Shown: positions 1 through 64,000 of the stretch, one piece after another
How positions within the stretch are numbered: position 1 is the stretch's first letter
Layout: each line of letters starts with the position of its first letter
IMG/VR virus record: IMGVR_UViG_3300000756_000010
Length of the DNA stretch: 64,000 nt
Origin: a virus
Direction: 5' to 3' (one strand)
Notes under the pieces: model-generated
What the model was told of the DNA's origin: nothing
The model's database searches: none
What the model saw: the letters and a program-made list of their open reading frames with translations, nothing else
Position numbers and translations under genes: made by a program

Positions 1-1383
1 TTCGACCGCATGGAGACGACGCGCAAGATGCGCTGGCTGGAACTCAACGCCGGTCTGATCAGGCAAGTGTTGTCCGACATGGCGTTGTATACCGTAGGCG
101 GCGGCATCAAGGCACAGGCACAGTCTGGTGATGAAATGTGGGATGATGCCGCCGAGGCGTATTTCAAAAGGTGGGGTTCTCGTGCTTGCGATATCACGGG
201 CAGGTTTTCTTTTTTTGAGCTACAGCACATTTGCTGCCGTTTGATGGATCGGGATGGAGAAGTGTTTATCATCAAGACCCGTGGTCCAGGCGGCGAACCA
301 CGTCTTCAGATTATCGAGTCCCACAGGGTTGGAAATTCTTCTAGCAACGAAGTACCGCCTGGAATGGTAGACGGCATCCTTTTTGGTCCTTATGGTCAGC
401 CGATTTCTTACAACGTGATTCGTTCGGATGGTTCTAGCCGACTAGTGCCGGCAAACGCCGTGCTTCACTTGTACGAACCCGAACTTGCCTCTGGAGCGCG
501 GGCGTATAGCCCCCTCCAGCACTCCATCAATAACTTGGTGGATATGCTGGAGATTCTTTCGTTAGAGAAATTGGCCGTCAAGACCACGTCTGACATCACG
601 CGCACGATTACCCGTGAGAATCCCAATTTCGATGGGACGCAATCTGACTTTGAAGCATTCGGTATGCGTCCGCAGGATTACGGCGACGGTATGACCGATC
701 CGAGCGAGGCTTCAACCTTCCTCGGTGGCAAGGTGCTGGCGTTGGCACCAGGCGAAAAACTGGAGTCCTTTGAGTCCAATCGTCCGAACAAAACCTTCGA
801 CGGATTTATCGAACATCTTGAGCGCGACTCGCTGGCGGGGATGCTTCCGTACGAATTTACAGCCAATCCCACCAAGGCCGGCGGAGCTGTTATGCGCTTC
901 GTGGTCGCTAAGGCAGATCGCAAGTTCACGCACCGTCAAGCGGTCATGGTGCAGCGTTTCCTTACCCCCGTCTGGGGATATGTTATTGGTTGTGCAATTA
1001 AGGAAGGATATCTTCCTCCCAGCGAGTATTGGACAAATGTTTCTTGGACCACCCCAAGGCGCGTGACCGTCGATGCCGGACGTGACGCTCAACAGAATCG
1101 CCAAGACATTGAGTCTGGCCTAAAGACTCTCACAGAAAATTATCTGGAAGAGGGTCTTGATCCAAAAGAAAAGATGCGCGAGAACGCCGCCGAAAAACGG
1201 TATCTGCTCGACCTTGCCAAGGAGTTCGATGTTCCGCTGTCGATGCTCTACAAGCCCCAGAATGTGGCACCTTCTGACATCAACGCCTCGGTATCTAACA
1301 GCGATCCAGATAAAATGGACGATGGTGCCAAGATAGTCGATGACGATGTAGACCCGGACGACGAAGAAACCTCTAACAAATAA
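1..1383 (+). CDS. Portal protein, lambda gpB family (5'-truncated at window edge; full copy 36343-37935)
   Basis: In frame from base 1; lambda-portal-like segments (R..E.N.G, LAPGEKLE, W..P....VD..RD); lies between gpW-like and S49 genes. Confidence 0.9.
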   Translation, partial: FDRMETTRKMRWLELNAGLIRQVLSDMALYTVGGGIKAQAQSGDEMWDDAAEAYFKRWGSRACDITGRFSFFELQHICCRLMDRDGEVFIIKTRGPGGEPRLQIIESHRVGNSSSNEVPPGMVDGILFGPYGQPISYNVIRSDGSSRLVPANAVLHLYEPELASGARAYSPLQHSINNLVDMLEILSLEKLAVKTTSDITRTITRENPNFDGTQSDFEAFGMRPQDYGDGMTDPSEASTFLGGKVLALAPGEKLESFESNRPNKTFDGFIEHLERDSLAGMLPYEFTANPTKAGGAVMRFVVAKADRKFTHRQAVMVQRFLTPVWGYVIGCAIKEGYLPPSEYWTNVSWTTPRRVTVDAGRDAQQNRQDIESGLKTLTENYLEEGLDPKEKMRENAAEKRYLLDLAKEFDVPLSMLYKPQNVAPSDINASVSNSDPDKMDDGAKIVDDDVDPDDEETSNK

Positions 1384-1386
1384 ACG

Positions 1387-2457
1387 ATGTATTCCCTTTC
1401 TAACGCATTTAAGACATTCGCGCCGATGCTCATTGAGCCGGCGAAGGCTAAAGCTTATCTTGAAAAGGTTGCCAGTTTGTCCCCCACCGACTTAAAGGCC
1501 GGAGACGAAATTGAAGACATGATGGAGATGCTCTTTGGTCCGAAGCCGATTATGATCAAGTCGGGCGACCTTGCCATTATCCCCGTCAAGGGCGTGATTG
1601 GCTCTGGTCTCACCGAGCTGGAAAAAATGATGGGTGCCACGGACGTCGAAGATATTCAGGAGATGCTGGAAGACGCCGAGCGTGACACGGGCGTCGAGAC
1701 CATTATCTTCGACTTTGATACGCCTGGTGGCACCGTGACGGGCGTCCCAGAGATGGCTGCTCGCATCCGTGCTTGTAAGAAGCGTACGGTCGGCTGGACG
1801 TGCAAGCAGTCCTGCTCCGCTGGTATGTGGATGATGAGCCAATGTGATGAGGTTTATGTCAGCCCATCGTCCGTTGTTGGTTCTGTCGGAGTCTATATTC
1901 CTATCTACGACATGAAAGCGGCCTATGCCGAAGAAGGCATCACCGTCGACCTAATCAAGGCAGGATGGGCGAAGGGCGCAGGATACACGGGTACGTCGAT
2001 GACCACCGAGCAGCGTAAACTTTTCCAAGATGACGTCGACGAAATGCACAACTGGTTCATTTCTGATATTCAGGCAGTTCGTACTTATGCCGACCAGGCC
2101 GATATGCAGGGGCAATGCTGGTCTGGCAAGAAGGGGGCTGAAAAGAGCCTTGTCTCTGGTCTGATGAACACTTTTGACGACCTGCTCATGGCCATCGACC
2201 CTGAAGAATACGCCATTTACGAACGTGCTGAGAAGCAGGTTCCGAGCGGTGGCCCTGCAAACCACGCCCAAATTGCTGACGTGTCGCCGGAACAGGGCGA
2301 AAAGAAAGATGATGGCGTCGAGCCTGTTTCTGACGGTAAAAAGAAGAAAAAGAAAAAGAAATCCGACGGAACTGATTCTGACGAGGACGAGGACGACAAC
2401 GAAATGCCCGATCAAGAATGCCCCCCCGTGGATACTGACTGCAAGCCCAAGGCTTGA
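1387..2457 (+). CDS. Head maturation protease, S49/SppA (lambda gpC-like)
   Basis: FDFDTPGGTV, CSAGMWMMSQCDEV and GSVGVY motifs of S49 peptidases; follows portal. Confidence 0.9.
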   Translation: MYSLSNAFKTFAPMLIEPAKAKAYLEKVASLSPTDLKAGDEIEDMMEMLFGPKPIMIKSGDLAIIPVKGVIGSGLTELEKMMGATDVEDIQEMLEDAERDTGVETIIFDFDTPGGTVTGVPEMAARIRACKKRTVGWTCKQSCSAGMWMMSQCDEVYVSPSSVVGSVGVYIPIYDMKAAYAEEGITVDLIKAGWAKGAGYTGTSMTTEQRKLFQDDVDEMHNWFISDIQAVRTYADQADMQGQCWSGKKGAEKSLVSGLMNTFDDLLMAIDPEEYAIYERAEKQVPSGGPANHAQIADVSPEQGEKKDDGVEPVSDGKKKKKKKKSDGTDSDEDEDDNEMPDQECPPVDTDCKPKA

Positions 2458-2473
2458 CACTTGGCTAAATTCA
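2454..2473 (+). promoter_or_regulatory. Late-gene motif TTGACA-N3-GGCTAAA-N2-CA, copy 1 (upstream of scaffold)
   Basis: ttgacacttggctaaattca; one of five copies, all directly 5' of structural genes. Confidence 0.75.
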
Positions 2474-2475
2474 AG

Positions 2476-2937
2476 ATGACGCTCGAAGAACGCCTCAATT
2501 CCCTAAAAGAAGCCTTTACTGGTAAGACCGCAGAGGTTGAAGCCAAGGCCGGTGAAGTCGCCTCCTTGTCCGCCAAGGTCGAGGAAATGACCGTTGCAAT
2601 GTCTGCTAAAGACGTGCAAATCGCTGAGTTCACCGCCAAGGTTACTGAACTTTCTGAAAAGCTCGCCGCCGCTGAAGATATCCGCGCCAAGGCTGAAGCC
2701 CAGGCAAAGGAAATTTCCGCCTCGCAAGAGACCGCTGGCAAGAAGGCCGCTAACATCGCTGCCTCAGTCGGTGTCACCCCCATTGAAGTCACCCCCTCCG
2801 AGGTCGCCGCTACTTTAAAGAGCGACGCCGAGATCTCCGAGGAGTGGGTGGCTCTCAAGCAGACCGACCCCAAGGCTGCTCACGATTTCTACAGCAAGAA
2901 CCGTCCGGCCATCCTTCGCGCCGCTGGTCTTCGCTGA
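2476..2937 (+). CDS. Capsid scaffolding-like coiled-coil protein
   Basis: Ala/Glu/Lys-rich helical sequence between protease and capsid; ATG 2476 preferred over TTG 2461, which lies inside the upstream motif. Confidence 0.65.
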   Translation: MTLEERLNSLKEAFTGKTAEVEAKAGEVASLSAKVEEMTVAMSAKDVQIAEFTAKVTELSEKLAAAEDIRAKAEAQAKEISASQETAGKKAANIAASVGVTPIEVTPSEVAATLKSDAEISEEWVALKQTDPKAAHDFYSKNRPAILRAAGLR

Positions 2938-2967
2938 TTTCACTCTCCCCTAAACTAAATACCAACT

Positions 2968-3882
2968 ATGTCTAACAACATTGGCGGATTGACCCTCCAG
3001 CTCGTCGCTGAAGAGTCCCTTCGCACCCTCGTCCCTGAACTCGTTCCCCTGACGGAAATTGCCGTCACCGATTTCGGTAACTACGTCGCCGAGCGCGGCA
3101 CCACGGTTCATACCCGTTATGCTGACGCCTTCACCGCCACGACCTTCAACCCGGCCAACGGTTTCGTCCCTGCCGACGCTACCTCGACCGACGTCCCTGT
3201 GACGATTGCCGATCTGAAGTATGTCGATGTCGCCTTCACCGACTACGAAGCGTCCACCCTTAGCCTGGAACGCCTCCGCCGCTTGTTCTTCGCCCCGATT
3301 GCCAACGCCGTTCAGAAGTCCCTCTTCGACGACGTCCTTTCCAAGGTGACCACGGCGAACTTCGCCACCGCTGCCTACTCCGGCGCGACCAGCGGTTTCA
3401 ACCGCATCGCCGTCGCCAACGCCGCCAAGAACATGACCAAGGCGAACCTGCCTCACATCAACCGTAAGCTCCTGCTTTCGCCCGATGCCCTTGGCCAACT
3501 CGTCCAAGACCCGTCCGTCGCACAGACGTTCTCCTACGGTAACAGCGATGTGATCCAGAAGAACGCCATCAGCAAGGAACTGCACGGTTTCTCGGTTTCC
3601 GAATACAACGGCTTCCCGACCTCCGGCTCTCCCTTCACCGAAGGACTCAACGGCGTGGCCTCCTGCAAGGAAGGTCTCGTCATCGTGACCCGTGTTCCTG
3701 CCACCCCGACCACCGGCGGTGGGGAGCAGATCGTCGTCCAAGACCCGGACAGCAAGTTCGCCTTCGCTCTCCGCTACTGGTACAACTGGCAAGCCGGCAA
3801 GCACAATATGTCTGCCCTCTGGCTCGTCGGTTCGGCTGTCGGTAATCCGAACGCCCTCCAGCGTATCGCCTTCACCTCGTAA
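2968..3882 (+). CDS. Major capsid protein (HK97 fold, P22-coat-like)
   Basis: 304 aa after scaffold; G.TV motif near the N-terminus; strongly C-ending codon bias suggesting high expression; followed by a terminator. Confidence 0.85.
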   Translation: MSNNIGGLTLQLVAEESLRTLVPELVPLTEIAVTDFGNYVAERGTTVHTRYADAFTATTFNPANGFVPADATSTDVPVTIADLKYVDVAFTDYEASTLSLERLRRLFFAPIANAVQKSLFDDVLSKVTTANFATAAYSGATSGFNRIAVANAAKNMTKANLPHINRKLLLSPDALGQLVQDPSVAQTFSYGNSDVIQKNAISKELHGFSVSEYNGFPTSGSPFTEGLNGVASCKEGLVIVTRVPATPTTGGGEQIVVQDPDSKFAFALRYWYNWQAGKHNMSALWLVGSAVGNPNALQRIAFTS

Positions 3883-3934
3883 TCAACCGAGGTAACTTTC
3901 GGGGGAGTTTAAAATCCCCCAAAGCGACAATGCG

Positions 3935-3975
3935 AAGCCCTCTCCCCGCGCCACGGGGGGAGGGTTTCTTATTTT
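3935..3975 (+). terminator. Intrinsic terminator after capsid gene
   Basis: aagccctctcccc-gcgccac-ggggggagggttt followed by cttatttt. Confidence 0.75.
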
Positions 3976-3993
3976 GACAATGGGCTAAACCCA
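3974..3993 (+). promoter_or_regulatory. Late-gene motif copy 2
   Basis: ttgacaatgggctaaaccca; the final A is the A of the ATG at 3993. Confidence 0.75.
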
Positions 3994-4331
3994 TGTCGGG
4001 AATCACGGACGAATGGGCTTTAGACGCCTCGGAAATCCTTTCCGAGATACCTAAGGCTGTGACGGTTAAAAACGTCCCAGCGGGGACGCCAGTAGCCTTA
4101 AACGCCCTAATGTCACAGCCGGCCATCATGCAGGACATGGAAACCGGGGGCTTTATGAATCAGACGTCGTTCGACATAAAGTTCCTGCGGACAGACGCTG
4201 TCGCTAATCCGGGGCTGATTGCCTTTGGGAATGTGGTGGTCTATGGGGGTCAGGAGTTTCGTATTATGACGGTTACCGACCGTCTTCCTTCCGCCTGGGT
4301 CATCGTCAAAGTCCAGACCAAGGTTCAGTAA
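3993..4331 (+). CDS. Head-tail joining / head closure protein (gpFII-like)
   Basis: 112 aa, beta-rich, directly after capsid; called on position and size. Confidence 0.55.
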   Translation: MSGITDEWALDASEILSEIPKAVTVKNVPAGTPVALNALMSQPAIMQDMETGGFMNQTSFDIKFLRTDAVANPGLIAFGNVVVYGGQEFRIMTVTDRLPSAWVIVKVQTKVQ

Positions 4332-5296
4332 TGGCCTTAGTGGTCACAGTCCGAAAGGGCGTCAAGGTGGACTATACTGAGTTCGCCAAGCATATTGCTT
4401 TGTACATGATGGTCATGCGTAAAAGCATTACGGAAGTCGTAAAGCAGCAAGCGCGGCTGTTCGCCAAGGATATGTGCGACTTTACCCCTCCGTTTTCTGG
4501 ATCAGTTCCGACAATTAGCAAGGGTGGCGAGGGAGGCTTTGGAAGCAAAGCTCGCAACAAAGGACGAGCCGCTGTCAGCCGGGATGTCCGCAAGATTTTC
4601 GCCCCCATCGCTCAAGCCCCCGCCGCAGGGGTGGCCGCTGCCGGCAACATTGGGATTCTGAATGCATGGATGAATGCCAAACTCAAACTGCCAGCTCCCC
4701 ACCAGCCCGAATACATTTTTAAGATGGTTGCCGAACGGGGCATCATTGGCCAAGGCGAGTTTGACTACTTTAAGAGGATTGAAGCTCGGCAGGGTTCACC
4801 CCGCACCCGTTTTATCATGGGTACGACTCAAGGCTCCATCAAGTCCATCCACGAACAGCGGCGCGGCAAACCGTCCTACAGGGTTTATGAAACTTCTAAA
4901 AGCGAGAAAGTGTATGTTGATAATTGGAGTCCCGTTGAACGATACATTAAGCAAGTCCAACAGCGCGTAGGAAAACTGAAGTCTGGCTGGTACTATGCTG
5001 GCCAGCAACTCGGCAAGATGCCCACTTCCGCCTGGATTGCCAATCAGGGGTCAGGCACAATGGTCTATTCTCCTCGACTTACCGGCCCCGATCCAATCGT
5101 TAAACTAGGCTCCACCATAGGCCGCAACTACAGCCAAGGCTACCACTTCATGCGGATGGCTATGAACCACCGTGCCTTTGCGATGAGAGTGGCCATGCTC
5201 AAGCATTTGCAAGCCCCGCGCAACCACGGCAAACTTGTCGATGTCATCCGCCGGCTCCAAGGCGGTTTCGACCTATCCCTTACCAATACACCCTAA
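4331..5296 (+). CDS. Neck / virion morphogenesis protein (basic, HK97 gp10-like position)
   Basis: 321-aa basic protein between head closure and tail terminator genes; TAATG-coupled. Confidence 0.45.
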   Translation: MALVVTVRKGVKVDYTEFAKHIALYMMVMRKSITEVVKQQARLFAKDMCDFTPPFSGSVPTISKGGEGGFGSKARNKGRAAVSRDVRKIFAPIAQAPAAGVAAAGNIGILNAWMNAKLKLPAPHQPEYIFKMVAERGIIGQGEFDYFKRIEARQGSPRTRFIMGTTQGSIKSIHEQRRGKPSYRVYETSKSEKVYVDNWSPVERYIKQVQQRVGKLKSGWYYAGQQLGKMPTSAWIANQGSGTMVYSPRLTGPDPIVKLGSTIGRNYSQGYHFMRMAMNHRAFAMRVAMLKHLQAPRNHGKLVDVIRRLQGGFDLSLTNTP

Positions 5297-5739
5297 TGCC
5301 CCCCCCTACCTTCTTCAGTTTCCGCACCGTCCTTGAGAACAAGGTGGCTGCTTACCTTGCACCGCTGTTCCCAGGCGTCACCGTCAATAAGGGCGTGACC
5401 GACGAGATTCGGGTCATCCCAATTATCATTGCTCATGCCGAGTCCAGCCAAGCCGTCCCTGACCTTGGTTCAGAAACCCTTGGCAATTACACGGCTACCC
5501 TTAAACTGTACATCTACTCGTCCGCCGACGACGAGACCCTTGAAGCCCATCGGGCAAGGGTCGTTGAGGTCATCGGTGCTATGCGCGATGTGCCATCTCT
5601 CCAAGCCCTTTGGAATCCGCTTACCGATGGCCAGCTTTACGATCTTTGGATTGCTAACGACGAGGAAGGCATGAGCCAACGCCGGTATGGTAACGTCATC
5701 GAATATACCGTTTGGGGGGTCATGCCGACCGCTCCTTGA
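5296..5739 (+). CDS. Tail terminator / tail completion protein
   Basis: 147 aa immediately before the tail tube gene; called on synteny. Confidence 0.5.
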   Translation: MPPPTFFSFRTVLENKVAAYLAPLFPGVTVNKGVTDEIRVIPIIIAHAESSQAVPDLGSETLGNYTATLKLYIYSSADDETLEAHRARVVEVIGAMRDVPSLQALWNPLTDGQLYDLWIANDEEGMSQRRYGNVIEYTVWGVMPTAP

Positions 5740-5755
5740 CACTTGGCTAAACTCA
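5736..5755 (+). promoter_or_regulatory. Late-gene motif copy 3
   Basis: ttgacacttggctaaactca upstream of tail tube ATG 5763. Confidence 0.75.
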
Positions 5756-5762
5756 TACGACT

Positions 5763-6092
5763 ATGGCAATTGATTACGGCGTAGCACATTTTTACGGTCT
5801 TTATGGTACGGTCACCTACATGACCCTTCAGTCTGACTCCCTGTCCCAGACGTTCAAGCTCGACGTTGAAGTCCCAGATGAGGTCGGCAGGGTTATCACG
5901 GATCGCCTGGACGATATGTTCCAAGAACTGAGTATCGAAGGCGTCCTCAAGGATGGCACGACCCCAGAAATCGGAACCCGGTTTGTTTATCTTGGTATCA
6001 ATTGGATTATCAAGTCTCTTGAAGACAAGGGTACGAACAAGGATTTCCGTAAGTGCGCCATCAAGGCCGTTAAGTACTCGCAAATCGCCTAA
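5763..6092 (+). CDS. Putative major tail (tube) protein
   Basis: 109 aa, beta-rich, own upstream motif, precedes chaperone and tape measure genes. Confidence 0.55.
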   Translation: MAIDYGVAHFYGLYGTVTYMTLQSDSLSQTFKLDVEVPDEVGRVITDRLDDMFQELSIEGVLKDGTTPEIGTRFVYLGINWIIKSLEDKGTNKDFRKCAIKAVKYSQIA

Positions 6093-6106
6093 CAGGGCGG
6101 CATCCG

Positions 6107-6703
6107 ATGGATGCTCGCTACCTGAAGGCAACGACAGTCCTGTCCCACCAGAACAAGGTGTGTGGCAGGACTCTTCGTGCTTTCTGTTTGCGGCATAGGG
6201 TGGCCTTGGAAGCCATCGGGTCTCCGTTCCTCGATCCGAGTAAGTCCAAGTTCGACCCGGTGCAGGTCGTTATGGCTGCGCGGATTCTATCAACCTATGA
6301 CAAGGAGGAGATGTCACGTCCTATCTCCATCATCGAAAAACTGTACATTGCCCGCATGGCAATGAGCAAAAAGTACTACTCGCGCTGCATTGGAACCATC
6401 CTTGGGTGCATCCAAGTGTCCCTTTCTTACCCCAAGTTCTGGGAAAAGGATGATAATAAAAAGGAAAACAAGAGGTTTGAATCCATCCCGTTCCCGCTGT
6501 CCTGCGTTTCTAGCCTATGCCGGAACGGCGTCGGCTTAGAGGAAGCCTGGACGATGCCGGAGGGCGAAGCAGTCTGGATGTCTGTTGCCAACGCTATTTA
6601 CAACGGTGCCAAGCTCGACGTGATATCCACAGAAGAGGAAAAAGAACTTGAGAAGTTTGATGAACGAATTGAGGCTTACAAGAAAGCCAACAACCATAAC
6701 TGA
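6107..6703 (+). CDS. Tail assembly chaperone (G/T-like single ORF)
   Basis: Between tail tube and tape measure; C-terminal EEAWTMP..AVW resembles gpT-type segments. Confidence 0.55.
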   Translation: MDARYLKATTVLSHQNKVCGRTLRAFCLRHRVALEAIGSPFLDPSKSKFDPVQVVMAARILSTYDKEEMSRPISIIEKLYIARMAMSKKYYSRCIGTILGCIQVSLSYPKFWEKDDNKKENKRFESIPFPLSCVSSLCRNGVGLEEAWTMPEGEAVWMSVANAIYNGAKLDVISTEEEKELEKFDERIEAYKKANNHN

Positions 6704-6708
6704 CGTAC

Positions 6709-7887
6709 ATGGCCGATTTATCAGTAACCATTGGACTAGATCAAAAGGAACTTGAGAAAGGTCTTTCTCAGGCAGGTAGGTCGATTGGTGGTATGGGCGG
6801 CAAGGGCGGTGCTGAAAACCCTTTCCAAGGTGCTGCCAACCAGCTCGGAACCGCGCAGGGTATTGGCAGTCTTATCGCCGGTCCTATCGGTGGTTTGATT
6901 GGTGGTTTCCTTGATGCGTTTGGAGGCATGATTGCGTCTGTAATGGCTAAGGTTAAGGAACTAGCCGATTACGCCCAGCAACTGCGTATTACATCCTTAA
7001 AGACCGGCCTGGGGATTGACCAAATTCGGCAACTTGAGGCTATTGGACAGGCTTTTGGCGTCAGCCTTCAAACTATGTCTGGGTCGGTCGTTGAGTTCAC
7101 GCGCCGCATGGGTGAAGCTCGGATCAAGGGCGGAGAGGTGACGAACCTTCTCGCAAAGATGGGCGTCGGTATGGATGAGATTGCCGACGGGAGTTTTGAC
7201 GCCACCAAAGCAATGAAGTCGTTGGCTGACTCTTACGCTGCCGGAACCGATGAAGCCACTCTGCTATACTACGGAACTAAATTGTTTGGCGACTCGTTCA
7301 AGGACTTGCTACCAATTATTAAGGCTGGGTCAAAAGCCATTGAAGACGCATCCCAAACTTACCTTGAAGCGAATTCCGATGCAACTGCATCCCTAGGAAG
7401 GTTTGGTCAGGATTTGGATAATATCGGACGAACAATCAAGAATTTCTTTATCAATCTGCTTGGAAGCGTTGTACAAATGATTGAAGAAATCCAGTTTCAA
7501 GCAGCCAATTTTTTCACCCTTGGTACATGGAATCCCTTTGAATCCCTTGAAGACGAGGTCTCCCGTAAACTAGAGAACGCACCTAAGTACATGACCGCCG
7601 AAGAAAGGGCTAAGTTTGTCCTTGAAGAAATTGACGACGACAAGAAAGAGGCTGCTAAAAAGGAAATTGAAAAGCAGCAAAAGGGTAATGGTAAAATCCT
7701 AACTCCCTTTGGACTATCCGAAGCCGGCGCGGCGTCCCAGCTCCAGCAAATGGGCGGTGGCGACGTCTTCGGGGCGGTGGCCTTCTCGCCCATTGAACGG
7801 ATTGCTACGGCCACCGAAGAGACAGCGTTAAACACTCGCCCAGGCTTAGTCCCTGCCCCACGTCCGTTGGACGATCTATCAAGATAA
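6709..7887 (+). CDS. Tape measure protein (short, 392 aa)
   Basis: MADLSVTIGLD start, Gly/Ala-rich amphipathic repeats (GSLIAGPIGGLIGG), helical body. Confidence 0.75.
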   Translation: MADLSVTIGLDQKELEKGLSQAGRSIGGMGGKGGAENPFQGAANQLGTAQGIGSLIAGPIGGLIGGFLDAFGGMIASVMAKVKELADYAQQLRITSLKTGLGIDQIRQLEAIGQAFGVSLQTMSGSVVEFTRRMGEARIKGGEVTNLLAKMGVGMDEIADGSFDATKAMKSLADSYAAGTDEATLLYYGTKLFGDSFKDLLPIIKAGSKAIEDASQTYLEANSDATASLGRFGQDLDNIGRTIKNFFINLLGSVVQMIEEIQFQAANFFTLGTWNPFESLEDEVSRKLENAPKYMTAEERAKFVLEEIDDDKKEAAKKEIEKQQKGNGKILTPFGLSEAGAASQLQQMGGGDVFGAVAFSPIERIATATEETALNTRPGLVPAPRPLDDLSR

Positions 7888-7889
7888 TT

Positions 7890-8861
7890 ATGTCACCCGC
7901 CTCTACTACACTAGTTCCTTACGGAAATAATCTCCTTACTCCTATACCCCAACCGGGTTGGCAGGTGGAGGCAGATGGCTTTGGTCTGTTACAGGCCCAA
8001 TGCAAATTTAAATGGGATTATTCAATGCGCGGATCGTTTCCGACCACGTTTAAAAAGGGCGACAAACTTTCCACGTTTATCTCTGGCGTTGAATCTGCTT
8101 ATGCAAATATGGGTCTTTGGAGGGCCAACATGACGACCGACAAAAACAATGTTTTGACGGTTACGGCTGACTTCTGCGGTATTGATCCGAGTGTAAATGG
8201 AGGAACAAAGACGAATACCCAAATGGTTATGACTGGTGCAACAGGGTCTGAGCCGATTGAACACCACCCCAATTTTCTCGTTCAAAATTTAGTAACAGGT
8301 TCTGGTGAGATGAAGGTTTTAGCCGGCTTCCCAAGTGCCAGCGGTTGGAATCCCTCTTTGACGCCTACAATCAATCCAAGCACGGGTGTCGGCGGTAACC
8401 CCAATCGTGCCTTGTGGACGCCAAGGGTTGCAAGCGGGGGTGCTACTCAAGGGCAGCAATTTGTCGGCTTCTTGCCCAATCAAGACCCGTCAGAATATCC
8501 AGGCAACATTAACATCAAGGCAGGAATCAAAAATTATTACAAGCCCTCCACAACGATGCGTTGTTTGTTCTATGTAAATGACGAGGTAAACGCCCTTGCT
8601 TTTGCATCTTATGTTGGCTGGACCACAAGCGGTGCAGTTTATCAAGTTCCTATTGCATACCAACAACTCGCCACCGGCGGATACGGAGGAAATCTAATTT
8701 ACACATCAGTCTGGCAAAACCAAATTCGGAGGGGTTTCTTAATTACAAGTTGTTCGGTAGAAGTATATGGTGGTATCTATAAGTTGACCGCCGATCTTAT
8801 GCTTTCCGGCATTGGTGGCTGGGATAAAGATATCTATCCAAACCTTGACGGACCAGCCTGA
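7890..8861 (+). CDS. Tail tip / distal tail protein
   Basis: 323 aa, Gly/Thr/Asn-rich, directly after tape measure. Confidence 0.5.
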   Translation: MSPASTTLVPYGNNLLTPIPQPGWQVEADGFGLLQAQCKFKWDYSMRGSFPTTFKKGDKLSTFISGVESAYANMGLWRANMTTDKNNVLTVTADFCGIDPSVNGGTKTNTQMVMTGATGSEPIEHHPNFLVQNLVTGSGEMKVLAGFPSASGWNPSLTPTINPSTGVGGNPNRALWTPRVASGGATQGQQFVGFLPNQDPSEYPGNINIKAGIKNYYKPSTTMRCLFYVNDEVNALAFASYVGWTTSGAVYQVPIAYQQLATGGYGGNLIYTSVWQNQIRRGFLITSCSVEVYGGIYKLTADLMLSGIGGWDKDIYPNLDGPA

Positions 8862-9454
8862 TGAGATCAATCGGAGGATTTAATGGTTCGTCAATTAGCG
8901 GTTCTTTTGCCGCTGGTGAGCCTATTTCGGCTACCGCGCTGAACAAACTTGCAGCCGGAATTGATGCAACACGGTCAATGCCTAGTAACGATGTTTTGTT
9001 TCAGTCTAACACGAACGGTACCGCATATAACTTACCGCAGCAGATTTATTATTCCCCCACTAGTGGCCCTCTTGATCCCAACTTGGACGACGATAAAGTA
9101 ATCATAACCCCAGGCACCGTCAACCGATACATCCCCAAGATTGGTTCAACATATATCGACAGCATCCCTGCACCTAAACTATCAATTAATAACGATGGAT
9201 ATGTTATGGTAAAGGTGACCTATGCGGTAAATAAATTTTTCCCGCGCACCGCAGAAATTGTATTTATGGCAGTTACGACTCCCCCGGCGGATACACTTGA
9301 TGAAAGTTATTGGCCGTTAGCCAAGGTGAACAAAAGCGTGACCAGCTCTGGGACTACTTATGCGCTGCAATACTTCTCTAATGGTAATCTGATTGTCAAT
9401 CGCTTGTTAGCCGGTCAAGGAGAGGCTACTTGGTGGTGGGACGTCATTAAATAA
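8861..9454 (+). CDS. Minor tail protein
   Basis: 197 aa, TGATG-coupled, within the tail-tip block. Confidence 0.45.
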   Translation: MRSIGGFNGSSISGSFAAGEPISATALNKLAAGIDATRSMPSNDVLFQSNTNGTAYNLPQQIYYSPTSGPLDPNLDDDKVIITPGTVNRYIPKIGSTYIDSIPAPKLSINNDGYVMVKVTYAVNKFFPRTAEIVFMAVTTPPADTLDESYWPLAKVNKSVTSSGTTYALQYFSNGNLIVNRLLAGQGEATWWWDVIK

Positions 9455-10279
9455 ATGCCAGACCAATGGAATGCATCTACGGCCTATGGACCTGACTCCG
9501 TGGTCGAATACAATAATCTAGTCTACAAGCGTTCTAGATTTCCAAATACTGTTGATGTGGGGCCGCCCCCTAATGAAGCGATGGGAGTTGATCCTCTTGG
9601 TGAACCGATTAGAACGTGGACGCTAAATCAATATGATTTTGATTTTTTAAATAAAAGAAATCGTATCATCCCAAGGTATTTTAGGCTTATTCAAGATTAT
9701 GATACAGTCGCTGGTTTTACAAATTACCAAGGCATGACAAAATTTGCCCAAAGTGCTTATAATTATTATTTCTTTGATATTAAATATTCAGACGGCTACA
9801 CGGTAGAAATAGATCAATCAGGCAGCGGCTTTGGAGATGTCCCGGCAAACAAGTGCGGGGTGGCCTTGCAACAACGGCAAGAACTCAACTGGGATACTTA
9901 CGAGACGCCACCCACTTTCGGTGTGGAGGCTTATATAATTGTTAGGCAAAATTTAATTAAAGTAGGCGGACAATGGGTTGAAGACCCAAACGCACAGCCA
10001 CCATTTACTTATTATGCGTTTTTGCTTTTCAACCATCCTTTATATTTTAGGCGCGTCTTCCAGCTCGCATATTATTATGGAGACAATGCATCACCGTCGG
10101 TAAATCACGAAGTGACTAAAAATTTTACGCCGACGGACAAGAATTACTGTCGGAGAGACTTTCTTAATAACGGATCAGAAAGTTATTTCCAGCCAGACAA
10201 TGCCGCCTGGACGTTTACCCTTTCTGCCGGCGATATATTGGGTTCCGTTTGGGTAAAAAGCATAGAGTCAAACGACTGA
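9455..10279 (+). CDS. Minor tail / receptor-binding-associated protein
   Basis: 274 aa, aromatic-rich and AT-rich; N-terminal WNASTAY....VVEYN..VY resembles carbohydrate-binding type 5/12 repeats. Confidence 0.4.
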   Translation: MPDQWNASTAYGPDSVVEYNNLVYKRSRFPNTVDVGPPPNEAMGVDPLGEPIRTWTLNQYDFDFLNKRNRIIPRYFRLIQDYDTVAGFTNYQGMTKFAQSAYNYYFFDIKYSDGYTVEIDQSGSGFGDVPANKCGVALQQRQELNWDTYETPPTFGVEAYIIVRQNLIKVGGQWVEDPNAQPPFTYYAFLLFNHPLYFRRVFQLAYYYGDNASPSVNHEVTKNFTPTDKNYCRRDFLNNGSESYFQPDNAAWTFTLSAGDILGSVWVKSIESND

Positions 10280-10290
10280 TTTGGGCAGTA

Positions 10291-10310
10291 TTGACATACG
10301 GCTAAACTCA
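10291..10310 (+). promoter_or_regulatory. Late-gene motif copy 4
   Basis: ttgacatacggctaaactca upstream of ATG 10323. Confidence 0.75.
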
Positions 10311-10322
10311 AACGGCGAACAT

Positions 10323-10649
10323 ATGTCCTGCACAAATCATCAATTTAAGCGGGGAGTAACCTTTATTGGTGCTGGAACCTATGCCACGGAGCCTGGGTGG
10401 CCGGCAAGCCTGACCGGGGTAACCATCGTCACCGCGCTGCTCGATGCCCACAATAAGCTTCATTATTTTGATGTAGTAATCACCAGCCCTACCACCTTTA
10501 CGGTAACCTCTAATCAGACGCAGGAATGGAACATTGGTACGGCATATTGGGATATCAAATTTTATCAGAACACCAGCGAGGTGTTCTACTCTGCTACCGT
10601 AAGGCTTGAAATATTGCCCAACGTAACCCCCAACAAAGTCTCTTACTGA
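10323..10649 (+). CDS. Fibre-associated / baseplate upper-like protein
   Basis: FKRG.TF start and AYWDIKF..S.T..LEI..NVT end, a pattern common in genes before tail fibres; ATG 10323 preferred over TTG 10281. Confidence 0.5.
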   Translation: MSCTNHQFKRGVTFIGAGTYATEPGWPASLTGVTIVTALLDAHNKLHYFDVVITSPTTFTVTSNQTQEWNIGTAYWDIKFYQNTSEVFYSATVRLEILPNVTPNKVSY

Positions 10650-12652
10650 TGGCCTTTACAATTAGCATTAACGATCAAGCGGCTTTTGAAGTCCTCTTTG
10701 CTGGTCCTGCCGGCCCGACTGGCCCCCAAGGCGTCCCCGGAGAGGGAGTAGCCGCTGGAGGCACAACGGGTCAGGTACTCAAAAAATTAAGTGCAACCGA
10801 CTACGACACAGGCTGGTCTAGTGACATCAGCGGCGTTGCCTGGGGAGGAATCACCGGCACCCTATCTACCCAGACTGACTTACAGTCAGTTTTAAATAGC
10901 AAATTGGATACTACTAGTGCGGCGGCTACCTATTATTTGCAGTCCAATCCAGACGGGTTTATTACCGCACTTGATCTTACTGGGTATGCAACAGAAAACT
11001 TTGTATTGAGCCAAGGTTACGCAACGGAAATTTTTGTTTTAGGCCAAGGGTATATCACAAGTTCTGCACTTATTGGCTATGCAACCGAGTCATTTGTTAA
11101 TTCTGGATTTTATCCTTTAACTGGCAACCCTTCGTCCTTCATCACTTCCGCCGCACTTGCTCCTTATCTCCTTTCCTCGACGGCTGCATCAACGTACCAG
11201 CCGCTGTCTGGGATGTCGGCTTACCTTACTAAGGAAGGAAACCTTACAGGGATTACCAACCCGGCAACAGCCAGAAGCAATCTGGATTTAGGTTCAGTAA
11301 GCGGGGTGACTTTTGCCTCTGCTACTATTCAGGGGTCTGGTAGTAACGTCGCACATTTAAACTCTACGTCATTAAGCCTTAATCATACGGGCTACGGACA
11401 ATTCACAATTCAGCCATCGTCCGGCATAACGTTCCCAGACGCAACGACGCAGACCACGGCCTACACAGGTGGTAGCGGCACTTGGGGGTCTATTGTTGGG
11501 ACACTCTCCAACCAGGCTGATCTTCAAAGCGCGCTGGATGTTAAACTTGACCAGCCCACCGCCGACGGACTGTATTACCCTCTTGCCGGCAACCCTTCAG
11601 CATTTATCGACGCTTCGGCGTTGATTGGATACGCCACCGAGTCCTTTGTTACCTCGCAGGGCTACATCACCGACGCTCCTTCGGACGGTTACACCTACGG
11701 ACGGCTCAACGGAGGGTGGTCGGCGGTTGGCGGTGGCGGTGTATGGGGTTCAATCACCGGGACGTTAGGCGATCAGACCGACCTCGCAACGGTGCTTAAT
11801 ACAAAGACAGAAGTCGGAACGGTTTTAGGTTTAATTTCAAACCTATATTCCGACATCGCTTTCGGACCAAGTGGAGGCCCCAACATCCCGATGGGTCGAC
11901 TGCTTATTACGGACGCACCTGACGACGGAGCTGGAAATACTAATGCGCGCGTTAACTTTTCAGCCAGCGCGACTTTAGGAAACATCCTGCAAGACGGAGA
12001 CTTTGCACGAGACTTTCCCAGCGGTCACTTTGTTTATCGTAACGCAGGAACCACTTACACGATTGCCTCAACGTTTTACGTTAACCAGCAAGGGTTTATT
12101 ACGTCGGCGTCTCTTGCTCCTTACGCTCCGCTGGCTGGTGCTACGTTCACCGGCAAGGTCAACATGGCAGCACCGACGGCTGGCTCGGCTTCGCTCAACC
12201 TTGGCGTGGGGACAGCCCCGACTACCTCTGTTGCGGGTGACATCTGGATTGCGACTAACATAAACTTTAGGGACGTTTCTGGGACGCTTAAAACTGTTGC
12301 GAATACCACCACCTCCAACACCTTTTCGCAGCCGCAGATTATTCAGTCTCCACTTGCAACAACCACCGCTGCCCTGCGGGTTACGCAGCTTGGCACAGGT
12401 AACGCCATCCAAGTCGAAGACAGCACAACCCCTGACGCTACGGCTTTCGTTGTAGATCAGCATGGCAAGGTCGGAGTCGGAACCGCCCCGGACGCAACTG
12501 CGGCCATTAAGATTGATGGCAACGGAATGTCCTTTAACGGCCTCGTGTTTAACCCGACCGCCACCGACGCACATACAGGCGGGCCAGTTACGCTCGACCT
12601 GCTCGTAACGATTAACGGAACCAACTATCGACTCGGCCTTCGCCCCGCTTAA
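10649..12652 (+). CDS. Tail fibre protein
   Basis: 667 aa; collagen-like GPAGPTGPQGVPG, internal WG.I.GTL..Q.DL and GYATE.FV repeats, Thr/Gly/Ala-rich. Confidence 0.85.
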   Translation: MAFTISINDQAAFEVLFAGPAGPTGPQGVPGEGVAAGGTTGQVLKKLSATDYDTGWSSDISGVAWGGITGTLSTQTDLQSVLNSKLDTTSAAATYYLQSNPDGFITALDLTGYATENFVLSQGYATEIFVLGQGYITSSALIGYATESFVNSGFYPLTGNPSSFITSAALAPYLLSSTAASTYQPLSGMSAYLTKEGNLTGITNPATARSNLDLGSVSGVTFASATIQGSGSNVAHLNSTSLSLNHTGYGQFTIQPSSGITFPDATTQTTAYTGGSGTWGSIVGTLSNQADLQSALDVKLDQPTADGLYYPLAGNPSAFIDASALIGYATESFVTSQGYITDAPSDGYTYGRLNGGWSAVGGGGVWGSITGTLGDQTDLATVLNTKTEVGTVLGLISNLYSDIAFGPSGGPNIPMGRLLITDAPDDGAGNTNARVNFSASATLGNILQDGDFARDFPSGHFVYRNAGTTYTIASTFYVNQQGFITSASLAPYAPLAGATFTGKVNMAAPTAGSASLNLGVGTAPTTSVAGDIWIATNINFRDVSGTLKTVANTTTSNTFSQPQIIQSPLATTTAALRVTQLGTGNAIQVEDSTTPDATAFVVDQHGKVGVGTAPDATAAIKIDGNGMSFNGLVFNPTATDAHTGGPVTLDLLVTINGTNYRLGLRPA

Positions 12653-12653
12653 C

Positions 12654-12782
12654 ATGACCCACCTCCTCGCCCTCGTCATCGGCTTCGTTGCTGGTGCCCT
12701 CGTTTTCCGCAAACACGCCGCCAAGGCTGCTTCCCTTGAAGCTAAGGGCAAGTCCGCCCTCGACGCCCTCAAGGGCCGCTGA
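12654..12782 (+). CDS. Small membrane protein (42 aa, MTHLLALVIGFVAGALVFRKH...)
   Basis: Translated by hand; one TM segment plus basic tail; capsid-like codon bias; below the ORF-track cutoff. Confidence 0.65.
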   Translation: MTHLLALVIGFVAGALVFRKHAAKAASLEAKGKSALDALKGR

Positions 12783-12785
12783 TCG

Positions 12786-13499
12786 GTGCGCCCCCTTCTG
12801 GTCATCGCCTTGCTGGCCCTGACTGCTGGGTGCGTCACAACCCGTCCGCCCCTCCCAGAGCAGCCGAACGCCCCCACCTCGGTGGGCATCGTGGACACAG
12901 TTGGTAAACAATGGGACCAGGCTGATCAGAAGGTTGCCGCATCGGTCTCCATTGCACGGGAGAACGCCGACAAGCCGGAAGTTGTACGCTCTGAGACGAC
13001 CGTGGCACTCTCGTTCTTGCCAGCCGCCAATGCCGGCGAGCTTGCCCTCGCACGGGCACGTGCTGCCAAGGCCGACCAAAAGGACTACGCCACCGCCGTG
13101 GACTTCGGCAAGAAACTCCTCGCCCAGATTGACAACAACTGGGCCAAGGTCGAAGCCGACAACCGGGAAGCGAAAAGGGTTTCAGATTTAAAGGATGCTC
13201 GGATTAAAGAACTGACCGCCGACATCGAGCGCGTCAAAGCCGAGGCCAGCCGAAACATCTGGACGCTGACCGGCGCGGGTCTGGTAGTTATCGGTGCGCT
13301 GGCGTTTGCCTTTGGTGGCGGTCCCCGTGTCGGTATCCCCCTAATTATCTCTGGTGCCTTCTGCGGTGCGGTCCCGCACATCATCGACTCGCCCTACTTT
13401 ACTTGGCTGGCAATCGGGACTGTTGCCATTATCGCAGGGCTAGGCATCTGGTGGCTGGCAGATAGAGTAAAAGATTCTGTTCGTTCGTTACATGACTAA
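12786..13499 (+). CDS. Lipoprotein with C-terminal TM helices; putative unimolecular spanin
   Basis: Lipobox LTAGC at Cys16, Pro-rich linker, coiled coil, then 2-3 hydrophobic segments; in lysis cassette. Confidence 0.6.
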   Translation: MRPLLVIALLALTAGCVTTRPPLPEQPNAPTSVGIVDTVGKQWDQADQKVAASVSIARENADKPEVVRSETTVALSFLPAANAGELALARARAAKADQKDYATAVDFGKKLLAQIDNNWAKVEADNREAKRVSDLKDARIKELTADIERVKAEASRNIWTLTGAGLVVIGALAFAFGGGPRVGIPLIISGAFCGAVPHIIDSPYFTWLAIGTVAIIAGLGIWWLADRVKDSVRSLHD

Positions 13500-13776
13500 A
13501 CGACGCATAAAAAGTAAGGTAATTTTTAGGCGTCTGGGCCGTGAAAAGGCGTGGGGACAGGCTACGATTGGCGAAGGTTTAATAGAAATCGATCCGCGCC
13601 TCGGAGCAAGGCGACAACTTGAGGTTTTGTGCCATGAGCAGGTTCATCTTACGTTTCCAGAAATGTCAGAGACCCAAGTTGATCGTGCCGGCAAGGACAT
13701 CGCAGCCGTCCTTTGGTCGCAGAACTACAGGCGAGTCCTGCTCGACGTTAACGCCAAGCCACCCCGCATCACATGA
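13492..13776 (+). CDS. Small zincin-like protein (HExxH)
   Basis: LCHEQVH motif preceded by GLIEIDPRL; 94 aa. Confidence 0.55.
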   Translation: MTKRRIKSKVIFRRLGREKAWGQATIGEGLIEIDPRLGARRQLEVLCHEQVHLTFPEMSETQVDRAGKDIAAVLWSQNYRRVLLDVNAKPPRIT

Positions 13777-13940
13777 ACGTCGAGACGTTTACAACTATCG
13801 TCGTGCCAGGCGTCGCTTCTGTTGCCTACTTTTCCGCCGGCATGGCGAACATCTACGTCAAGAACTACCCCCTTGCCCTCATGTGGATTTGCTACGCCGT
13901 GGCCAACGTCTGCCTTCTTTCTACCGTAATCCGTAAATGA
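13773..13940 (+). CDS. Small two-TM membrane protein (55 aa, MNVETFTTIVVPGVASVAYF...)
   Basis: Translated by hand; ATGA overlaps at both ends; hydrophobic. Confidence 0.6.
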   Translation: MNVETFTTIVVPGVASVAYFSAGMANIYVKNYPLALMWICYAVANVCLLSTVIRK

Positions 13941-14239
13941 GTGTTATCCCCCCCCCTACCCCCGATGAAATCTCTGTTTCAATTAGAGACATAGGTTTGG
14001 GCGTTTTAATAGGATCGGCCTCATGGCTCATCCGCTATTTCTGCTCCACCGAAAAGCAGTCGCTCGGCTACATCTTCCGCCGCACCGCCACCGCCGGATT
14101 TACCGCACTTTGCGTGGGGATGGCAACTAAGGGCTACCTTTCTAACGATTCCTTGGCTTTTGCCGCTGCTGGAATGGCTGGTTACGCAAGCCCAGAACTT
14201 GTTGATTACGCCCTTTTGAAGCTACGCAAGGGTAAGTAG
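13937..14239 (+). CDS. Holin-like membrane protein
   Basis: 100 aa, about three TM segments, AGMAGYASPE motif, basic C-terminus KLRKGK; last late gene. Confidence 0.65.
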   Translation: MSVIPPPTPDEISVSIRDIGLGVLIGSASWLIRYFCSTEKQSLGYIFRRTATAGFTALCVGMATKGYLSNDSLAFAAAGMAGYASPELVDYALLKLRKGK

Positions 14240-14253
14240 TCGCCCTTGACCCC

Positions 14254-14274
14254 GAAAAGCCCGCCACGGGCTTC
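14254..14274 (-). terminator. Terminator between convergent lysis and mom genes
   Basis: AAGCCCG-cca-CGGGCTT hairpin with T-run on the - strand. Confidence 0.6.
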
Positions 14275-14940
14275 CTAGGCGGCTTTCTTGGGGTAAGGCA
14301 GGACTGGGTACTTCAGCTTTTTCATCAGTTCCTTCTTACGGGTCTTGGAACAGTTAAAATAGATGTACCGATACTTCATGCTGCTAAAGTATTCCTCAAC
14401 CATGTCTTCGCCATATTGATCAATGATGTCCTGCTTCGTCATGCGTTCCCGGCGGCGGTAGACCGTCCCACCAGCGTTAACCGATGCATTCTTGGGTCGG
14501 AAGTACTTCATCTTCGGGCTAATGCCCGTATAAATCCAATTGGTAGCTTGGTAGATATACCCAATATGTCCCTGCTCGGAATCCGCAAAGGACACGATAA
14601 TTTCAAAGGGGCATTGGCGAAGGGCATGGCCTACAAAGAAGCTTTCAGTATTCTTGGGCATCGATTCCTCAACCCATAACCTATTGAACTCAACCACGTT
14701 CTTGCTTTCGTCGTTGCCGCAAATGCCGTTGCAAAGAGTGTAGGAAGACGGCTTGCCAAAGACAATCACGCCGACAAGCCTGCCTTGCTGAAAGAAATCA
14801 TCATTGGTCGTCTCGTTGGTGAATAAGCCAAACGACGCTGAACAGGAACATTCCCTGTGCAGGTAATGATTTTTAACGATGGTATCCATTGCCAACCTAT
14901 ATTCGATAGGTCTTACCGTGAGAGTAGACACGATGCTCAT
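14275..14940 (-). CDS. mom: Mom-like DNA adenine modification enzyme (GNAT fold)
   Basis: NHYLH, GVIVFG.P, EFNRLW, SFADSEQGHIGYIYQATNWIYTG motifs typical of Mu Mom homologues. Confidence 0.8.
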   Translation of the reverse strand: MSIVSTLTVRPIEYRLAMDTIVKNHYLHRECSCSASFGLFTNETTNDDFFQQGRLVGVIVFGKPSSYTLCNGICGNDESKNVVEFNRLWVEESMPKNTESFFVGHALRQCPFEIIVSFADSEQGHIGYIYQATNWIYTGISPKMKYFRPKNASVNAGGTVYRRRERMTKQDIIDQYGEDMVEEYFSSMKYRYIYFNCSKTRKKELMKKLKYPVLPYPKKAA

Positions 14941-16925
14941 GTGTCGTATTTGGTGCCTTGGTAGTACAGAGCGGCACCCACCTTTCGGGGTTCGATAATG
15001 CCGTTGGTGACCATAGCCTTGATAAGGGCTTCCGCCTGGTCGCGCTGGAGTTTGTGGTCGGACACCAATTCCTCTAGCAAAGCCCCCCGGCTGATGCGGG
15101 GCTTGGACTCAAAGTGACGGTACTGCTGCCCGACCTTGAGCAGCTCGAAACCGCCGGCCAAGGGGGCGACCTCCCATAGCACCCGATCATCGGCGTGTTT
15201 TAGTTTGATTGATAGGGTAGGCTTGCCGTCTGGCGTCCGCATCCCAGCCAGCTTCCCGCGCTTCGTTAGGTTGAACGAGAACACGGGCAGTTCCTTCGAC
15301 TCCCGCCTGATGTTGATAATGGCCCTTGACCAGTTCACCAACTCCGAACTCCCAATACCGCTGTACATCTGGTCGGACACCGTCTGGCCGTCCTTGACCT
15401 CCTGCGGCTTTGGTTTGCCCTCATGGTGGATGAAGACCATGATGCACCCCGTTTCCTGAAGCACGGGCTGCACAAGGTTACGCAGGAAGTGGGAGCAGAC
15501 CTCCTGCTTGGATAGGTCACCCCCCACATAGGACAGCAGCGGATCGGCGACCAGCACGTCCAGTTTATGCCTTACGATAATCTTCCTGCACAGGTCGACA
15601 AAGTCCTTGCCCGTCTTCGACGCCTCGGTAAAGAACTTTAGGTTCGTTTTGCACAACGCCTTCTCTTCCGGGGACAGACGCATTCCAGAACTGACGCCCT
15701 GATAGGCTTCGGCAAGGTCTCCGATATCGCACTCGGCTTGAACGACTGCGATTTTGAGAGGGTGAATGACAGGTATCCCGAAGAGTTCCCGACCGATTGC
15801 CCAAGAAGCTGCCATCTGCATGACAAACGACGACTTCCCGATTCCTGATTGACCTGTAACGAGTAGCGAGCCACCACGGCATAAGTACCGACCGTGTCCG
15901 ACGACGTGGTTAGGATCGTTTCTCGTGTCATAGTTTTCCAAGGTTTCCGTGCTGACTTCTTGTGGAAAGTCTTGTCCTTCCCTCCAAGCAACGAAGTCAT
16001 CCCAGTCCAAGGCTCCCGTTTTAAAGGCGACGATTTTCTGTTCGTTCTCCCCGCGCATGACTCCGCCGAGGCGGCTCCAGCGGGACGGGTTCTTGTTTTG
16101 CGGGTCGGGTTCATGGTCGGAAAGGTAGTCATACACCGTATTACGTCGCTCTTCCCATTGCTCCTTGGTCTGGGCGTCGACGCGCACCCAGGCGTGGACT
16201 GACTTGCCGCCAGAGTCAACGAGCAGGCTGATGGGCAGGTTTGATTGCTGGAAGATGGCCACCTGCTCGTCCTTGGGCTTCTTGTCGAACTCGACCAAGA
16301 CGTGGCGGTAGGCGGATACCGCACCGTCCGTCCCCGTGAAGTCGTCGGGCGTAAAGGGGTTGATGCGAATCCAAGCCCCCGACTCCGTGCCGGCAAACTT
16401 AGCAGCCCCCACGGCTCCGGGGCCAAAGAACTTGGTGATCCACTCAGCGCGGGTCAGGAAGATGCCCTTCGACGCCGGGAACCACTTACCGTCCTCGGTC
16501 TGGCCAGCTTCGTTCGTGATGCAGATGATGTCCTCGTTCGTAAAGCAGTTCAGCAGGACATCAGCGGTCGTGAAAGGCGTCTGGGCTTCAGCCAGCTCCG
16601 CAACCCGGTTGGGGTCAAAGACGAAGCGACCGTTCGCCCCGACCCTACGCTCCGTACCCTTGGCAAGCCAACCCTTCTGGCGTTCGTGAGGCTTGACGTA
16701 GGCGTCGTTCAACTTGTGACGCAGGTCTTTCTCAGACCACGGCGGCGAGCAGCGGAGGTTAAACTCCTGAAGCAGGCTCCAAGCGTCCGACCACGGCAGG
16801 TCAAACCCATTGGCCAATATGCTGGCGGCACGGTAGGTGGCGGGATGTCCGCCTTGGCCGGCGACAGCGGCAGGCAGTTTAGCGAGATAGGCTCTCGCCC
16901 CGGAAACACGATCCTCGGTGGTCAT
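14937..16925 (-). CDS. Primase-helicase (PriCT-like + RepB-type AEP primase + AAA_25/SF4-like helicase)
   Basis: LVEFD and SGGKSVHAW primase motifs; Walker A GQSGIGKS; Walker B VLVADP; FIHHEGK; GSSEL. Confidence 0.85.
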   Translation of the reverse strand: MTTEDRVSGARAYLAKLPAAVAGQGGHPATYRAASILANGFDLPWSDAWSLLQEFNLRCSPPWSEKDLRHKLNDAYVKPHERQKGWLAKGTERRVGANGRFVFDPNRVAELAEAQTPFTTADVLLNCFTNEDIICITNEAGQTEDGKWFPASKGIFLTRAEWITKFFGPGAVGAAKFAGTESGAWIRINPFTPDDFTGTDGAVSAYRHVLVEFDKKPKDEQVAIFQQSNLPISLLVDSGGKSVHAWVRVDAQTKEQWEERRNTVYDYLSDHEPDPQNKNPSRWSRLGGVMRGENEQKIVAFKTGALDWDDFVAWREGQDFPQEVSTETLENYDTRNDPNHVVGHGRYLCRGGSLLVTGQSGIGKSSFVMQMAASWAIGRELFGIPVIHPLKIAVVQAECDIGDLAEAYQGVSSGMRLSPEEKALCKTNLKFFTEASKTGKDFVDLCRKIIVRHKLDVLVADPLLSYVGGDLSKQEVCSHFLRNLVQPVLQETGCIMVFIHHEGKPKPQEVKDGQTVSDQMYSGIGSSELVNWSRAIINIRRESKELPVFSFNLTKRGKLAGMRTPDGKPTLSIKLKHADDRVLWEVAPLAGGFELLKVGQQYRHFESKPRISRGALLEELVSDHKLQRDQAEALIKAMVTNGIIEPRKVGAALYYQGTKYDT

Positions 16926-17143
16926 CGACTAGGCTGGGCGTAGGAAATTTTAAAACCGTTGATGGCAAGGCCGACGATATTGTAGTCAACCCACTCCTGA
17001 GCAACCTCGTCATCCCAGCCGTGCAATTTCTTGCAAACCTCAATGAGCTTGAAGTAGTTGTAAGTAAGAAGACCGTCCTTGCCCTTGCGGACGATAGCCT
17101 TCTTGAAAGCCGAGTGCGGCTCCAGTTTGATGGGAGTTTTCAT
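16922..17143 (-). CDS. Hypothetical protein (MKTPIKLEP...)
   Basis: ATGA overlap with primase; ATG 17143 lies downstream of a TTGACG-N18-TAACAA promoter-like site. Confidence 0.6.
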   Translation of the reverse strand: MKTPIKLEPHSAFKKAIVRKGKDGLLTYNYFKLIEVCKKLHGWDDEVAQEWVDYNIVGLAINGFKISYAQPSR

Positions 17144-17181
17144 AGGTGGCGGAGTTGTTATCCCCCCGTACCCCCTATGCG

Positions 17182-17424
17182 TCAACCGTAAAAGTATTTC
17201 ATCTGAATCCGACGACCGTCAAAAAAGCGTAACTTTACTTTCTTTATCTTCCCAGCCTTCTCCATCTGCATTAACCAAACCCGTGCAGTCGAAAGGTGGA
17301 TGCCCCACTTTTTTGACCAATCTTCCGTGGATTTGTAGCCCTTGGGGACAAGCTCGGCAGATCGGGACTTGATGGCCCATAACTGTTTAAGGACGTCTTT
17401 TGAATTCATACTGGCAAAATCCAT
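17182..17424 (-). CDS. Small winged-HTH-like protein
   Basis: STEDWSKKWGIHLSTARVWLMQMEKAGKIKK pattern. Confidence 0.5.
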   Translation of the reverse strand: MDFASMNSKDVLKQLWAIKSRSAELVPKGYKSTEDWSKKWGIHLSTARVWLMQMEKAGKIKKVKLRFFDGRRIQMKYFYG

Positions 17425-18128
17425 TCATCTTGACCGTGCGGCTGCTCATGTACCCACGGTATCAGTTTCTCGTCAGTATAGTAGCCGAAGACCATGCCCT
17501 GCGACCAGGCGAACGTCGCCCTGCGCGTATTGGCGTAATCCATAGCCCCCCGGCGGGTCAAGGTGCCAACGCTGATGCCCGTCGGAGTATCGTCCCGTCG
17601 TCCCGTCATGCGACCAACCTTGTGCGTATGGGCAAAGATCACGTTCCCGTACATCTCGGCCATGTCCCGTGGGGCGTTTTCGCCGTATACCGTACCGTGC
17701 GTAAACTTGTAGTTGGCCAACTGGAACGCTTGCCAGATTCCCGTGTACTCAACAAACAGGGCTTTCCGCTTCCGGCAATGCTCGGTGATGTCGTTGATGA
17801 GGCGAATCGCATAGCCAGAATAAATCTCGTCGTTGGAGGCGGCTTCGCGCCAGAGGCGGACTTCGTGATTGCCGGCCAAAACGACGTTAGGGCGGAGCTG
17901 GTCTAGGAACTTTAGCCCCCCGCCAATGTCGGGTTCGACGGCGTCGCCCTTGCCCCGTGCCGATGACATGAACGGGGTCATATCAACGAAGTCTCCAAGG
18001 TGGACGGTCATATGGGGCTTCCAGCGTTCCTTGAACTTTAGCACCCCCTCGATGGCCTTCGGATCAGCATACATCCCGTGGGAGCAACCTACCGCCATGA
18101 ACCGCTTCCAACCTTTATTGATGTTCAT
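17406..18128 (-). CDS. Calcineurin-like metallophosphoesterase
   Basis: GCSHG, GDFVD, GNHE, THG, AHTH motifs. Confidence 0.8.
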   Translation of the reverse strand: MNINKGWKRFMAVGCSHGMYADPKAIEGVLKFKERWKPHMTVHLGDFVDMTPFMSSARGKGDAVEPDIGGGLKFLDQLRPNVVLAGNHEVRLWREAASNDEIYSGYAIRLINDITEHCRKRKALFVEYTGIWQAFQLANYKFTHGTVYGENAPRDMAEMYGNVIFAHTHKVGRMTGRRDDTPTGISVGTLTRRGAMDYANTRRATFAWSQGMVFGYYTDEKLIPWVHEQPHGQDEWILPV

Positions 18129-18337
18129 TGTGTACTGTTAGGCAGGTGTTTAGGGGGTCTGCCTATGCCGGCGTAGATAAATGATACCTTCATACGATTG
18201 GCTGCTTCCTGCACGGCACGGAGTCCGTGTTGATAGGCATAGGCGGTTTCCTTTGCCGTCATGCCGTGCTTAATGCCCTCAACGACAGCGAGCCTTGCTG
18301 GAGGCTTACCATACCGATTTATACCCTTGAGGCTCAT
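18125..18337 (-). CDS. Small HTH-like protein
   Basis: GMTAKETAYAYQHGLRAVQEAA; coupled overlaps. Confidence 0.5.
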   Translation of the reverse strand: MSLKGINRYGKPPARLAVVEGIKHGMTAKETAYAYQHGLRAVQEAANRMKVSFIYAGIGRPPKHLPNSTQ

Positions 18338-18585
18338 TAACGGTTTAGCAGATTGACCGCTTTATGTTCGCCGTTGTGTAGTTCCCAAAAATCAACATCA
18401 GATCGCTTTAAGGTGGGCAGCACGTTGCGTTTCCACTTAGCCATTTCGCTGGCAAACTCGTCCCGGCTATAGGCCACGAATTCGGGATGCTCAACCTTGC
18501 CACCTTCAAGGATGACGATGAGTGCATGGCACCGCCTGGGCATCTTGTGGGTGTACTGGGTCAGGTTAATAGGGGGATTTCTCAT
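18337..18585 (-). CDS. Hypothetical protein
   Basis: 82 aa, tight overlaps within the operon. Confidence 0.6.
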   Translation of the reverse strand: MRNPPINLTQYTHKMPRRCHALIVILEGGKVEHPEFVAYSRDEFASEMAKWKRNVLPTLKRSDVDFWELHNGEHKAVNLLNR

Positions 18586-18767
18586 TTGCGGTGTTTAGAT
18601 GGTTTTAAGTTTAAACCAAGGTGTCTTGCGGCGTTGTAAAGGCTGGCACGGCTAAAACCAGATTTAGTCTCAATCTCGGAATATGTCATGCCGGCGGCGT
18701 GGGCCTCGATGATTGCTTCCTTAACTTTGCCGTAAGTTTCTCGGCGCGTTAGTTTATTTTTTTCCAT
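18582..18767 (-). CDS. Small HTH protein
   Basis: GMTYSEIETKSGFSRASLYNAARHLGL; start MEKNKL preferred. Confidence 0.55.
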   Translation of the reverse strand: MEKNKLTRRETYGKVKEAIIEAHAAGMTYSEIETKSGFSRASLYNAARHLGLNLKPSKHRK

Positions 18768-18916
18768 TTGTTTAAAGGTTGTTCCATAAGTTTTTTCCAA
18801 CGTTCCCGATCAGCTTTGCCAACCGATTCTACTTTTTGCACTTCATACCAAGTTAGTCCTTTTTTAATAAAGCGGGTGTTTTTGCAGGACATCCCTACTT
18901 GTTTGGGGTGGCTCAT
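18749..18916 (-). CDS. Hypothetical basic protein (55 aa, MSHPKQVGMSCK...)
   Basis: Translated by hand; ATGA overlap with upstream stop; fills a gap in the operon. Confidence 0.45.
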   Translation of the reverse strand: MSHPKQVGMSCKNTRFIKKGLTWYEVQKVESVGKADRERWKKLMEQPLNKWKKIN

Positions 18917-19086
18917 GGCTGTACCTCCCTTGCGTCTGGAGTGATGGCGTTGCCGGAAGTAATGGCGTCTGTTAGGCGTTCGACCTGGGAACGGAGCCGC
19001 TCGACCTCGGCCTTGAGGCGGGCGTTCTCAGCGTTCAGTTCGCCGATGCGTTTCATCATGGTCACTTCCAGATGTACCTTGCTCAC
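18913..19086 (-). CDS. Small coiled-coil protein
   Basis: ELNAENARLKAEVERL; GTGA overlap start at 19086. Confidence 0.5.
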   Translation of the reverse strand: MSKVHLEVTMMKRIGELNAENARLKAEVERLRSQVERLTDAITSGNAITPDAREVQP

Positions 19087-19397
19087 GGCTGCTTGCCCTC
19101 CTTGGCGGCGTTCCATCCGTTTTTAGCGGCGTTCCAGGCGGCTTTTCTTGGAGGCCAATCCGCAGTTGGGTCTCCGACTGCTTCAGCCAAGGCATCACCG
19201 GCTTTGATGATACGCTCGTATTGATGGGACGGGACGGCGGTGACAAAAGACGATTCACGCAGCCTTTGGTTCTCGGCCTTGAGTTCGTTACAACGGGCGT
19301 CCAACTCGTCGCAAATCTCTTTCCAGCGCGGCAAGTCGGCCCATGCCCTGACCATCTCAGCCCACTTATCTGGATCAACGGGAATAAATTTGCTCAT
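19083..19397 (-). CDS. Hypothetical coiled-coil protein
   Basis: ELKAENQRLR; coupled overlaps. Confidence 0.55.
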   Translation of the reverse strand: MSKFIPVDPDKWAEMVRAWADLPRWKEICDELDARCNELKAENQRLRESSFVTAVPSHQYERIIKAGDALAEAVGDPTADWPPRKAAWNAAKNGWNAAKEGKQP

Positions 19398-19984
19398 CGG
19401 TATATTTGGTACACTTCAGACGCTACGGCACGAACCCCAGTAGGGTCAACCGCCAATCGGGTATGGAGTATTTGCATCGCCGACATCATGTCAGCCAAGC
19501 TGCCCGCCTCTTCGTCGTTCGCCGGCCCGAAGCCTGGACGCTGAATCTCGACCGTCACGATCTGCACCTCAAGGTGCTTGGCCAGAAAGAGGTACTCATT
19601 CAAATAACGCCAATCGGAGATAAGGGCGATAGGGCGGACATCCAGCGGCGCGTAATCCATGAACAGGGCAACCTGAGCGTTCAAGTGCCGTGCGAAGATG
19701 TCTTTGTCTACCCCCCGGAGGGTACGTCCCAATTCGACCAGCAGCCCCCGATTCTTGACCTTAAAGTCTTCGGCGTGGAAATCTCGCTCGCCAGCTTTGA
19801 AAACCCCCATAGCCCGAAGCACGTCGTTCGCCCGTTCCTTCAGCACGTCGGCAAACTTAAACACCTCGGCACGGTTGCCGTTGCCGTTAAAGTGTTCCAT
19901 CAGACAAGCGGCGAAGGTGTCCTTCCCCGCGCGAGCGACCCCGGTGATCATAAAGACCAGCGGCTTATTGTTCTTAGGCATCAT
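19394..19984 (-). CDS. Deoxynucleoside monophosphate kinase-like P-loop protein
   Basis: ITGVARAGKDT Walker A, FADVLK, R..L..LG, ISDWRYLNE motifs. Confidence 0.75.
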   Translation of the reverse strand: MMPKNNKPLVFMITGVARAGKDTFAACLMEHFNGNGNRAEVFKFADVLKERANDVLRAMGVFKAGERDFHAEDFKVKNRGLLVELGRTLRGVDKDIFARHLNAQVALFMDYAPLDVRPIALISDWRYLNEYLFLAKHLEVQIVTVEIQRPGFGPANDEEAGSLADMMSAMQILHTRLAVDPTGVRAVASEVYQIYR

Positions 19985-20739
19985 AGTTTTTTGTAAACTG
20001 AAAGCGTTTCGTGAACTTTAACGGTATACCCCAAGCGTTTAGCCTGTGGAAGCATGATTTTCACTTTGCTGATTCCAAGCCTTGATACGACGACTTTGTC
20101 GAACGGAACAAAGCCAAGTTGGTGCATGATCAGTTCGGTCTGGAAAGTCAGGTCATAATAGATGCCGTCCTCGCGCCAGTCACCCGTCATAATGCAATAG
20201 GTCGCACCGTTCGACGCTTTGACTGCAAACCTCGAAAGCACGTCCTTATATTCCAAAAGGAAACCTTGCCAGTTTTTGCAACGATCAAGCCCGTCGTCGC
20301 CAGCATACTTTTCCAACCCCCAGTAAGGGGGGCAGGTAAGCAGCCCGTCGTGCTGCGGGACTTCGACCATGCGGGAATCAGCAAGGGTATTCTTAACCCC
20401 ATACTTTTCCAGCGCGTTGGCAATAGCTTCGCAAGAAAGGTCAAACCCTTGATAGGCACGGCCATGCCGCTTGATGGCGTCGCCACGTTCCCCCCATCCG
20501 GCAAACGGGTCTACAGTAAGGCTTGCCCCGCGCAGGAATAGGGCGGCACAGGTTTCGGCCACTTCATATGGGAAAGGGCTGTATCCGCTTCGGCTAGATT
20601 GCTTGTTATGATTCGTATCACCCCGGACGCCGTGCTTGCCCATCGGCCCAATCTCCATGACGGATACTGGCAAGACCTCAAGGTGGTCTGCCGGCTTCGT
20701 CGTAGCAGGTATTTGGAATAGGTCTTCCATGCTAGGCAT
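19981..20739 (-). CDS. DNA amino-methyltransferase (N6-A or N4-C)
   Basis: Motif I DPFAGWG and motif IV TCPPYW; start 20739 lies just after the helicase stop. Confidence 0.75.
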   Translation of the reverse strand: MPSMEDLFQIPATTKPADHLEVLPVSVMEIGPMGKHGVRGDTNHNKQSSRSGYSPFPYEVAETCAALFLRGASLTVDPFAGWGERGDAIKRHGRAYQGFDLSCEAIANALEKYGVKNTLADSRMVEVPQHDGLLTCPPYWGLEKYAGDDGLDRCKNWQGFLLEYKDVLSRFAVKASNGATYCIMTGDWREDGIYYDLTFQTELIMHQLGFVPFDKVVVSRLGISKVKIMLPQAKRLGYTVKVHETLSVYKKL

Positions 20740-20740
20740 C

Positions 20741-22219
20741 TTAATTGTCAAAGATTCGACCGTAAATCTTTTGCAGGGGTGACTGACGATTAGCGGGTTT
20801 TTGCATACGCCAGTCGGATGAGATGGCCTTGGACGCCGATTCCTTGGACAGACGCTCGGCACCGCGCACCCCGAATTGCTGGAGCTTACGCACCTGCTTT
20901 ACGGTTGCCATATTAAGGGCTTCCCGTGCCTTCAGGCGGGCAATCATCCAATCAGCCTGGTCAGAGGTCATACCACGGGCGTAAACGCCGTGGCGGGCTA
21001 AATCGGAGGCTTGGTAGCCGAACATAGAGGACTCGGTAGTCGGAGCCGGCAGGACGAACCCAAAGACGGCACAAGCAACGGATAAATCGACCAGCCCCAG
21101 TTCCTTGGCTTCTTTCGTCGCCGACCGCTGCTCTTCAGCGGCAATACGGCGAAGCATACCCTCCTCGGCATGACGATCACAGGCTTCGGCGGCGTCCAGA
21201 GGGTCATGCCCACCTTCTATTGCTGCGGACTTGGCCATCGGGTGAACCGTGAAGGCGTCCGCCGGAGTGAAGGAATTCTCCCCGCTGATCCACATGGGGT
21301 CAAGGATGAGGCAATCAGTCTTGCCTGGAGCCGTGCGGAGACCACGGCCAATCATCTGGCACCACAGGGCACGGGACTGGGTCGGACGCAGCAGGATGAC
21401 GCAATCGGTTTCGGGGGCGTCGAACCCTTCGGTGAAAAGGTTCACATTGCATAGCACCCGAAGCTCGCCGTTCTTAAAGGCTTCAACCGTGCCGGCACGG
21501 AACTTGCCCGTGCTGCCGTCGGCGTGTCCGGCCTCGACGCCGCGCTGGCGGAGTAGGGCGACCAGGCGGATAGAAGTATCGACCTCTGGCAGGAAGCAAA
21601 TAGCCTTCTTACGATCCCAGCGGTTAAGTTCGGTAACGATACTATCGGCAACGGCCTCAAGGGCGTCGTCGTAACCGCGCAAGCGGATAAGGCTCATCTC
21701 CACGGGCATCTTTTGAGCCATAGGGCGGACAAGATGACCCTGCTCGATAAGGGTGCGAATCGCAATCTCGTAGGCAGGAACGAATCCGACCGTTTCTAGT
21801 TTCTGGCGGTCGAGGCGATCAGGGGTGGCGGTCACGGCAACCTTCGGGCCGGTGAACACGGCGTTAAACTTAGCCCACGAAGAGGCAACGGCATGGTGGG
21901 CTTCGTCGAAGACGACCAGCGCGGTGGCTTTATCTTCGGCGGAAATATGGTCAAAGTCGGCAGAAAAGACGCTCAGGGCTTCGCCTCGGACACCAAACTT
22001 ATCCATCGTGGCCTTCGCCTGGTCGATAAGTTCCTTGCGGTGGGCAACAAAGAAACACTTGCGGTTCGTACCAGTCTGCCAGCGCAGCATGATGCTGGAG
22101 GCGATTACCGTCTTACCGGCACCCGTCGGTGCGATTACCAGCGGGTTGACGGCCTTCGCAATGAAGGACAGGGCTGCGGTGACGGCGGCTTCCTGATAAT
22201 CTCGGAGCTTCAGTTCCAT
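20741..22219 (-). CDS. Superfamily II DEAD/H-box helicase
   Basis: LRDYQ, APTGAGKT, DEAHH, TATP, LFTEGFD, QMIGRGLR; true start MELKLRDYQ at 22219. Confidence 0.9.
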   Translation of the reverse strand: MELKLRDYQEAAVTAALSFIAKAVNPLVIAPTGAGKTVIASSIMLRWQTGTNRKCFFVAHRKELIDQAKATMDKFGVRGEALSVFSADFDHISAEDKATALVVFDEAHHAVASSWAKFNAVFTGPKVAVTATPDRLDRQKLETVGFVPAYEIAIRTLIEQGHLVRPMAQKMPVEMSLIRLRGYDDALEAVADSIVTELNRWDRKKAICFLPEVDTSIRLVALLRQRGVEAGHADGSTGKFRAGTVEAFKNGELRVLCNVNLFTEGFDAPETDCVILLRPTQSRALWCQMIGRGLRTAPGKTDCLILDPMWISGENSFTPADAFTVHPMAKSAAIEGGHDPLDAAEACDRHAEEGMLRRIAAEEQRSATKEAKELGLVDLSVACAVFGFVLPAPTTESSMFGYQASDLARHGVYARGMTSDQADWMIARLKAREALNMATVKQVRKLQQFGVRGAERLSKESASKAISSDWRMQKPANRQSPLQKIYGRIFDN

Positions 22220-22220
22220 G

Positions 22221-22550
22221 TTACTTGGCGGCAAGGGTGCGGAACTTGTTGGCGTCAAGGATCGTGTACTGCGGACGCTTACCGCCACGGACGAGGACGA
22301 TATGTTCGCAGGTCGGGTCGAGTTGGACGCAGCCGCGCAGTTCGGAAGCGGAGATACGCTTGTCGAACCAGTAGCGGTTAGGCTCGCCGCCGTGGCAATT
22401 GGTGACCTGACCAGCGTCATGCGGCCACTTGCACGTCCAGAGGGAGTAAGCCCATTCATTGGCGAATTCCGGCTTAAACCGTGCGATGGAAATGCACTCC
22501 TTATAGTCAGCGAGGGCGAGGGCGAGTTCTTGTTTCTTTGTGAGTTTCAT
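22221..22550 (-). CDS. Hypothetical protein (MKLTKKQELAL...)
   Basis: 109 aa, abuts helicase start. Confidence 0.55.
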   Translation of the reverse strand: MKLTKKQELALALADYKECISIARFKPEFANEWAYSLWTCKWPHDAGQVTNCHGGEPNRYWFDKRISASELRGCVQLDPTCEHIVLVRGGKRPQYTILDANKFRTLAAK

Positions 22551-22605
22551 GGGTTTTATGGGTGGCATCTCCTGTTGTGTATATTGCCGTGGATAACACA
22601 AGCAC

Positions 22606-22633
22606 AAAAAAGGAGGAACTTTCGTTCCCCCTA
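22606..22633 (-). terminator. Intrinsic terminator after ssb-like gene
   Basis: - strand ggggaac-GAAA-gttcctcc followed by TTTTTT. Confidence 0.75.
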
Positions 22634-22654
22634 AAGTACCGCCTAGAACCCCCC

Positions 22655-23104
22655 TTAGAAGGGGTTCTGGGCGGGTCCACCAGGCAAGCGGGTGAAAAAG
22701 GACGCCTGGTACGCCACGCCCTCGGAACCGTCCTTTTTCGTGTACTTGCGCTCGGTCACCTTGACCTTGAGCGTACGGGTGACCGCACGGGTGCAGACGG
22801 TGGTCAGGAAGGCTTCGTCCACCTCCAGCTCGCCGCCGGAGATGTACTTCTTGATTTCCTCGTCGTTGGCCGTGGCAGCAACGAACTGCTCCAGGCGGTC
22901 ATGGCCACCGTTCTTGTCAGGCTTGGCGAACAGATCGCCGTAGACGCTCTCGCCTTCGCTGGTGACGAAGGTGATGCGGGCGTACAGGTCAGCGCGGGGC
23001 GGGAGGTAGTCCTGCTTGAACGCCGACACCGTGCAGGTGTAGGTGCCGGCCTTGGAGACGTACTTACGATCCTCGGCGGCGTTGGGGTTGAACTTGAATG
23101 CCAT
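22655..23104 (-). CDS. Single-stranded DNA-binding protein (DUF669-like)
   Basis: GTYTCTV OB-fold start, VKVTERKY..DG, C-terminal NPF tail; next to exonuclease and annealing genes. Confidence 0.65.
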   Translation of the reverse strand: MAFKFNPNAAEDRKYVSKAGTYTCTVSAFKQDYLPPRADLYARITFVTSEGESVYGDLFAKPDKNGGHDRLEQFVAATANDEEIKKYISGGELEVDEAFLTTVCTRAVTRTLKVKVTERKYTKKDGSEGVAYQASFFTRLPGGPAQNPF

Positions 23105-23145
23105 GTTATGGTATCGGGTTGTGGGTTATGGGTTTTGGGTGGAAA

Positions 23146-23934
23146 TTACTGAACCCACTTGGGCAGAGAAAGGGTCTGAACTTCCTGCGGGTAGCCTGGG
23201 AACTGTTTAAAGGTGTTGCAGGACTTGAACAGGTCAATGGCCGAATTCATCAGCACAAGACCCTTTTGGTGCGACGCTTCGTCGAGCGAATAACACGCCC
23301 AACAATTCGGGGCATCCTTTTCGACGGCCAAGAACACAAAGGCGTCGGCGTGAGCCAGCGTCGTATACCACGCCTCTTGTAAGAAATATTTATAATTAGC
23401 AATATCTCGACCGAACGATTCCGTGCCGGCGTCCATTGTCGTCTTTATGTCTACAACAATTTTCTTTCCTTCTTTTGTCGTAATAATGGCGTCGAGCCTA
23501 CCTTTGATGTCGGTGCCGTTCACACGACCAACCATCGGGACTTCGGTGATCATGTACTCGCCGTCCAAGTCCTTCATCAATTTATCAAGACCAGCACGAG
23601 CAGCAATGGACACATTAGTGACCAGCTCGCCGTCTTTCTGACTGATGGCCTCTTGACCAGGCTTGAGCGAAGACTGAAATGCCGCCCAAATTTCTTTGCC
23701 GGCAGTCGTGCGCTTGTCACACTCCGGGGCTACGACAATGGTAGCGTCGAAGACCTTGGGCTGGAGTGCGGCAAGGTGAATGAGGCTTCCAAGCCGCTGT
23801 GCGGGCGTCTGCTCGTCACGATCACGCTCAAGGTACTGCTTAAAGTGAGCCGGGGAGCGGAGTAGCTCCTTCGCGCCGCTCTGGCTCAAACCGGCATGGG
23901 TGGAATAGGCGTCGTTGGGGATGAGGTTGCTCAT
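23146..23934 (-). CDS. RecE/exonuclease VIII-like PD-(D/E)xK nuclease
   Basis: LSQSGAKELLRSPAHF, GSLIH, KGRLD, DIKTT, Y.LQEAWY motifs; start MSNLIPND. Confidence 0.85.
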   Translation of the reverse strand: MSNLIPNDAYSTHAGLSQSGAKELLRSPAHFKQYLERDRDEQTPAQRLGSLIHLAALQPKVFDATIVVAPECDKRTTAGKEIWAAFQSSLKPGQEAISQKDGELVTNVSIAARAGLDKLMKDLDGEYMITEVPMVGRVNGTDIKGRLDAIITTKEGKKIVVDIKTTMDAGTESFGRDIANYKYFLQEAWYTTLAHADAFVFLAVEKDAPNCWACYSLDEASHQKGLVLMNSAIDLFKSCNTFKQFPGYPQEVQTLSLPKWVQ

Positions 23935-24155
23935 GGGATGTAGATGATATGTTCGGTGAACCAAAAGTAGGCGTTGACCAAGCAAGCGACGGTGGCAAAA
24001 GTAATAATTAAGCACATGAAGATGTAGCCAACGCTTTCGACCGTGCTGTCCCAGTTAACGTTCTTGCGGACGATGAATATGCCTACCCAGAGAAAAGCAA
24101 AGACCAGAACGGCCATGCCTCCCGTGATTAGATCGAGTATGAGTTTACGTTCCAT
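23931..24155 (-). CDS. Two-TM membrane protein
   Basis: Two hydrophobic segments; start MERKLIL. Confidence 0.6.
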   Translation of the reverse strand: MERKLILDLITGGMAVLVFAFLWVGIFIVRKNVNWDSTVESVGYIFMCLIITFATVACLVNAYFWFTEHIIYIP

Positions 24156-24156
24156 G

Positions 24157-24420
24157 TTAGTTTTTAAAGATGTTGGTATAGTTTTTCTTGGCGGCGTCAT
24201 CAACAATGCTGCGAAGATAAAGCAGCTCCCGCATATACTCATTATTCTGCTCGCGCAGGTCATTCATCTCCAGGCGAACCTCGAAACAGTTCTGGCTCAC
24301 TTGGTGGAGAATCTGGGTAAGAGCCGTGACTTGCTCTTCCGGGGTGCGGTCGGGCAGGGGCTTGAACTCGTGAACGATGATGCCGTCGTCCTTTGCTTTG
24401 GTGGCTTTGGGTTTTTTCAT
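24157..24420 (-). CDS. Hypothetical coiled-coil protein
   Basis: Start MKKPKATK, ATGA overlap. Confidence 0.55.
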   Translation of the reverse strand: MKKPKATKAKDDGIIVHEFKPLPDRTPEEQVTALTQILHQVSQNCFEVRLEMNDLREQNNEYMRELLYLRSIVDDAAKKNYTNIFKN

Positions 24421-25184
24421 AGGGTGAAATATTTGGCTTTGACCGCCGCCCAGAACGGTCCCGGCTTTTTGGCCAGCGTCTCGGCAAGGTCTGTGGAGAT
24501 GTCTGCCCAACCCTGTTCGGGAGTCAAGTGTCCGCTTTCGCGCAGCACGGCGACGGCGGCTGGCCGGTACTCGATATTGATCAGTTCGTCCAAAGTAACT
24601 TCCCGCTGGCTATAGGTCGGCTTCGACGCCGGCACAACTTCCAGTTCTTCAACCGTGTAGGTACCAAAGCAGCACTCCGGGGCAATAAGGCGGACGCCTT
24701 CGCTGATCGCACGGGCGGTCAACATACGGCGAGGCCACTTCTTCCAGTTGTCCTTTAGTTTGCCGTCTTTGCCCAGCGCGGTGCCATTACCGACGTACTC
24801 CTTCATGTCGGCCACAATTTCGGCGGCGGACGCTCCCTTGCGGAAGGTGGCCTTTACTTTGTCATCGGAACGCTCTTGCCAGACAACCGTGCCTCCGGCT
24901 TGCTGGAATTTGGCAAGCAAGGCGTCCGAACGAATGGCAAGTTGACCTTGGATAAAATGGTAAGTACGCGCCAATTCCAGCGGCGATTTCTTTTCGACCA
25001 GGCATTGCATGGCAAGAATCTCGCCCTGTTCGGGTTTATCCAGACCAAAGATGCCAGACTTAAAGATGGATAGACCGAGGGTCTTAATCGCTTGCATCGG
25101 ATCAGAGATGCGGTCGTAGACGCCGGCGGTAGAGAATTCGTGTGCGGACGGCTGCACGACGGGGATGATTTCGTTGGATTCCAT
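24417..25184 (-). CDS. recT: RecT/Bet-like single-strand annealing protein
   Basis: HFIQGQLAI, NWKKWPRRML.ARA....R...P....G.Y..EE motifs. Confidence 0.75.
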   Translation of the reverse strand: MESNEIIPVVQPSAHEFSTAGVYDRISDPMQAIKTLGLSIFKSGIFGLDKPEQGEILAMQCLVEKKSPLELARTYHFIQGQLAIRSDALLAKFQQAGGTVVWQERSDDKVKATFRKGASAAEIVADMKEYVGNGTALGKDGKLKDNWKKWPRRMLTARAISEGVRLIAPECCFGTYTVEELEVVPASKPTYSQREVTLDELINIEYRPAAVAVLRESGHLTPEQGWADISTDLAETLAKKPGPFWAAVKAKYFTL

Positions 25185-25185
25185 G

Positions 25186-25386
25186 TTAGGCGACGAGGTA
25201 AGCGAAGAAAAGGAAAAGACCGCCTAGCATCCAGCAGACCAGGCTGGCAAGCATCCCCTTGGCCATGTCGTCGTCGGTCTTATCGGCGGCGCGGCGAGCC
25301 TTGAGGACGCCTAGGAAGGCGACGGTGGCCACGCTGATAAAACAGGTGGCGGTGACCAGCAGGAAACTTTTAAGCACGGTCTCCAT
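25186..25386 (-). CDS. Two-TM membrane protein
   Basis: 66 aa, two hydrophobic helices. Confidence 0.6.
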   Translation of the reverse strand: METVLKSFLLVTATCFISVATVAFLGVLKARRAADKTDDDMAKGMLASLVCWMLGGLFLFFAYLVA

Positions 25387-25595
25387 CAGGCGACGGCCTT
25401 AGCGGCGGCGAGGAGTTTGCGGCTGGAGATACGGCGGAGGACGCCATCCAGCATCATGTTGTACGACACCTTCGTGTTGACCACATACGGCTTGAGCCGG
25501 CGAGCAACGGTGCCGTCCGAAAGGACAACGTACTCGGTATCTGGAATAGATGCCAGCAGGCGAGCTGGCGGGGTCTTAACTAGTTTGGTGATCAT
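25386..25595 (-). CDS. Hypothetical protein
   Basis: 69 aa, TGATG overlap. Confidence 0.6.
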   Translation of the reverse strand: MITKLVKTPPARLLASIPDTEYVVLSDGTVARRLKPYVVNTKVSYNMMLDGVLRRISSRKLLAAAKAVA

Positions 25596-25602
25596 GGGAA
25601 AC

Positions 25603-25794
25603 TTAGACCAGGCGGTTCCAAGGGACGAGCGAATCCATCAAGGCTTCGGCGTCGAGTTCGGCCTTCAGTTCGCCACGGGCGACGAGCTGGAAACGGTGTT
25701 TGCCGGCGGCTCGTTCCTCACGGACGATACGGTCGGCTTCAGGGATGTCGGCCACTTCGGTGGCTTCGACTCGGTTGTGGTATTTCGTAATCAT
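25603..25794 (-). CDS. Hypothetical protein
   Basis: 63 aa, operon context. Confidence 0.55.
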   Translation of the reverse strand: MITKYHNRVEATEVADIPEADRIVREERAAGKHRFQLVARGELKAELDAEALMDSLVPWNRLV

Positions 25795-25809
25795 GGGGGT
25801 GGCTAGGAA

Positions 25810-26250
25810 TCAGAGGTTGAATTGCTGCGCGTGGGAGAGCAAGCAAAAAGCATCAGCTGTTTTGAGCGTAATTTTTTCCATCGTATTTGGGAAGCGACGC
25901 TGGGCTTCGGCCTTTAATTTGTTCTTCCACTCGGTCGTAGTATGCCCGCCGCCCTTCTTCGTACCGACGCCCATAGTCTTTTGCCACTCCTGCGGGGTCA
26001 CCAGTACCACCTTGAATCCGCGCCCCTGCCACAGGCCGACGATCCAGCCGTAGGAGTAGCCCAGTTTGAACGACGCCGACGCCGGGATAGGGCCGACAAA
26101 CGCCGGCACCTTCTCGATGACCACGGTCGTGTTGATTGACGGGCAAAGGTCGGCCAGTTCCTCGTTCCCGCCTTGGATGCAGTTTCCCGTATCACCGTGA
26201 AGCACCCAGCCGCCAGAGGCTCCGGGGTCGATGCAAAGATAGGACTTCAT
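25810..26250 (-). CDS. ruvC: RuvC-like Holliday junction resolvase
   Basis: CIDPGASGG, VVIEKV, TPQEWQK, ADA acidic catalytic residues. Confidence 0.8.
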   Translation of the reverse strand: MKSYLCIDPGASGGWVLHGDTGNCIQGGNEELADLCPSINTTVVIEKVPAFVGPIPASASFKLGYSYGWIVGLWQGRGFKVVLVTPQEWQKTMGVGTKKGGGHTTTEWKNKLKAEAQRRFPNTMEKITLKTADAFCLLSHAQQFNL

Positions 26251-26387
26251 TCGGATTTATCCAAAAGTTTCCTCATGGCTTCAATGATCGAATCTAACTT
26301 TTCAATTCGCTGTGCTTGAATGGACACCGTCTCTTCAAGTTCGTTGTTGGTATTTTGGAGCTGTTCCAGATAGGTTTCGTTTTTCAT
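26247..26387 (-). CDS. Small coiled-coil protein (46 aa, MKNETYLEQLQ...)
   Basis: Translated by hand; ATGA overlaps at both ends. Confidence 0.55.
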   Translation of the reverse strand: MKNETYLEQLQNTNNELEETVSIQAQRIEKLDSIIEAMRKLLDKSE

Positions 26388-26860
26388 TTGATAAGTTCTC
26401 GGTAAATGTTGCCAACCCGCTCCGCAGCGTCCGCCTTACCTTTCGGTGCGGTAATTAAGGAATGACCAATTTTCTTCGCGCCGGAGTACCCCATGCTATA
26501 AGCAAGGTAAATTTGTTCGGGCGAAGGTTCTAAAATACCATCAGCAATCAATCGTTCCTTGCACCACGTCACATAGGCCACGGCAATGTTCCGCTGGTTT
26601 TCTGGCACCCTCCAATGGCTTCGGCTGATTGTTGGCAAACCCTGTTTCTGCCGCCATTGATTGGCCGTCACCCATGCGGCGACGTGTACCTGCCAGGCTC
26701 CTAACGCCCTTCCGCCGTCCCCAATAGCGGCATAATTCATTCCGCTTTCGACGGCACCGATGGCGTTGGTTAACACAACCACCTGTGCTTTCTCACGTGC
26801 TTCCGCCGGCATGGCGGCAAGTACCGCAGCAAGGGTTAACATAGCAGATGGATTATTCAT
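26384..26860 (-). CDS. Lysozyme-like / lytic transglycosylase with N-terminal signal segment
   Basis: IGAVESG (catalytic Glu), GDGGRALGAWQV, AYSMG; hydrophobic MLTLAAVLAAMPAEA N-terminus. Confidence 0.7.
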   Translation of the reverse strand: MNNPSAMLTLAAVLAAMPAEAREKAQVVVLTNAIGAVESGMNYAAIGDGGRALGAWQVHVAAWVTANQWRQKQGLPTISRSHWRVPENQRNIAVAYVTWCKERLIADGILEPSPEQIYLAYSMGYSGAKKIGHSLITAPKGKADAAERVGNIYRELIK

Positions 26861-27573
26861 ACCCCAAGGGGATGCCCCCCCAAAAAAGAAAGGCAATCAA
26901 ATTTTTATCCCCCAGGGGGGGGAAATCCTTCGGAAAATAAAAAGGGGGCGCAATATTTTAGGGGGTCTTCGTTTTGGGATCATGCACGTTGGCCGTGCCC
27001 CGTCAGCAGAATGTATCCTATTTAATGCCCGTATTTATTGGCCTAAAGTTATCTATAATAAATCGACCTATGCAATTCGACGTGTCGACGGTGCGGAGAT
27101 TATGGCCGGTTATTCTCCGCAAAAATGCGTAGGAAAATCCCAAAAAAATCCCGACGCGCGGGTCACAAAACACTTTTTTTATGGGGGAACTTTTTGAAAA
27201 TCAGCAAAAAGGGGGGGGGGCAGTATGAGTCCCAGGTGTCGACCCCCCTGATTTTTCAAAATTTGAATCATGCAATCATTAGTCAGGTTATAATGATTAC
27301 CTAATCTTAGGTCGGCAACCTAAGATTCAAAGTGGGTTAAGCGTGGGTTAAGTGATCACATAAAACGCCCTTCATGGGCGGCGTTTAAGCTGAACAGCCT
27401 AAAATAGTAAACCGCCCTTTTCCAGCTTGGCGGGGATGCCAAGGGCGGACGGGGCGGCTTGCCGCCTAGCTTGCCTAAGGCGGGGCGGGGCGGGGCGGCA
27501 AGGGGGAAGGGCAAGGCGGGGCGGAAAATCGACATTAAGGGGTAATGGGATGTATCAAATGATGTAGTCCCAT

Positions 27574-27602
27574 AAAAAGAAAAGCCCCGCATTTTGGGGG
27601 CC
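27574..27602 (-). terminator. Terminator ending the early block
   Basis: GC hairpin (gcccc...ggggc) followed by ttttcttttt on the - strand. Confidence 0.6.
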
Positions 27603-27618
27603 GAGTAAAACGAAAAAG

Positions 27619-27879
27619 TTAGGAATTAGCGGCGGGGATGTCCGTTGCAATCCAAGCCCCCTTGCGAAGCTTCGGCAAGGCGGCGTCAAACGTGATTTGG
27701 GAGGGAGACCAGCCCCACCTTGCAAAGCAAAAGGCGGAAAGGCGGTTTGCCGACTTTTGCCCCATAGCTAGGCAGAGCTGCCCTTGCGAACTTACCCCGC
27801 CCCGGTGCGGTTCAATCCCTAGGCAATCCGCCGCCGATTGCATAAGTGCCAACTGATGCCGGACGTTTTCGTTTTCCAT
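27619..27879 (-). CDS. Hypothetical early protein (MENENVRHQL...)
   Basis: 86 aa, TAACATG start context immediately after the gp88-like stop. Confidence 0.55.
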   Translation of the reverse strand: MENENVRHQLALMQSAADCLGIEPHRGGVSSQGQLCLAMGQKSANRLSAFCFARWGWSPSQITFDAALPKLRKGAWIATDIPAANS

Positions 27880-27880
27880 G

Positions 27881-28630
27881 TTAGGCGGCGGCGGCGGCAC
27901 GGATTACAAAGCCGGACGTATCTCCCTTAGCTTTGCCTTTTGCTTTAAGGATTCCAATCCTGCCCCGCCCGTCCGCCGCTTTACGGTCGAGAAAGCGCAA
28001 GTCATGTTGATCACAAGAGAACGTAGGGCGGGCTTCAGTCATGCCGGGAAGGGCAAACCGCTTGCCAATCGTTACCCCGTCCGCAACGGCGGCAACATTG
28101 ACGCCGGCGGCAAGGGCAATCCCAGCGGCGGCGGCGTTATTCTCCGCAAGCGAAAAGGTAATATGGTAACCCTTAGGCAATTCGCCCTTAGCATAGGCAA
28201 GGGCACGGCGTAAGCTCTTACTGTAATCATAAAAGCGGCAGGTGGGGAAATCAGTAAACAGCTCAGGGGCTAACTTTTCCCAAGGCAAATCGCTTGTGCC
28301 GTTCAACCTGACAACGGGCTTTAGGCCCCGCCGCTTTGCCTTGCGGACTAAGGCGGCAATTTCCCCTTTCAGCGCGGCAATAAATCTGGCGCGGTTGTCA
28401 TGCAGGAACCTAGTCCGCATAACACGGGCGGCGTTGACCGCCTCAAATATGCCGGCACGTCCGGCGGTAAAGAGACAAGCGGCAAGGCAACCGGCGGACG
28501 CATGGGGGCAAAGGTTACCCACCCCCGCAAGCTCCCCAGGGGCAAGGTATAAAATCCCTGTAAGGTAACCGCTTGCCGTTCCCTTATCCGTCTTAGCGTC
28601 GGCTTCGACGCTGAGAAGATATGACGGCAT
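27881..28630 (-). CDS. Gp88-like phage protein (Cys-cluster, radical-SAM-like)
   Basis: K..KG...GY.TGILYLAP, CPHASAGCLAACL..AGRA, VRLNGTSDLPWE, FYDYSK, YHITFS; start 28630 or 28693. Confidence 0.7.
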   Translation of the reverse strand: MPSYLLSVEADAKTDKGTASGYLTGILYLAPGELAGVGNLCPHASAGCLAACLFTAGRAGIFEAVNAARVMRTRFLHDNRARFIAALKGEIAALVRKAKRRGLKPVVRLNGTSDLPWEKLAPELFTDFPTCRFYDYSKSLRRALAYAKGELPKGYHITFSLAENNAAAAGIALAAGVNVAAVADGVTIGKRFALPGMTEARPTFSCDQHDLRFLDRKAADGRGRIGILKAKGKAKGDTSGFVIRAAAAA

Positions 28631-28718
28631 ATAGAACGGCAATAATGCAGCGGGGTGAATGTTTACGGGGCTTTTTGGGGCTTTCGGGATCATTGGATTT
28701 GTTTTTTGGGGGGATAAA

Positions 28719-29069
28719 TTAAACGGTGGGGGGATGAGCTGGGTATGAAATAACGGCGGCGGCACGTTTTTTTTGCTCAATCAATGCGGCAATATTATTA
28801 AGGCGGGCGGCGTCTTCCCAGCCGAGGGAATCGGCGGGGAATATTTGACGGAAGGAACGGGCGGCGGCGTTAAGCTTCGCCGGGGCGTTTTCCAGCTCCG
28901 CCCAGCTTACGGCGGAAGAAACGTCATCAAGGTCATCAATTACGGAAGCGACGTTCATGCCGCCAAATTTTGCAGCTGGAAAATCAATGGCCGTCGAAGC
29001 CAGTAAGTCGGCGACGTTTTCGACCTGATTAAGAGCGGATTGAATCTCAGCGGGGAGGGGAGTTTTCAT
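28719..29069 (-). CDS. Hypothetical early protein
   Basis: Ala-rich helical ORF, AACATG start. Confidence 0.5.
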   Translation of the reverse strand: MKTPLPAEIQSALNQVENVADLLASTAIDFPAAKFGGMNVASVIDDLDDVSSAVSWAELENAPAKLNAAARSFRQIFPADSLGWEDAARLNNIAALIEQKKRAAAVISYPAHPPTV

Positions 29070-29095
29070 GTTTTTGATTTGGGTTTTTAACTGGG

Positions 29096-29494
29096 TTAGT
29101 ACAAAAAAAGGACGCCTTGCTCTGAACAATGTTCCAAGTCTTCGGAATACTCTGCAACCGTCGGAACGTCGGAGCTATGGCAAGGGGTTGAGCAAAAACA
29201 ACCGTCGGCGTCGTCGTCTTCGTCTCCAATGTCGGCGACAAACCAGCCGCCGACCATTCCAGTATTTGCCAGCTTGTCGCGCCCGCCTTTAGTAAGAGAG
29301 CCGTAAAGCTTAACTAGCGTCTTCACTCGGACAAAAACGGACTCTTCATCCCAGTCATTCAATCCAGCTTTGCACGTCTCAGCTTTAGCTTCCTTAAGGG
29401 TTAAAAAATCGGCCGAAGTGATCACGCAAACCTTACTTTTCTTGCGGGGAAGGGCGTTAAGAGACTCAAGGAAGCGGTTAATGTTTTGATTCAT
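29096..29494 (-). CDS. Hypothetical early protein with acidic C-terminal half
   Basis: 132 aa; upstream promoter-like site. Confidence 0.55.
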   Translation of the reverse strand: MNQNINRFLESLNALPRKKSKVCVITSADFLTLKEAKAETCKAGLNDWDEESVFVRVKTLVKLYGSLTKGGRDKLANTGMVGGWFVADIGDEDDDADGCFCSTPCHSSDVPTVAEYSEDLEHCSEQGVLFLY

Positions 29495-29501
29495 GGGTAG
29501 G

Positions 29502-29531
29502 AGATTAAAGGCAAAATGCGGCGGATGTCAT
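29502..29531 (-). promoter_or_regulatory. Sigma70-like early promoter
   Basis: - strand ATGACA-N18-TAATCT, ending 7 nt before ATG 29494. Confidence 0.4.
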
Positions 29532-29611
29532 AATCCAAAGGAATAAAACAATGGCGGCGGCGGCTAGCGCGTCTTTAATGGTTTGCATGGGATTTTGGAA
29601 AGCTTTGGGTT

Positions 29612-30013
29612 TTAGAGCGTGACGGTGTAACCCATGCTTTCCCAATAACGGTTTATTGCCCTGGGCTTTCCGTCGGCAATCAAAAGACCGGCTTCAAAAT
29701 TGCGGATTTTTTCAAGGGTTAGCTGGGGCGAATGCTCTGAAGAGATTAGAAGGGTACAAGCTACGGACTGGGTTTCATGGAACTCTCCGTCGGTGCAACG
29801 CTCTTCGCCGCTCTTATAAGGGCGGGGGGGCGTATGCCCCAAAATCTTGATTCCGTCCCTCACAAGCTGGATTTCAAAAGTTTCCCAAAGCTGGGAACGG
29901 CAGGCGGAAGCCGGTTCATTTTCGACGGCAATATATTCCCAAATCAGGTTGACCGTAAAACCTTGAGGGACGGTTTCAGGATTGGAGAGAGAACGGGCGG
30001 AGGCGGTTTTCAT
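29612..30013 (-). CDS. Hypothetical early protein
   Basis: 133 aa from MKTASARS; A-rich leader. Confidence 0.5.
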   Translation of the reverse strand: MKTASARSLSNPETVPQGFTVNLIWEYIAVENEPASACRSQLWETFEIQLVRDGIKILGHTPPRPYKSGEERCTDGEFHETQSVACTLLISSEHSPQLTLEKIRNFEAGLLIADGKPRAINRYWESMGYTVTL

Positions 30014-30044
30014 GATTTTATTTTTAGGGTTAAATTTTGGGTTT

Positions 30045-30401
30045 TTAGAGGTTATATTTTTTCTCAATTGCGGCACGGTACTCTTTAGCCTTGGAAACCT
30101 CTTCGTCGGCAAGGTGGGCGGCAGCTTCGGCACCTTCAGCTTTTATGACGGCCCAGCAATCGCCGCCGCCTTCCAAATCTTGAGAGCCGTTCTGATAGGC
30201 AAGCTCGGCGGCAGCTTCCAAGAAACGGTAAAACGCCCATGCCTTCTTAGAAGCTGCAATAGCTTCCCATTCCTTTAAACGGGCGAGGGATATCTCCGCC
30301 GCTTTAATCGAGCGGGCGTCTCCTGATGATTCGGCAGCGGCAAGGCAGGCGACGGCGTCGGTTGCGGTTTGATTGATATTGATACGGTGGGCGGGGTTCA
30401 T
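30045..30401 (-). CDS. Hypothetical Ala-rich early protein
   Basis: 118 aa from MNPAHRIN; AACATG context. Confidence 0.55.
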   Translation of the reverse strand: MNPAHRININQTATDAVACLAAAESSGDARSIKAAEISLARLKEWEAIAASKKAWAFYRFLEAAAELAYQNGSQDLEGGGDCWAVIKAEGAEAAAHLADEEVSKAKEYRAAIEKKYNL

Positions 30402-30438
30402 GTTATTTATTTTTTTTGGGTGGAAAGGAATTAAGTGA

Positions 30439-30708
30439 TTAAAAGGCTCGGCGGCGGCTTGCCGTCCGTTGAAGGCGGACATAAAAGGCGTGTTTAATTC
30501 CAATGACTTTGTCCGATTCAATCAGGCAAACGGATTTTGGGAGCCAATTTTCTCCATCTACCAAAACCGCTTTTTCCGTTTCTTTAGTGATCACAAAAGT
30601 GCAAACGAAAGAAGAGAAGTAAGTCGGAAAATAGCCGGGGTGGGCGGCATTAAACGCTTTTGAATAATCGTCTGAGTGAGGGAAGTCGGCGGGTTTCATA
30701 GGACACAT
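30439..30708 (-). CDS. Hypothetical early protein (ETEKAVL...WLPKS type)
   Basis: ETEKAVLVDGENWLPKS is a pattern seen in small phage proteins. Confidence 0.55.
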   Translation of the reverse strand: MCPMKPADFPHSDDYSKAFNAAHPGYFPTYFSSFVCTFVITKETEKAVLVDGENWLPKSVCLIESDKVIGIKHAFYVRLQRTASRRRAF

Positions 30709-31240
30709 AAACAAAAATAAGCACGGCGTGCCGTCAACGCCTATTTATCAAATCATTTGACCGTCTTTATAGAAGGGCGGCACGGCATGGGGGGGGGGAT
30801 GGCTTACCCTATGCCTACCCTTGCCCCAGCTGGGCGGCTTCCTTAGGTGGCAAGCTGGGCGGCAAGCTGGGCGGACGGGGCGACCCCATGCACGGGGCGG
30901 CAGCTTAATACTAAGCAGGGCGGCAGCGGGGCGGCGGCATGACATCAACCCAGCTGGCACGGCAACCCCGCCGGCATAGGCACCGGCACCGGCGGCAACG
31001 GAAACCCCCACCTAACAGGGGGGAGGCAAAGTCATGGCCGCTAAGTGGGGCGGCAGTGGGGCATGGGTGGGGGGAGCTTGCCTGAATCCTGACCTATTCA
31101 CTGATCATTAGTGCCCCACTAAGGATTCTCTTTGGGGTTCCGCCAGCGGGGGGGGCGAAGCCCCGCCGACCCCACTAAAAAGTTGGGGGTAAACCTGCAA
31201 AAACCATTCAAAATGATATGTCCGGCTATATGTGTTGTTA

Positions 31241-31276
31241 TAGCAACTACAGTAGCAACCACAGTAGCAAAACATA
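31241..31276 (+). repeat. Three 12-bp direct repeats (TAGCAACTACAG / TAGCAACCACAG / TAGCAAAACATA)
   Basis: Read directly in the divergent intergenic region. Confidence 0.8.
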
Positions 31277-31286
31277 TAGACAATTC

Positions 31287-31377
31287 ATTTACTTTGTATC
31301 TACCTAAAGGTAGATAAGACAAAGTAAATAATGGTCAGACCATTATTGGCTTTACGCTTGGAAGCGTAGCCATAATG
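31287..31377. promoter_or_regulatory. Cluster of overlapping inverted repeats including perfect palindrome AATAATGGTC-A-GACCATTATT (31327-31347)
   Basis: Arms checked by hand; function (operator, ori or cos) not determined. Confidence 0.6.
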
Positions 31378-31385
31378 TCCGCCCA

Positions 31386-31757
31386 ATGAGCCAACCCTTC
31401 CGCCCCTTCCGCCGCCGCACAGGCCAGCCACCGATCACCAGGCGTCCCGAATCGCCGTGGGCTAGGGCGTGGCGTCTGTCGCCGGAAAGGATGCGGCAGC
31501 ACATTGGCCAACTGAACGACGCCCGGACGGCCAAATCGGATGAAGCCGCCCAGCTTGTCCAAGCGGTCATCAACCTGATCCCCGCCGACAAGGGCTACCG
31601 TGCCCACGAACTTCGAGACTTGTTCGCCTCTGAGTGGGGAAGGTGCTACGACGAGCCTCTGACCAAGAAGGACGCATGGAACAAGATTCGCAAGGCCATG
31701 CGTCACGGGATGCTTGGGCGGGATGACAACGGTTTGATATATCCACGACAAGGGTAG
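31386..31757 (+). CDS. Hypothetical basic protein
   Basis: 123 aa; first rightward gene. Confidence 0.6.
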   Translation: MSQPFRPFRRRTGQPPITRRPESPWARAWRLSPERMRQHIGQLNDARTAKSDEAAQLVQAVINLIPADKGYRAHELRDLFASEWGRCYDEPLTKKDAWNKIRKAMRHGMLGRDDNGLIYPRQG

Positions 31758-31816
31758 AGGGGTTGACTGACGGGACAGTATGGCGTAACGGTGGAGGGGT
31801 GGTAATAAATAACGAC

Positions 31817-32044
31817 ATGAACGAAGAACAGCTTCGGGCGGCTTGCGACACCATCGTAGCCGACGCCAAGCAACTTCGGAAGATTGGAGCCTTGAACATC
31901 CTTCGTGCCGCGCACATCTCGGAACACAGCGGAGACGAAGAGGTGGTACAGATGCTTGTTTGCGAGGCGGCTGTCATGCTTTCGGTTGCCAGCCAGATTG
32001 AAGACCTGTTCTGTCCTTCTACCGATACCGATGCCAATCTATGA
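31817..32044 (+). CDS. Hypothetical protein (MNEEQLRAAC...)
   Basis: 75 aa; ATG 31817 preferred. Confidence 0.55.
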   Translation: MNEEQLRAACDTIVADAKQLRKIGALNILRAAHISEHSGDEEVVQMLVCEAAVMLSVASQIEDLFCPSTDTDANL

Positions 32045-32591
32045 AGATTATCAGAGGTTCTGGAAGCTGCTATCGAAGGCGGAACGACAGGCGTTGCTTT
32101 CGACTGGGTTCGACCCGGCCCGGCCCGACGACGCCGGCGTCCCTTTCGCACATCGTTACTTTTCAGGAGAACCTACGGACGAGGGTGATGGTGAACACCA
32201 AACCGTGGGCGGATGGGGTAAGGGCTATGACATCAATAATCTTCAGGCGTTACAATGGAGGTTGCGTGATCGCAACGAGACGTCCGAGATGAGCAATAAG
32301 ATGTTCACACAGGACGAGGTGCTGGACATCCTCCGCAAGGTGATTGCCGTCATTGATTTTTCGACCCATGCAGAAGTACGTCTCCACGGAACGTGCATCA
32401 AGTTGGCACTAGGGATGCCCGACCAGCCGACCATGACAGCCTTGGCCAACCAGCACCGGCTGACCCGTGCGGCAATCTCGGCGCGGGTAAAGACTATCCA
32501 GCGTAACTTAAACCTGCCACCGTCGCTGTACATGAAGTCCGACGCCGCTTGCAAGAAACTGTCCAACGCCCGAAGGAAGAAACTCAAGTGA
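32031..32591 (+). CDS. Transcription regulator with C-terminal HTH (sigma region 4-like)
   Basis: PTMTALANQHRLTRAAISARVKTIQRNL HTH; directly upstream of terS. Confidence 0.55.
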   Translation: MPIYEDYQRFWKLLSKAERQALLSTGFDPARPDDAGVPFAHRYFSGEPTDEGDGEHQTVGGWGKGYDINNLQALQWRLRDRNETSEMSNKMFTQDEVLDILRKVIAVIDFSTHAEVRLHGTCIKLALGMPDQPTMTALANQHRLTRAAISARVKTIQRNLNLPPSLYMKSDAACKKLSNARRKKLK

Positions 32592-33223
32592 GCGACAGAC
32601 CTCGCCCCATCGACCTTGCTGGACGCTTCGGTGTCACCAAGCAGGCCATCAACAAATTCATCCAAGCGGGGATGCCCATCGACTCAATCGAGTCCGCTGA
32701 AGCCTGGTACATGGCACGGGGTGCCGGTCGCATGGGCAACAACGTCCGACCCGATAAGGATTTCAATGAGACCGTCGAGCGTCAGCGCGAACTGAAGGCT
32801 TTGGCCTACCAGCAGTACCTTGACGACCTTGGGAGTAATTCGCCCGACGCCAGCAAGTCGTATGCGACCTACGACAAGTTGGTAAAGACGCTGGTCACGC
32901 TGGAGAAGGAACTCCAAGCCCGACAGATTGCCAGCCGTGAGTACATCCGCACCCAGACCGCCATCGAAAGGTTCGGAAGAGTGTTCGCGCAGGTTCGGGA
33001 GGAGGTTACTCAGCTCGGCACTAAACTGGCGTCGAGGGTCAACCCTGACAATCCCGGTCGTGCCATGAAGGCCATCGACGACGAGGTAAAGAAGATGCTA
33101 GAACGACTTTCGTCCGCCGCTGGCTATGCCGAGCAGGCCGTGATCAAGGAAGTAGACACGGAAGATCCAATTGAGGTTGACTCTGGCGATGAGGATTCAA
33201 TAGATGAGGTTGAATCGCCATGA
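32588..33223 (+). CDS. terS: Terminase small subunit (Nu1-like)
   Basis: N-terminal HTH RPIDLAGRFGVTKQAINKFIQAGMP, coiled coil, P..LA.R.; GTG start at 32588. Confidence 0.8.
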   Translation: MSDRPRPIDLAGRFGVTKQAINKFIQAGMPIDSIESAEAWYMARGAGRMGNNVRPDKDFNETVERQRELKALAYQQYLDDLGSNSPDASKSYATYDKLVKTLVTLEKELQARQIASREYIRTQTAIERFGRVFAQVREEVTQLGTKLASRVNPDNPGRAMKAIDDEVKKMLERLSSAAGYAEQAVIKEVDTEDPIEVDSGDEDSIDEVESP

Positions 33224-34089
33224 GTTACTTTGAACCTCCACCCCAAACTAAATTTACAGTACTTAATCTAGGTGCTGGCGTCCAGTCGTCGGCTTTGGCC
33301 CTTATGGCCGCCAAGGGTGTGGTCGGCCCTATGCCAGATTTTGCTGTATTTGCCGATACCCAGGCCGAACCGACCAGCGTATATAAATGGCTTGATTGGC
33401 TTGAGACCCAACTTCCATTCCCTGTTATTCGTGTAACCAAGGGAAGCCTTACAGAGAGCATTCTTAAAATTAGAGTAAAAGAAAAATGCAAGTATTCGGA
33501 AGCCCCAATGACTTACCTGCGCACAAATATCCCAGTTTATGGACTTACACCTTCTGGTGAAGTAAAGCCAGCTTTGGGACGTGCTTGTACCGCCGATTTC
33601 AAAGTAGCTCCGATTATCAAAGAAATCAGAAGTCGTTGCGGGATTAGGCATGGTCAGAAAGAAATTACTGTCACTCAATGGCTCGGAATCTCCTACGACG
33701 AGATGCAACGTATGAAACTGCCAAGAGATCCGTGGACGCAGCATCGCTGGCCTTTAGTCGAAAAGCGGATGACTCGTTCTCATTGCAAAGAATGGATGGA
33801 AAAAAACGGTTACCCAGAGCCTCCTCGCTCGGCTTGTTATTATTGCCCATTCCATGATGATGATGAGTGGCGACGCCTTAAAACGGAAGACCCAGAACAT
33901 TTTCAAAAGGCCGTTGAATTCGACAAGACCTATCGCCGCCTTCAAAACGAAAACCCCGGTGGTTTACGCATTGAGGTTTATCTTCACAAATCATGCAAGC
34001 CTCTCGACGAAGTAGATTTCACAGATAAGCACAAAGACCAGCTTGGCTTTGACTTTAAGTCCGAGTGCGAGGGGATGTGCGGTTTGTGA
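33220..34089 (+). CDS. PAPS-reductase / adenine nucleotide alpha-hydrolase family protein (DndC-like)
   Basis: PP-loop variant LNLGAGVQSS, FADT..E, WLGIS.DE..R, SACYYCPFH, CEGMCG. Confidence 0.75.
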   Translation: MSYFEPPPQTKFTVLNLGAGVQSSALALMAAKGVVGPMPDFAVFADTQAEPTSVYKWLDWLETQLPFPVIRVTKGSLTESILKIRVKEKCKYSEAPMTYLRTNIPVYGLTPSGEVKPALGRACTADFKVAPIIKEIRSRCGIRHGQKEITVTQWLGISYDEMQRMKLPRDPWTQHRWPLVEKRMTRSHCKEWMEKNGYPEPPRSACYYCPFHDDDEWRRLKTEDPEHFQKAVEFDKTYRRLQNENPGGLRIEVYLHKSCKPLDEVDFTDKHKDQLGFDFKSECEGMCGL

Positions 34090-35951
34090 TCATCGACCCG
34101 CATACAGTCGATACTTTCGAGGCTCACATCCGAGCGATGATGACGCCCGACCCCGAAGGCGATATCGTGCAATGGCTGGAAGCTAACGTGCGCGAAGTAC
34201 CAGGCTCGCCGCAGCCTGGGCCGTTCCGAGTGGAGTCCACGCCGTTTCTTGCTCCCATTCTCCGGGCGTTGACCGACCCAGAGATTACTACCGTCGTCGT
34301 ACTCGGTGCGGTGCAGATGGGGAAGTCATCCCTGCTGGAACTGTGGTCGACGTTCATCCCTGCCCGTTCGCCTGGGCCAACCTTGCTTTTGCAGGACGTC
34401 GACGACAACGCACAGGACTGGCAGAAGGATCGCCTACGTCCAATGTGGGAAGCCACGCCGGCTACGCTGTCCAAGATGGAGGACTCCGAACGCAACCAAT
34501 GGAAGAAGACCCGCTTTGAGCGTAACACCGTCTGGGTGCTGGGTGCGAATAACAAGAAGAACCTCCAGCGTCGTTCCATTCGATTCCTTGGCGGTGACGA
34601 AGTATGGCTCTGGCCCAAGGGTCACTTAAACGAAGCCTTGGCACGTCGCACGGCTTTCATCTGGCAGGGCAAGTCGCTGCTCGTCTCGCAAGGCGGCGTT
34701 GAGGGCGATGACATCACCGACCTGTGGAATCAGTCAGACCGCAGAGAGTGGACGTTCAAGTGTACGCAATGCGGTACGCGCCAAGCCTGGGAGTGGGAGC
34801 AGTTAATCTACCCTGAAGACGCACGGGAGCCGAACGGTTGGAACCTCGATAAGGTCAAGGCCGGCTGCACCTACGAATGCAAATCGTGCAAGCATCGTTA
34901 CCGAGATTCTTTTGAGGTACGCGCCGAGCTGAACTTGACCGGCGAATATACGCCAATGAACCAGAACGCTCCCAAGGGCGTCGTGGGCTTTCATTGGAAC
35001 TCGCTTTGTGCCCAATGGGGATTGGATTGGGGGAAATTGGCGGAGATGGCCATTCGTGCTAAACAAGCATTTGAAGAACACGGTGACGATGTATCTCGTC
35101 GTGAATTCAAACAAAAGAGGTTGGCTCTTTCTTGGTCAGACGACCCTGATGATGGTGGCGGCGAAGTGATGCCCCAAGGGTACAAGATGCTCGATCAATG
35201 GGACAGCGAGGCATACATGGTAGATAGCAAACTTGCAGAACCTCCGTTGAAAGAAGAATACAAGAAGGCAAAGCAGTTTGCGAGGCTGCGTTTTATGGCC
35301 GTCGATGTGCAGCGCAAAGGTTACTACTGGGTCGTCCGAGCGTGGGCGTTGGACGGCAAGTCACGCATGGTTCAATGGGGCTATTGCGATACTGAAGATC
35401 AACTGCGAGAAGCACAGAGGAAACTGGAGGTGTCAGATTTCTTTGTGTTCGTCGATTCCGGCGACGGTCCAAACACCGACACGGTTTATCGGATGTGTGC
35501 AAAGTACGCCTGGAACGCCACCAAGGGATCGGGACAAAATGAGTTTCCTTGGAGAATCCAAACGCCCTACGGGATAAAGGTGGCCTATCGCCCTTATGCT
35601 CGTGCAAAGGTTATTCAGGTCGGCCAGGCTTCCTGTAAGCTTTACCTGTTCTCAAATCTATATTTCAAAGATTCCATGTCGCGCCTTCGCAGGGCTGGTC
35701 ATCACACATACCCGGAAGACGCTGGCGATGAGTACCGCAAGCAAATGCAGTCCGAACACCGCACCAGGCAAGCCAACGGACAGGCCATCTGGCTCCCTAT
35801 TGGCGAAAGGGCTAATCACCTATGGGACGCCGAGGTCATGGGTATGCTGCCGGCCTTGATGGCAAAGTTAATCGGGCGCGGTAAGAACCGCCACGGTAAG
35901 CCCGAAGACCGAAAGCCCGACGAGAAACAATCTGCCGAAGAAACCGCTTGA
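34086..35951 (+). CDS. terL: Terminase large subunit, lambda gpA family
   Basis: Walker A GAVQMGKS, Walker B GGDE, CTQC/CKSC zinc ribbon, GFHWNSL, AVDVQ, NHLWDAEV; GTG 34086. Confidence 0.92.
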   Translation: MIIDPHTVDTFEAHIRAMMTPDPEGDIVQWLEANVREVPGSPQPGPFRVESTPFLAPILRALTDPEITTVVVLGAVQMGKSSLLELWSTFIPARSPGPTLLLQDVDDNAQDWQKDRLRPMWEATPATLSKMEDSERNQWKKTRFERNTVWVLGANNKKNLQRRSIRFLGGDEVWLWPKGHLNEALARRTAFIWQGKSLLVSQGGVEGDDITDLWNQSDRREWTFKCTQCGTRQAWEWEQLIYPEDAREPNGWNLDKVKAGCTYECKSCKHRYRDSFEVRAELNLTGEYTPMNQNAPKGVVGFHWNSLCAQWGLDWGKLAEMAIRAKQAFEEHGDDVSRREFKQKRLALSWSDDPDDGGGEVMPQGYKMLDQWDSEAYMVDSKLAEPPLKEEYKKAKQFARLRFMAVDVQRKGYYWVVRAWALDGKSRMVQWGYCDTEDQLREAQRKLEVSDFFVFVDSGDGPNTDTVYRMCAKYAWNATKGSGQNEFPWRIQTPYGIKVAYRPYARAKVIQVGQASCKLYLFSNLYFKDSMSRLRRAGHHTYPEDAGDEYRKQMQSEHRTRQANGQAIWLPIGERANHLWDAEVMGMLPALMAKLIGRGKNRHGKPEDRKPDEKQSAEETA

Positions 35952-35975
35952 CGGCACGTCGTCTGATGGTATCTT
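35948..35975 (+). promoter_or_regulatory. Sigma70-like promoter TTGACG-N16-TATCTT overlapping terL stop
   Basis: Read directly; predicted start near 35982. Confidence 0.5.
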
Positions 35976-35984
35976 ATTCTTTAA

Positions 35985-36058
35985 GCCGGCTGATCAGACA
36001 CACATACCACGGGTGGCTCTTGTGGATTGTTCATGGGGTGGGGTCAGCCGGCCCTTTT
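35985..36058 (+). ncRNA. Candidate small structured RNA
   Basis: 11-bp closing stem 35985-35995/36042-36052, internal stem, 3' T-run, upstream promoter; no family assigned. Confidence 0.35.
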
Positions 36059-36075
36059 ACACAGGGCTAAAAGCA
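36056..36075 (+). promoter_or_regulatory. Late-gene motif copy 5 (one mismatch)
   Basis: tttacacagggctaaaagca upstream of ATG 36077. Confidence 0.65.
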
Positions 36076-36076
36076 A

Positions 36077-36343
36077 ATGGCACGACCTCAAGGTATCTTT
36101 TTGATATTTGATATTTGCGACATCCTTGAGATTGTTGCCAAGGCTAAGGAATTATTGAAGCAAGGTAAGACCATGATGGAATACGCAGATTCAGGAACGT
36201 CTGTGGTCAAGGAGTTCCCGATGGACATCAGCACGGTCTTGGTCGAGGCCCGATACGCGCTGATGGTTAAAGACCCCCAGACCTATGGAAAAGTCGATAG
36301 GGTTCGGGTCATTAATCTGTTAAACAATTTCCGGGGACTCTGA
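36077..36343 (+). CDS. gpW-like head-tail joining protein
   Basis: 88 aa between terL and portal; EYADSGTSVVK hairpin as in lambda gpW. Confidence 0.65.
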   Translation: MARPQGIFLIFDICDILEIVAKAKELLKQGKTMMEYADSGTSVVKEFPMDISTVLVEARYALMVKDPQTYGKVDRVRVINLLNNFRGL

Positions 36344-37935
36344 TGCGACCTAAAAAGACCACAAAACCTGCTACTCCGCAGGTCAGGAAACCCCAGACCC
36401 CCAAGGTTGGTCGTCAAGTAGTTCCGCAGAAATCGGCTATGGGCGGCAGCGGCCCCGGTATTTTCTCTAATTTCGAGTCAGCCAAGTTCAGCAACAAGCG
36501 GTCGATGATTTGGTCGTCTTGGCCGCAGGACTTCAAGAAGACCATGACGGTGTTCGACCGCATGGAGACGACGCGCAAGATGCGCTGGCTGGAACTCAAC
36601 GCCGGTCTGATCAGGCAAGTGTTGTCCGACATGGCGTTGTATACCGTAGGCGGCGGCATCAAGGCACAGGCACAGTCTGGTGATGAAATGTGGGATGATG
36701 CCGCCGAGGCGTATTTCAAAAGGTGGGGTTCTCGTGCTTGCGATATCACGGGCAGGTTTTCTTTTTTTGAGCTACAGCACATTTGCTGCCGTTTGATGGA
36801 TCGGGATGGAGAAGTGTTTATCATCAAGACCCGTGGTCCAGGCGGCGAACCACGTCTTCAGATTATCGAGTCCCACAGGGTTGGAAATTCTTCTAGCAAC
36901 GAAGTACCGCCTGGAATGGTAGACGGCATCCTTTTTGGTCCTTATGGTCAGCCGATTTCTTACAACGTGATTCGTTCGGATGGTTCTAGCCGACTAGTGC
37001 CGGCAAACGCCGTGCTTCACTTGTACGAACCCGAACTTGCCTCTGGAGCGCGGGCGTATAGCCCCCTCCAGCACTCCATCAATAACTTGGTGGATATGCT
37101 GGAGATTCTTTCGTTAGAGAAATTGGCCGTCAAGACCACGTCTGACATCACGCGCACGATTACCCGTGAGAATCCCAATTTCGATGGGACGCAATCTGAC
37201 TTTGAAGCATTCGGTATGCGTCCGCAGGATTACGGCGACGGTATGACCGATCCGAGCGAGGCTTCAACCTTCCTCGGTGGCAAGGTGCTGGCGTTGGCAC
37301 CAGGCGAAAAACTGGAGTCCTTTGAGTCCAATCGTCCGAACAAAACCTTCGACGGATTTATCGAACATCTTGAGCGCGACTCGCTGGCGGGGATGCTTCC
37401 GTACGAATTTACAGCCAATCCCACCAAGGCCGGCGGAGCTGTTATGCGCTTCGTGGTCGCTAAGGCAGATCGCAAGTTCACGCACCGTCAAGCGGTCATG
37501 GTGCAGCGTTTCCTTACCCCCGTCTGGGGATATGTTATTGGTTGTGCAATTAAGGAAGGATATCTTCCTCCCAGCGAGTATTGGACAAATGTTTCTTGGA
37601 CCACCCCAAGGCGCGTGACCGTCGATGCCGGACGTGACGCTCAACAGAATCGCCAAGACATTGAGTCTGGCCTAAAGACTCTCACAGAAAATTATCTGGA
37701 AGAGGGTCTTGATCCAAAAGAAAAGATGCGCGAGAACGCCGCCGAAAAACGGTATCTGCTCGACCTTGCCAAGGAGTTCGATGTTCCGCTGTCGATGCTC
37801 TACAAGCCCCAGAATGTGGCACCTTCTGACATCAACGCCTCGGTATCTAACAGCGATCCAGATAAAATGGACGATGGTGCCAAGATAGTCGATGACGATG
37901 TAGACCCGGACGACGAAGAAACCTCTAACAAATAA
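36343..37935 (+). CDS. Portal protein, lambda gpB family (full length, 530 aa)
   Basis: Complete ORF; motifs as in copy 1. Confidence 0.9.
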   Translation: MRPKKTTKPATPQVRKPQTPKVGRQVVPQKSAMGGSGPGIFSNFESAKFSNKRSMIWSSWPQDFKKTMTVFDRMETTRKMRWLELNAGLIRQVLSDMALYTVGGGIKAQAQSGDEMWDDAAEAYFKRWGSRACDITGRFSFFELQHICCRLMDRDGEVFIIKTRGPGGEPRLQIIESHRVGNSSSNEVPPGMVDGILFGPYGQPISYNVIRSDGSSRLVPANAVLHLYEPELASGARAYSPLQHSINNLVDMLEILSLEKLAVKTTSDITRTITRENPNFDGTQSDFEAFGMRPQDYGDGMTDPSEASTFLGGKVLALAPGEKLESFESNRPNKTFDGFIEHLERDSLAGMLPYEFTANPTKAGGAVMRFVVAKADRKFTHRQAVMVQRFLTPVWGYVIGCAIKEGYLPPSEYWTNVSWTTPRRVTVDAGRDAQQNRQDIESGLKTLTENYLEEGLDPKEKMRENAAEKRYLLDLAKEFDVPLSMLYKPQNVAPSDINASVSNSDPDKMDDGAKIVDDDVDPDDEETSNK

Positions 37936-37938
37936 ACG

Positions 37939-39009
37939 ATGTATTCCCTTTCTAACGCATTTAAGACATTCGCGCCGATGCTCATTGAGCCGGCGAAGGC
38001 TAAAGCTTATCTTGAAAAGGTTGCCAGTTTGTCCCCCACCGACTTAAAGGCCGGAGACGAAATTGAAGACATGATGGAGATGCTCTTTGGTCCGAAGCCG
38101 ATTATGATCAAGTCGGGCGACCTTGCCATTATCCCCGTCAAGGGCGTGATTGGCTCTGGTCTCACCGAGCTGGAAAAAATGATGGGTGCCACGGACGTCG
38201 AAGATATTCAGGAGATGCTGGAAGACGCCGAGCGTGACACGGGCGTCGAGACCATTATCTTCGACTTTGATACGCCTGGTGGCACCGTGACGGGCGTCCC
38301 AGAGATGGCTGCTCGCATCCGTGCTTGTAAGAAGCGTACGGTCGGCTGGACGTGCAAGCAGTCCTGCTCCGCTGGTATGTGGATGATGAGCCAATGTGAT
38401 GAGGTTTATGTCAGCCCATCGTCCGTTGTTGGTTCTGTCGGAGTCTATATTCCTATCTACGACATGAAAGCGGCCTATGCCGAAGAAGGCATCACCGTCG
38501 ACCTAATCAAGGCAGGATGGGCGAAGGGCGCAGGATACACGGGTACGTCGATGACCACCGAGCAGCGTAAACTTTTCCAAGATGACGTCGACGAAATGCA
38601 CAACTGGTTCATTTCTGATATTCAGGCAGTTCGTACTTATGCCGACCAGGCCGATATGCAGGGGCAATGCTGGTCTGGCAAGAAGGGGGCTGAAAAGAGC
38701 CTTGTCTCTGGTCTGATGAACACTTTTGACGACCTGCTCATGGCCATCGACCCTGAAGAATACGCCATTTACGAACGTGCTGAGAAGCAGGTTCCGAGCG
38801 GTGGCCCTGCAAACCACGCCCAAATTGCTGACGTGTCGCCGGAACAGGGCGAAAAGAAAGATGATGGCGTCGAGCCTGTTTCTGACGGTAAAAAGAAGAA
38901 AAAGAAAAAGAAATCCGACGGAACTGATTCTGACGAGGACGAGGACGACAACGAAATGCCCGATCAAGAATGCCCCCCCGTGGATACTGACTGCAAGCCC
39001 AAGGCTTGA
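37939..39009 (+). CDS. S49 head maturation protease (copy 2)
   Basis: Copy of 1387-2457. Confidence 0.9.
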   Translation: MYSLSNAFKTFAPMLIEPAKAKAYLEKVASLSPTDLKAGDEIEDMMEMLFGPKPIMIKSGDLAIIPVKGVIGSGLTELEKMMGATDVEDIQEMLEDAERDTGVETIIFDFDTPGGTVTGVPEMAARIRACKKRTVGWTCKQSCSAGMWMMSQCDEVYVSPSSVVGSVGVYIPIYDMKAAYAEEGITVDLIKAGWAKGAGYTGTSMTTEQRKLFQDDVDEMHNWFISDIQAVRTYADQADMQGQCWSGKKGAEKSLVSGLMNTFDDLLMAIDPEEYAIYERAEKQVPSGGPANHAQIADVSPEQGEKKDDGVEPVSDGKKKKKKKKSDGTDSDEDEDDNEMPDQECPPVDTDCKPKA

Positions 39010-39025
39010 CACTTGGCTAAATTCA
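39006..39025 (+). promoter_or_regulatory. Late-gene motif (copy of 2454-2473)
   Basis: Offset +36552. Confidence 0.75.
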
Positions 39026-39027
39026 AG

Positions 39028-39489
39028 ATGACGCTCGAAGAACGCCTCAATTCCCTAAAAGAAGCCTTTACTGGTAAGACCGCAGAGGTTGAAGCCAAGG
39101 CCGGTGAAGTCGCCTCCTTGTCCGCCAAGGTCGAGGAAATGACCGTTGCAATGTCTGCTAAAGACGTGCAAATCGCTGAGTTCACCGCCAAGGTTACTGA
39201 ACTTTCTGAAAAGCTCGCCGCCGCTGAAGATATCCGCGCCAAGGCTGAAGCCCAGGCAAAGGAAATTTCCGCCTCGCAAGAGACCGCTGGCAAGAAGGCC
39301 GCTAACATCGCTGCCTCAGTCGGTGTCACCCCCATTGAAGTCACCCCCTCCGAGGTCGCCGCTACTTTAAAGAGCGACGCCGAGATCTCCGAGGAGTGGG
39401 TGGCTCTCAAGCAGACCGACCCCAAGGCTGCTCACGATTTCTACAGCAAGAACCGTCCGGCCATCCTTCGCGCCGCTGGTCTTCGCTGA
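39028..39489 (+). CDS. Scaffolding-like protein (copy 2)
   Basis: Copy of 2476-2937. Confidence 0.65.
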   Translation: MTLEERLNSLKEAFTGKTAEVEAKAGEVASLSAKVEEMTVAMSAKDVQIAEFTAKVTELSEKLAAAEDIRAKAEAQAKEISASQETAGKKAANIAASVGVTPIEVTPSEVAATLKSDAEISEEWVALKQTDPKAAHDFYSKNRPAILRAAGLR

Positions 39490-39519
39490 TTTCACTCTCC
39501 CCTAAACTAAATACCAACT

Positions 39520-40434
39520 ATGTCTAACAACATTGGCGGATTGACCCTCCAGCTCGTCGCTGAAGAGTCCCTTCGCACCCTCGTCCCTGAACTCGTTCCC
39601 CTGACGGAAATTGCCGTCACCGATTTCGGTAACTACGTCGCCGAGCGCGGCACCACGGTTCATACCCGTTATGCTGACGCCTTCACCGCCACGACCTTCA
39701 ACCCGGCCAACGGTTTCGTCCCTGCCGACGCTACCTCGACCGACGTCCCTGTGACGATTGCCGATCTGAAGTATGTCGATGTCGCCTTCACCGACTACGA
39801 AGCGTCCACCCTTAGCCTGGAACGCCTCCGCCGCTTGTTCTTCGCCCCGATTGCCAACGCCGTTCAGAAGTCCCTCTTCGACGACGTCCTTTCCAAGGTG
39901 ACCACGGCGAACTTCGCCACCGCTGCCTACTCCGGCGCGACCAGCGGTTTCAACCGCATCGCCGTCGCCAACGCCGCCAAGAACATGACCAAGGCGAACC
40001 TGCCTCACATCAACCGTAAGCTCCTGCTTTCGCCCGATGCCCTTGGCCAACTCGTCCAAGACCCGTCCGTCGCACAGACGTTCTCCTACGGTAACAGCGA
40101 TGTGATCCAGAAGAACGCCATCAGCAAGGAACTGCACGGTTTCTCGGTTTCCGAATACAACGGCTTCCCGACCTCCGGCTCTCCCTTCACCGAAGGACTC
40201 AACGGCGTGGCCTCCTGCAAGGAAGGTCTCGTCATCGTGACCCGTGTTCCTGCCACCCCGACCACCGGCGGTGGGGAGCAGATCGTCGTCCAAGACCCGG
40301 ACAGCAAGTTCGCCTTCGCTCTCCGCTACTGGTACAACTGGCAAGCCGGCAAGCACAATATGTCTGCCCTCTGGCTCGTCGGTTCGGCTGTCGGTAATCC
40401 GAACGCCCTCCAGCGTATCGCCTTCACCTCGTAA
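39520..40434 (+). CDS. Major capsid protein (copy 2)
   Basis: Copy of 2968-3882. Confidence 0.85.
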   Translation: MSNNIGGLTLQLVAEESLRTLVPELVPLTEIAVTDFGNYVAERGTTVHTRYADAFTATTFNPANGFVPADATSTDVPVTIADLKYVDVAFTDYEASTLSLERLRRLFFAPIANAVQKSLFDDVLSKVTTANFATAAYSGATSGFNRIAVANAAKNMTKANLPHINRKLLLSPDALGQLVQDPSVAQTFSYGNSDVIQKNAISKELHGFSVSEYNGFPTSGSPFTEGLNGVASCKEGLVIVTRVPATPTTGGGEQIVVQDPDSKFAFALRYWYNWQAGKHNMSALWLVGSAVGNPNALQRIAFTS

Positions 40435-40525
40435 TCAACCGAGGTAACTTTCGGGGGAGTTTAAAATCCCCCAAAGCGACAATGCGAAGCCCTCTCCCCG
40501 CGCCACGGGGGGAGGGTTTCTTATT

Positions 40526-40545
40526 TTGACAATGGGCTAAACCCA
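40526..40545 (+). promoter_or_regulatory. Late-gene motif (copy of 3974-3993)
   Basis: Offset +36552. Confidence 0.75.
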
Positions 40546-40883
40546 TGTCGGGAATCACGGACGAATGGGCTTTAGACGCCTCGGAAATCCTTTCCGAGAT
40601 ACCTAAGGCTGTGACGGTTAAAAACGTCCCAGCGGGGACGCCAGTAGCCTTAAACGCCCTAATGTCACAGCCGGCCATCATGCAGGACATGGAAACCGGG
40701 GGCTTTATGAATCAGACGTCGTTCGACATAAAGTTCCTGCGGACAGACGCTGTCGCTAATCCGGGGCTGATTGCCTTTGGGAATGTGGTGGTCTATGGGG
40801 GTCAGGAGTTTCGTATTATGACGGTTACCGACCGTCTTCCTTCCGCCTGGGTCATCGTCAAAGTCCAGACCAAGGTTCAGTAA
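40545..40883 (+). CDS. Head closure protein (copy 2)
   Basis: Copy of 3993-4331. Confidence 0.55.
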   Translation: MSGITDEWALDASEILSEIPKAVTVKNVPAGTPVALNALMSQPAIMQDMETGGFMNQTSFDIKFLRTDAVANPGLIAFGNVVVYGGQEFRIMTVTDRLPSAWVIVKVQTKVQ

Positions 40884-41848
40884 TGGCCTTAGTGGTCACA
40901 GTCCGAAAGGGCGTCAAGGTGGACTATACTGAGTTCGCCAAGCATATTGCTTTGTACATGATGGTCATGCGTAAAAGCATTACGGAAGTCGTAAAGCAGC
41001 AAGCGCGGCTGTTCGCCAAGGATATGTGCGACTTTACCCCTCCGTTTTCTGGATCAGTTCCGACAATTAGCAAGGGTGGCGAGGGAGGCTTTGGAAGCAA
41101 AGCTCGCAACAAAGGACGAGCCGCTGTCAGCCGGGATGTCCGCAAGATTTTCGCCCCCATCGCTCAAGCCCCCGCCGCAGGGGTGGCCGCTGCCGGCAAC
41201 ATTGGGATTCTGAATGCATGGATGAATGCCAAACTCAAACTGCCAGCTCCCCACCAGCCCGAATACATTTTTAAGATGGTTGCCGAACGGGGCATCATTG
41301 GCCAAGGCGAGTTTGACTACTTTAAGAGGATTGAAGCTCGGCAGGGTTCACCCCGCACCCGTTTTATCATGGGTACGACTCAAGGCTCCATCAAGTCCAT
41401 CCACGAACAGCGGCGCGGCAAACCGTCCTACAGGGTTTATGAAACTTCTAAAAGCGAGAAAGTGTATGTTGATAATTGGAGTCCCGTTGAACGATACATT
41501 AAGCAAGTCCAACAGCGCGTAGGAAAACTGAAGTCTGGCTGGTACTATGCTGGCCAGCAACTCGGCAAGATGCCCACTTCCGCCTGGATTGCCAATCAGG
41601 GGTCAGGCACAATGGTCTATTCTCCTCGACTTACCGGCCCCGATCCAATCGTTAAACTAGGCTCCACCATAGGCCGCAACTACAGCCAAGGCTACCACTT
41701 CATGCGGATGGCTATGAACCACCGTGCCTTTGCGATGAGAGTGGCCATGCTCAAGCATTTGCAAGCCCCGCGCAACCACGGCAAACTTGTCGATGTCATC
41801 CGCCGGCTCCAAGGCGGTTTCGACCTATCCCTTACCAATACACCCTAA
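40883..41848 (+). CDS. Neck / morphogenesis protein (copy 2)
   Basis: Copy of 4331-5296. Confidence 0.45.
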   Translation: MALVVTVRKGVKVDYTEFAKHIALYMMVMRKSITEVVKQQARLFAKDMCDFTPPFSGSVPTISKGGEGGFGSKARNKGRAAVSRDVRKIFAPIAQAPAAGVAAAGNIGILNAWMNAKLKLPAPHQPEYIFKMVAERGIIGQGEFDYFKRIEARQGSPRTRFIMGTTQGSIKSIHEQRRGKPSYRVYETSKSEKVYVDNWSPVERYIKQVQQRVGKLKSGWYYAGQQLGKMPTSAWIANQGSGTMVYSPRLTGPDPIVKLGSTIGRNYSQGYHFMRMAMNHRAFAMRVAMLKHLQAPRNHGKLVDVIRRLQGGFDLSLTNTP

Positions 41849-42291
41849 TGCCCCCCCCTACCTTCTTCAGTTTCCGCACCGTCCTTGAGAACAAGGTGGC
41901 TGCTTACCTTGCACCGCTGTTCCCAGGCGTCACCGTCAATAAGGGCGTGACCGACGAGATTCGGGTCATCCCAATTATCATTGCTCATGCCGAGTCCAGC
42001 CAAGCCGTCCCTGACCTTGGTTCAGAAACCCTTGGCAATTACACGGCTACCCTTAAACTGTACATCTACTCGTCCGCCGACGACGAGACCCTTGAAGCCC
42101 ATCGGGCAAGGGTCGTTGAGGTCATCGGTGCTATGCGCGATGTGCCATCTCTCCAAGCCCTTTGGAATCCGCTTACCGATGGCCAGCTTTACGATCTTTG
42201 GATTGCTAACGACGAGGAAGGCATGAGCCAACGCCGGTATGGTAACGTCATCGAATATACCGTTTGGGGGGTCATGCCGACCGCTCCTTGA
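41848..42291 (+). CDS. Tail terminator-like protein (copy 2)
   Basis: Copy of 5296-5739. Confidence 0.5.
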   Translation: MPPPTFFSFRTVLENKVAAYLAPLFPGVTVNKGVTDEIRVIPIIIAHAESSQAVPDLGSETLGNYTATLKLYIYSSADDETLEAHRARVVEVIGAMRDVPSLQALWNPLTDGQLYDLWIANDEEGMSQRRYGNVIEYTVWGVMPTAP

Positions 42292-42307
42292 CACTTGGCT
42301 AAACTCA
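42288..42307 (+). promoter_or_regulatory. Late-gene motif (copy of 5736-5755)
   Basis: Offset +36552. Confidence 0.75.
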
Positions 42308-42314
42308 TACGACT

Positions 42315-42644
42315 ATGGCAATTGATTACGGCGTAGCACATTTTTACGGTCTTTATGGTACGGTCACCTACATGACCCTTCAGTCTGACTCCCTGTCCCA
42401 GACGTTCAAGCTCGACGTTGAAGTCCCAGATGAGGTCGGCAGGGTTATCACGGATCGCCTGGACGATATGTTCCAAGAACTGAGTATCGAAGGCGTCCTC
42501 AAGGATGGCACGACCCCAGAAATCGGAACCCGGTTTGTTTATCTTGGTATCAATTGGATTATCAAGTCTCTTGAAGACAAGGGTACGAACAAGGATTTCC
42601 GTAAGTGCGCCATCAAGGCCGTTAAGTACTCGCAAATCGCCTAA
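42315..42644 (+). CDS. Putative tail tube protein (copy 2)
   Basis: Copy of 5763-6092. Confidence 0.55.
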   Translation: MAIDYGVAHFYGLYGTVTYMTLQSDSLSQTFKLDVEVPDEVGRVITDRLDDMFQELSIEGVLKDGTTPEIGTRFVYLGINWIIKSLEDKGTNKDFRKCAIKAVKYSQIA

Positions 42645-42658
42645 CAGGGCGGCATCCG

Positions 42659-43255
42659 ATGGATGCTCGCTACCTGAAGGCAACGACAGTCCTGTCCCAC
42701 CAGAACAAGGTGTGTGGCAGGACTCTTCGTGCTTTCTGTTTGCGGCATAGGGTGGCCTTGGAAGCCATCGGGTCTCCGTTCCTCGATCCGAGTAAGTCCA
42801 AGTTCGACCCGGTGCAGGTCGTTATGGCTGCGCGGATTCTATCAACCTATGACAAGGAGGAGATGTCACGTCCTATCTCCATCATCGAAAAACTGTACAT
42901 TGCCCGCATGGCAATGAGCAAAAAGTACTACTCGCGCTGCATTGGAACCATCCTTGGGTGCATCCAAGTGTCCCTTTCTTACCCCAAGTTCTGGGAAAAG
43001 GATGATAATAAAAAGGAAAACAAGAGGTTTGAATCCATCCCGTTCCCGCTGTCCTGCGTTTCTAGCCTATGCCGGAACGGCGTCGGCTTAGAGGAAGCCT
43101 GGACGATGCCGGAGGGCGAAGCAGTCTGGATGTCTGTTGCCAACGCTATTTACAACGGTGCCAAGCTCGACGTGATATCCACAGAAGAGGAAAAAGAACT
43201 TGAGAAGTTTGATGAACGAATTGAGGCTTACAAGAAAGCCAACAACCATAACTGA
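42659..43255 (+). CDS. Tail assembly chaperone (copy 2)
   Basis: Copy of 6107-6703. Confidence 0.55.
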   Translation: MDARYLKATTVLSHQNKVCGRTLRAFCLRHRVALEAIGSPFLDPSKSKFDPVQVVMAARILSTYDKEEMSRPISIIEKLYIARMAMSKKYYSRCIGTILGCIQVSLSYPKFWEKDDNKKENKRFESIPFPLSCVSSLCRNGVGLEEAWTMPEGEAVWMSVANAIYNGAKLDVISTEEEKELEKFDERIEAYKKANNHN

Positions 43256-43260
43256 CGTAC

Positions 43261-44439
43261 ATGGCCGATTTATCAGTAACCATTGGACTAGATCAAAAGG
43301 AACTTGAGAAAGGTCTTTCTCAGGCAGGTAGGTCGATTGGTGGTATGGGCGGCAAGGGCGGTGCTGAAAACCCTTTCCAAGGTGCTGCCAACCAGCTCGG
43401 AACCGCGCAGGGTATTGGCAGTCTTATCGCCGGTCCTATCGGTGGTTTGATTGGTGGTTTCCTTGATGCGTTTGGAGGCATGATTGCGTCTGTAATGGCT
43501 AAGGTTAAGGAACTAGCCGATTACGCCCAGCAACTGCGTATTACATCCTTAAAGACCGGCCTGGGGATTGACCAAATTCGGCAACTTGAGGCTATTGGAC
43601 AGGCTTTTGGCGTCAGCCTTCAAACTATGTCTGGGTCGGTCGTTGAGTTCACGCGCCGCATGGGTGAAGCTCGGATCAAGGGCGGAGAGGTGACGAACCT
43701 TCTCGCAAAGATGGGCGTCGGTATGGATGAGATTGCCGACGGGAGTTTTGACGCCACCAAAGCAATGAAGTCGTTGGCTGACTCTTACGCTGCCGGAACC
43801 GATGAAGCCACTCTGCTATACTACGGAACTAAATTGTTTGGCGACTCGTTCAAGGACTTGCTACCAATTATTAAGGCTGGGTCAAAAGCCATTGAAGACG
43901 CATCCCAAACTTACCTTGAAGCGAATTCCGATGCAACTGCATCCCTAGGAAGGTTTGGTCAGGATTTGGATAATATCGGACGAACAATCAAGAATTTCTT
44001 TATCAATCTGCTTGGAAGCGTTGTACAAATGATTGAAGAAATCCAGTTTCAAGCAGCCAATTTTTTCACCCTTGGTACATGGAATCCCTTTGAATCCCTT
44101 GAAGACGAGGTCTCCCGTAAACTAGAGAACGCACCTAAGTACATGACCGCCGAAGAAAGGGCTAAGTTTGTCCTTGAAGAAATTGACGACGACAAGAAAG
44201 AGGCTGCTAAAAAGGAAATTGAAAAGCAGCAAAAGGGTAATGGTAAAATCCTAACTCCCTTTGGACTATCCGAAGCCGGCGCGGCGTCCCAGCTCCAGCA
44301 AATGGGCGGTGGCGACGTCTTCGGGGCGGTGGCCTTCTCGCCCATTGAACGGATTGCTACGGCCACCGAAGAGACAGCGTTAAACACTCGCCCAGGCTTA
44401 GTCCCTGCCCCACGTCCGTTGGACGATCTATCAAGATAA
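43261..44439 (+). CDS. Tape measure protein (copy 2)
   Basis: Copy of 6709-7887. Confidence 0.75.
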   Translation: MADLSVTIGLDQKELEKGLSQAGRSIGGMGGKGGAENPFQGAANQLGTAQGIGSLIAGPIGGLIGGFLDAFGGMIASVMAKVKELADYAQQLRITSLKTGLGIDQIRQLEAIGQAFGVSLQTMSGSVVEFTRRMGEARIKGGEVTNLLAKMGVGMDEIADGSFDATKAMKSLADSYAAGTDEATLLYYGTKLFGDSFKDLLPIIKAGSKAIEDASQTYLEANSDATASLGRFGQDLDNIGRTIKNFFINLLGSVVQMIEEIQFQAANFFTLGTWNPFESLEDEVSRKLENAPKYMTAEERAKFVLEEIDDDKKEAAKKEIEKQQKGNGKILTPFGLSEAGAASQLQQMGGGDVFGAVAFSPIERIATATEETALNTRPGLVPAPRPLDDLSR

Positions 44440-44441
44440 TT

Positions 44442-45413
44442 ATGTCACCCGCCTCTACTACACTAGTTCCTTACGGAAATAATCTCCTTACTCCTATACC
44501 CCAACCGGGTTGGCAGGTGGAGGCAGATGGCTTTGGTCTGTTACAGGCCCAATGCAAATTTAAATGGGATTATTCAATGCGCGGATCGTTTCCGACCACG
44601 TTTAAAAAGGGCGACAAACTTTCCACGTTTATCTCTGGCGTTGAATCTGCTTATGCAAATATGGGTCTTTGGAGGGCCAACATGACGACCGACAAAAACA
44701 ATGTTTTGACGGTTACGGCTGACTTCTGCGGTATTGATCCGAGTGTAAATGGAGGAACAAAGACGAATACCCAAATGGTTATGACTGGTGCAACAGGGTC
44801 TGAGCCGATTGAACACCACCCCAATTTTCTCGTTCAAAATTTAGTAACAGGTTCTGGTGAGATGAAGGTTTTAGCCGGCTTCCCAAGTGCCAGCGGTTGG
44901 AATCCCTCTTTGACGCCTACAATCAATCCAAGCACGGGTGTCGGCGGTAACCCCAATCGTGCCTTGTGGACGCCAAGGGTTGCAAGCGGGGGTGCTACTC
45001 AAGGGCAGCAATTTGTCGGCTTCTTGCCCAATCAAGACCCGTCAGAATATCCAGGCAACATTAACATCAAGGCAGGAATCAAAAATTATTACAAGCCCTC
45101 CACAACGATGCGTTGTTTGTTCTATGTAAATGACGAGGTAAACGCCCTTGCTTTTGCATCTTATGTTGGCTGGACCACAAGCGGTGCAGTTTATCAAGTT
45201 CCTATTGCATACCAACAACTCGCCACCGGCGGATACGGAGGAAATCTAATTTACACATCAGTCTGGCAAAACCAAATTCGGAGGGGTTTCTTAATTACAA
45301 GTTGTTCGGTAGAAGTATATGGTGGTATCTATAAGTTGACCGCCGATCTTATGCTTTCCGGCATTGGTGGCTGGGATAAAGATATCTATCCAAACCTTGA
45401 CGGACCAGCCTGA
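44442..45413 (+). CDS. Tail tip protein (copy 2)
   Basis: Copy of 7890-8861. Confidence 0.5.
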   Translation: MSPASTTLVPYGNNLLTPIPQPGWQVEADGFGLLQAQCKFKWDYSMRGSFPTTFKKGDKLSTFISGVESAYANMGLWRANMTTDKNNVLTVTADFCGIDPSVNGGTKTNTQMVMTGATGSEPIEHHPNFLVQNLVTGSGEMKVLAGFPSASGWNPSLTPTINPSTGVGGNPNRALWTPRVASGGATQGQQFVGFLPNQDPSEYPGNINIKAGIKNYYKPSTTMRCLFYVNDEVNALAFASYVGWTTSGAVYQVPIAYQQLATGGYGGNLIYTSVWQNQIRRGFLITSCSVEVYGGIYKLTADLMLSGIGGWDKDIYPNLDGPA

Positions 45414-46006
45414 TGAGATCAATCGGAGGATTTAATGGTTCGTCAATTAGCGGTTCTTTTGCCGCTGGTGAGCCTATTTCGGCTACCGCGCTGAACAAAC
45501 TTGCAGCCGGAATTGATGCAACACGGTCAATGCCTAGTAACGATGTTTTGTTTCAGTCTAACACGAACGGTACCGCATATAACTTACCGCAGCAGATTTA
45601 TTATTCCCCCACTAGTGGCCCTCTTGATCCCAACTTGGACGACGATAAAGTAATCATAACCCCAGGCACCGTCAACCGATACATCCCCAAGATTGGTTCA
45701 ACATATATCGACAGCATCCCTGCACCTAAACTATCAATTAATAACGATGGATATGTTATGGTAAAGGTGACCTATGCGGTAAATAAATTTTTCCCGCGCA
45801 CCGCAGAAATTGTATTTATGGCAGTTACGACTCCCCCGGCGGATACACTTGATGAAAGTTATTGGCCGTTAGCCAAGGTGAACAAAAGCGTGACCAGCTC
45901 TGGGACTACTTATGCGCTGCAATACTTCTCTAATGGTAATCTGATTGTCAATCGCTTGTTAGCCGGTCAAGGAGAGGCTACTTGGTGGTGGGACGTCATT
46001 AAATAA
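45413..46006 (+). CDS. Minor tail protein (copy 2)
   Basis: Copy of 8861-9454. Confidence 0.45.
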   Translation: MRSIGGFNGSSISGSFAAGEPISATALNKLAAGIDATRSMPSNDVLFQSNTNGTAYNLPQQIYYSPTSGPLDPNLDDDKVIITPGTVNRYIPKIGSTYIDSIPAPKLSINNDGYVMVKVTYAVNKFFPRTAEIVFMAVTTPPADTLDESYWPLAKVNKSVTSSGTTYALQYFSNGNLIVNRLLAGQGEATWWWDVIK

Positions 46007-46831
46007 ATGCCAGACCAATGGAATGCATCTACGGCCTATGGACCTGACTCCGTGGTCGAATACAATAATCTAGTCTACAAGCGTTCTAGATTTCCAAATA
46101 CTGTTGATGTGGGGCCGCCCCCTAATGAAGCGATGGGAGTTGATCCTCTTGGTGAACCGATTAGAACGTGGACGCTAAATCAATATGATTTTGATTTTTT
46201 AAATAAAAGAAATCGTATCATCCCAAGGTATTTTAGGCTTATTCAAGATTATGATACAGTCGCTGGTTTTACAAATTACCAAGGCATGACAAAATTTGCC
46301 CAAAGTGCTTATAATTATTATTTCTTTGATATTAAATATTCAGACGGCTACACGGTAGAAATAGATCAATCAGGCAGCGGCTTTGGAGATGTCCCGGCAA
46401 ACAAGTGCGGGGTGGCCTTGCAACAACGGCAAGAACTCAACTGGGATACTTACGAGACGCCACCCACTTTCGGTGTGGAGGCTTATATAATTGTTAGGCA
46501 AAATTTAATTAAAGTAGGCGGACAATGGGTTGAAGACCCAAACGCACAGCCACCATTTACTTATTATGCGTTTTTGCTTTTCAACCATCCTTTATATTTT
46601 AGGCGCGTCTTCCAGCTCGCATATTATTATGGAGACAATGCATCACCGTCGGTAAATCACGAAGTGACTAAAAATTTTACGCCGACGGACAAGAATTACT
46701 GTCGGAGAGACTTTCTTAATAACGGATCAGAAAGTTATTTCCAGCCAGACAATGCCGCCTGGACGTTTACCCTTTCTGCCGGCGATATATTGGGTTCCGT
46801 TTGGGTAAAAAGCATAGAGTCAAACGACTGA
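46007..46831 (+). CDS. Minor tail protein (copy 2)
   Basis: Copy of 9455-10279. Confidence 0.4.
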   Translation: MPDQWNASTAYGPDSVVEYNNLVYKRSRFPNTVDVGPPPNEAMGVDPLGEPIRTWTLNQYDFDFLNKRNRIIPRYFRLIQDYDTVAGFTNYQGMTKFAQSAYNYYFFDIKYSDGYTVEIDQSGSGFGDVPANKCGVALQQRQELNWDTYETPPTFGVEAYIIVRQNLIKVGGQWVEDPNAQPPFTYYAFLLFNHPLYFRRVFQLAYYYGDNASPSVNHEVTKNFTPTDKNYCRRDFLNNGSESYFQPDNAAWTFTLSAGDILGSVWVKSIESND

Positions 46832-46842
46832 TTTGGGCAGTA

Positions 46843-46862
46843 TTGACATACGGCTAAACTCA
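46843..46862 (+). promoter_or_regulatory. Late-gene motif (copy of 10291-10310)
   Basis: Offset +36552. Confidence 0.75.
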
Positions 46863-46874
46863 AACGGCGAACAT

Positions 46875-47201
46875 ATGTCCTGCACAAATCATCAATTTAA
46901 GCGGGGAGTAACCTTTATTGGTGCTGGAACCTATGCCACGGAGCCTGGGTGGCCGGCAAGCCTGACCGGGGTAACCATCGTCACCGCGCTGCTCGATGCC
47001 CACAATAAGCTTCATTATTTTGATGTAGTAATCACCAGCCCTACCACCTTTACGGTAACCTCTAATCAGACGCAGGAATGGAACATTGGTACGGCATATT
47101 GGGATATCAAATTTTATCAGAACACCAGCGAGGTGTTCTACTCTGCTACCGTAAGGCTTGAAATATTGCCCAACGTAACCCCCAACAAAGTCTCTTACTG
47201 A
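46875..47201 (+). CDS. Fibre-associated protein (copy 2)
   Basis: Copy of 10323-10649. Confidence 0.5.
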   Translation: MSCTNHQFKRGVTFIGAGTYATEPGWPASLTGVTIVTALLDAHNKLHYFDVVITSPTTFTVTSNQTQEWNIGTAYWDIKFYQNTSEVFYSATVRLEILPNVTPNKVSY

Positions 47202-49204
47202 TGGCCTTTACAATTAGCATTAACGATCAAGCGGCTTTTGAAGTCCTCTTTGCTGGTCCTGCCGGCCCGACTGGCCCCCAAGGCGTCCCCGGAGAGGGAG
47301 TAGCCGCTGGAGGCACAACGGGTCAGGTACTCAAAAAATTAAGTGCAACCGACTACGACACAGGCTGGTCTAGTGACATCAGCGGCGTTGCCTGGGGAGG
47401 AATCACCGGCACCCTATCTACCCAGACTGACTTACAGTCAGTTTTAAATAGCAAATTGGATACTACTAGTGCGGCGGCTACCTATTATTTGCAGTCCAAT
47501 CCAGACGGGTTTATTACCGCACTTGATCTTACTGGGTATGCAACAGAAAACTTTGTATTGAGCCAAGGTTACGCAACGGAAATTTTTGTTTTAGGCCAAG
47601 GGTATATCACAAGTTCTGCACTTATTGGCTATGCAACCGAGTCATTTGTTAATTCTGGATTTTATCCTTTAACTGGCAACCCTTCGTCCTTCATCACTTC
47701 CGCCGCACTTGCTCCTTATCTCCTTTCCTCGACGGCTGCATCAACGTACCAGCCGCTGTCTGGGATGTCGGCTTACCTTACTAAGGAAGGAAACCTTACA
47801 GGGATTACCAACCCGGCAACAGCCAGAAGCAATCTGGATTTAGGTTCAGTAAGCGGGGTGACTTTTGCCTCTGCTACTATTCAGGGGTCTGGTAGTAACG
47901 TCGCACATTTAAACTCTACGTCATTAAGCCTTAATCATACGGGCTACGGACAATTCACAATTCAGCCATCGTCCGGCATAACGTTCCCAGACGCAACGAC
48001 GCAGACCACGGCCTACACAGGTGGTAGCGGCACTTGGGGGTCTATTGTTGGGACACTCTCCAACCAGGCTGATCTTCAAAGCGCGCTGGATGTTAAACTT
48101 GACCAGCCCACCGCCGACGGACTGTATTACCCTCTTGCCGGCAACCCTTCAGCATTTATCGACGCTTCGGCGTTGATTGGATACGCCACCGAGTCCTTTG
48201 TTACCTCGCAGGGCTACATCACCGACGCTCCTTCGGACGGTTACACCTACGGACGGCTCAACGGAGGGTGGTCGGCGGTTGGCGGTGGCGGTGTATGGGG
48301 TTCAATCACCGGGACGTTAGGCGATCAGACCGACCTCGCAACGGTGCTTAATACAAAGACAGAAGTCGGAACGGTTTTAGGTTTAATTTCAAACCTATAT
48401 TCCGACATCGCTTTCGGACCAAGTGGAGGCCCCAACATCCCGATGGGTCGACTGCTTATTACGGACGCACCTGACGACGGAGCTGGAAATACTAATGCGC
48501 GCGTTAACTTTTCAGCCAGCGCGACTTTAGGAAACATCCTGCAAGACGGAGACTTTGCACGAGACTTTCCCAGCGGTCACTTTGTTTATCGTAACGCAGG
48601 AACCACTTACACGATTGCCTCAACGTTTTACGTTAACCAGCAAGGGTTTATTACGTCGGCGTCTCTTGCTCCTTACGCTCCGCTGGCTGGTGCTACGTTC
48701 ACCGGCAAGGTCAACATGGCAGCACCGACGGCTGGCTCGGCTTCGCTCAACCTTGGCGTGGGGACAGCCCCGACTACCTCTGTTGCGGGTGACATCTGGA
48801 TTGCGACTAACATAAACTTTAGGGACGTTTCTGGGACGCTTAAAACTGTTGCGAATACCACCACCTCCAACACCTTTTCGCAGCCGCAGATTATTCAGTC
48901 TCCACTTGCAACAACCACCGCTGCCCTGCGGGTTACGCAGCTTGGCACAGGTAACGCCATCCAAGTCGAAGACAGCACAACCCCTGACGCTACGGCTTTC
49001 GTTGTAGATCAGCATGGCAAGGTCGGAGTCGGAACCGCCCCGGACGCAACTGCGGCCATTAAGATTGATGGCAACGGAATGTCCTTTAACGGCCTCGTGT
49101 TTAACCCGACCGCCACCGACGCACATACAGGCGGGCCAGTTACGCTCGACCTGCTCGTAACGATTAACGGAACCAACTATCGACTCGGCCTTCGCCCCGC
49201 TTAA
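47201..49204 (+). CDS. Tail fibre protein (copy 2)
   Basis: Copy of 10649-12652. Confidence 0.85.
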   Translation: MAFTISINDQAAFEVLFAGPAGPTGPQGVPGEGVAAGGTTGQVLKKLSATDYDTGWSSDISGVAWGGITGTLSTQTDLQSVLNSKLDTTSAAATYYLQSNPDGFITALDLTGYATENFVLSQGYATEIFVLGQGYITSSALIGYATESFVNSGFYPLTGNPSSFITSAALAPYLLSSTAASTYQPLSGMSAYLTKEGNLTGITNPATARSNLDLGSVSGVTFASATIQGSGSNVAHLNSTSLSLNHTGYGQFTIQPSSGITFPDATTQTTAYTGGSGTWGSIVGTLSNQADLQSALDVKLDQPTADGLYYPLAGNPSAFIDASALIGYATESFVTSQGYITDAPSDGYTYGRLNGGWSAVGGGGVWGSITGTLGDQTDLATVLNTKTEVGTVLGLISNLYSDIAFGPSGGPNIPMGRLLITDAPDDGAGNTNARVNFSASATLGNILQDGDFARDFPSGHFVYRNAGTTYTIASTFYVNQQGFITSASLAPYAPLAGATFTGKVNMAAPTAGSASLNLGVGTAPTTSVAGDIWIATNINFRDVSGTLKTVANTTTSNTFSQPQIIQSPLATTTAALRVTQLGTGNAIQVEDSTTPDATAFVVDQHGKVGVGTAPDATAAIKIDGNGMSFNGLVFNPTATDAHTGGPVTLDLLVTINGTNYRLGLRPA

Positions 49205-49205
49205 C

Positions 49206-49334
49206 ATGACCCACCTCCTCGCCCTCGTCATCGGCTTCGTTGCTGGTGCCCTCGTTTTCCGCAAACACGCCGCCAAGGCTGCTTCCCTTGAAGCTAAGGG
49301 CAAGTCCGCCCTCGACGCCCTCAAGGGCCGCTGA
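49206..49334 (+). CDS. Small membrane protein (copy 2)
   Basis: Copy of 12654-12782. Confidence 0.65.
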   Translation: MTHLLALVIGFVAGALVFRKHAAKAASLEAKGKSALDALKGR

Positions 49335-49337
49335 TCG

Positions 49338-50051
49338 GTGCGCCCCCTTCTGGTCATCGCCTTGCTGGCCCTGACTGCTGGGTGCGTCACAACCCGTCCG
49401 CCCCTCCCAGAGCAGCCGAACGCCCCCACCTCGGTGGGCATCGTGGACACAGTTGGTAAACAATGGGACCAGGCTGATCAGAAGGTTGCCGCATCGGTCT
49501 CCATTGCACGGGAGAACGCCGACAAGCCGGAAGTTGTACGCTCTGAGACGACCGTGGCACTCTCGTTCTTGCCAGCCGCCAATGCCGGCGAGCTTGCCCT
49601 CGCACGGGCACGTGCTGCCAAGGCCGACCAAAAGGACTACGCCACCGCCGTGGACTTCGGCAAGAAACTCCTCGCCCAGATTGACAACAACTGGGCCAAG
49701 GTCGAAGCCGACAACCGGGAAGCGAAAAGGGTTTCAGATTTAAAGGATGCTCGGATTAAAGAACTGACCGCCGACATCGAGCGCGTCAAAGCCGAGGCCA
49801 GCCGAAACATCTGGACGCTGACCGGCGCGGGTCTGGTAGTTATCGGTGCGCTGGCGTTTGCCTTTGGTGGCGGTCCCCGTGTCGGTATCCCCCTAATTAT
49901 CTCTGGTGCCTTCTGCGGTGCGGTCCCGCACATCATCGACTCGCCCTACTTTACTTGGCTGGCAATCGGGACTGTTGCCATTATCGCAGGGCTAGGCATC
50001 TGGTGGCTGGCAGATAGAGTAAAAGATTCTGTTCGTTCGTTACATGACTAA
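49338..50051 (+). CDS. Putative u-spanin lipoprotein (copy 2)
   Basis: Copy of 12786-13499. Confidence 0.6.
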   Translation: MRPLLVIALLALTAGCVTTRPPLPEQPNAPTSVGIVDTVGKQWDQADQKVAASVSIARENADKPEVVRSETTVALSFLPAANAGELALARARAAKADQKDYATAVDFGKKLLAQIDNNWAKVEADNREAKRVSDLKDARIKELTADIERVKAEASRNIWTLTGAGLVVIGALAFAFGGGPRVGIPLIISGAFCGAVPHIIDSPYFTWLAIGTVAIIAGLGIWWLADRVKDSVRSLHD

Positions 50052-50328
50052 ACGACGCATAAAAAGTAAGGTAATTTTTAGGCGTCTGGGCCGTGAAAAG
50101 GCGTGGGGACAGGCTACGATTGGCGAAGGTTTAATAGAAATCGATCCGCGCCTCGGAGCAAGGCGACAACTTGAGGTTTTGTGCCATGAGCAGGTTCATC
50201 TTACGTTTCCAGAAATGTCAGAGACCCAAGTTGATCGTGCCGGCAAGGACATCGCAGCCGTCCTTTGGTCGCAGAACTACAGGCGAGTCCTGCTCGACGT
50301 TAACGCCAAGCCACCCCGCATCACATGA
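50044..50328 (+). CDS. Small zincin-like protein (copy 2)
   Basis: Copy of 13492-13776. Confidence 0.55.
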   Translation: MTKRRIKSKVIFRRLGREKAWGQATIGEGLIEIDPRLGARRQLEVLCHEQVHLTFPEMSETQVDRAGKDIAAVLWSQNYRRVLLDVNAKPPRIT

Positions 50329-50492
50329 ACGTCGAGACGTTTACAACTATCGTCGTGCCAGGCGTCGCTTCTGTTGCCTACTTTTCCGCCGGCATGGCGA
50401 ACATCTACGTCAAGAACTACCCCCTTGCCCTCATGTGGATTTGCTACGCCGTGGCCAACGTCTGCCTTCTTTCTACCGTAATCCGTAAATGA
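50325..50492 (+). CDS. Small membrane protein (copy 2)
   Basis: Copy of 13773-13940. Confidence 0.6.
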   Translation: MNVETFTTIVVPGVASVAYFSAGMANIYVKNYPLALMWICYAVANVCLLSTVIRK

Positions 50493-50791
50493 GTGTTATC
50501 CCCCCCCCTACCCCCGATGAAATCTCTGTTTCAATTAGAGACATAGGTTTGGGCGTTTTAATAGGATCGGCCTCATGGCTCATCCGCTATTTCTGCTCCA
50601 CCGAAAAGCAGTCGCTCGGCTACATCTTCCGCCGCACCGCCACCGCCGGATTTACCGCACTTTGCGTGGGGATGGCAACTAAGGGCTACCTTTCTAACGA
50701 TTCCTTGGCTTTTGCCGCTGCTGGAATGGCTGGTTACGCAAGCCCAGAACTTGTTGATTACGCCCTTTTGAAGCTACGCAAGGGTAAGTAG
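50489..50791 (+). CDS. Holin-like protein (copy 2)
   Basis: Copy of 13937-14239. Confidence 0.65.
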   Translation: MSVIPPPTPDEISVSIRDIGLGVLIGSASWLIRYFCSTEKQSLGYIFRRTATAGFTALCVGMATKGYLSNDSLAFAAAGMAGYASPELVDYALLKLRKGK

Positions 50792-50826
50792 TCGCCCTTG
50801 ACCCCGAAAAGCCCGCCACGGGCTTC

Positions 50827-51492
50827 CTAGGCGGCTTTCTTGGGGTAAGGCAGGACTGGGTACTTCAGCTTTTTCATCAGTTCCTTCTTACGGGTCTTGG
50901 AACAGTTAAAATAGATGTACCGATACTTCATGCTGCTAAAGTATTCCTCAACCATGTCTTCGCCATATTGATCAATGATGTCCTGCTTCGTCATGCGTTC
51001 CCGGCGGCGGTAGACCGTCCCACCAGCGTTAACCGATGCATTCTTGGGTCGGAAGTACTTCATCTTCGGGCTAATGCCCGTATAAATCCAATTGGTAGCT
51101 TGGTAGATATACCCAATATGTCCCTGCTCGGAATCCGCAAAGGACACGATAATTTCAAAGGGGCATTGGCGAAGGGCATGGCCTACAAAGAAGCTTTCAG
51201 TATTCTTGGGCATCGATTCCTCAACCCATAACCTATTGAACTCAACCACGTTCTTGCTTTCGTCGTTGCCGCAAATGCCGTTGCAAAGAGTGTAGGAAGA
51301 CGGCTTGCCAAAGACAATCACGCCGACAAGCCTGCCTTGCTGAAAGAAATCATCATTGGTCGTCTCGTTGGTGAATAAGCCAAACGACGCTGAACAGGAA
51401 CATTCCCTGTGCAGGTAATGATTTTTAACGATGGTATCCATTGCCAACCTATATTCGATAGGTCTTACCGTGAGAGTAGACACGATGCTCAT
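50827..51492 (-). CDS. mom: Mom-like DNA modification enzyme (copy 2)
   Basis: Copy of 14275-14940. Confidence 0.8.
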   Translation of the reverse strand: MSIVSTLTVRPIEYRLAMDTIVKNHYLHRECSCSASFGLFTNETTNDDFFQQGRLVGVIVFGKPSSYTLCNGICGNDESKNVVEFNRLWVEESMPKNTESFFVGHALRQCPFEIIVSFADSEQGHIGYIYQATNWIYTGISPKMKYFRPKNASVNAGGTVYRRRERMTKQDIIDQYGEDMVEEYFSSMKYRYIYFNCSKTRKKELMKKLKYPVLPYPKKAA

Positions 51493-53477
51493 GTGTCGTA
51501 TTTGGTGCCTTGGTAGTACAGAGCGGCACCCACCTTTCGGGGTTCGATAATGCCGTTGGTGACCATAGCCTTGATAAGGGCTTCCGCCTGGTCGCGCTGG
51601 AGTTTGTGGTCGGACACCAATTCCTCTAGCAAAGCCCCCCGGCTGATGCGGGGCTTGGACTCAAAGTGACGGTACTGCTGCCCGACCTTGAGCAGCTCGA
51701 AACCGCCGGCCAAGGGGGCGACCTCCCATAGCACCCGATCATCGGCGTGTTTTAGTTTGATTGATAGGGTAGGCTTGCCGTCTGGCGTCCGCATCCCAGC
51801 CAGCTTCCCGCGCTTCGTTAGGTTGAACGAGAACACGGGCAGTTCCTTCGACTCCCGCCTGATGTTGATAATGGCCCTTGACCAGTTCACCAACTCCGAA
51901 CTCCCAATACCGCTGTACATCTGGTCGGACACCGTCTGGCCGTCCTTGACCTCCTGCGGCTTTGGTTTGCCCTCATGGTGGATGAAGACCATGATGCACC
52001 CCGTTTCCTGAAGCACGGGCTGCACAAGGTTACGCAGGAAGTGGGAGCAGACCTCCTGCTTGGATAGGTCACCCCCCACATAGGACAGCAGCGGATCGGC
52101 GACCAGCACGTCCAGTTTATGCCTTACGATAATCTTCCTGCACAGGTCGACAAAGTCCTTGCCCGTCTTCGACGCCTCGGTAAAGAACTTTAGGTTCGTT
52201 TTGCACAACGCCTTCTCTTCCGGGGACAGACGCATTCCAGAACTGACGCCCTGATAGGCTTCGGCAAGGTCTCCGATATCGCACTCGGCTTGAACGACTG
52301 CGATTTTGAGAGGGTGAATGACAGGTATCCCGAAGAGTTCCCGACCGATTGCCCAAGAAGCTGCCATCTGCATGACAAACGACGACTTCCCGATTCCTGA
52401 TTGACCTGTAACGAGTAGCGAGCCACCACGGCATAAGTACCGACCGTGTCCGACGACGTGGTTAGGATCGTTTCTCGTGTCATAGTTTTCCAAGGTTTCC
52501 GTGCTGACTTCTTGTGGAAAGTCTTGTCCTTCCCTCCAAGCAACGAAGTCATCCCAGTCCAAGGCTCCCGTTTTAAAGGCGACGATTTTCTGTTCGTTCT
52601 CCCCGCGCATGACTCCGCCGAGGCGGCTCCAGCGGGACGGGTTCTTGTTTTGCGGGTCGGGTTCATGGTCGGAAAGGTAGTCATACACCGTATTACGTCG
52701 CTCTTCCCATTGCTCCTTGGTCTGGGCGTCGACGCGCACCCAGGCGTGGACTGACTTGCCGCCAGAGTCAACGAGCAGGCTGATGGGCAGGTTTGATTGC
52801 TGGAAGATGGCCACCTGCTCGTCCTTGGGCTTCTTGTCGAACTCGACCAAGACGTGGCGGTAGGCGGATACCGCACCGTCCGTCCCCGTGAAGTCGTCGG
52901 GCGTAAAGGGGTTGATGCGAATCCAAGCCCCCGACTCCGTGCCGGCAAACTTAGCAGCCCCCACGGCTCCGGGGCCAAAGAACTTGGTGATCCACTCAGC
53001 GCGGGTCAGGAAGATGCCCTTCGACGCCGGGAACCACTTACCGTCCTCGGTCTGGCCAGCTTCGTTCGTGATGCAGATGATGTCCTCGTTCGTAAAGCAG
53101 TTCAGCAGGACATCAGCGGTCGTGAAAGGCGTCTGGGCTTCAGCCAGCTCCGCAACCCGGTTGGGGTCAAAGACGAAGCGACCGTTCGCCCCGACCCTAC
53201 GCTCCGTACCCTTGGCAAGCCAACCCTTCTGGCGTTCGTGAGGCTTGACGTAGGCGTCGTTCAACTTGTGACGCAGGTCTTTCTCAGACCACGGCGGCGA
53301 GCAGCGGAGGTTAAACTCCTGAAGCAGGCTCCAAGCGTCCGACCACGGCAGGTCAAACCCATTGGCCAATATGCTGGCGGCACGGTAGGTGGCGGGATGT
53401 CCGCCTTGGCCGGCGACAGCGGCAGGCAGTTTAGCGAGATAGGCTCTCGCCCCGGAAACACGATCCTCGGTGGTCAT
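51489..53477 (-). CDS. Primase-helicase (copy 2)
   Basis: Copy of 14937-16925. Confidence 0.85.
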   Translation of the reverse strand: MTTEDRVSGARAYLAKLPAAVAGQGGHPATYRAASILANGFDLPWSDAWSLLQEFNLRCSPPWSEKDLRHKLNDAYVKPHERQKGWLAKGTERRVGANGRFVFDPNRVAELAEAQTPFTTADVLLNCFTNEDIICITNEAGQTEDGKWFPASKGIFLTRAEWITKFFGPGAVGAAKFAGTESGAWIRINPFTPDDFTGTDGAVSAYRHVLVEFDKKPKDEQVAIFQQSNLPISLLVDSGGKSVHAWVRVDAQTKEQWEERRNTVYDYLSDHEPDPQNKNPSRWSRLGGVMRGENEQKIVAFKTGALDWDDFVAWREGQDFPQEVSTETLENYDTRNDPNHVVGHGRYLCRGGSLLVTGQSGIGKSSFVMQMAASWAIGRELFGIPVIHPLKIAVVQAECDIGDLAEAYQGVSSGMRLSPEEKALCKTNLKFFTEASKTGKDFVDLCRKIIVRHKLDVLVADPLLSYVGGDLSKQEVCSHFLRNLVQPVLQETGCIMVFIHHEGKPKPQEVKDGQTVSDQMYSGIGSSELVNWSRAIINIRRESKELPVFSFNLTKRGKLAGMRTPDGKPTLSIKLKHADDRVLWEVAPLAGGFELLKVGQQYRHFESKPRISRGALLEELVSDHKLQRDQAEALIKAMVTNGIIEPRKVGAALYYQGTKYDT

Positions 53478-53957
53478 CGACTAGGCTGGGCGTAGGAAAT
53501 TTTAAAACCGTTGATGGCAAGGCCGACGATATTGTAGTCAACCCACTCCTGAGCAACCTCGTCATCCCAGCCGTGCAATTTCTTGCAAACCTCAATGAGC
53601 TTGAAGTAGTTGTAAGTAAGAAGACCGTCCTTGCCCTTGCGGACGATAGCCTTCTTGAAAGCCGAGTGCGGCTCCAGTTTGATGGGAGTTTTCATAGGTG
53701 GCGGAGTTGTTATCCCCCCGTACCCCCTATGCGTCAACCGTAAAAGTATTTCATCTGAATCCGACGACCGTCAAAAAAGCGTAACTTTACTTTCTTTATC
53801 TTCCCAGCCTTCTCCATCTGCATTAACCAAACCCGTGCAGTCGAAAGGTGGATGCCCCACTTTTTTGACCAATCTTCCGTGGATTTGTAGCCCTTGGGGA
53901 CAAGCTCGGCAGATCGGGACTTGATGGCCCATAACTGTTTAAGGACGTCTTTTGAAT

Positions 53958-54680
53958 TCATACTGGCAAAATCCATTCATCTTGACCGTGCGGCTGCTCA
54001 TGTACCCACGGTATCAGTTTCTCGTCAGTATAGTAGCCGAAGACCATGCCCTGCGACCAGGCGAACGTCGCCCTGCGCGTATTGGCGTAATCCATAGCCC
54101 CCCGGCGGGTCAAGGTGCCAACGCTGATGCCCGTCGGAGTATCGTCCCGTCGTCCCGTCATGCGACCAACCTTGTGCGTATGGGCAAAGATCACGTTCCC
54201 GTACATCTCGGCCATGTCCCGTGGGGCGTTTTCGCCGTATACCGTACCGTGCGTAAACTTGTAGTTGGCCAACTGGAACGCTTGCCAGATTCCCGTGTAC
54301 TCAACAAACAGGGCTTTCCGCTTCCGGCAATGCTCGGTGATGTCGTTGATGAGGCGAATCGCATAGCCAGAATAAATCTCGTCGTTGGAGGCGGCTTCGC
54401 GCCAGAGGCGGACTTCGTGATTGCCGGCCAAAACGACGTTAGGGCGGAGCTGGTCTAGGAACTTTAGCCCCCCGCCAATGTCGGGTTCGACGGCGTCGCC
54501 CTTGCCCCGTGCCGATGACATGAACGGGGTCATATCAACGAAGTCTCCAAGGTGGACGGTCATATGGGGCTTCCAGCGTTCCTTGAACTTTAGCACCCCC
54601 TCGATGGCCTTCGGATCAGCATACATCCCGTGGGAGCAACCTACCGCCATGAACCGCTTCCAACCTTTATTGATGTTCAT
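53958..54680 (-). CDS. Metallophosphoesterase (copy 2)
   Basis: Copy of 17406-18128. Confidence 0.8.
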   Translation of the reverse strand: MNINKGWKRFMAVGCSHGMYADPKAIEGVLKFKERWKPHMTVHLGDFVDMTPFMSSARGKGDAVEPDIGGGLKFLDQLRPNVVLAGNHEVRLWREAASNDEIYSGYAIRLINDITEHCRKRKALFVEYTGIWQAFQLANYKFTHGTVYGENAPRDMAEMYGNVIFAHTHKVGRMTGRRDDTPTGISVGTLTRRGAMDYANTRRATFAWSQGMVFGYYTDEKLIPWVHEQPHGQDEWILPV

Positions 54681-55945
54681 TGTGTACTGTTAGGCAGGTG
54701 TTTAGGGGGTCTGCCTATGCCGGCGTAGATAAATGATACCTTCATACGATTGGCTGCTTCCTGCACGGCACGGAGTCCGTGTTGATAGGCATAGGCGGTT
54801 TCCTTTGCCGTCATGCCGTGCTTAATGCCCTCAACGACAGCGAGCCTTGCTGGAGGCTTACCATACCGATTTATACCCTTGAGGCTCATTAACGGTTTAG
54901 CAGATTGACCGCTTTATGTTCGCCGTTGTGTAGTTCCCAAAAATCAACATCAGATCGCTTTAAGGTGGGCAGCACGTTGCGTTTCCACTTAGCCATTTCG
55001 CTGGCAAACTCGTCCCGGCTATAGGCCACGAATTCGGGATGCTCAACCTTGCCACCTTCAAGGATGACGATGAGTGCATGGCACCGCCTGGGCATCTTGT
55101 GGGTGTACTGGGTCAGGTTAATAGGGGGATTTCTCATTTGCGGTGTTTAGATGGTTTTAAGTTTAAACCAAGGTGTCTTGCGGCGTTGTAAAGGCTGGCA
55201 CGGCTAAAACCAGATTTAGTCTCAATCTCGGAATATGTCATGCCGGCGGCGTGGGCCTCGATGATTGCTTCCTTAACTTTGCCGTAAGTTTCTCGGCGCG
55301 TTAGTTTATTTTTTTCCATTTGTTTAAAGGTTGTTCCATAAGTTTTTTCCAACGTTCCCGATCAGCTTTGCCAACCGATTCTACTTTTTGCACTTCATAC
55401 CAAGTTAGTCCTTTTTTAATAAAGCGGGTGTTTTTGCAGGACATCCCTACTTGTTTGGGGTGGCTCATGGCTGTACCTCCCTTGCGTCTGGAGTGATGGC
55501 GTTGCCGGAAGTAATGGCGTCTGTTAGGCGTTCGACCTGGGAACGGAGCCGCTCGACCTCGGCCTTGAGGCGGGCGTTCTCAGCGTTCAGTTCGCCGATG
55601 CGTTTCATCATGGTCACTTCCAGATGTACCTTGCTCACGGCTGCTTGCCCTCCTTGGCGGCGTTCCATCCGTTTTTAGCGGCGTTCCAGGCGGCTTTTCT
55701 TGGAGGCCAATCCGCAGTTGGGTCTCCGACTGCTTCAGCCAAGGCATCACCGGCTTTGATGATACGCTCGTATTGATGGGACGGGACGGCGGTGACAAAA
55801 GACGATTCACGCAGCCTTTGGTTCTCGGCCTTGAGTTCGTTACAACGGGCGTCCAACTCGTCGCAAATCTCTTTCCAGCGCGGCAAGTCGGCCCATGCCC
55901 TGACCATCTCAGCCCACTTATCTGGATCAACGGGAATAAATTTGC

Positions 55946-56536
55946 TCATCGGTATATTTGGTACACTTCAGACGCTACGGCACGAACCCCAGTAGGGTCA
56001 ACCGCCAATCGGGTATGGAGTATTTGCATCGCCGACATCATGTCAGCCAAGCTGCCCGCCTCTTCGTCGTTCGCCGGCCCGAAGCCTGGACGCTGAATCT
56101 CGACCGTCACGATCTGCACCTCAAGGTGCTTGGCCAGAAAGAGGTACTCATTCAAATAACGCCAATCGGAGATAAGGGCGATAGGGCGGACATCCAGCGG
56201 CGCGTAATCCATGAACAGGGCAACCTGAGCGTTCAAGTGCCGTGCGAAGATGTCTTTGTCTACCCCCCGGAGGGTACGTCCCAATTCGACCAGCAGCCCC
56301 CGATTCTTGACCTTAAAGTCTTCGGCGTGGAAATCTCGCTCGCCAGCTTTGAAAACCCCCATAGCCCGAAGCACGTCGTTCGCCCGTTCCTTCAGCACGT
56401 CGGCAAACTTAAACACCTCGGCACGGTTGCCGTTGCCGTTAAAGTGTTCCATCAGACAAGCGGCGAAGGTGTCCTTCCCCGCGCGAGCGACCCCGGTGAT
56501 CATAAAGACCAGCGGCTTATTGTTCTTAGGCATCAT
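55946..56536 (-). CDS. dNMP kinase-like protein (copy 2)
   Basis: Copy of 19394-19984. Confidence 0.75.
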   Translation of the reverse strand: MMPKNNKPLVFMITGVARAGKDTFAACLMEHFNGNGNRAEVFKFADVLKERANDVLRAMGVFKAGERDFHAEDFKVKNRGLLVELGRTLRGVDKDIFARHLNAQVALFMDYAPLDVRPIALISDWRYLNEYLFLAKHLEVQIVTVEIQRPGFGPANDEEAGSLADMMSAMQILHTRLAVDPTGVRAVASEVYQIYR

Positions 56537-57291
56537 AGTTTTTTGTAAACTGAAAGCGTTTCGTGAACTTTAACGGTATACCCCAAGCGTTTAGCCTGTG
56601 GAAGCATGATTTTCACTTTGCTGATTCCAAGCCTTGATACGACGACTTTGTCGAACGGAACAAAGCCAAGTTGGTGCATGATCAGTTCGGTCTGGAAAGT
56701 CAGGTCATAATAGATGCCGTCCTCGCGCCAGTCACCCGTCATAATGCAATAGGTCGCACCGTTCGACGCTTTGACTGCAAACCTCGAAAGCACGTCCTTA
56801 TATTCCAAAAGGAAACCTTGCCAGTTTTTGCAACGATCAAGCCCGTCGTCGCCAGCATACTTTTCCAACCCCCAGTAAGGGGGGCAGGTAAGCAGCCCGT
56901 CGTGCTGCGGGACTTCGACCATGCGGGAATCAGCAAGGGTATTCTTAACCCCATACTTTTCCAGCGCGTTGGCAATAGCTTCGCAAGAAAGGTCAAACCC
57001 TTGATAGGCACGGCCATGCCGCTTGATGGCGTCGCCACGTTCCCCCCATCCGGCAAACGGGTCTACAGTAAGGCTTGCCCCGCGCAGGAATAGGGCGGCA
57101 CAGGTTTCGGCCACTTCATATGGGAAAGGGCTGTATCCGCTTCGGCTAGATTGCTTGTTATGATTCGTATCACCCCGGACGCCGTGCTTGCCCATCGGCC
57201 CAATCTCCATGACGGATACTGGCAAGACCTCAAGGTGGTCTGCCGGCTTCGTCGTAGCAGGTATTTGGAATAGGTCTTCCATGCTAGGCAT
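56533..57291 (-). CDS. DNA methyltransferase (copy 2)
   Basis: Copy of 19981-20739. Confidence 0.75.
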   Translation of the reverse strand: MPSMEDLFQIPATTKPADHLEVLPVSVMEIGPMGKHGVRGDTNHNKQSSRSGYSPFPYEVAETCAALFLRGASLTVDPFAGWGERGDAIKRHGRAYQGFDLSCEAIANALEKYGVKNTLADSRMVEVPQHDGLLTCPPYWGLEKYAGDDGLDRCKNWQGFLLEYKDVLSRFAVKASNGATYCIMTGDWREDGIYYDLTFQTELIMHQLGFVPFDKVVVSRLGISKVKIMLPQAKRLGYTVKVHETLSVYKKL

Positions 57292-57292
57292 C

Positions 57293-58771
57293 TTAATTGT
57301 CAAAGATTCGACCGTAAATCTTTTGCAGGGGTGACTGACGATTAGCGGGTTTTTGCATACGCCAGTCGGATGAGATGGCCTTGGACGCCGATTCCTTGGA
57401 CAGACGCTCGGCACCGCGCACCCCGAATTGCTGGAGCTTACGCACCTGCTTTACGGTTGCCATATTAAGGGCTTCCCGTGCCTTCAGGCGGGCAATCATC
57501 CAATCAGCCTGGTCAGAGGTCATACCACGGGCGTAAACGCCGTGGCGGGCTAAATCGGAGGCTTGGTAGCCGAACATAGAGGACTCGGTAGTCGGAGCCG
57601 GCAGGACGAACCCAAAGACGGCACAAGCAACGGATAAATCGACCAGCCCCAGTTCCTTGGCTTCTTTCGTCGCCGACCGCTGCTCTTCAGCGGCAATACG
57701 GCGAAGCATACCCTCCTCGGCATGACGATCACAGGCTTCGGCGGCGTCCAGAGGGTCATGCCCACCTTCTATTGCTGCGGACTTGGCCATCGGGTGAACC
57801 GTGAAGGCGTCCGCCGGAGTGAAGGAATTCTCCCCGCTGATCCACATGGGGTCAAGGATGAGGCAATCAGTCTTGCCTGGAGCCGTGCGGAGACCACGGC
57901 CAATCATCTGGCACCACAGGGCACGGGACTGGGTCGGACGCAGCAGGATGACGCAATCGGTTTCGGGGGCGTCGAACCCTTCGGTGAAAAGGTTCACATT
58001 GCATAGCACCCGAAGCTCGCCGTTCTTAAAGGCTTCAACCGTGCCGGCACGGAACTTGCCCGTGCTGCCGTCGGCGTGTCCGGCCTCGACGCCGCGCTGG
58101 CGGAGTAGGGCGACCAGGCGGATAGAAGTATCGACCTCTGGCAGGAAGCAAATAGCCTTCTTACGATCCCAGCGGTTAAGTTCGGTAACGATACTATCGG
58201 CAACGGCCTCAAGGGCGTCGTCGTAACCGCGCAAGCGGATAAGGCTCATCTCCACGGGCATCTTTTGAGCCATAGGGCGGACAAGATGACCCTGCTCGAT
58301 AAGGGTGCGAATCGCAATCTCGTAGGCAGGAACGAATCCGACCGTTTCTAGTTTCTGGCGGTCGAGGCGATCAGGGGTGGCGGTCACGGCAACCTTCGGG
58401 CCGGTGAACACGGCGTTAAACTTAGCCCACGAAGAGGCAACGGCATGGTGGGCTTCGTCGAAGACGACCAGCGCGGTGGCTTTATCTTCGGCGGAAATAT
58501 GGTCAAAGTCGGCAGAAAAGACGCTCAGGGCTTCGCCTCGGACACCAAACTTATCCATCGTGGCCTTCGCCTGGTCGATAAGTTCCTTGCGGTGGGCAAC
58601 AAAGAAACACTTGCGGTTCGTACCAGTCTGCCAGCGCAGCATGATGCTGGAGGCGATTACCGTCTTACCGGCACCCGTCGGTGCGATTACCAGCGGGTTG
58701 ACGGCCTTCGCAATGAAGGACAGGGCTGCGGTGACGGCGGCTTCCTGATAATCTCGGAGCTTCAGTTCCAT
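57293..58771 (-). CDS. SF2 helicase (copy 2)
   Basis: Copy of 20741-22219. Confidence 0.9.
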   Translation of the reverse strand: MELKLRDYQEAAVTAALSFIAKAVNPLVIAPTGAGKTVIASSIMLRWQTGTNRKCFFVAHRKELIDQAKATMDKFGVRGEALSVFSADFDHISAEDKATALVVFDEAHHAVASSWAKFNAVFTGPKVAVTATPDRLDRQKLETVGFVPAYEIAIRTLIEQGHLVRPMAQKMPVEMSLIRLRGYDDALEAVADSIVTELNRWDRKKAICFLPEVDTSIRLVALLRQRGVEAGHADGSTGKFRAGTVEAFKNGELRVLCNVNLFTEGFDAPETDCVILLRPTQSRALWCQMIGRGLRTAPGKTDCLILDPMWISGENSFTPADAFTVHPMAKSAAIEGGHDPLDAAEACDRHAEEGMLRRIAAEEQRSATKEAKELGLVDLSVACAVFGFVLPAPTTESSMFGYQASDLARHGVYARGMTSDQADWMIARLKAREALNMATVKQVRKLQQFGVRGAERLSKESASKAISSDWRMQKPANRQSPLQKIYGRIFDN

Positions 58772-59206
58772 GTTACTTGGCGGCAAGGGTGCGGAACTTG
58801 TTGGCGTCAAGGATCGTGTACTGCGGACGCTTACCGCCACGGACGAGGACGATATGTTCGCAGGTCGGGTCGAGTTGGACGCAGCCGCGCAGTTCGGAAG
58901 CGGAGATACGCTTGTCGAACCAGTAGCGGTTAGGCTCGCCGCCGTGGCAATTGGTGACCTGACCAGCGTCATGCGGCCACTTGCACGTCCAGAGGGAGTA
59001 AGCCCATTCATTGGCGAATTCCGGCTTAAACCGTGCGATGGAAATGCACTCCTTATAGTCAGCGAGGGCGAGGGCGAGTTCTTGTTTCTTTGTGAGTTTC
59101 ATGGGTTTTATGGGTGGCATCTCCTGTTGTGTATATTGCCGTGGATAACACAAGCACAAAAAAGGAGGAACTTTCGTTCCCCCTAAAGTACCGCCTAGAA
59201 CCCCCC

Positions 59207-59656
59207 TTAGAAGGGGTTCTGGGCGGGTCCACCAGGCAAGCGGGTGAAAAAGGACGCCTGGTACGCCACGCCCTCGGAACCGTCCTTTTTCGTGTACTTG
59301 CGCTCGGTCACCTTGACCTTGAGCGTACGGGTGACCGCACGGGTGCAGACGGTGGTCAGGAAGGCTTCGTCCACCTCCAGCTCGCCGCCGGAGATGTACT
59401 TCTTGATTTCCTCGTCGTTGGCCGTGGCAGCAACGAACTGCTCCAGGCGGTCATGGCCACCGTTCTTGTCAGGCTTGGCGAACAGATCGCCGTAGACGCT
59501 CTCGCCTTCGCTGGTGACGAAGGTGATGCGGGCGTACAGGTCAGCGCGGGGCGGGAGGTAGTCCTGCTTGAACGCCGACACCGTGCAGGTGTAGGTGCCG
59601 GCCTTGGAGACGTACTTACGATCCTCGGCGGCGTTGGGGTTGAACTTGAATGCCAT
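59207..59656 (-). CDS. SSB-like protein (copy 2)
   Basis: Copy of 22655-23104. Confidence 0.65.
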   Translation of the reverse strand: MAFKFNPNAAEDRKYVSKAGTYTCTVSAFKQDYLPPRADLYARITFVTSEGESVYGDLFAKPDKNGGHDRLEQFVAATANDEEIKKYISGGELEVDEAFLTTVCTRAVTRTLKVKVTERKYTKKDGSEGVAYQASFFTRLPGGPAQNPF

Positions 59657-59697
59657 GTTATGGTATCGGGTTGTGGGTTATGGGTTTTGGGTGGAAA

Positions 59698-60486
59698 TTA
59701 CTGAACCCACTTGGGCAGAGAAAGGGTCTGAACTTCCTGCGGGTAGCCTGGGAACTGTTTAAAGGTGTTGCAGGACTTGAACAGGTCAATGGCCGAATTC
59801 ATCAGCACAAGACCCTTTTGGTGCGACGCTTCGTCGAGCGAATAACACGCCCAACAATTCGGGGCATCCTTTTCGACGGCCAAGAACACAAAGGCGTCGG
59901 CGTGAGCCAGCGTCGTATACCACGCCTCTTGTAAGAAATATTTATAATTAGCAATATCTCGACCGAACGATTCCGTGCCGGCGTCCATTGTCGTCTTTAT
60001 GTCTACAACAATTTTCTTTCCTTCTTTTGTCGTAATAATGGCGTCGAGCCTACCTTTGATGTCGGTGCCGTTCACACGACCAACCATCGGGACTTCGGTG
60101 ATCATGTACTCGCCGTCCAAGTCCTTCATCAATTTATCAAGACCAGCACGAGCAGCAATGGACACATTAGTGACCAGCTCGCCGTCTTTCTGACTGATGG
60201 CCTCTTGACCAGGCTTGAGCGAAGACTGAAATGCCGCCCAAATTTCTTTGCCGGCAGTCGTGCGCTTGTCACACTCCGGGGCTACGACAATGGTAGCGTC
60301 GAAGACCTTGGGCTGGAGTGCGGCAAGGTGAATGAGGCTTCCAAGCCGCTGTGCGGGCGTCTGCTCGTCACGATCACGCTCAAGGTACTGCTTAAAGTGA
60401 GCCGGGGAGCGGAGTAGCTCCTTCGCGCCGCTCTGGCTCAAACCGGCATGGGTGGAATAGGCGTCGTTGGGGATGAGGTTGCTCAT
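59698..60486 (-). CDS. RecE-like exonuclease (copy 2)
   Basis: Copy of 23146-23934. Confidence 0.85.
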   Translation of the reverse strand: MSNLIPNDAYSTHAGLSQSGAKELLRSPAHFKQYLERDRDEQTPAQRLGSLIHLAALQPKVFDATIVVAPECDKRTTAGKEIWAAFQSSLKPGQEAISQKDGELVTNVSIAARAGLDKLMKDLDGEYMITEVPMVGRVNGTDIKGRLDAIITTKEGKKIVVDIKTTMDAGTESFGRDIANYKYFLQEAWYTTLAHADAFVFLAVEKDAPNCWACYSLDEASHQKGLVLMNSAIDLFKSCNTFKQFPGYPQEVQTLSLPKWVQ

Positions 60487-60968
60487 GGGATGTAGATGAT
60501 ATGTTCGGTGAACCAAAAGTAGGCGTTGACCAAGCAAGCGACGGTGGCAAAAGTAATAATTAAGCACATGAAGATGTAGCCAACGCTTTCGACCGTGCTG
60601 TCCCAGTTAACGTTCTTGCGGACGATGAATATGCCTACCCAGAGAAAAGCAAAGACCAGAACGGCCATGCCTCCCGTGATTAGATCGAGTATGAGTTTAC
60701 GTTCCATGTTAGTTTTTAAAGATGTTGGTATAGTTTTTCTTGGCGGCGTCATCAACAATGCTGCGAAGATAAAGCAGCTCCCGCATATACTCATTATTCT
60801 GCTCGCGCAGGTCATTCATCTCCAGGCGAACCTCGAAACAGTTCTGGCTCACTTGGTGGAGAATCTGGGTAAGAGCCGTGACTTGCTCTTCCGGGGTGCG
60901 GTCGGGCAGGGGCTTGAACTCGTGAACGATGATGCCGTCGTCCTTTGCTTTGGTGGCTTTGGGTTTTT

Positions 60969-61736
60969 TCATAGGGTGAAATATTTGGCTTTGACCGCCG
61001 CCCAGAACGGTCCCGGCTTTTTGGCCAGCGTCTCGGCAAGGTCTGTGGAGATGTCTGCCCAACCCTGTTCGGGAGTCAAGTGTCCGCTTTCGCGCAGCAC
61101 GGCGACGGCGGCTGGCCGGTACTCGATATTGATCAGTTCGTCCAAAGTAACTTCCCGCTGGCTATAGGTCGGCTTCGACGCCGGCACAACTTCCAGTTCT
61201 TCAACCGTGTAGGTACCAAAGCAGCACTCCGGGGCAATAAGGCGGACGCCTTCGCTGATCGCACGGGCGGTCAACATACGGCGAGGCCACTTCTTCCAGT
61301 TGTCCTTTAGTTTGCCGTCTTTGCCCAGCGCGGTGCCATTACCGACGTACTCCTTCATGTCGGCCACAATTTCGGCGGCGGACGCTCCCTTGCGGAAGGT
61401 GGCCTTTACTTTGTCATCGGAACGCTCTTGCCAGACAACCGTGCCTCCGGCTTGCTGGAATTTGGCAAGCAAGGCGTCCGAACGAATGGCAAGTTGACCT
61501 TGGATAAAATGGTAAGTACGCGCCAATTCCAGCGGCGATTTCTTTTCGACCAGGCATTGCATGGCAAGAATCTCGCCCTGTTCGGGTTTATCCAGACCAA
61601 AGATGCCAGACTTAAAGATGGATAGACCGAGGGTCTTAATCGCTTGCATCGGATCAGAGATGCGGTCGTAGACGCCGGCGGTAGAGAATTCGTGTGCGGA
61701 CGGCTGCACGACGGGGATGATTTCGTTGGATTCCAT
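60969..61736 (-). CDS. recT: RecT-like annealing protein (copy 2)
   Basis: Copy of 24417-25184. Confidence 0.75.
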   Translation of the reverse strand: MESNEIIPVVQPSAHEFSTAGVYDRISDPMQAIKTLGLSIFKSGIFGLDKPEQGEILAMQCLVEKKSPLELARTYHFIQGQLAIRSDALLAKFQQAGGTVVWQERSDDKVKATFRKGASAAEIVADMKEYVGNGTALGKDGKLKDNWKKWPRRMLTARAISEGVRLIAPECCFGTYTVEELEVVPASKPTYSQREVTLDELINIEYRPAAVAVLRESGHLTPEQGWADISTDLAETLAKKPGPFWAAVKAKYFTL

Positions 61737-62361
61737 GTTAGGCGACGAGGTAAGCGAAGAAAAGGAAAAGACCGCCTAGCATCCAGCAGACCAGGCTGGC
61801 AAGCATCCCCTTGGCCATGTCGTCGTCGGTCTTATCGGCGGCGCGGCGAGCCTTGAGGACGCCTAGGAAGGCGACGGTGGCCACGCTGATAAAACAGGTG
61901 GCGGTGACCAGCAGGAAACTTTTAAGCACGGTCTCCATCAGGCGACGGCCTTAGCGGCGGCGAGGAGTTTGCGGCTGGAGATACGGCGGAGGACGCCATC
62001 CAGCATCATGTTGTACGACACCTTCGTGTTGACCACATACGGCTTGAGCCGGCGAGCAACGGTGCCGTCCGAAAGGACAACGTACTCGGTATCTGGAATA
62101 GATGCCAGCAGGCGAGCTGGCGGGGTCTTAACTAGTTTGGTGATCATGGGAAACTTAGACCAGGCGGTTCCAAGGGACGAGCGAATCCATCAAGGCTTCG
62201 GCGTCGAGTTCGGCCTTCAGTTCGCCACGGGCGACGAGCTGGAAACGGTGTTTGCCGGCGGCTCGTTCCTCACGGACGATACGGTCGGCTTCAGGGATGT
62301 CGGCCACTTCGGTGGCTTCGACTCGGTTGTGGTATTTCGTAATCATGGGGGTGGCTAGGAA

Positions 62362-62802
62362 TCAGAGGTTGAATTGCTGCGCGTGGGAGAGCAAGCAAAA
62401 AGCATCAGCTGTTTTGAGCGTAATTTTTTCCATCGTATTTGGGAAGCGACGCTGGGCTTCGGCCTTTAATTTGTTCTTCCACTCGGTCGTAGTATGCCCG
62501 CCGCCCTTCTTCGTACCGACGCCCATAGTCTTTTGCCACTCCTGCGGGGTCACCAGTACCACCTTGAATCCGCGCCCCTGCCACAGGCCGACGATCCAGC
62601 CGTAGGAGTAGCCCAGTTTGAACGACGCCGACGCCGGGATAGGGCCGACAAACGCCGGCACCTTCTCGATGACCACGGTCGTGTTGATTGACGGGCAAAG
62701 GTCGGCCAGTTCCTCGTTCCCGCCTTGGATGCAGTTTCCCGTATCACCGTGAAGCACCCAGCCGCCAGAGGCTCCGGGGTCGATGCAAAGATAGGACTTC
62801 AT
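62362..62802 (-). CDS. ruvC: RuvC-like resolvase (copy 2)
   Basis: Copy of 25810-26250. Confidence 0.8.
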   Translation of the reverse strand: MKSYLCIDPGASGGWVLHGDTGNCIQGGNEELADLCPSINTTVVIEKVPAFVGPIPASASFKLGYSYGWIVGLWQGRGFKVVLVTPQEWQKTMGVGTKKGGGHTTTEWKNKLKAEAQRRFPNTMEKITLKTADAFCLLSHAQQFNL

Positions 62803-62935
62803 TCGGATTTATCCAAAAGTTTCCTCATGGCTTCAATGATCGAATCTAACTTTTCAATTCGCTGTGCTTGAATGGACACCGTCTCTTCAAGTTCGTTGTT
62901 GGTATTTTGGAGCTGTTCCAGATAGGTTTCGTTTT

Positions 62936-63412
62936 TCATTTGATAAGTTCTCGGTAAATGTTGCCAACCCGCTCCGCAGCGTCCGCCTTACCTTTCGGTG
63001 CGGTAATTAAGGAATGACCAATTTTCTTCGCGCCGGAGTACCCCATGCTATAAGCAAGGTAAATTTGTTCGGGCGAAGGTTCTAAAATACCATCAGCAAT
63101 CAATCGTTCCTTGCACCACGTCACATAGGCCACGGCAATGTTCCGCTGGTTTTCTGGCACCCTCCAATGGCTTCGGCTGATTGTTGGCAAACCCTGTTTC
63201 TGCCGCCATTGATTGGCCGTCACCCATGCGGCGACGTGTACCTGCCAGGCTCCTAACGCCCTTCCGCCGTCCCCAATAGCGGCATAATTCATTCCGCTTT
63301 CGACGGCACCGATGGCGTTGGTTAACACAACCACCTGTGCTTTCTCACGTGCTTCCGCCGGCATGGCGGCAAGTACCGCAGCAAGGGTTAACATAGCAGA
63401 TGGATTATTCAT
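62936..63412 (-). CDS. Lysozyme-like protein with signal segment (copy 2)
   Basis: Copy of 26384-26860. Confidence 0.7.
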   Translation of the reverse strand: MNNPSAMLTLAAVLAAMPAEAREKAQVVVLTNAIGAVESGMNYAAIGDGGRALGAWQVHVAAWVTANQWRQKQGLPTISRSHWRVPENQRNIAVAYVTWCKERLIADGILEPSPEQIYLAYSMGYSGAKKIGHSLITAPKGKADAAERVGNIYRELIK

Positions 63413-64000
63413 ACCCCAAGGGGATGCCCCCCCAAAAAAGAAAGGCAATCAAATTTTTATCCCCCAGGGGGGGGAAATCCTTCGGAAAATAAAAAGGGGG
63501 CGCAATATTTTAGGGGGTCTTCGTTTTGGGATCATGCACGTTGGCCGTGCCCCGTCAGCAGAATGTATCCTATTTAATGCCCGTATTTATTGGCCTAAAG
63601 TTATCTATAATAAATCGACCTATGCAATTCGACGTGTCGACGGTGCGGAGATTATGGCCGGTTATTCTCCGCAAAAATGCGTAGGAAAATCCCAAAAAAA
63701 TCCCGACGCGCGGGTCACAAAACACTTTTTTTATGGGGGAACTTTTTGAAAATCAGCAAAAAGGGGGGGGGGCAGTATGAGTCCCAGGTGTCGACCCCCC
63801 TGATTTTTCAAAATTTGAATCATGCAATCATTAGTCAGGTTATAATGATTACCTAATCTTAGGTCGGCAACCTAAGATTCAAAGTGGGTTAAGCGTGGGT
63901 TAAGTGATCACATAAAACGCCCTTCATGGGCGGCGTTTAAGCTGAACAGCCTAAAATAGTAAACCGCCCTTTTCCAGCTTGGCGGGGATGCCAAGGGCGG

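Follow-up and report, generated by a model that had tools for sequence, protein, structure and literature searches.

Phage-specific late promoters that are read with the help of phage factors are a known theme. The late promoters of T4 (TATAAATA) are short, have no -35 element and are repeated before many late genes. Together with gp33 and the sliding clamp, gp55 reads them, such that the host polymerase is redirected via small phage proteins. Promoters of the T7 group are ~20 bp long and near-invariant per genome, with a lineage-specific inner segment and many co-oriented copies. In phages of Gram-positive bacteria, the late activators RinA, ArpU and LtrC are encoded just upstream of terS. 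Mycobacteriophage stoperators and start-associated sequences are short, asymmetric, transcription-oriented repeats that occupy tight gaps and often overlap stop codons. The Verrucomicrobia phage P8625, a cultured, distant relative of the phage described here with a common gene repertoire, contains five TTGACA-N17-hexamer-N7-ATG units of canonical spacing, situated before the gene at the gpW position, after the capsid terminator, and before the tail and fibre genes. Judged by their geometry, the P8625 promoters would be leaderless. Here we describe a compact late-gene motif for whose architecture no described counterpart was found. Literature searches covering the motif, leaderless late promoters and P8625 yielded no description of the element, and megablast against cultured phages returned no close relative.

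The window analysed (64,000 nucleotides; IMG/VR record IMGVR_UViG_3300000756_000010) is the 36,552-bp genome of an uncultured freshwater phage, repeated 1.75 times (period 36,552, 0 mismatches). The motif TTKACA-N3-GGCTAAA-N2-CA was re-found at 2454, 3974, 5736, 10291 and 36056, where it had first been reported; these are its five unique copies in the genome, all on the + strand. Because the window repeats with this period, the matches at 39006, 40526, 42288 and 46843 are second copies. The range originally given for the motif (2454-10310) omits the fifth copy, although the accompanying text listed the copy at 36056. In copy 1 (2454..2473, + strand), the stop codon TGA of the protease gene lies inside TTGACA, and the scaffold-position ATG is at 2476. 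Copy 2 (3974..3993, + strand), which comes after the terminator of the capsid gene, ends in an A that also opens the ATG of gene 3993-4331. Copy 3 (5736..5755, + strand) has the TGA of gene 5296-5739 inside TTGACA and precedes the tail-tube-position ATG at 5763, while copy 4 (10291..10310, + strand) lies 12 nt 5' of the ATG at 10323, which starts a small gene ahead of the 667-aa tail-fibre gene. Copy 5 (36056..36075, + strand), the TTTACA variant, is 1 nt 5' of the gpW-like ATG (36077) and directly 3' of a long hairpin and T-run. The other four copies carry TTGACA, a hexamer that is otherwise scarce (14 copies vs 29.9 +/- 5.7 expected, 8 of the 14 being motif copies). The rarity expected by chance was upheld, with the pattern occurring 0.00 times in 100 dinucleotide-preserving shuffles. 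Also as predicted, the motif is missing from the early region (14.2-31.4 kb); it is likewise missing from the - strand. A looser core search allowing one mismatch added nothing convincing in the genome, and a repeat search of the early region gave no common early motif. The structural labels given to neighboring genes hold for portal, protease, major capsid and tape-measure (PHROGs), whereas the small genes that follow the motif are named by position alone.

The motif is also present in related phages. Related metagenomic contigs totaling 964 kb contain 202 exact copies, together with 34 one-mismatch, no two-mismatch and 11 three-mismatch copies, the last being at the level of shuffled background; no mismatch affects A20. 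Independent loci of relatives were collected via the gC protein (described below) and not via the motif. In these, the pre-gpW position carries the motif in its TTTACA form in 28 of 28 relatives and the pre-scaffold position carries the exact motif in 15 of 15, with flanks that vary at both positions while the motif stays. The start codon is at motif position 20 in all 11 relatives in which the copy-2 site could be placed, and at position 28 in 12 relatives at the copy-3 site. The exact motif is found in more than 119 viral contigs, and variants of it in several other lineages; judging from these sequences, the signal is a feature of many genomes and not a quirk of one.

Start codons lie at motif positions 23, 20, 28, 33 and 22 in copies 1 to 5, respectively, so the first T of the hexamer is 19-32 nt from the ATG, and the last A of copy 2 doubles as the A of the ATG, both as the original prediction stated. 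A canonical start ~36 nt past the first T would land inside four of the five ORFs, with ATGs at positions 20-33. A profile of 146 non-redundant sites from relatives shows no -10-like hexamer at positions 24-29, again in agreement with the prediction. None of the five sites was listed as sigma70-type by a promoter scan, and sigma70-like promoters in the late region are at chance level (17 vs 14.1 expected). The signal cannot be accommodated by canonical sigma70 spacing. Nor do the motif sequences contain a GG/GC pair 10 bp apart (-24/-12), as sought for sigma54. Among 145 non-redundant sites, the start codon is never earlier than position 20 and falls at 20-23 in 54; the motif would allow an ATG at position 16, yet none is used. 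A Shine-Dalgarno sequence was found before no gene of the phage.

Eight more distant lineages retain TTGAC(A/T), followed by a triplet rich in G/C (positions 10-12) and by a pyrimidine-A step (positions 19-21), and their sites hold the same gene positions (pre-gpW-like, pre-scaffold, after the major-capsid terminator, and pre-tail-tube). Each lineage has its own invariant version of the second half (GGCAAA, GCGTTGA, GCGGAGG and others). The motif as first defined is therefore upheld family-wide in its TTGAC and in the distance to the A, while GGCTAAA is one clade's version. The ATG is exactly at position 20 in approximately half of the distant-lineage sites, and pre-tube sites in these lineages retain the A with the ATG 10-17 nt further downstream. 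Among relatives, the start codon is never earlier than motif position 19-20 and very often exactly there; across nine lineages, the conserved final A very often doubles as the first base of the ATG. Since the second half is invariant per genome and differs between lineages, the reader would be phage-encoded rather than supplied by the host.

The positions of two copies relative to terminator-like hairpins are also informative. An intrinsic-terminator-like hairpin with 15 pairs, 10 of them G-C, follows the major capsid gene (3934..3968, + strand; computed on the second genome copy at 40486-40520), and its T-run runs straight into copy 2. In 11 of 14 relatives, a T-run is present just upstream of the copy-2 position. 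The interval from terL to copy 5 contains a long hairpin followed by CCTTTT (35985..36052, + strand; z = -1.46, not significant alone), which is read as the terminator-like end of a gB-gC-terS-terL unit, and three relatives (L120, L156 and L158) have a hairpin and T-run of other sequence at the same place. With copies 2 and 5 directly behind terminator-like hairpins, the downstream genes require transcription to begin again, and no conserved element other than the motif precedes the ATG at either site. The promoter-shaped units of P8625 at matching positions indicate that the lineage puts promoters there. The TTGACA hexamer and the late-operon positions are common to the present phage and to the canonical sigma70 units of P8625. 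In contrast, the hexamer is 17 bp nearer the ATG here (first T 19 nt upstream vs 36 nt in P8625), the signal is compact and without a -10 hexamer, and the GTATCC/GGATAC dyad of P8625 is missing from the compact-motif phage.

On balance, comparative sequence evidence leads us to favor reading the 20-bp unit as a late promoter specific to the phage, used by host RNA polymerase with a phage factor to produce leaderless or short-leader mRNAs. The promoter would span about -19 to +1, and we infer that RNA starts at the conserved final A or within one base of it. The gpW-like, scaffold and head-completion mRNAs would then be leaderless or have a 1-3 nt leader, while those of the tail-tube and fibre modules would have 7-13 nt leaders without a Shine-Dalgarno sequence. 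Together with the two terminator-like hairpins, the five units would split the 14-kb morphogenesis region into separately driven blocks, one of which would comprise scaffold and capsid and be closed by a terminator. A TTGACA at -19 to -14 is beyond the reach of sigma70 region 4 of a normal holoenzyme and there is no -10, so a phage product would have to redirect the host polymerase. We know of no mechanism by which a bacterial polymerase uses a -35-type hexamer at -19; initiation 19 nt from the first base of such a hexamer has, to our knowledge, not been described for bacterial polymerases. The original interpretation is in this sense partly supported, with comparative evidence favoring every part of it.

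The leading candidate to redirect the polymerase would be gC (32031..32591, + strand; 186 aa), the same ORF that had been nominated as the reader from the sequence. Its predicted model has two short N-terminal helices, a disordered acidic linker and a putative C-terminal sigma4/LuxR-like helix-turn-helix (HTH) domain of four helices (residues 94-159, pLDDT 80-87), followed by a tail with a conserved LPPSxYM(K/R)S; sigma region 2 is absent from the modeled N-terminus. Structure searches with gC returned weak, generic matches (best Foldseek E-value 0.6; best VIA-align Z 5.1), among which sigma region 4 chains recur. The Pfam model Sigma70_r4 matches 8 of 100 gC homologues (best E-value 1.5e-6) and Sigma70_r2 matches one of 100 (E-value 0.0027), while gC itself matches nothing. 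The HTH is invariant among homologues only 55% identical overall, and a homologue is encoded in every compact-motif lineage whose locus spans that region. The nomination agrees with the probable fold class of gC and with its distribution among the compact-signal lineages checked; the role of gC as reader is one that we infer. L169 and L171 have nearly the same gC recognition helix and motifs that differ after GCG; common descent confounds any association of the recognition helix with the motif's second half. An alternative or additional candidate is gA (31386..31757, + strand; 123 aa), modeled as a long helix and a winged-helix domain, for which fold searches gave weak, generic winged-helix matches only; it is conserved beside gC in distant relatives. 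Between them, gB (31817..32044, + strand; 75 aa) is a small protein. PHROGs and Pfam gave no match for gA, gB or gC, PDB sequence searches gave none for gC and gA, and gC has no match in cultured phages; gA and gC were undetectable in P8625 and Moulinsart. A promoter-like unit (TTGACT, 17 nt, TAACGG; 31763..31791, + strand) lies after the gA stop and upstream of gB-gC-terS, with its hexamer and spacing kept in all relatives examined, and gA and gC, both at the genome's left end, would sit behind an ordinary TTGACT-N17 promoter. Both genes adjoin terS and the likely genome end, and their products could therefore serve DNA packaging instead.

We consider gC a plausible reader of the motif, with gA as alternative or partner. 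Like RinA, ArpU and LtrC, gC is a small, putatively sigma-like HTH protein encoded immediately 5' of terS, where the packaging and morphogenesis genes begin; unlike them, it matches no Pfam or PHROG model of those or any families, and there is no target between gC and terS, the putative targets being the five sites further downstream. The proposed theme is that of T4, namely short repeated late promoters and a host polymerase re-aimed by small phage proteins, whereas the sequence is unrelated, the -35-like hexamer is at -19, and the mRNAs are predicted to be leaderless. The octamer of the T4 late promoters is absent from the motif, and no gp55/gp33-like family was found, although a remote homologue is conceivable. 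As in the T7 group, the unit is ~20 bp, nearly invariant, repeated and co-oriented, and a promoter-capsid-terminator block is common to both. A single-subunit RNA polymerase gene was not found with Pfam and PHROGs, there being no ORF above 667 aa and the largest proteins being primase-helicase, helicase, terminase and tail fibre. We tentatively suggest, as a possibility well short of even, that gC, alone or with gA, docks the host polymerase such that the hexamer is read at -19 to -14 and transcription starts 19 nt on, giving leaderless late mRNAs. Equally tentatively, the inner segment may be the specificity region as in T7-type promoters, and the system may be common in freshwater phages, probably of Verrucomicrobia.

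The motif could alternatively be an operator through which a phage regulator, such as gC or gA, blocks or modulates read-through of the late operon in the manner of the stoperators known from cluster A mycobacteriophages, with no start site. Like stoperators and start-associated sequences, the motif is short, asymmetric and co-oriented, lies in minimal intergenic gaps and often overlaps stop codons (the upstream gene's stop is inside it at 62 of 145 non-redundant sites); two HTH-type proteins are encoded nearby and an RNA contig crosses copy 1. However, the sites here are confined to the late arm, with a fixed distance to a conserved A and without a Shine-Dalgarno sequence, and no integrase or repressor family was found among the phage proteins. 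An operator also fails to explain the pyrimidine-A step at a fixed distance, the coincidence of the A with the ATG in nine lineages, and the siting directly after terminators; P8625 has promoter-shaped units at the matching positions. We consider this explanation unlikely.

An alternative sigma factor or some other factor of the host could instead direct host polymerase to the motif without the help of a phage protein. Across lineages spanning 41-62% G+C, TTGAC(A/T) does not change, and the canonically spaced units of these phages and of P8625 also use it as their -35. The compact-motif phages appear to belong to Verrucomicrobia hosts. Their only relative in a genome collection sits in a 2.4-Mb Opitutia bin, which is weak host evidence given the G+C gap of 10% (71-74% on the other contigs vs 62% on the phage contig) and an unreliable crude Shine-Dalgarno count. 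In this sole candidate host bin, an N4-spaced form of the motif is confined to the phage contig, which agrees with the phage-specific signal originally proposed and counts against a host factor, as do the lineage-specific second half and the lack of any early gene with the motif. This explanation is, in our view, rather less probable than an operator. A Caulobacter sigma73 reading was considered separately, as the -10 consensus of that factor (GCTANAWC) resembles the second half of the motif. It was dropped: no canonically spaced TTGAC...GCTA unit occurs in any intergenic region, copies of GCTANAWC are patternless, and the distant lineages are without GCTA.

Assembled contigs from two freshwater metatranscriptome runs and from one DNA run were aligned to positions 31000-50999 of the window; such contigs cannot reveal transcript 5' ends. 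The metatranscriptome contigs cover the whole phage nearly evenly, with depth modestly up over scaffold and capsid, and one RNA contig bridges copy 1. Even depth, the constant placement of the motif just 5' of a start codon and the lack of Shine-Dalgarno sequences would suit a signal for translation initiation or processing that works in RNA, with the late genes sharing one upstream promoter, but we regard this as the least probable explanation, because the motif-ATG gap of 0 to 17 nt is too loose for ribosome positioning, the genes for the most abundant proteins (capsid, portal and tape measure) are without the motif, there is no Rfam match, the five sites fold differently and no more stably than shuffles (z -1.8 to +0.6), the second half differs among phages that presumably share ribosomes, and terminators precede two copies.

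Read as a phage-specific late promoter, the motif combines a perfect -35-type hexamer 17 bp too near the start, no -10, a lineage-variable segment and a start that would coincide with the ATG. Transcription and translation signals are almost unstudied in Verrucomicrobia. With its 20-bp site and two or three small proteins, the system is compact and testable, and could address how host polymerase is re-aimed and how leaderless messages serve high-level expression of structural genes. The motif also offers a rule of practical use when start codons and operons are annotated in these phages.

The motif TT(G/T)ACA-N3-GGCTAAA-N2-CA, a 20-bp unit numbered here from its first T so that the final A is position 20, is strongly non-random. 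The five plus-strand copies of the original prediction were all found, at 2454, 3974, 5736, 10291 and 36056, and shuffled sequences gave 0.00 matches. TTGACA itself is rarer than expected (14 in the window vs 29.9 ± 5.7), and 8 of these 14 are motif copies. The predicted placement of TTGACA 19-32 nt before an ATG also held, with ATGs at motif positions 20-33. At 3974, where the final A had been proposed to be the A of the ATG, the ATG does start at position 20, behind the strongest terminator-like hairpin of the region (15 pairs, followed by a T-run into TTGACA). The copy at 36056 lies behind a long hairpin ending CCTTTT and has its ATG at position 22. At 2454 and 5736 (ATG at positions 23 and 28, respectively) the upstream gene stops at the TGA inside TTGACA, and at 10291 (ATG at position 33) the upstream stop codon is 11 nt earlier.

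The window sequence recurs every 36,552 bases without a mismatch and thus represents 1.75 lengths of a single phage genome; features within 1-27448 are found again at +36552. The G+C content of the genome is 53%. Plus-strand genes extend from ~31.4 kb via the wrap point to 14.2 kb. First come three small genes (gA, gB and gC), followed by the small terminase, a PAPS-reductase-like gene and a large terminase of the lambda type. Next are the gpW-like gene, the portal, a protease of S49/ClpP type, a gene in the scaffold position and the major capsid protein, then head-completion genes, a gene in the tail-tube position, the tape measure, a fibre of 667 aa and lysis genes. The minus strand between 31.0 and 14.3 kb carries the early and replication genes (Mom-like protein, primase-helicase, phosphoesterase, kinase, methylase, helicase, nuclease and resolvase); a RecT-like match there was weak and fell short of the Pfam cut-off. 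Genes for an RNA or DNA polymerase, an integrase or a repressor were not found in the phage, tRNA and Rfam family searches of the phage found none, and a Shine-Dalgarno sequence precedes no gene of the phage, the leaders being C/A-rich. Seeming gaps on the minus strand of the early region (28781-29095, 29495-29611 and 30134-30438) contain ATGs behind AAAAACCCAAA-type leaders and probably hold small genes below the ORF cut-off. A 460-nt stretch of the early arm (26897-27355) is non-coding and contains inverted repeats, A/T-rich blocks and long runs of C and of G; it may be an early control region or an origin.

A search of related genomes bore out the motif. Viral metagenome contigs were scanned for exact matches to the 15 specified motif bases, and more than 119 carried it, many with three to four copies at window-like spacings; some single-copy contigs were chance matches. 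Across 964 kb of relatives there were 202 exact copies, 34 with one mismatch, none with two, and 11 with three, the last being the shuffled background level. Among the one-mismatch copies, 24 of 34 had the G3-to-T change seen at 36056, and position A20 was altered in 0 of 34. As a guard against circularity, relatives were also fetched via the gC protein, independently of the motif; here it was present at 28/28 pre-gpW and 15/15 pre-scaffold sites, with varying flanks. Among 145 non-redundant sites, none had its downstream start codon earlier than position 20, and an ATG at position 16, which the motif would permit, was absent from all of them. The start codon was at positions 20-23 in 54 of the sites, and most others had it at 27-36; the upstream gene stopped at the TGA of TTGACA in 51 and at the TAA of GGCTAAA in 11. 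Each gene class of the relatives has a fixed start-codon position: 20 for the gene behind the capsid terminator, 20 or 23 for scaffold, 22-23 for gpW-like, 28 for tail tube and 27-38 for pre-fibre genes.

Distant lineages were sampled through portal and gC homologues, and every one of them had its own internally invariant unit at the same four to five gene positions. The units are TTGACA-TAM-GGCAAW (lineage L154), TTGACA-N3-GGCRAAT-AGT-A (L160), TKGACW-WTW-GGCWAWW (L158), TKGACT-N3-GGCTAHY (L120), TTGACA-N3/4-CTCAAAY (L156), TTGACT-GCC-GCGTTGA-YYY-A (L169), TTGACT-CCC-GCGGAGG-NNT-A (L170) and TTGACT-CCT-GCGKAG-NNNY-A (L171). Across the family TTGAC(A/T) is constant, as are a triplet rich in G/C at positions 10-12 and, at 19-21, a pyrimidine-A step. 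In roughly half of the distant-lineage sites the ATG starts at position 20 itself (3/4 in L160, 3/5 in L169, two each in L170 and L171), and in several others at 19 or 21. Pre-tube sites retain the A with the ATG 10-17 nt further on, so the A is conserved for itself, at a fixed distance from TTGAC; as judged from these comparisons, it behaves as a transcription start would, unlike a start codon or ribosome-binding element. In L171, an inserted DNA/RNA-ligase-like gene (14394-15152) separates the capsid gene from the head gene that follows, and the compact motif stands after the insert, immediately before this head gene.

The top-scoring cultured phages by portal similarity were Akkermansia phage Moulinsart and Verrucomicrobia phage P8625, the latter having much of its gene repertoire in common with the window phage. 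P8625 carries five copies (5412, 9620, 10736, 15558 and 17505) of a long unit consisting of TTG(A/C)(C/A)A, nine bases, GTATCC, seven bases, TATTGGATAC, three bases and ATG. The copies precede the gpW-position gene and genes for tail and fibre or stand just past the capsid terminator; these matching positions indicate that promoters are placed there in the wider lineage, in whose hosts TTGACA appears to serve as a -35 element. The geometry is canonical (-35 hexamer, 17 bp, -10-like hexamer, 7 bp, ATG) and predicts leaderless messages. In the window's clade, by contrast, TTGACA is 17 bp nearer the ATG and the -10 hexamer is absent. Promoters are not discussed in the P8625 genome paper. The 36-bp unit of P8625 also has an internal GTATCC/GGATAC dyad resembling an operator. 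The annotated TTG start of P8625 gp13 at 9620 is the TTG of the unit's -35-like hexamer (TTGCCA), and the true start is likely the ATG 36 nt downstream. Moulinsart has another, purine-rich repeat (about AGAGACGGYRGGGAWA) upstream of 2808, 4684, 10632 and 15339, 5-25 nt ahead of several late-gene start codons.

The best-supported explanation, which we favor with some reserve, is that the motif is a compact promoter from which late transcription would begin at, or adjoining, the final A, yielding leaderless or short-leadered messages. Assembled metatranscriptome contigs covered the phage genome near-evenly and bridged the copy at 2454, with no more than a modest rise in depth over scaffold and capsid. 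An operator of the stoperator type would account for the tight intergenic placement and the stop-codon overlap, but we regard it as improbable: it leaves unexplained the fixed distance to the conserved A, the coincidence with ATGs, the position behind terminators and the promoter-shaped units of P8625, and neither a repressor nor an integrase was found in the phage. An RNA-level translation or processing signal is unlikely, given that the motif lies anywhere between 0 and 17 nt from the ATG, the genes of the most abundant proteins have no motif, no fold is common to the five sites, and the second half varies among phages expected to share ribosomes. Reading through an alternative sigma factor of the host is a less likely possibility, since the lineage-specific half of the motif is hard to reconcile with it.

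For the compact promoter, that lineage-specific second half argues for a phage-encoded reader. The product of gC (32031-32591) is a plausible candidate, to which we give somewhat less than even weight. In its model, two helices at the N terminus are followed by an acidic, disordered linker and then by a C-terminal domain of four helices (pLDDT 80-87) that includes a helix-turn-helix (HTH). Structure searches gave weak matches (Foldseek E-value 0.6 and VIA-align Z 5.1 at best); sigma region 4 chains recur among them, together with LuxR/NarL, homeodomain and small-terminase HTH folds. Of 261 homologues found, 100 were searched, with 8 matching Pfam Sigma70_r4 and 13 MarR_2. The HTH is invariant among homologues of only 55% overall identity, and an LPPSxYM(K/R)S block behind it is widely conserved. 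Having no sigma region 2, gC is not a complete sigma factor. The recognition helix differs between clades with different motifs, TRAAISARVKTIQ pairing with TTGACA...GGC and TRAAVSLRCRKLL with TTGACT...GCG, although this co-variation is confounded by shared descent and the L169 and L171 motifs differ despite a near-same helix. So far, compact units occur with gC and the long canonical unit without it, homologues of gA and gC being undetectable in P8625 and Moulinsart. A near-copy of the L169 unit (TTGACTGCCGCG, then a different tail) at ~6380, ~70 nt upstream of the gC homologue, may indicate autoregulation.

A serious alternative reader, or partner of gC, is gA (31386-31757), modeled at pLDDT 86 as a long helix plus a winged-helix domain and found beside gC in several distant lineages (L120, L158, L160 and L169). 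A minus-strand 138-aa ORF (31335-31751) overlaps it; the conserved reading is plus-strand gA, with homologues to 30% identity. Past the gA stop, a conserved TTGACT-N16/17-hexamer unit (31763-31791) probably drives gB, gC and the small terminase gene from unmodified host polymerase. About ten relatives' contigs stop ~865 nt upstream of the gC homologue, equivalent to ~31166 in the window and next to a G/C hairpin. The physical end of the genome (cos) is probably here, in which case the left arm would open with gA. Upstream of gA (31255-31385), three palindromes are retained in relatives via changes on both arms (e.g., TCTACCT...AGGTAGA vs TCTCCCT...AGGGAGA) and are thus likely functional hairpins or operators.

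The sole relative in the species-level genome collection lies on a 26-kb contig in the bin of an Opitutia MAG. TTGAC-N4-GGCTA occurs in the 2.4-Mb bin on the phage contig only, and the bin is doubtful as host because its G+C content is 71-74% vs 62% for the phage contig. We place the motif with known phage-specific late promoters that are read through phage factors, and there is a fair chance that the initiation geometry underlying it is new.

Follow-up and report, generated by a model that had tools for sequence, protein, structure and literature searches.

Why does a gene resembling PAPS reductases stand between the two terminase genes of a phage, and what might its product do there? The gene lies in IMG/VR virus record IMGVR_UViG_3300000756_000010, here analyzed as one stretch of 64,000 nucleotides (referred to as the window). 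A preliminary description of this DNA had proposed a DndC-like gene that was inserted precisely between terS and terL, was expressed late, and served DNA modification around packaging rather than sulfate assimilation.

An optional gene at the terS-terL junction

The inserted gene is an ATG-started open reading frame (ORF) of 289 amino acids (aa) on the plus strand, at positions 33220 to 34089. Upstream of it lies terS (32549 to 33223, plus strand; 224 aa by its longest ORF), which matches phrog_57, "terminase small subunit" (E = 6.5e-12), and which is 74 to 96% identical to the terS found upstream of terL in related phages. The ATG at 33220 shares bases with the terS stop codon (TGA, 33221 to 33223), forming an ATGA overlap (33220 to 33223, plus strand), and this junction recurs in most gene-carrying relatives regardless of which gene is upstream. 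On the downstream side, terL (34086 to 35951, plus strand) encodes a lambda gpA-type large terminase subunit (PF05876, E = 2.3e-37; PF20454, E = 4e-16; phrog_15, E = 1.6e-76). The inserted gene ends in a TGA (34087 to 34089) that shares bases with a GTG in the terL reading frame (34086), giving a GTGA overlap (34086 to 34089, plus strand). The longest terL ORF opens further upstream, at the GTG at 34065; because the terL match starts at the codon equivalent to 34086 in all 36 relatives without an insert, we consider 34086 to be the real terL start. Both overlaps were thus found, on direct reading of the sequence, as first described. A scan for promoters and terminators around the inserted gene returned none above chance. 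The earlier label of a "translationally coupled moron" therefore holds for the embedding in the packaging operon and fails in the classical sense of a moron, which has a promoter and terminator of its own.

To place this arrangement among sister phages, we sampled 50 IMG/VR relatives picked by terL. In 36 of them, terS directly abuts terL through one RTGA overlap, at the position equivalent to 34086 to 34089. Thirteen carry the inserted gene at the terS-terL junction, and in the one remaining relative (L124), a 407-aa DPPY DNA methyltransferase occupies the slot instead. These counts demonstrate a true insertion polymorphism in which the gene is an optional cassette, and the empty sites confirm its precise accessory placement. 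The identity of the allele is decoupled from that of terL: in L013 the gene is 90% identical and terL 37%, while in L048 to L051 the gene is 69% identical and terL 96%. No match was found for the DNA of the packaging region among 50,697 phage records, and by terL, the nearest phage in culture is Verrucomicrobia phage P8625 (24% identity). A Mom-like gene showed no covariation with the inserted gene, being present in two of five genomes without the gene and in two of five with it (counting two of the four that are at least 90% complete).

A comparable arrangement is found in Gordonia phages of cluster CT (PotPie and Yucky), whose gene 2 product shares 37% identity with the inserted protein across 278 aa (E = 7e-46). 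In PotPie, too, gene 2 sits in the terS-terL interval, where a single small ORF (gene 3) follows it before terL begins. Gene 2 is reported in just 4 of 77 Gordonia cluster CT phages (PMC13130087), indicating the same optional-cassette behavior in an unrelated phage lineage. The Gordonia gene differs from ours in belonging to an actinobacteriophage with another terminase family and in encoding a single tail cysteine. The double translational coupling, the PotPie arrangement, and the occurrence of homologues directly upstream of terL genes of three families might suggest an accessory factor that works physically with terminase during packaging. However, the 36 empty-site sister phages package their DNA without the gene, most homologues lie far from any terminase, and lambda ninC, a member of the same family, is non-essential (PMC10695390). 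We rejected the role of terminase cofactor on the grounds that the gene is optional among sister phages, and regard it as scarcely credible.

The preliminary description had also called the gene visibly AT-richer than both neighbors, and composition agrees: its GC content is 46.9% (GC3, 43.4%), compared with 56.1% for terS (GC3, 66.2%), 55.4% for terL (GC3, 63.7%), and 53.4% for the genome overall. The gene is AT-richer than its flanking genes in 69 of 76 loci. Tail genes at 7890 to 10279 also have 42 to 47% GC, so the gene is not alone in the genome in its AT-richness. Synonymous sites (dS) are saturated at a dN of 0.07 to 0.1 and where amino acids have diverged by just 7 to 10%, and dN/dS is 0.03 to 0.1 wherever it could be calculated, indicating strong purifying selection along the full length of the gene. 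Homologues number 4,284 at E ≤ 1e-5 in a word-indexed search and 4,915 cluster representatives (50% identity clusters) at E ≤ 1e-3 in an exhaustive search. Given these thousands of homologues and the saturation of synonymous sites at low amino acid divergence, the ORF is a real gene.

Family assignment and conserved residues

On profile evidence, the inserted gene is a member of a large known phage family, NinC/PptA (PHROG 424), and not of the CysH family. The protein matches phrog_424 over residues 11 to 288 (E = 2.6e-44). An hhalign family profile of 100 relatives (40 to 56% identical) aligned with lambda NinC (probability 97%, E = 6e-11, 187 columns) and with PptA of Vibrio phage VH-5 (probability 95%, E = 3e-8), and it matched chain C of PDB entry 21fy, named PptA (E = 9.5e-4). 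Pairwise similarity was marginal, both to lambda NinC (BLASTP, E = 0.002) and to the PptA-type protein P8625 gp45 (E = 0.02). In contrast, hhalign of the family profile with Escherichia coli CysH gave a probability of 5%, over 98 N-terminal columns only. Pfam PF01507 (PAPS_reduct) did not match the inserted protein even at E ≤ 10, nor did any NCBIfam model; in a few relatives, PF01507 reached E = 0.002 to 0.003 only, below the cut-off.

Among the defense models of PADLOC, the best and only match was to SspD (PDLC02782; E = 2.6e-18), a partial match of residues 120 to 238 to positions 82 to 202 of a 277-position profile, with likeness in the PP-loop to CxxC core. Relatives of the inserted protein match this model at E values down to 5.6e-22, and it is likewise the best or only PADLOC match for NinC, PptA, P8625 gp45, PotPie gp2, and HTVC034P gp12 (E = 1e-11 to 1e-22). 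SspD, a PP-loop ATP pyrophosphatase, acts together with a cysteine desulfurase; its partners are SspA (the desulfurase), SspB (a nickase), and SspC (an ATPase). DndC, of the same superfamily, has a PP-loop and a [4Fe-4S] cluster and receives sulfur from IscS or DndA. DndC models did not match the inserted protein (PADLOC, E ≤ 1; NCBIfam, E ≤ 0.01), and those of PADLOC span about 470 to 480 positions, compared with 289 aa here. Membership in DndC is therefore not supported, there being no Dnd or Ssp partner in the genome either. By sequence, the protein nevertheless resembles an SspD/DndC-type sulfur enzyme more closely than the CysH of sulfate assimilation.

All of the motifs listed in the preliminary description are present in the translation: GAGVQS (residues 18 to 23), ACT (C123), SACYYCPF (C206 and C209), SC (C259), and CEGMC (C283 and C287). 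We scored conservation in an alignment of the 100 relatives (40 to 56% identical). G18, G20, D46, E50, K128, S158, R164, R186, C206, C209, C283, G285, and C287 are invariant in all 100 sequences, C123 and C189 recur in 90% or more, and C259 is not conserved. The first conserved block is a PP-loop variant, N-L-G-A-G-V-Q-S-S (residues 16 to 24; positions 33265 to 33291, plus strand), a predicted binding loop for nucleotide alpha-phosphate or pyrophosphate in which at least 90% of sequences keep S16, L17, A19, V21, Q22, and S23; its counterparts in the alignments are SFSGGRTS in NinC and SFGIQAA in E. coli CysH. The second, R-x-C-T-x-x-x-K (residues 121 to 128; 33580 to 33603, plus strand), contributes a candidate Fe-S ligand (C123) and a putative phosphate-binding lysine (K128), with R121, C123, and T124 at least 90% conserved; the motif is common to NinC, PptA, and P8625 gp45 and absent in CysH. 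The CxxC pair, C206 and C209 (33835 to 33846, plus strand), comprises candidate Fe-S ligands that are also found in NinC, PptA, and gp45 and are absent from E. coli CysH. Finally, the C-terminal tail S-E-C-E-G-M-C-G-L (34063 to 34086, plus strand) is a predicted flexible arm that may serve as persulfide acceptor or supply a fourth cluster ligand; residues 283 to 289 have an AF2 pLDDT below 50 (disordered), and PptA and P8625 gp45 have comparable C-x3-C tails. A putative iron-sulfur cluster would most likely sit on C123, C206, and C209, whether or not a tail cysteine takes part.

The motif set as a whole (PP-loop variant, D-T..E, C-T..K, G-I-S-x-D-E..R, CxxC, and C-terminal cysteine tail) is shared with the NinC/PptA family. 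Lambda NinC (Nin 290, lambdap64) is, like the inserted protein, a solo accessory gene product in the 290-aa length class, and the two have in common a PP-loop, F-x-D-T-x-x-E, G-x-x-C-T-x-x-x-K, W-I-G-I-x-x-D-E-x-x-R, and CxxC. In contrast to the inserted protein, NinC keeps a canonical S-G-G-x-x-S loop and spaces its C-terminal cysteines differently, and it is expressed from the delayed-early nin region, beside the DNA-handling genes ninB/orf and ninG/rap, rather than from a packaging operon. PptA of vB_VhaP_VH-5 (orthologue of P8625 gp45) shares the CT..K, CxxC, and C-x3-C tail features and is distant, belonging to a different subfamily. It too is a solo gene, between an RNA polymerase gene and structural genes in VH-5, while the P8625 copy lies in the early region, unlike the packaging-operon copy here. 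Among the relatives, a structure has been solved for PptA alone (chain C of PDB 21fy, an entry that also contains E. coli IscS). Our literature searches returned no relevant paper on PptA, and those on cysH/AMG/DndC, phage-encoded phosphorothioation, and ParB/PAPS returned no functional study of the NinC/PptA family.

The AF2 model of the inserted protein (pLDDT, 91.6) has a Rossmann-like alpha/beta PP-loop fold in which the nucleotide-binding loop follows strand 1 near the N terminus, and from family and fold, the protein is probably an ATP-using enzyme of the PP-loop ATP-pyrophosphatase type. The best structural matches were PAPS/APS reductases (Z = 10.8 to 12.7), within an overall range (Z = 9 to 12.7) that also covers TilS, CysD, NcsA, LarE, GMP synthetase, and QueC; comparisons with the predicted model thus fail to separate PAPS/APS reductases from TilS, CysD, NcsA, or LarE. 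Foldseek searches of PDB and BFVD gave generic PP-loop matches only (TM, about 0.4 to 0.56), and an ESM Atlas search with the inserted protein added nothing further.

These results bear on whether the gene could encode a genuine PAPS/APS reductase and act as an auxiliary metabolic gene, raising sulfate assimilation in the infected host. Annotations of the family routinely say so (phrog_424 and others), the top structural matches are of this class, and CysH resembles the inserted protein in its fold, its G-x-Q-type PP-loop variant, its D-T motif, and its flexible C-terminal cysteine tail. The C-G-L end of that tail recalls ECGLH, the C-terminal catalytic motif of CysH, although the tail here reads E-C-E-G-M-C-G-L. 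Set against these likenesses are the failed PF01507 and NCBIfam matches, the confinement of the hhalign match with CysH to the N-terminal loop region, and the lack in CysH of the CT..K and CxxC cysteines, the extra conserved positions of the inserted family. In PADLOC, moreover, E. coli CysH goes to BrxP, whereas the NinC/PptA family goes to SspD. The gene occurs in about a quarter of the sister phages, amid DNA-handling genes, and no other cys gene is present in the genome, so that the context of sulfate assimilation is missing. We therefore consider a true PAPS/APS reductase very unlikely, in agreement with the preliminary view that this PAPS-reductase-like gene does not serve sulfate assimilation.

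Genomic context, partners, and proposed function

Most homologues lie in early replication/recombination modules, examples being lambda ninC, Thermus phage P23-77, Pelagibacter and Geobacillus phages, Mycobacterium abscessus prophages, and many IMG/VR loci. Late expression is consequently not a conserved property of the family, and the argument that had been built on packaging timing does not stand. Neighbor genes vary widely between loci and include terminases of three families, metallophosphoesterase, DnaB/primase, DnaC, exonuclease VIII, Erf, Holliday-junction resolvase, and DNA methyltransferases. Because phages keep accessory genes of all kinds in such places, these surroundings argue only weakly for DNA as the substrate. 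In P0273, the family member carries a fused winged-helix DNA-binding domain. We also folded a form of the family fused to DUF6339 (pLDDT, 88); its helical N-terminal domain had no informative match in PDB, in profile databases, or in the Atlas.

One set of neighbors raised the possibility of action on the nucleotide pool, in which the protein, together with a phage metallophosphoesterase and dNMP kinase, would make thio-dNTP for replication. This phage encodes a metallophosphoesterase (17406 to 18128; phrog_221) and a P-loop kinase-like gene (19394 to 19984; "dNMP kinase" according to an earlier note), and P8625 and VH-5 each have an annotated metallophosphoesterase, a putative dNMP kinase, and a PptA-type gene. 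In 12 IMG/VR loci, the family gene also has a metallophosphoesterase as its immediate neighbor, and in 2 more the distance is at most two genes. However, 72% of the sister phages (terL about 96% identical) lack the inserted gene, which therefore cannot be an obligatory step of nucleotide supply; here it lies in a late packaging operon, too late for pre-replicative synthesis, and the kinase of this phage has no detectable similarity to those of P8625 or VH-5. Such a pathway was rejected as the main reading, given that the gene is optional among sister phages, and appears highly improbable.

Partners of the Ssp and Dnd type were also sought. PADLOC, applied to all 48 ORFs of the genome (36.5 kb), found no match to SspA, SspB, or SspC or to DndB, DndD, or DndE, and no IscS-like gene was found in the window or in about 230 related loci. 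With neighbors that vary from locus to locus, these results indicate that the protein stands alone. This separates it from SspD, a gene of cellular defense islands rather than a phage accessory gene, whose partners are not encoded in this phage; phosphorothioation of DNA by DndC or SspD requires nicking and ATPase partners. A source of sulfur is suggested by PDB entry 21fy, in which PptA is accompanied by a chain identical to E. coli IscS.

The same complex could instead point to a non-catalytic IscS binder, a DndC/SspD mimic that sequesters the desulfurase and, for example, starves a phosphorothioation-based or Fe-S-dependent defense. A solo gene with an accessory distribution is typical of anti-defense genes, as this explanation would have it. 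The PP-loop glycines, D46, E50, K128, R164, R186, and the cluster and tail cysteines are nevertheless invariant in very divergent members, and a mere binder would have no need of such residues; strong purifying selection over the whole length likewise counts against it. Together with the low dN/dS and the PP-loop fold, the invariant catalytic-type residues argue for an enzyme rather than a decoy, and we judge the binder to be a distinctly unlikely explanation.

We tentatively favor, at a little short of an even chance, a stand-alone sulfurtransferase that is fed by host IscS, acts on nucleic acid, and serves as an optional anti-defense or marking gene. The enzyme would dock on host IscS and receive sulfur on its cluster or on a tail cysteine. 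It would then spend ATP to adenylate an oxygen on a nucleic acid substrate, and the adenylated oxygen would be swapped for sulfur. The preferred substrate would be phage DNA, at a backbone phosphate or a base, with tRNA as the main alternative. On this reading, the gene came into the phage lineage as a compact cassette whose ends restore the RTGA overlap at which terS stops and terL starts, so that it is co-translated with its packaging neighbors late in infection. Most likely, its role is neither in the packaging machinery nor in sulfate assimilation.

The bias toward nucleic acid in this proposal comes from the DNA-handling neighbors, the winged-helix fusion in P0273, and the methyltransferase found in the same slot. 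A tRNA substrate, of the host or the phage, would make the protein a thiolase comparable to the solo IscS-dependent enzymes ThiI, MnmA, TtcA, and TtuA/NcsA, and the phage would gain from tuned translation or from the shielding of a tRNA against host anticodon nucleases. IscS is the sulfur donor of tRNA thiolases, and the complex of the homologue PptA with IscS fits this reading, as does a solo gene that has neither a nickase nor an ATPase as partner. The fold also fits NcsA (Z = 11.2), TtuA (Z = 10.0), and TilS (Z = 11.0 to 11.4) about as well as PAPS reductases. On the other hand, the nearest characterized family by sequence is SspD, a subunit of DNA phosphorothioation; no THUMP, OB, or other RNA-binding extension is found within the 289 aa; a fusion to a DNA-binding domain exists; and DNA methyltransferases recur as neighbors, one of them as the alternative occupant of the slot. 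We thus regard tRNA thiolation as a minority explanation, of low probability.

Returning to the favored sulfurtransferase acting on nucleic acid, DNA modification by its product is a plausible hypothesis, and the idea has been voiced before for phage PAPS-reductase-like genes (PMC4642752; PMC8092301), with DndC proposed as their analogue by Dedrick et al. (PMC8092301). A more specific version would be sulfur marking of DNA by one protein, in which host IscS sulfur is used to make a phosphorothioate or a thio-base with no nickase or ATPase, in a manner interchangeable with the methyltransferase of the slot; production of the enzyme alongside the terminase would let this phage mark its DNA shortly before packaging. 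In this full form, the proposal is speculative and we hold it to be unlikely.

Implications for phage "PAPS reductases"

The finding reveals no new kind of system. Its interest lies in the fact that "PAPS reductase" annotations are among the commonest reported phage "auxiliary metabolic genes" and are often taken as helpers of sulfur assimilation, a reading exemplified by a Bifidobacterium prophage preprint. The present case adds evidence that a large part of phage "PAPS reductases" (4,915 cluster representatives, including lambda NinC) are not CysH; these family members are stand-alone SspD-like enzymes that probably tap host IscS. Lambda ninC and gene 2 of Gordonia cluster CT offer tractable models for the function of the family. 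The sister phages, for their part, form a natural series that is useful for experiments, in which near-identical phages have an empty junction, the gene, the gene plus a small ORF, or a DNA methyltransferase, and this series provides a clean comparative argument for the behavior of an optional DNA-modification or anti-defense cassette.

Gene layout and insertion at the terS-terL junction

The 64-kb window holds a single 36,552-bp genome, repeated to approximately 1.75 copies: all 27,448 comparable positions match the base 36,552 nucleotides farther along, and features in 1-27448 are repeated at 36553-64000, while the PP-loop gene is present once only. No DNA match to this genome was found among 50,697 phage records. 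Its nearest cultured relative by large terminase is Verrucomicrobia phage P8625 (24% identity), and the closest cellular homologues of the PP-loop gene lie in Verrucomicrobiota MAGs, with a Luteolibacter MAG copy being 58% identical.

The PP-loop gene is a 289-aa ORF on the plus strand (33220-34089). Its ATG lies on the stop codon of the upstream gene in an ATGA overlap (33220-33223, plus strand), and at its 3' end the TGA stop overlaps GTG 34086 (plus strand), a codon in the reading frame of the downstream ORF. The upstream gene encodes the small terminase subunit TerS (phrog_57, E = 6.5e-12), and the downstream gene encodes TerL, a lambda gpA-type large subunit (PF05876, E = 2e-37; PF20454, E = 4e-16). 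Both overlaps and both flanks were confirmed as reported in the preliminary description, along with an AT content higher than that of either neighbor (GC of 46.9% and GC3 of 43%, versus 56% and 66% for terS and 55% and 64% for terL). The tail genes at 7890-10279 are just as AT-rich, so this contrast is local and not unique in the genome. In 69 of 76 loci (L010-L089), the PP-loop gene likewise has a higher AT content than the flanking genes, lying about 5 GC points under them, yet its composition tracks theirs (r = 0.79).

To count occupancy of the junction, we used 66 IMG/VR loci retrieved by terL similarity alone, so that sampling was independent of the presence of the PP-loop gene, and restricted the count to the 50 that showed both terS and the terL start. 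The two terminase genes directly abut in 36 of these loci, whereas 13 contain the PP-loop gene, either alone (7 loci) or with an additional small ORF of roughly 63 to 70 aa (6 loci). The same slot in one further locus (L124, with a 92% identical terL) is occupied instead by a 407-aa DNA methyltransferase with a DPPY motif (L124:1343-2566, plus strand). At the empty site, which reads ...GTCGA|RTGATCATCGAC..., the start codon of terL lies on the terS stop; the cassette in the window opens with its own ATGA and closes by restoring GTGATCATCGAC. The proposal of an exactly inserted, translationally coupled accessory gene is strongly supported. The longest terL ORF opens at GTG 34065, within the PP-loop gene, but comparison with the 36 empty-site relatives shows that the true start is GTG 34086.

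How similar the PP-loop gene is between loci does not follow the similarity of its flanking genes. In locus L013, a 90% identical copy sits between a terS and a terL that are 27% and 37% identical, respectively, and in loci L048-L051 the terL is 96% identical but the PP-loop copy just 69%. The arrangement recurs in an unrelated phage lineage: gene 2 of Gordonia phage PotPie (37% identical protein, E = 7e-46) is likewise flanked by terS and terL, with a single small ORF intervening before terL. A genome note reports this gene from just 4 of the 77 cluster CT phages (PMC13130087). No promoter- or terminator-like sites above chance were found around the PP-loop gene, which makes it an accessory cassette embedded in the operon and not, as the earlier term has it, a moron of the classical type with signals of its own.

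Separately, at least nine loci (L051:2878-3090, L049:1993-2205, L030:1196-1408, L033:2875-3078, L055-L057, L063, and L044) have a small ORF of ~60 to 70 aa directly 3' of the PP-loop gene, in which the motif C-P-(P/K)-D-(D/S) is conserved. The contexts of this ORF vary, including positions ahead of terL and ahead of a DnaB-like gene, and it is absent from the window. This ORF may be a travelling partner of the PP-loop gene.

Family assignment and conserved residues

The PP-loop protein had been described as PAPS reductase- or DndC-like. Searches of Pfam and NCBIfam gave no match, with PAPS_reduct not appearing even at E ≤ 10. PHROG 424, labeled "phosphoadenosine phosphosulfate reductase," did match (E = 2.6e-44), and the sole PADLOC match was SspD (E = 2.6e-18). 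SspD is likewise the best PADLOC match for lambda NinC, PptA of Vibrio phage VH-5, the PptA orthologue P8625 gp45, PotPie gp2, and HTVC034P gp12, whereas E. coli CysH matched BrxP. In hhalign comparisons, the family profile aligned with NinC (probability of 97%, E = 6e-11, 187 columns) and PptA (95%, E = 3e-8), compared with 5% for E. coli CysH (E = 0.0079, confined to the N-terminal loop region). The AlphaFold model, based on 100 relatives (pLDDT of 91.6, with the last seven residues not confident), has a PP-loop ATP-pyrophosphatase fold; PAPS/APS reductases were its top structural matches (Z of 10.8 to 12.7), virtually level with TilS, CysD, NcsA, and LarE. The protein thus very probably belongs to the NinC/PptA family (PHROG 424), an already known and very large phage family of unsolved function. 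A word-indexed search yielded 4,284 homologous proteins at E ≤ 1e-5, and an exhaustive search yielded 4,915 representatives at 50% identity and E ≤ 1e-3. The absence of a PAPS_reduct match and the poor alignment to CysH support the earlier view that the gene does not serve sulfate assimilation. "DndC-like" is accurate at the superfamily level only, as DndC models were unmatched and SspD, NinC, and PptA are closer.

Conservation was scored over 100 sequences that are 40 to 56% identical to the query. Seventeen residues are invariant (G18, G20, D46, E50, P105, K128, S158, R164, L179, R186, S204, C206, C209, P210, C283, G285, and C287), and C123, T124, and C189 are kept in at least 90% of sequences. 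Together they form a PP-loop variant and D-T..E, C-T..K, G-I-S-x-D-E..R, CxxC, and C-x-G-x-C-G tail motifs; all of the cysteine and PP-loop motifs quoted previously are present. NinC, PptA, and gp45 also have the C-T..K, CxxC, and tail cysteines; E. coli CysH lacks these but shares the D-T..E motif. Alleles differing at 7 to 10% of non-synonymous sites are already saturated at synonymous sites, as are alleles 90% identical in protein, and dN/dS is 0.03 to 0.1 where computable. Judged from sequence, this pattern fits an active enzyme and not a decaying passenger or a mere binder.

Proposed sulfur source and candidate substrate

PptA (encoded at 18758-19510 in phage VH-5) is contained in PDB entry 21fy (E = 2.4e-69 versus P8625 gp45), alongside a chain that matches E. 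coli IscS exactly. Our literature search found no publication on PptA or this entry. ThiI, MnmA (via Tus), TtcA, and DndC all receive persulfide sulfur from IscS, and both DndC and SspD are PP-loop enzymes partnered with a desulfurase. No desulfurase gene was found in the phage genome or near any homologue examined. From the PptA-IscS entry and these known roles, we infer that the PP-loop protein would draw sulfur from a host desulfurase; by the same analogy, it would activate its substrate with ATP. Transfer from host IscS itself is reasonably probable.

Among the loci compared, the PP-loop gene has no conserved partner gene. Its immediate neighbors are either large terminases of three different families or replication and recombination genes, encoding metallophosphoesterase, DnaB/primase, DnaC, exonuclease VIII, Erf, Holliday-junction resolvase, and DNA methyltransferases. 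A metallophosphoesterase, which this phage also encodes, adjoins it in 12 loci and is at most two genes away in 2 more. DNA methyltransferase genes lie within ~250 bp in at least six otherwise differing contexts, spanning viral contigs and bacterial genomes (L168, L169, L177, L081, L082, and L064). In bacterial genomes, 15 clusters fuse an N-terminal DUF6339 domain to the PP-loop domain (P0274-P0288 and P0239; ~540 aa), and protein P0273 carries an ArsR/MarR-type winged-helix DNA-binding domain in fusion; structure and sequence comparison of the helical DUF6339 part gave no lead. We slightly favor a nucleic acid as the substrate, and DNA specifically is a tentative proposal. The contexts, the fusions, and the same-slot methyltransferase lean circumstantially toward a DNA target and an anti-restriction-like role. 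DNA modification has been proposed before for the P8625 gene (PMC4642752) and for M. abscessus prophage genes (PMC8092301).

A tRNA target is a serious rival to DNA. Solo IscS-dependent thiolases typically target tRNA, and the Dnd and Ssp systems require nicking and ATPase partners, neither of which was found in this phage.

Three more genes of the phage stand out, all on the minus strand. A Mom-like DNA modification gene (14275-14940; phrog_1384, E = 5e-52) is present or absent in sister genomes independently of the PP-loop gene; the variant in sister genome G001 is 41% identical. The P-loop kinase-like gene at 19394-19984, previously read as a dNMP kinase, was not detectably similar to the dNMP kinases of P8625 or VH-5. 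A methyltransferase gene with a C-P-P-Y motif lies at 19981-20739. Spurious long plus-strand ORFs (19406-19996 and 20119-20541) overlap the kinase-like and methyltransferase genes and mislead longest-ORF gene calling.

Late timing had been offered as an argument for modification linked to packaging. That argument carries little weight, since the family ordinarily resides in the early region: most cultured-phage homologues are found there, including lambda ninC (between ninB and ninG), Thermus P23-77 ORF3 (near the replication gene), and those of Pelagibacter, Geobacillus, Pseudomonas, and Vibrio phages and M. abscessus prophages. The late expression in this phage may mean no more than that the insertion point is permissive and repeatedly used, but the methyltransferase in the same slot shows that a DNA modifier can be accommodated between terS and terL. 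The PP-loop protein adds a member to PHROG 424 within an already large family; what this case contributes is a clean demonstration, from a population of related phages, that the terS-terL overlap takes a plug-in cassette for which a methyltransferase is the alternative cargo, and the finding that the "PAPS reductase" label is misleading for this gene.
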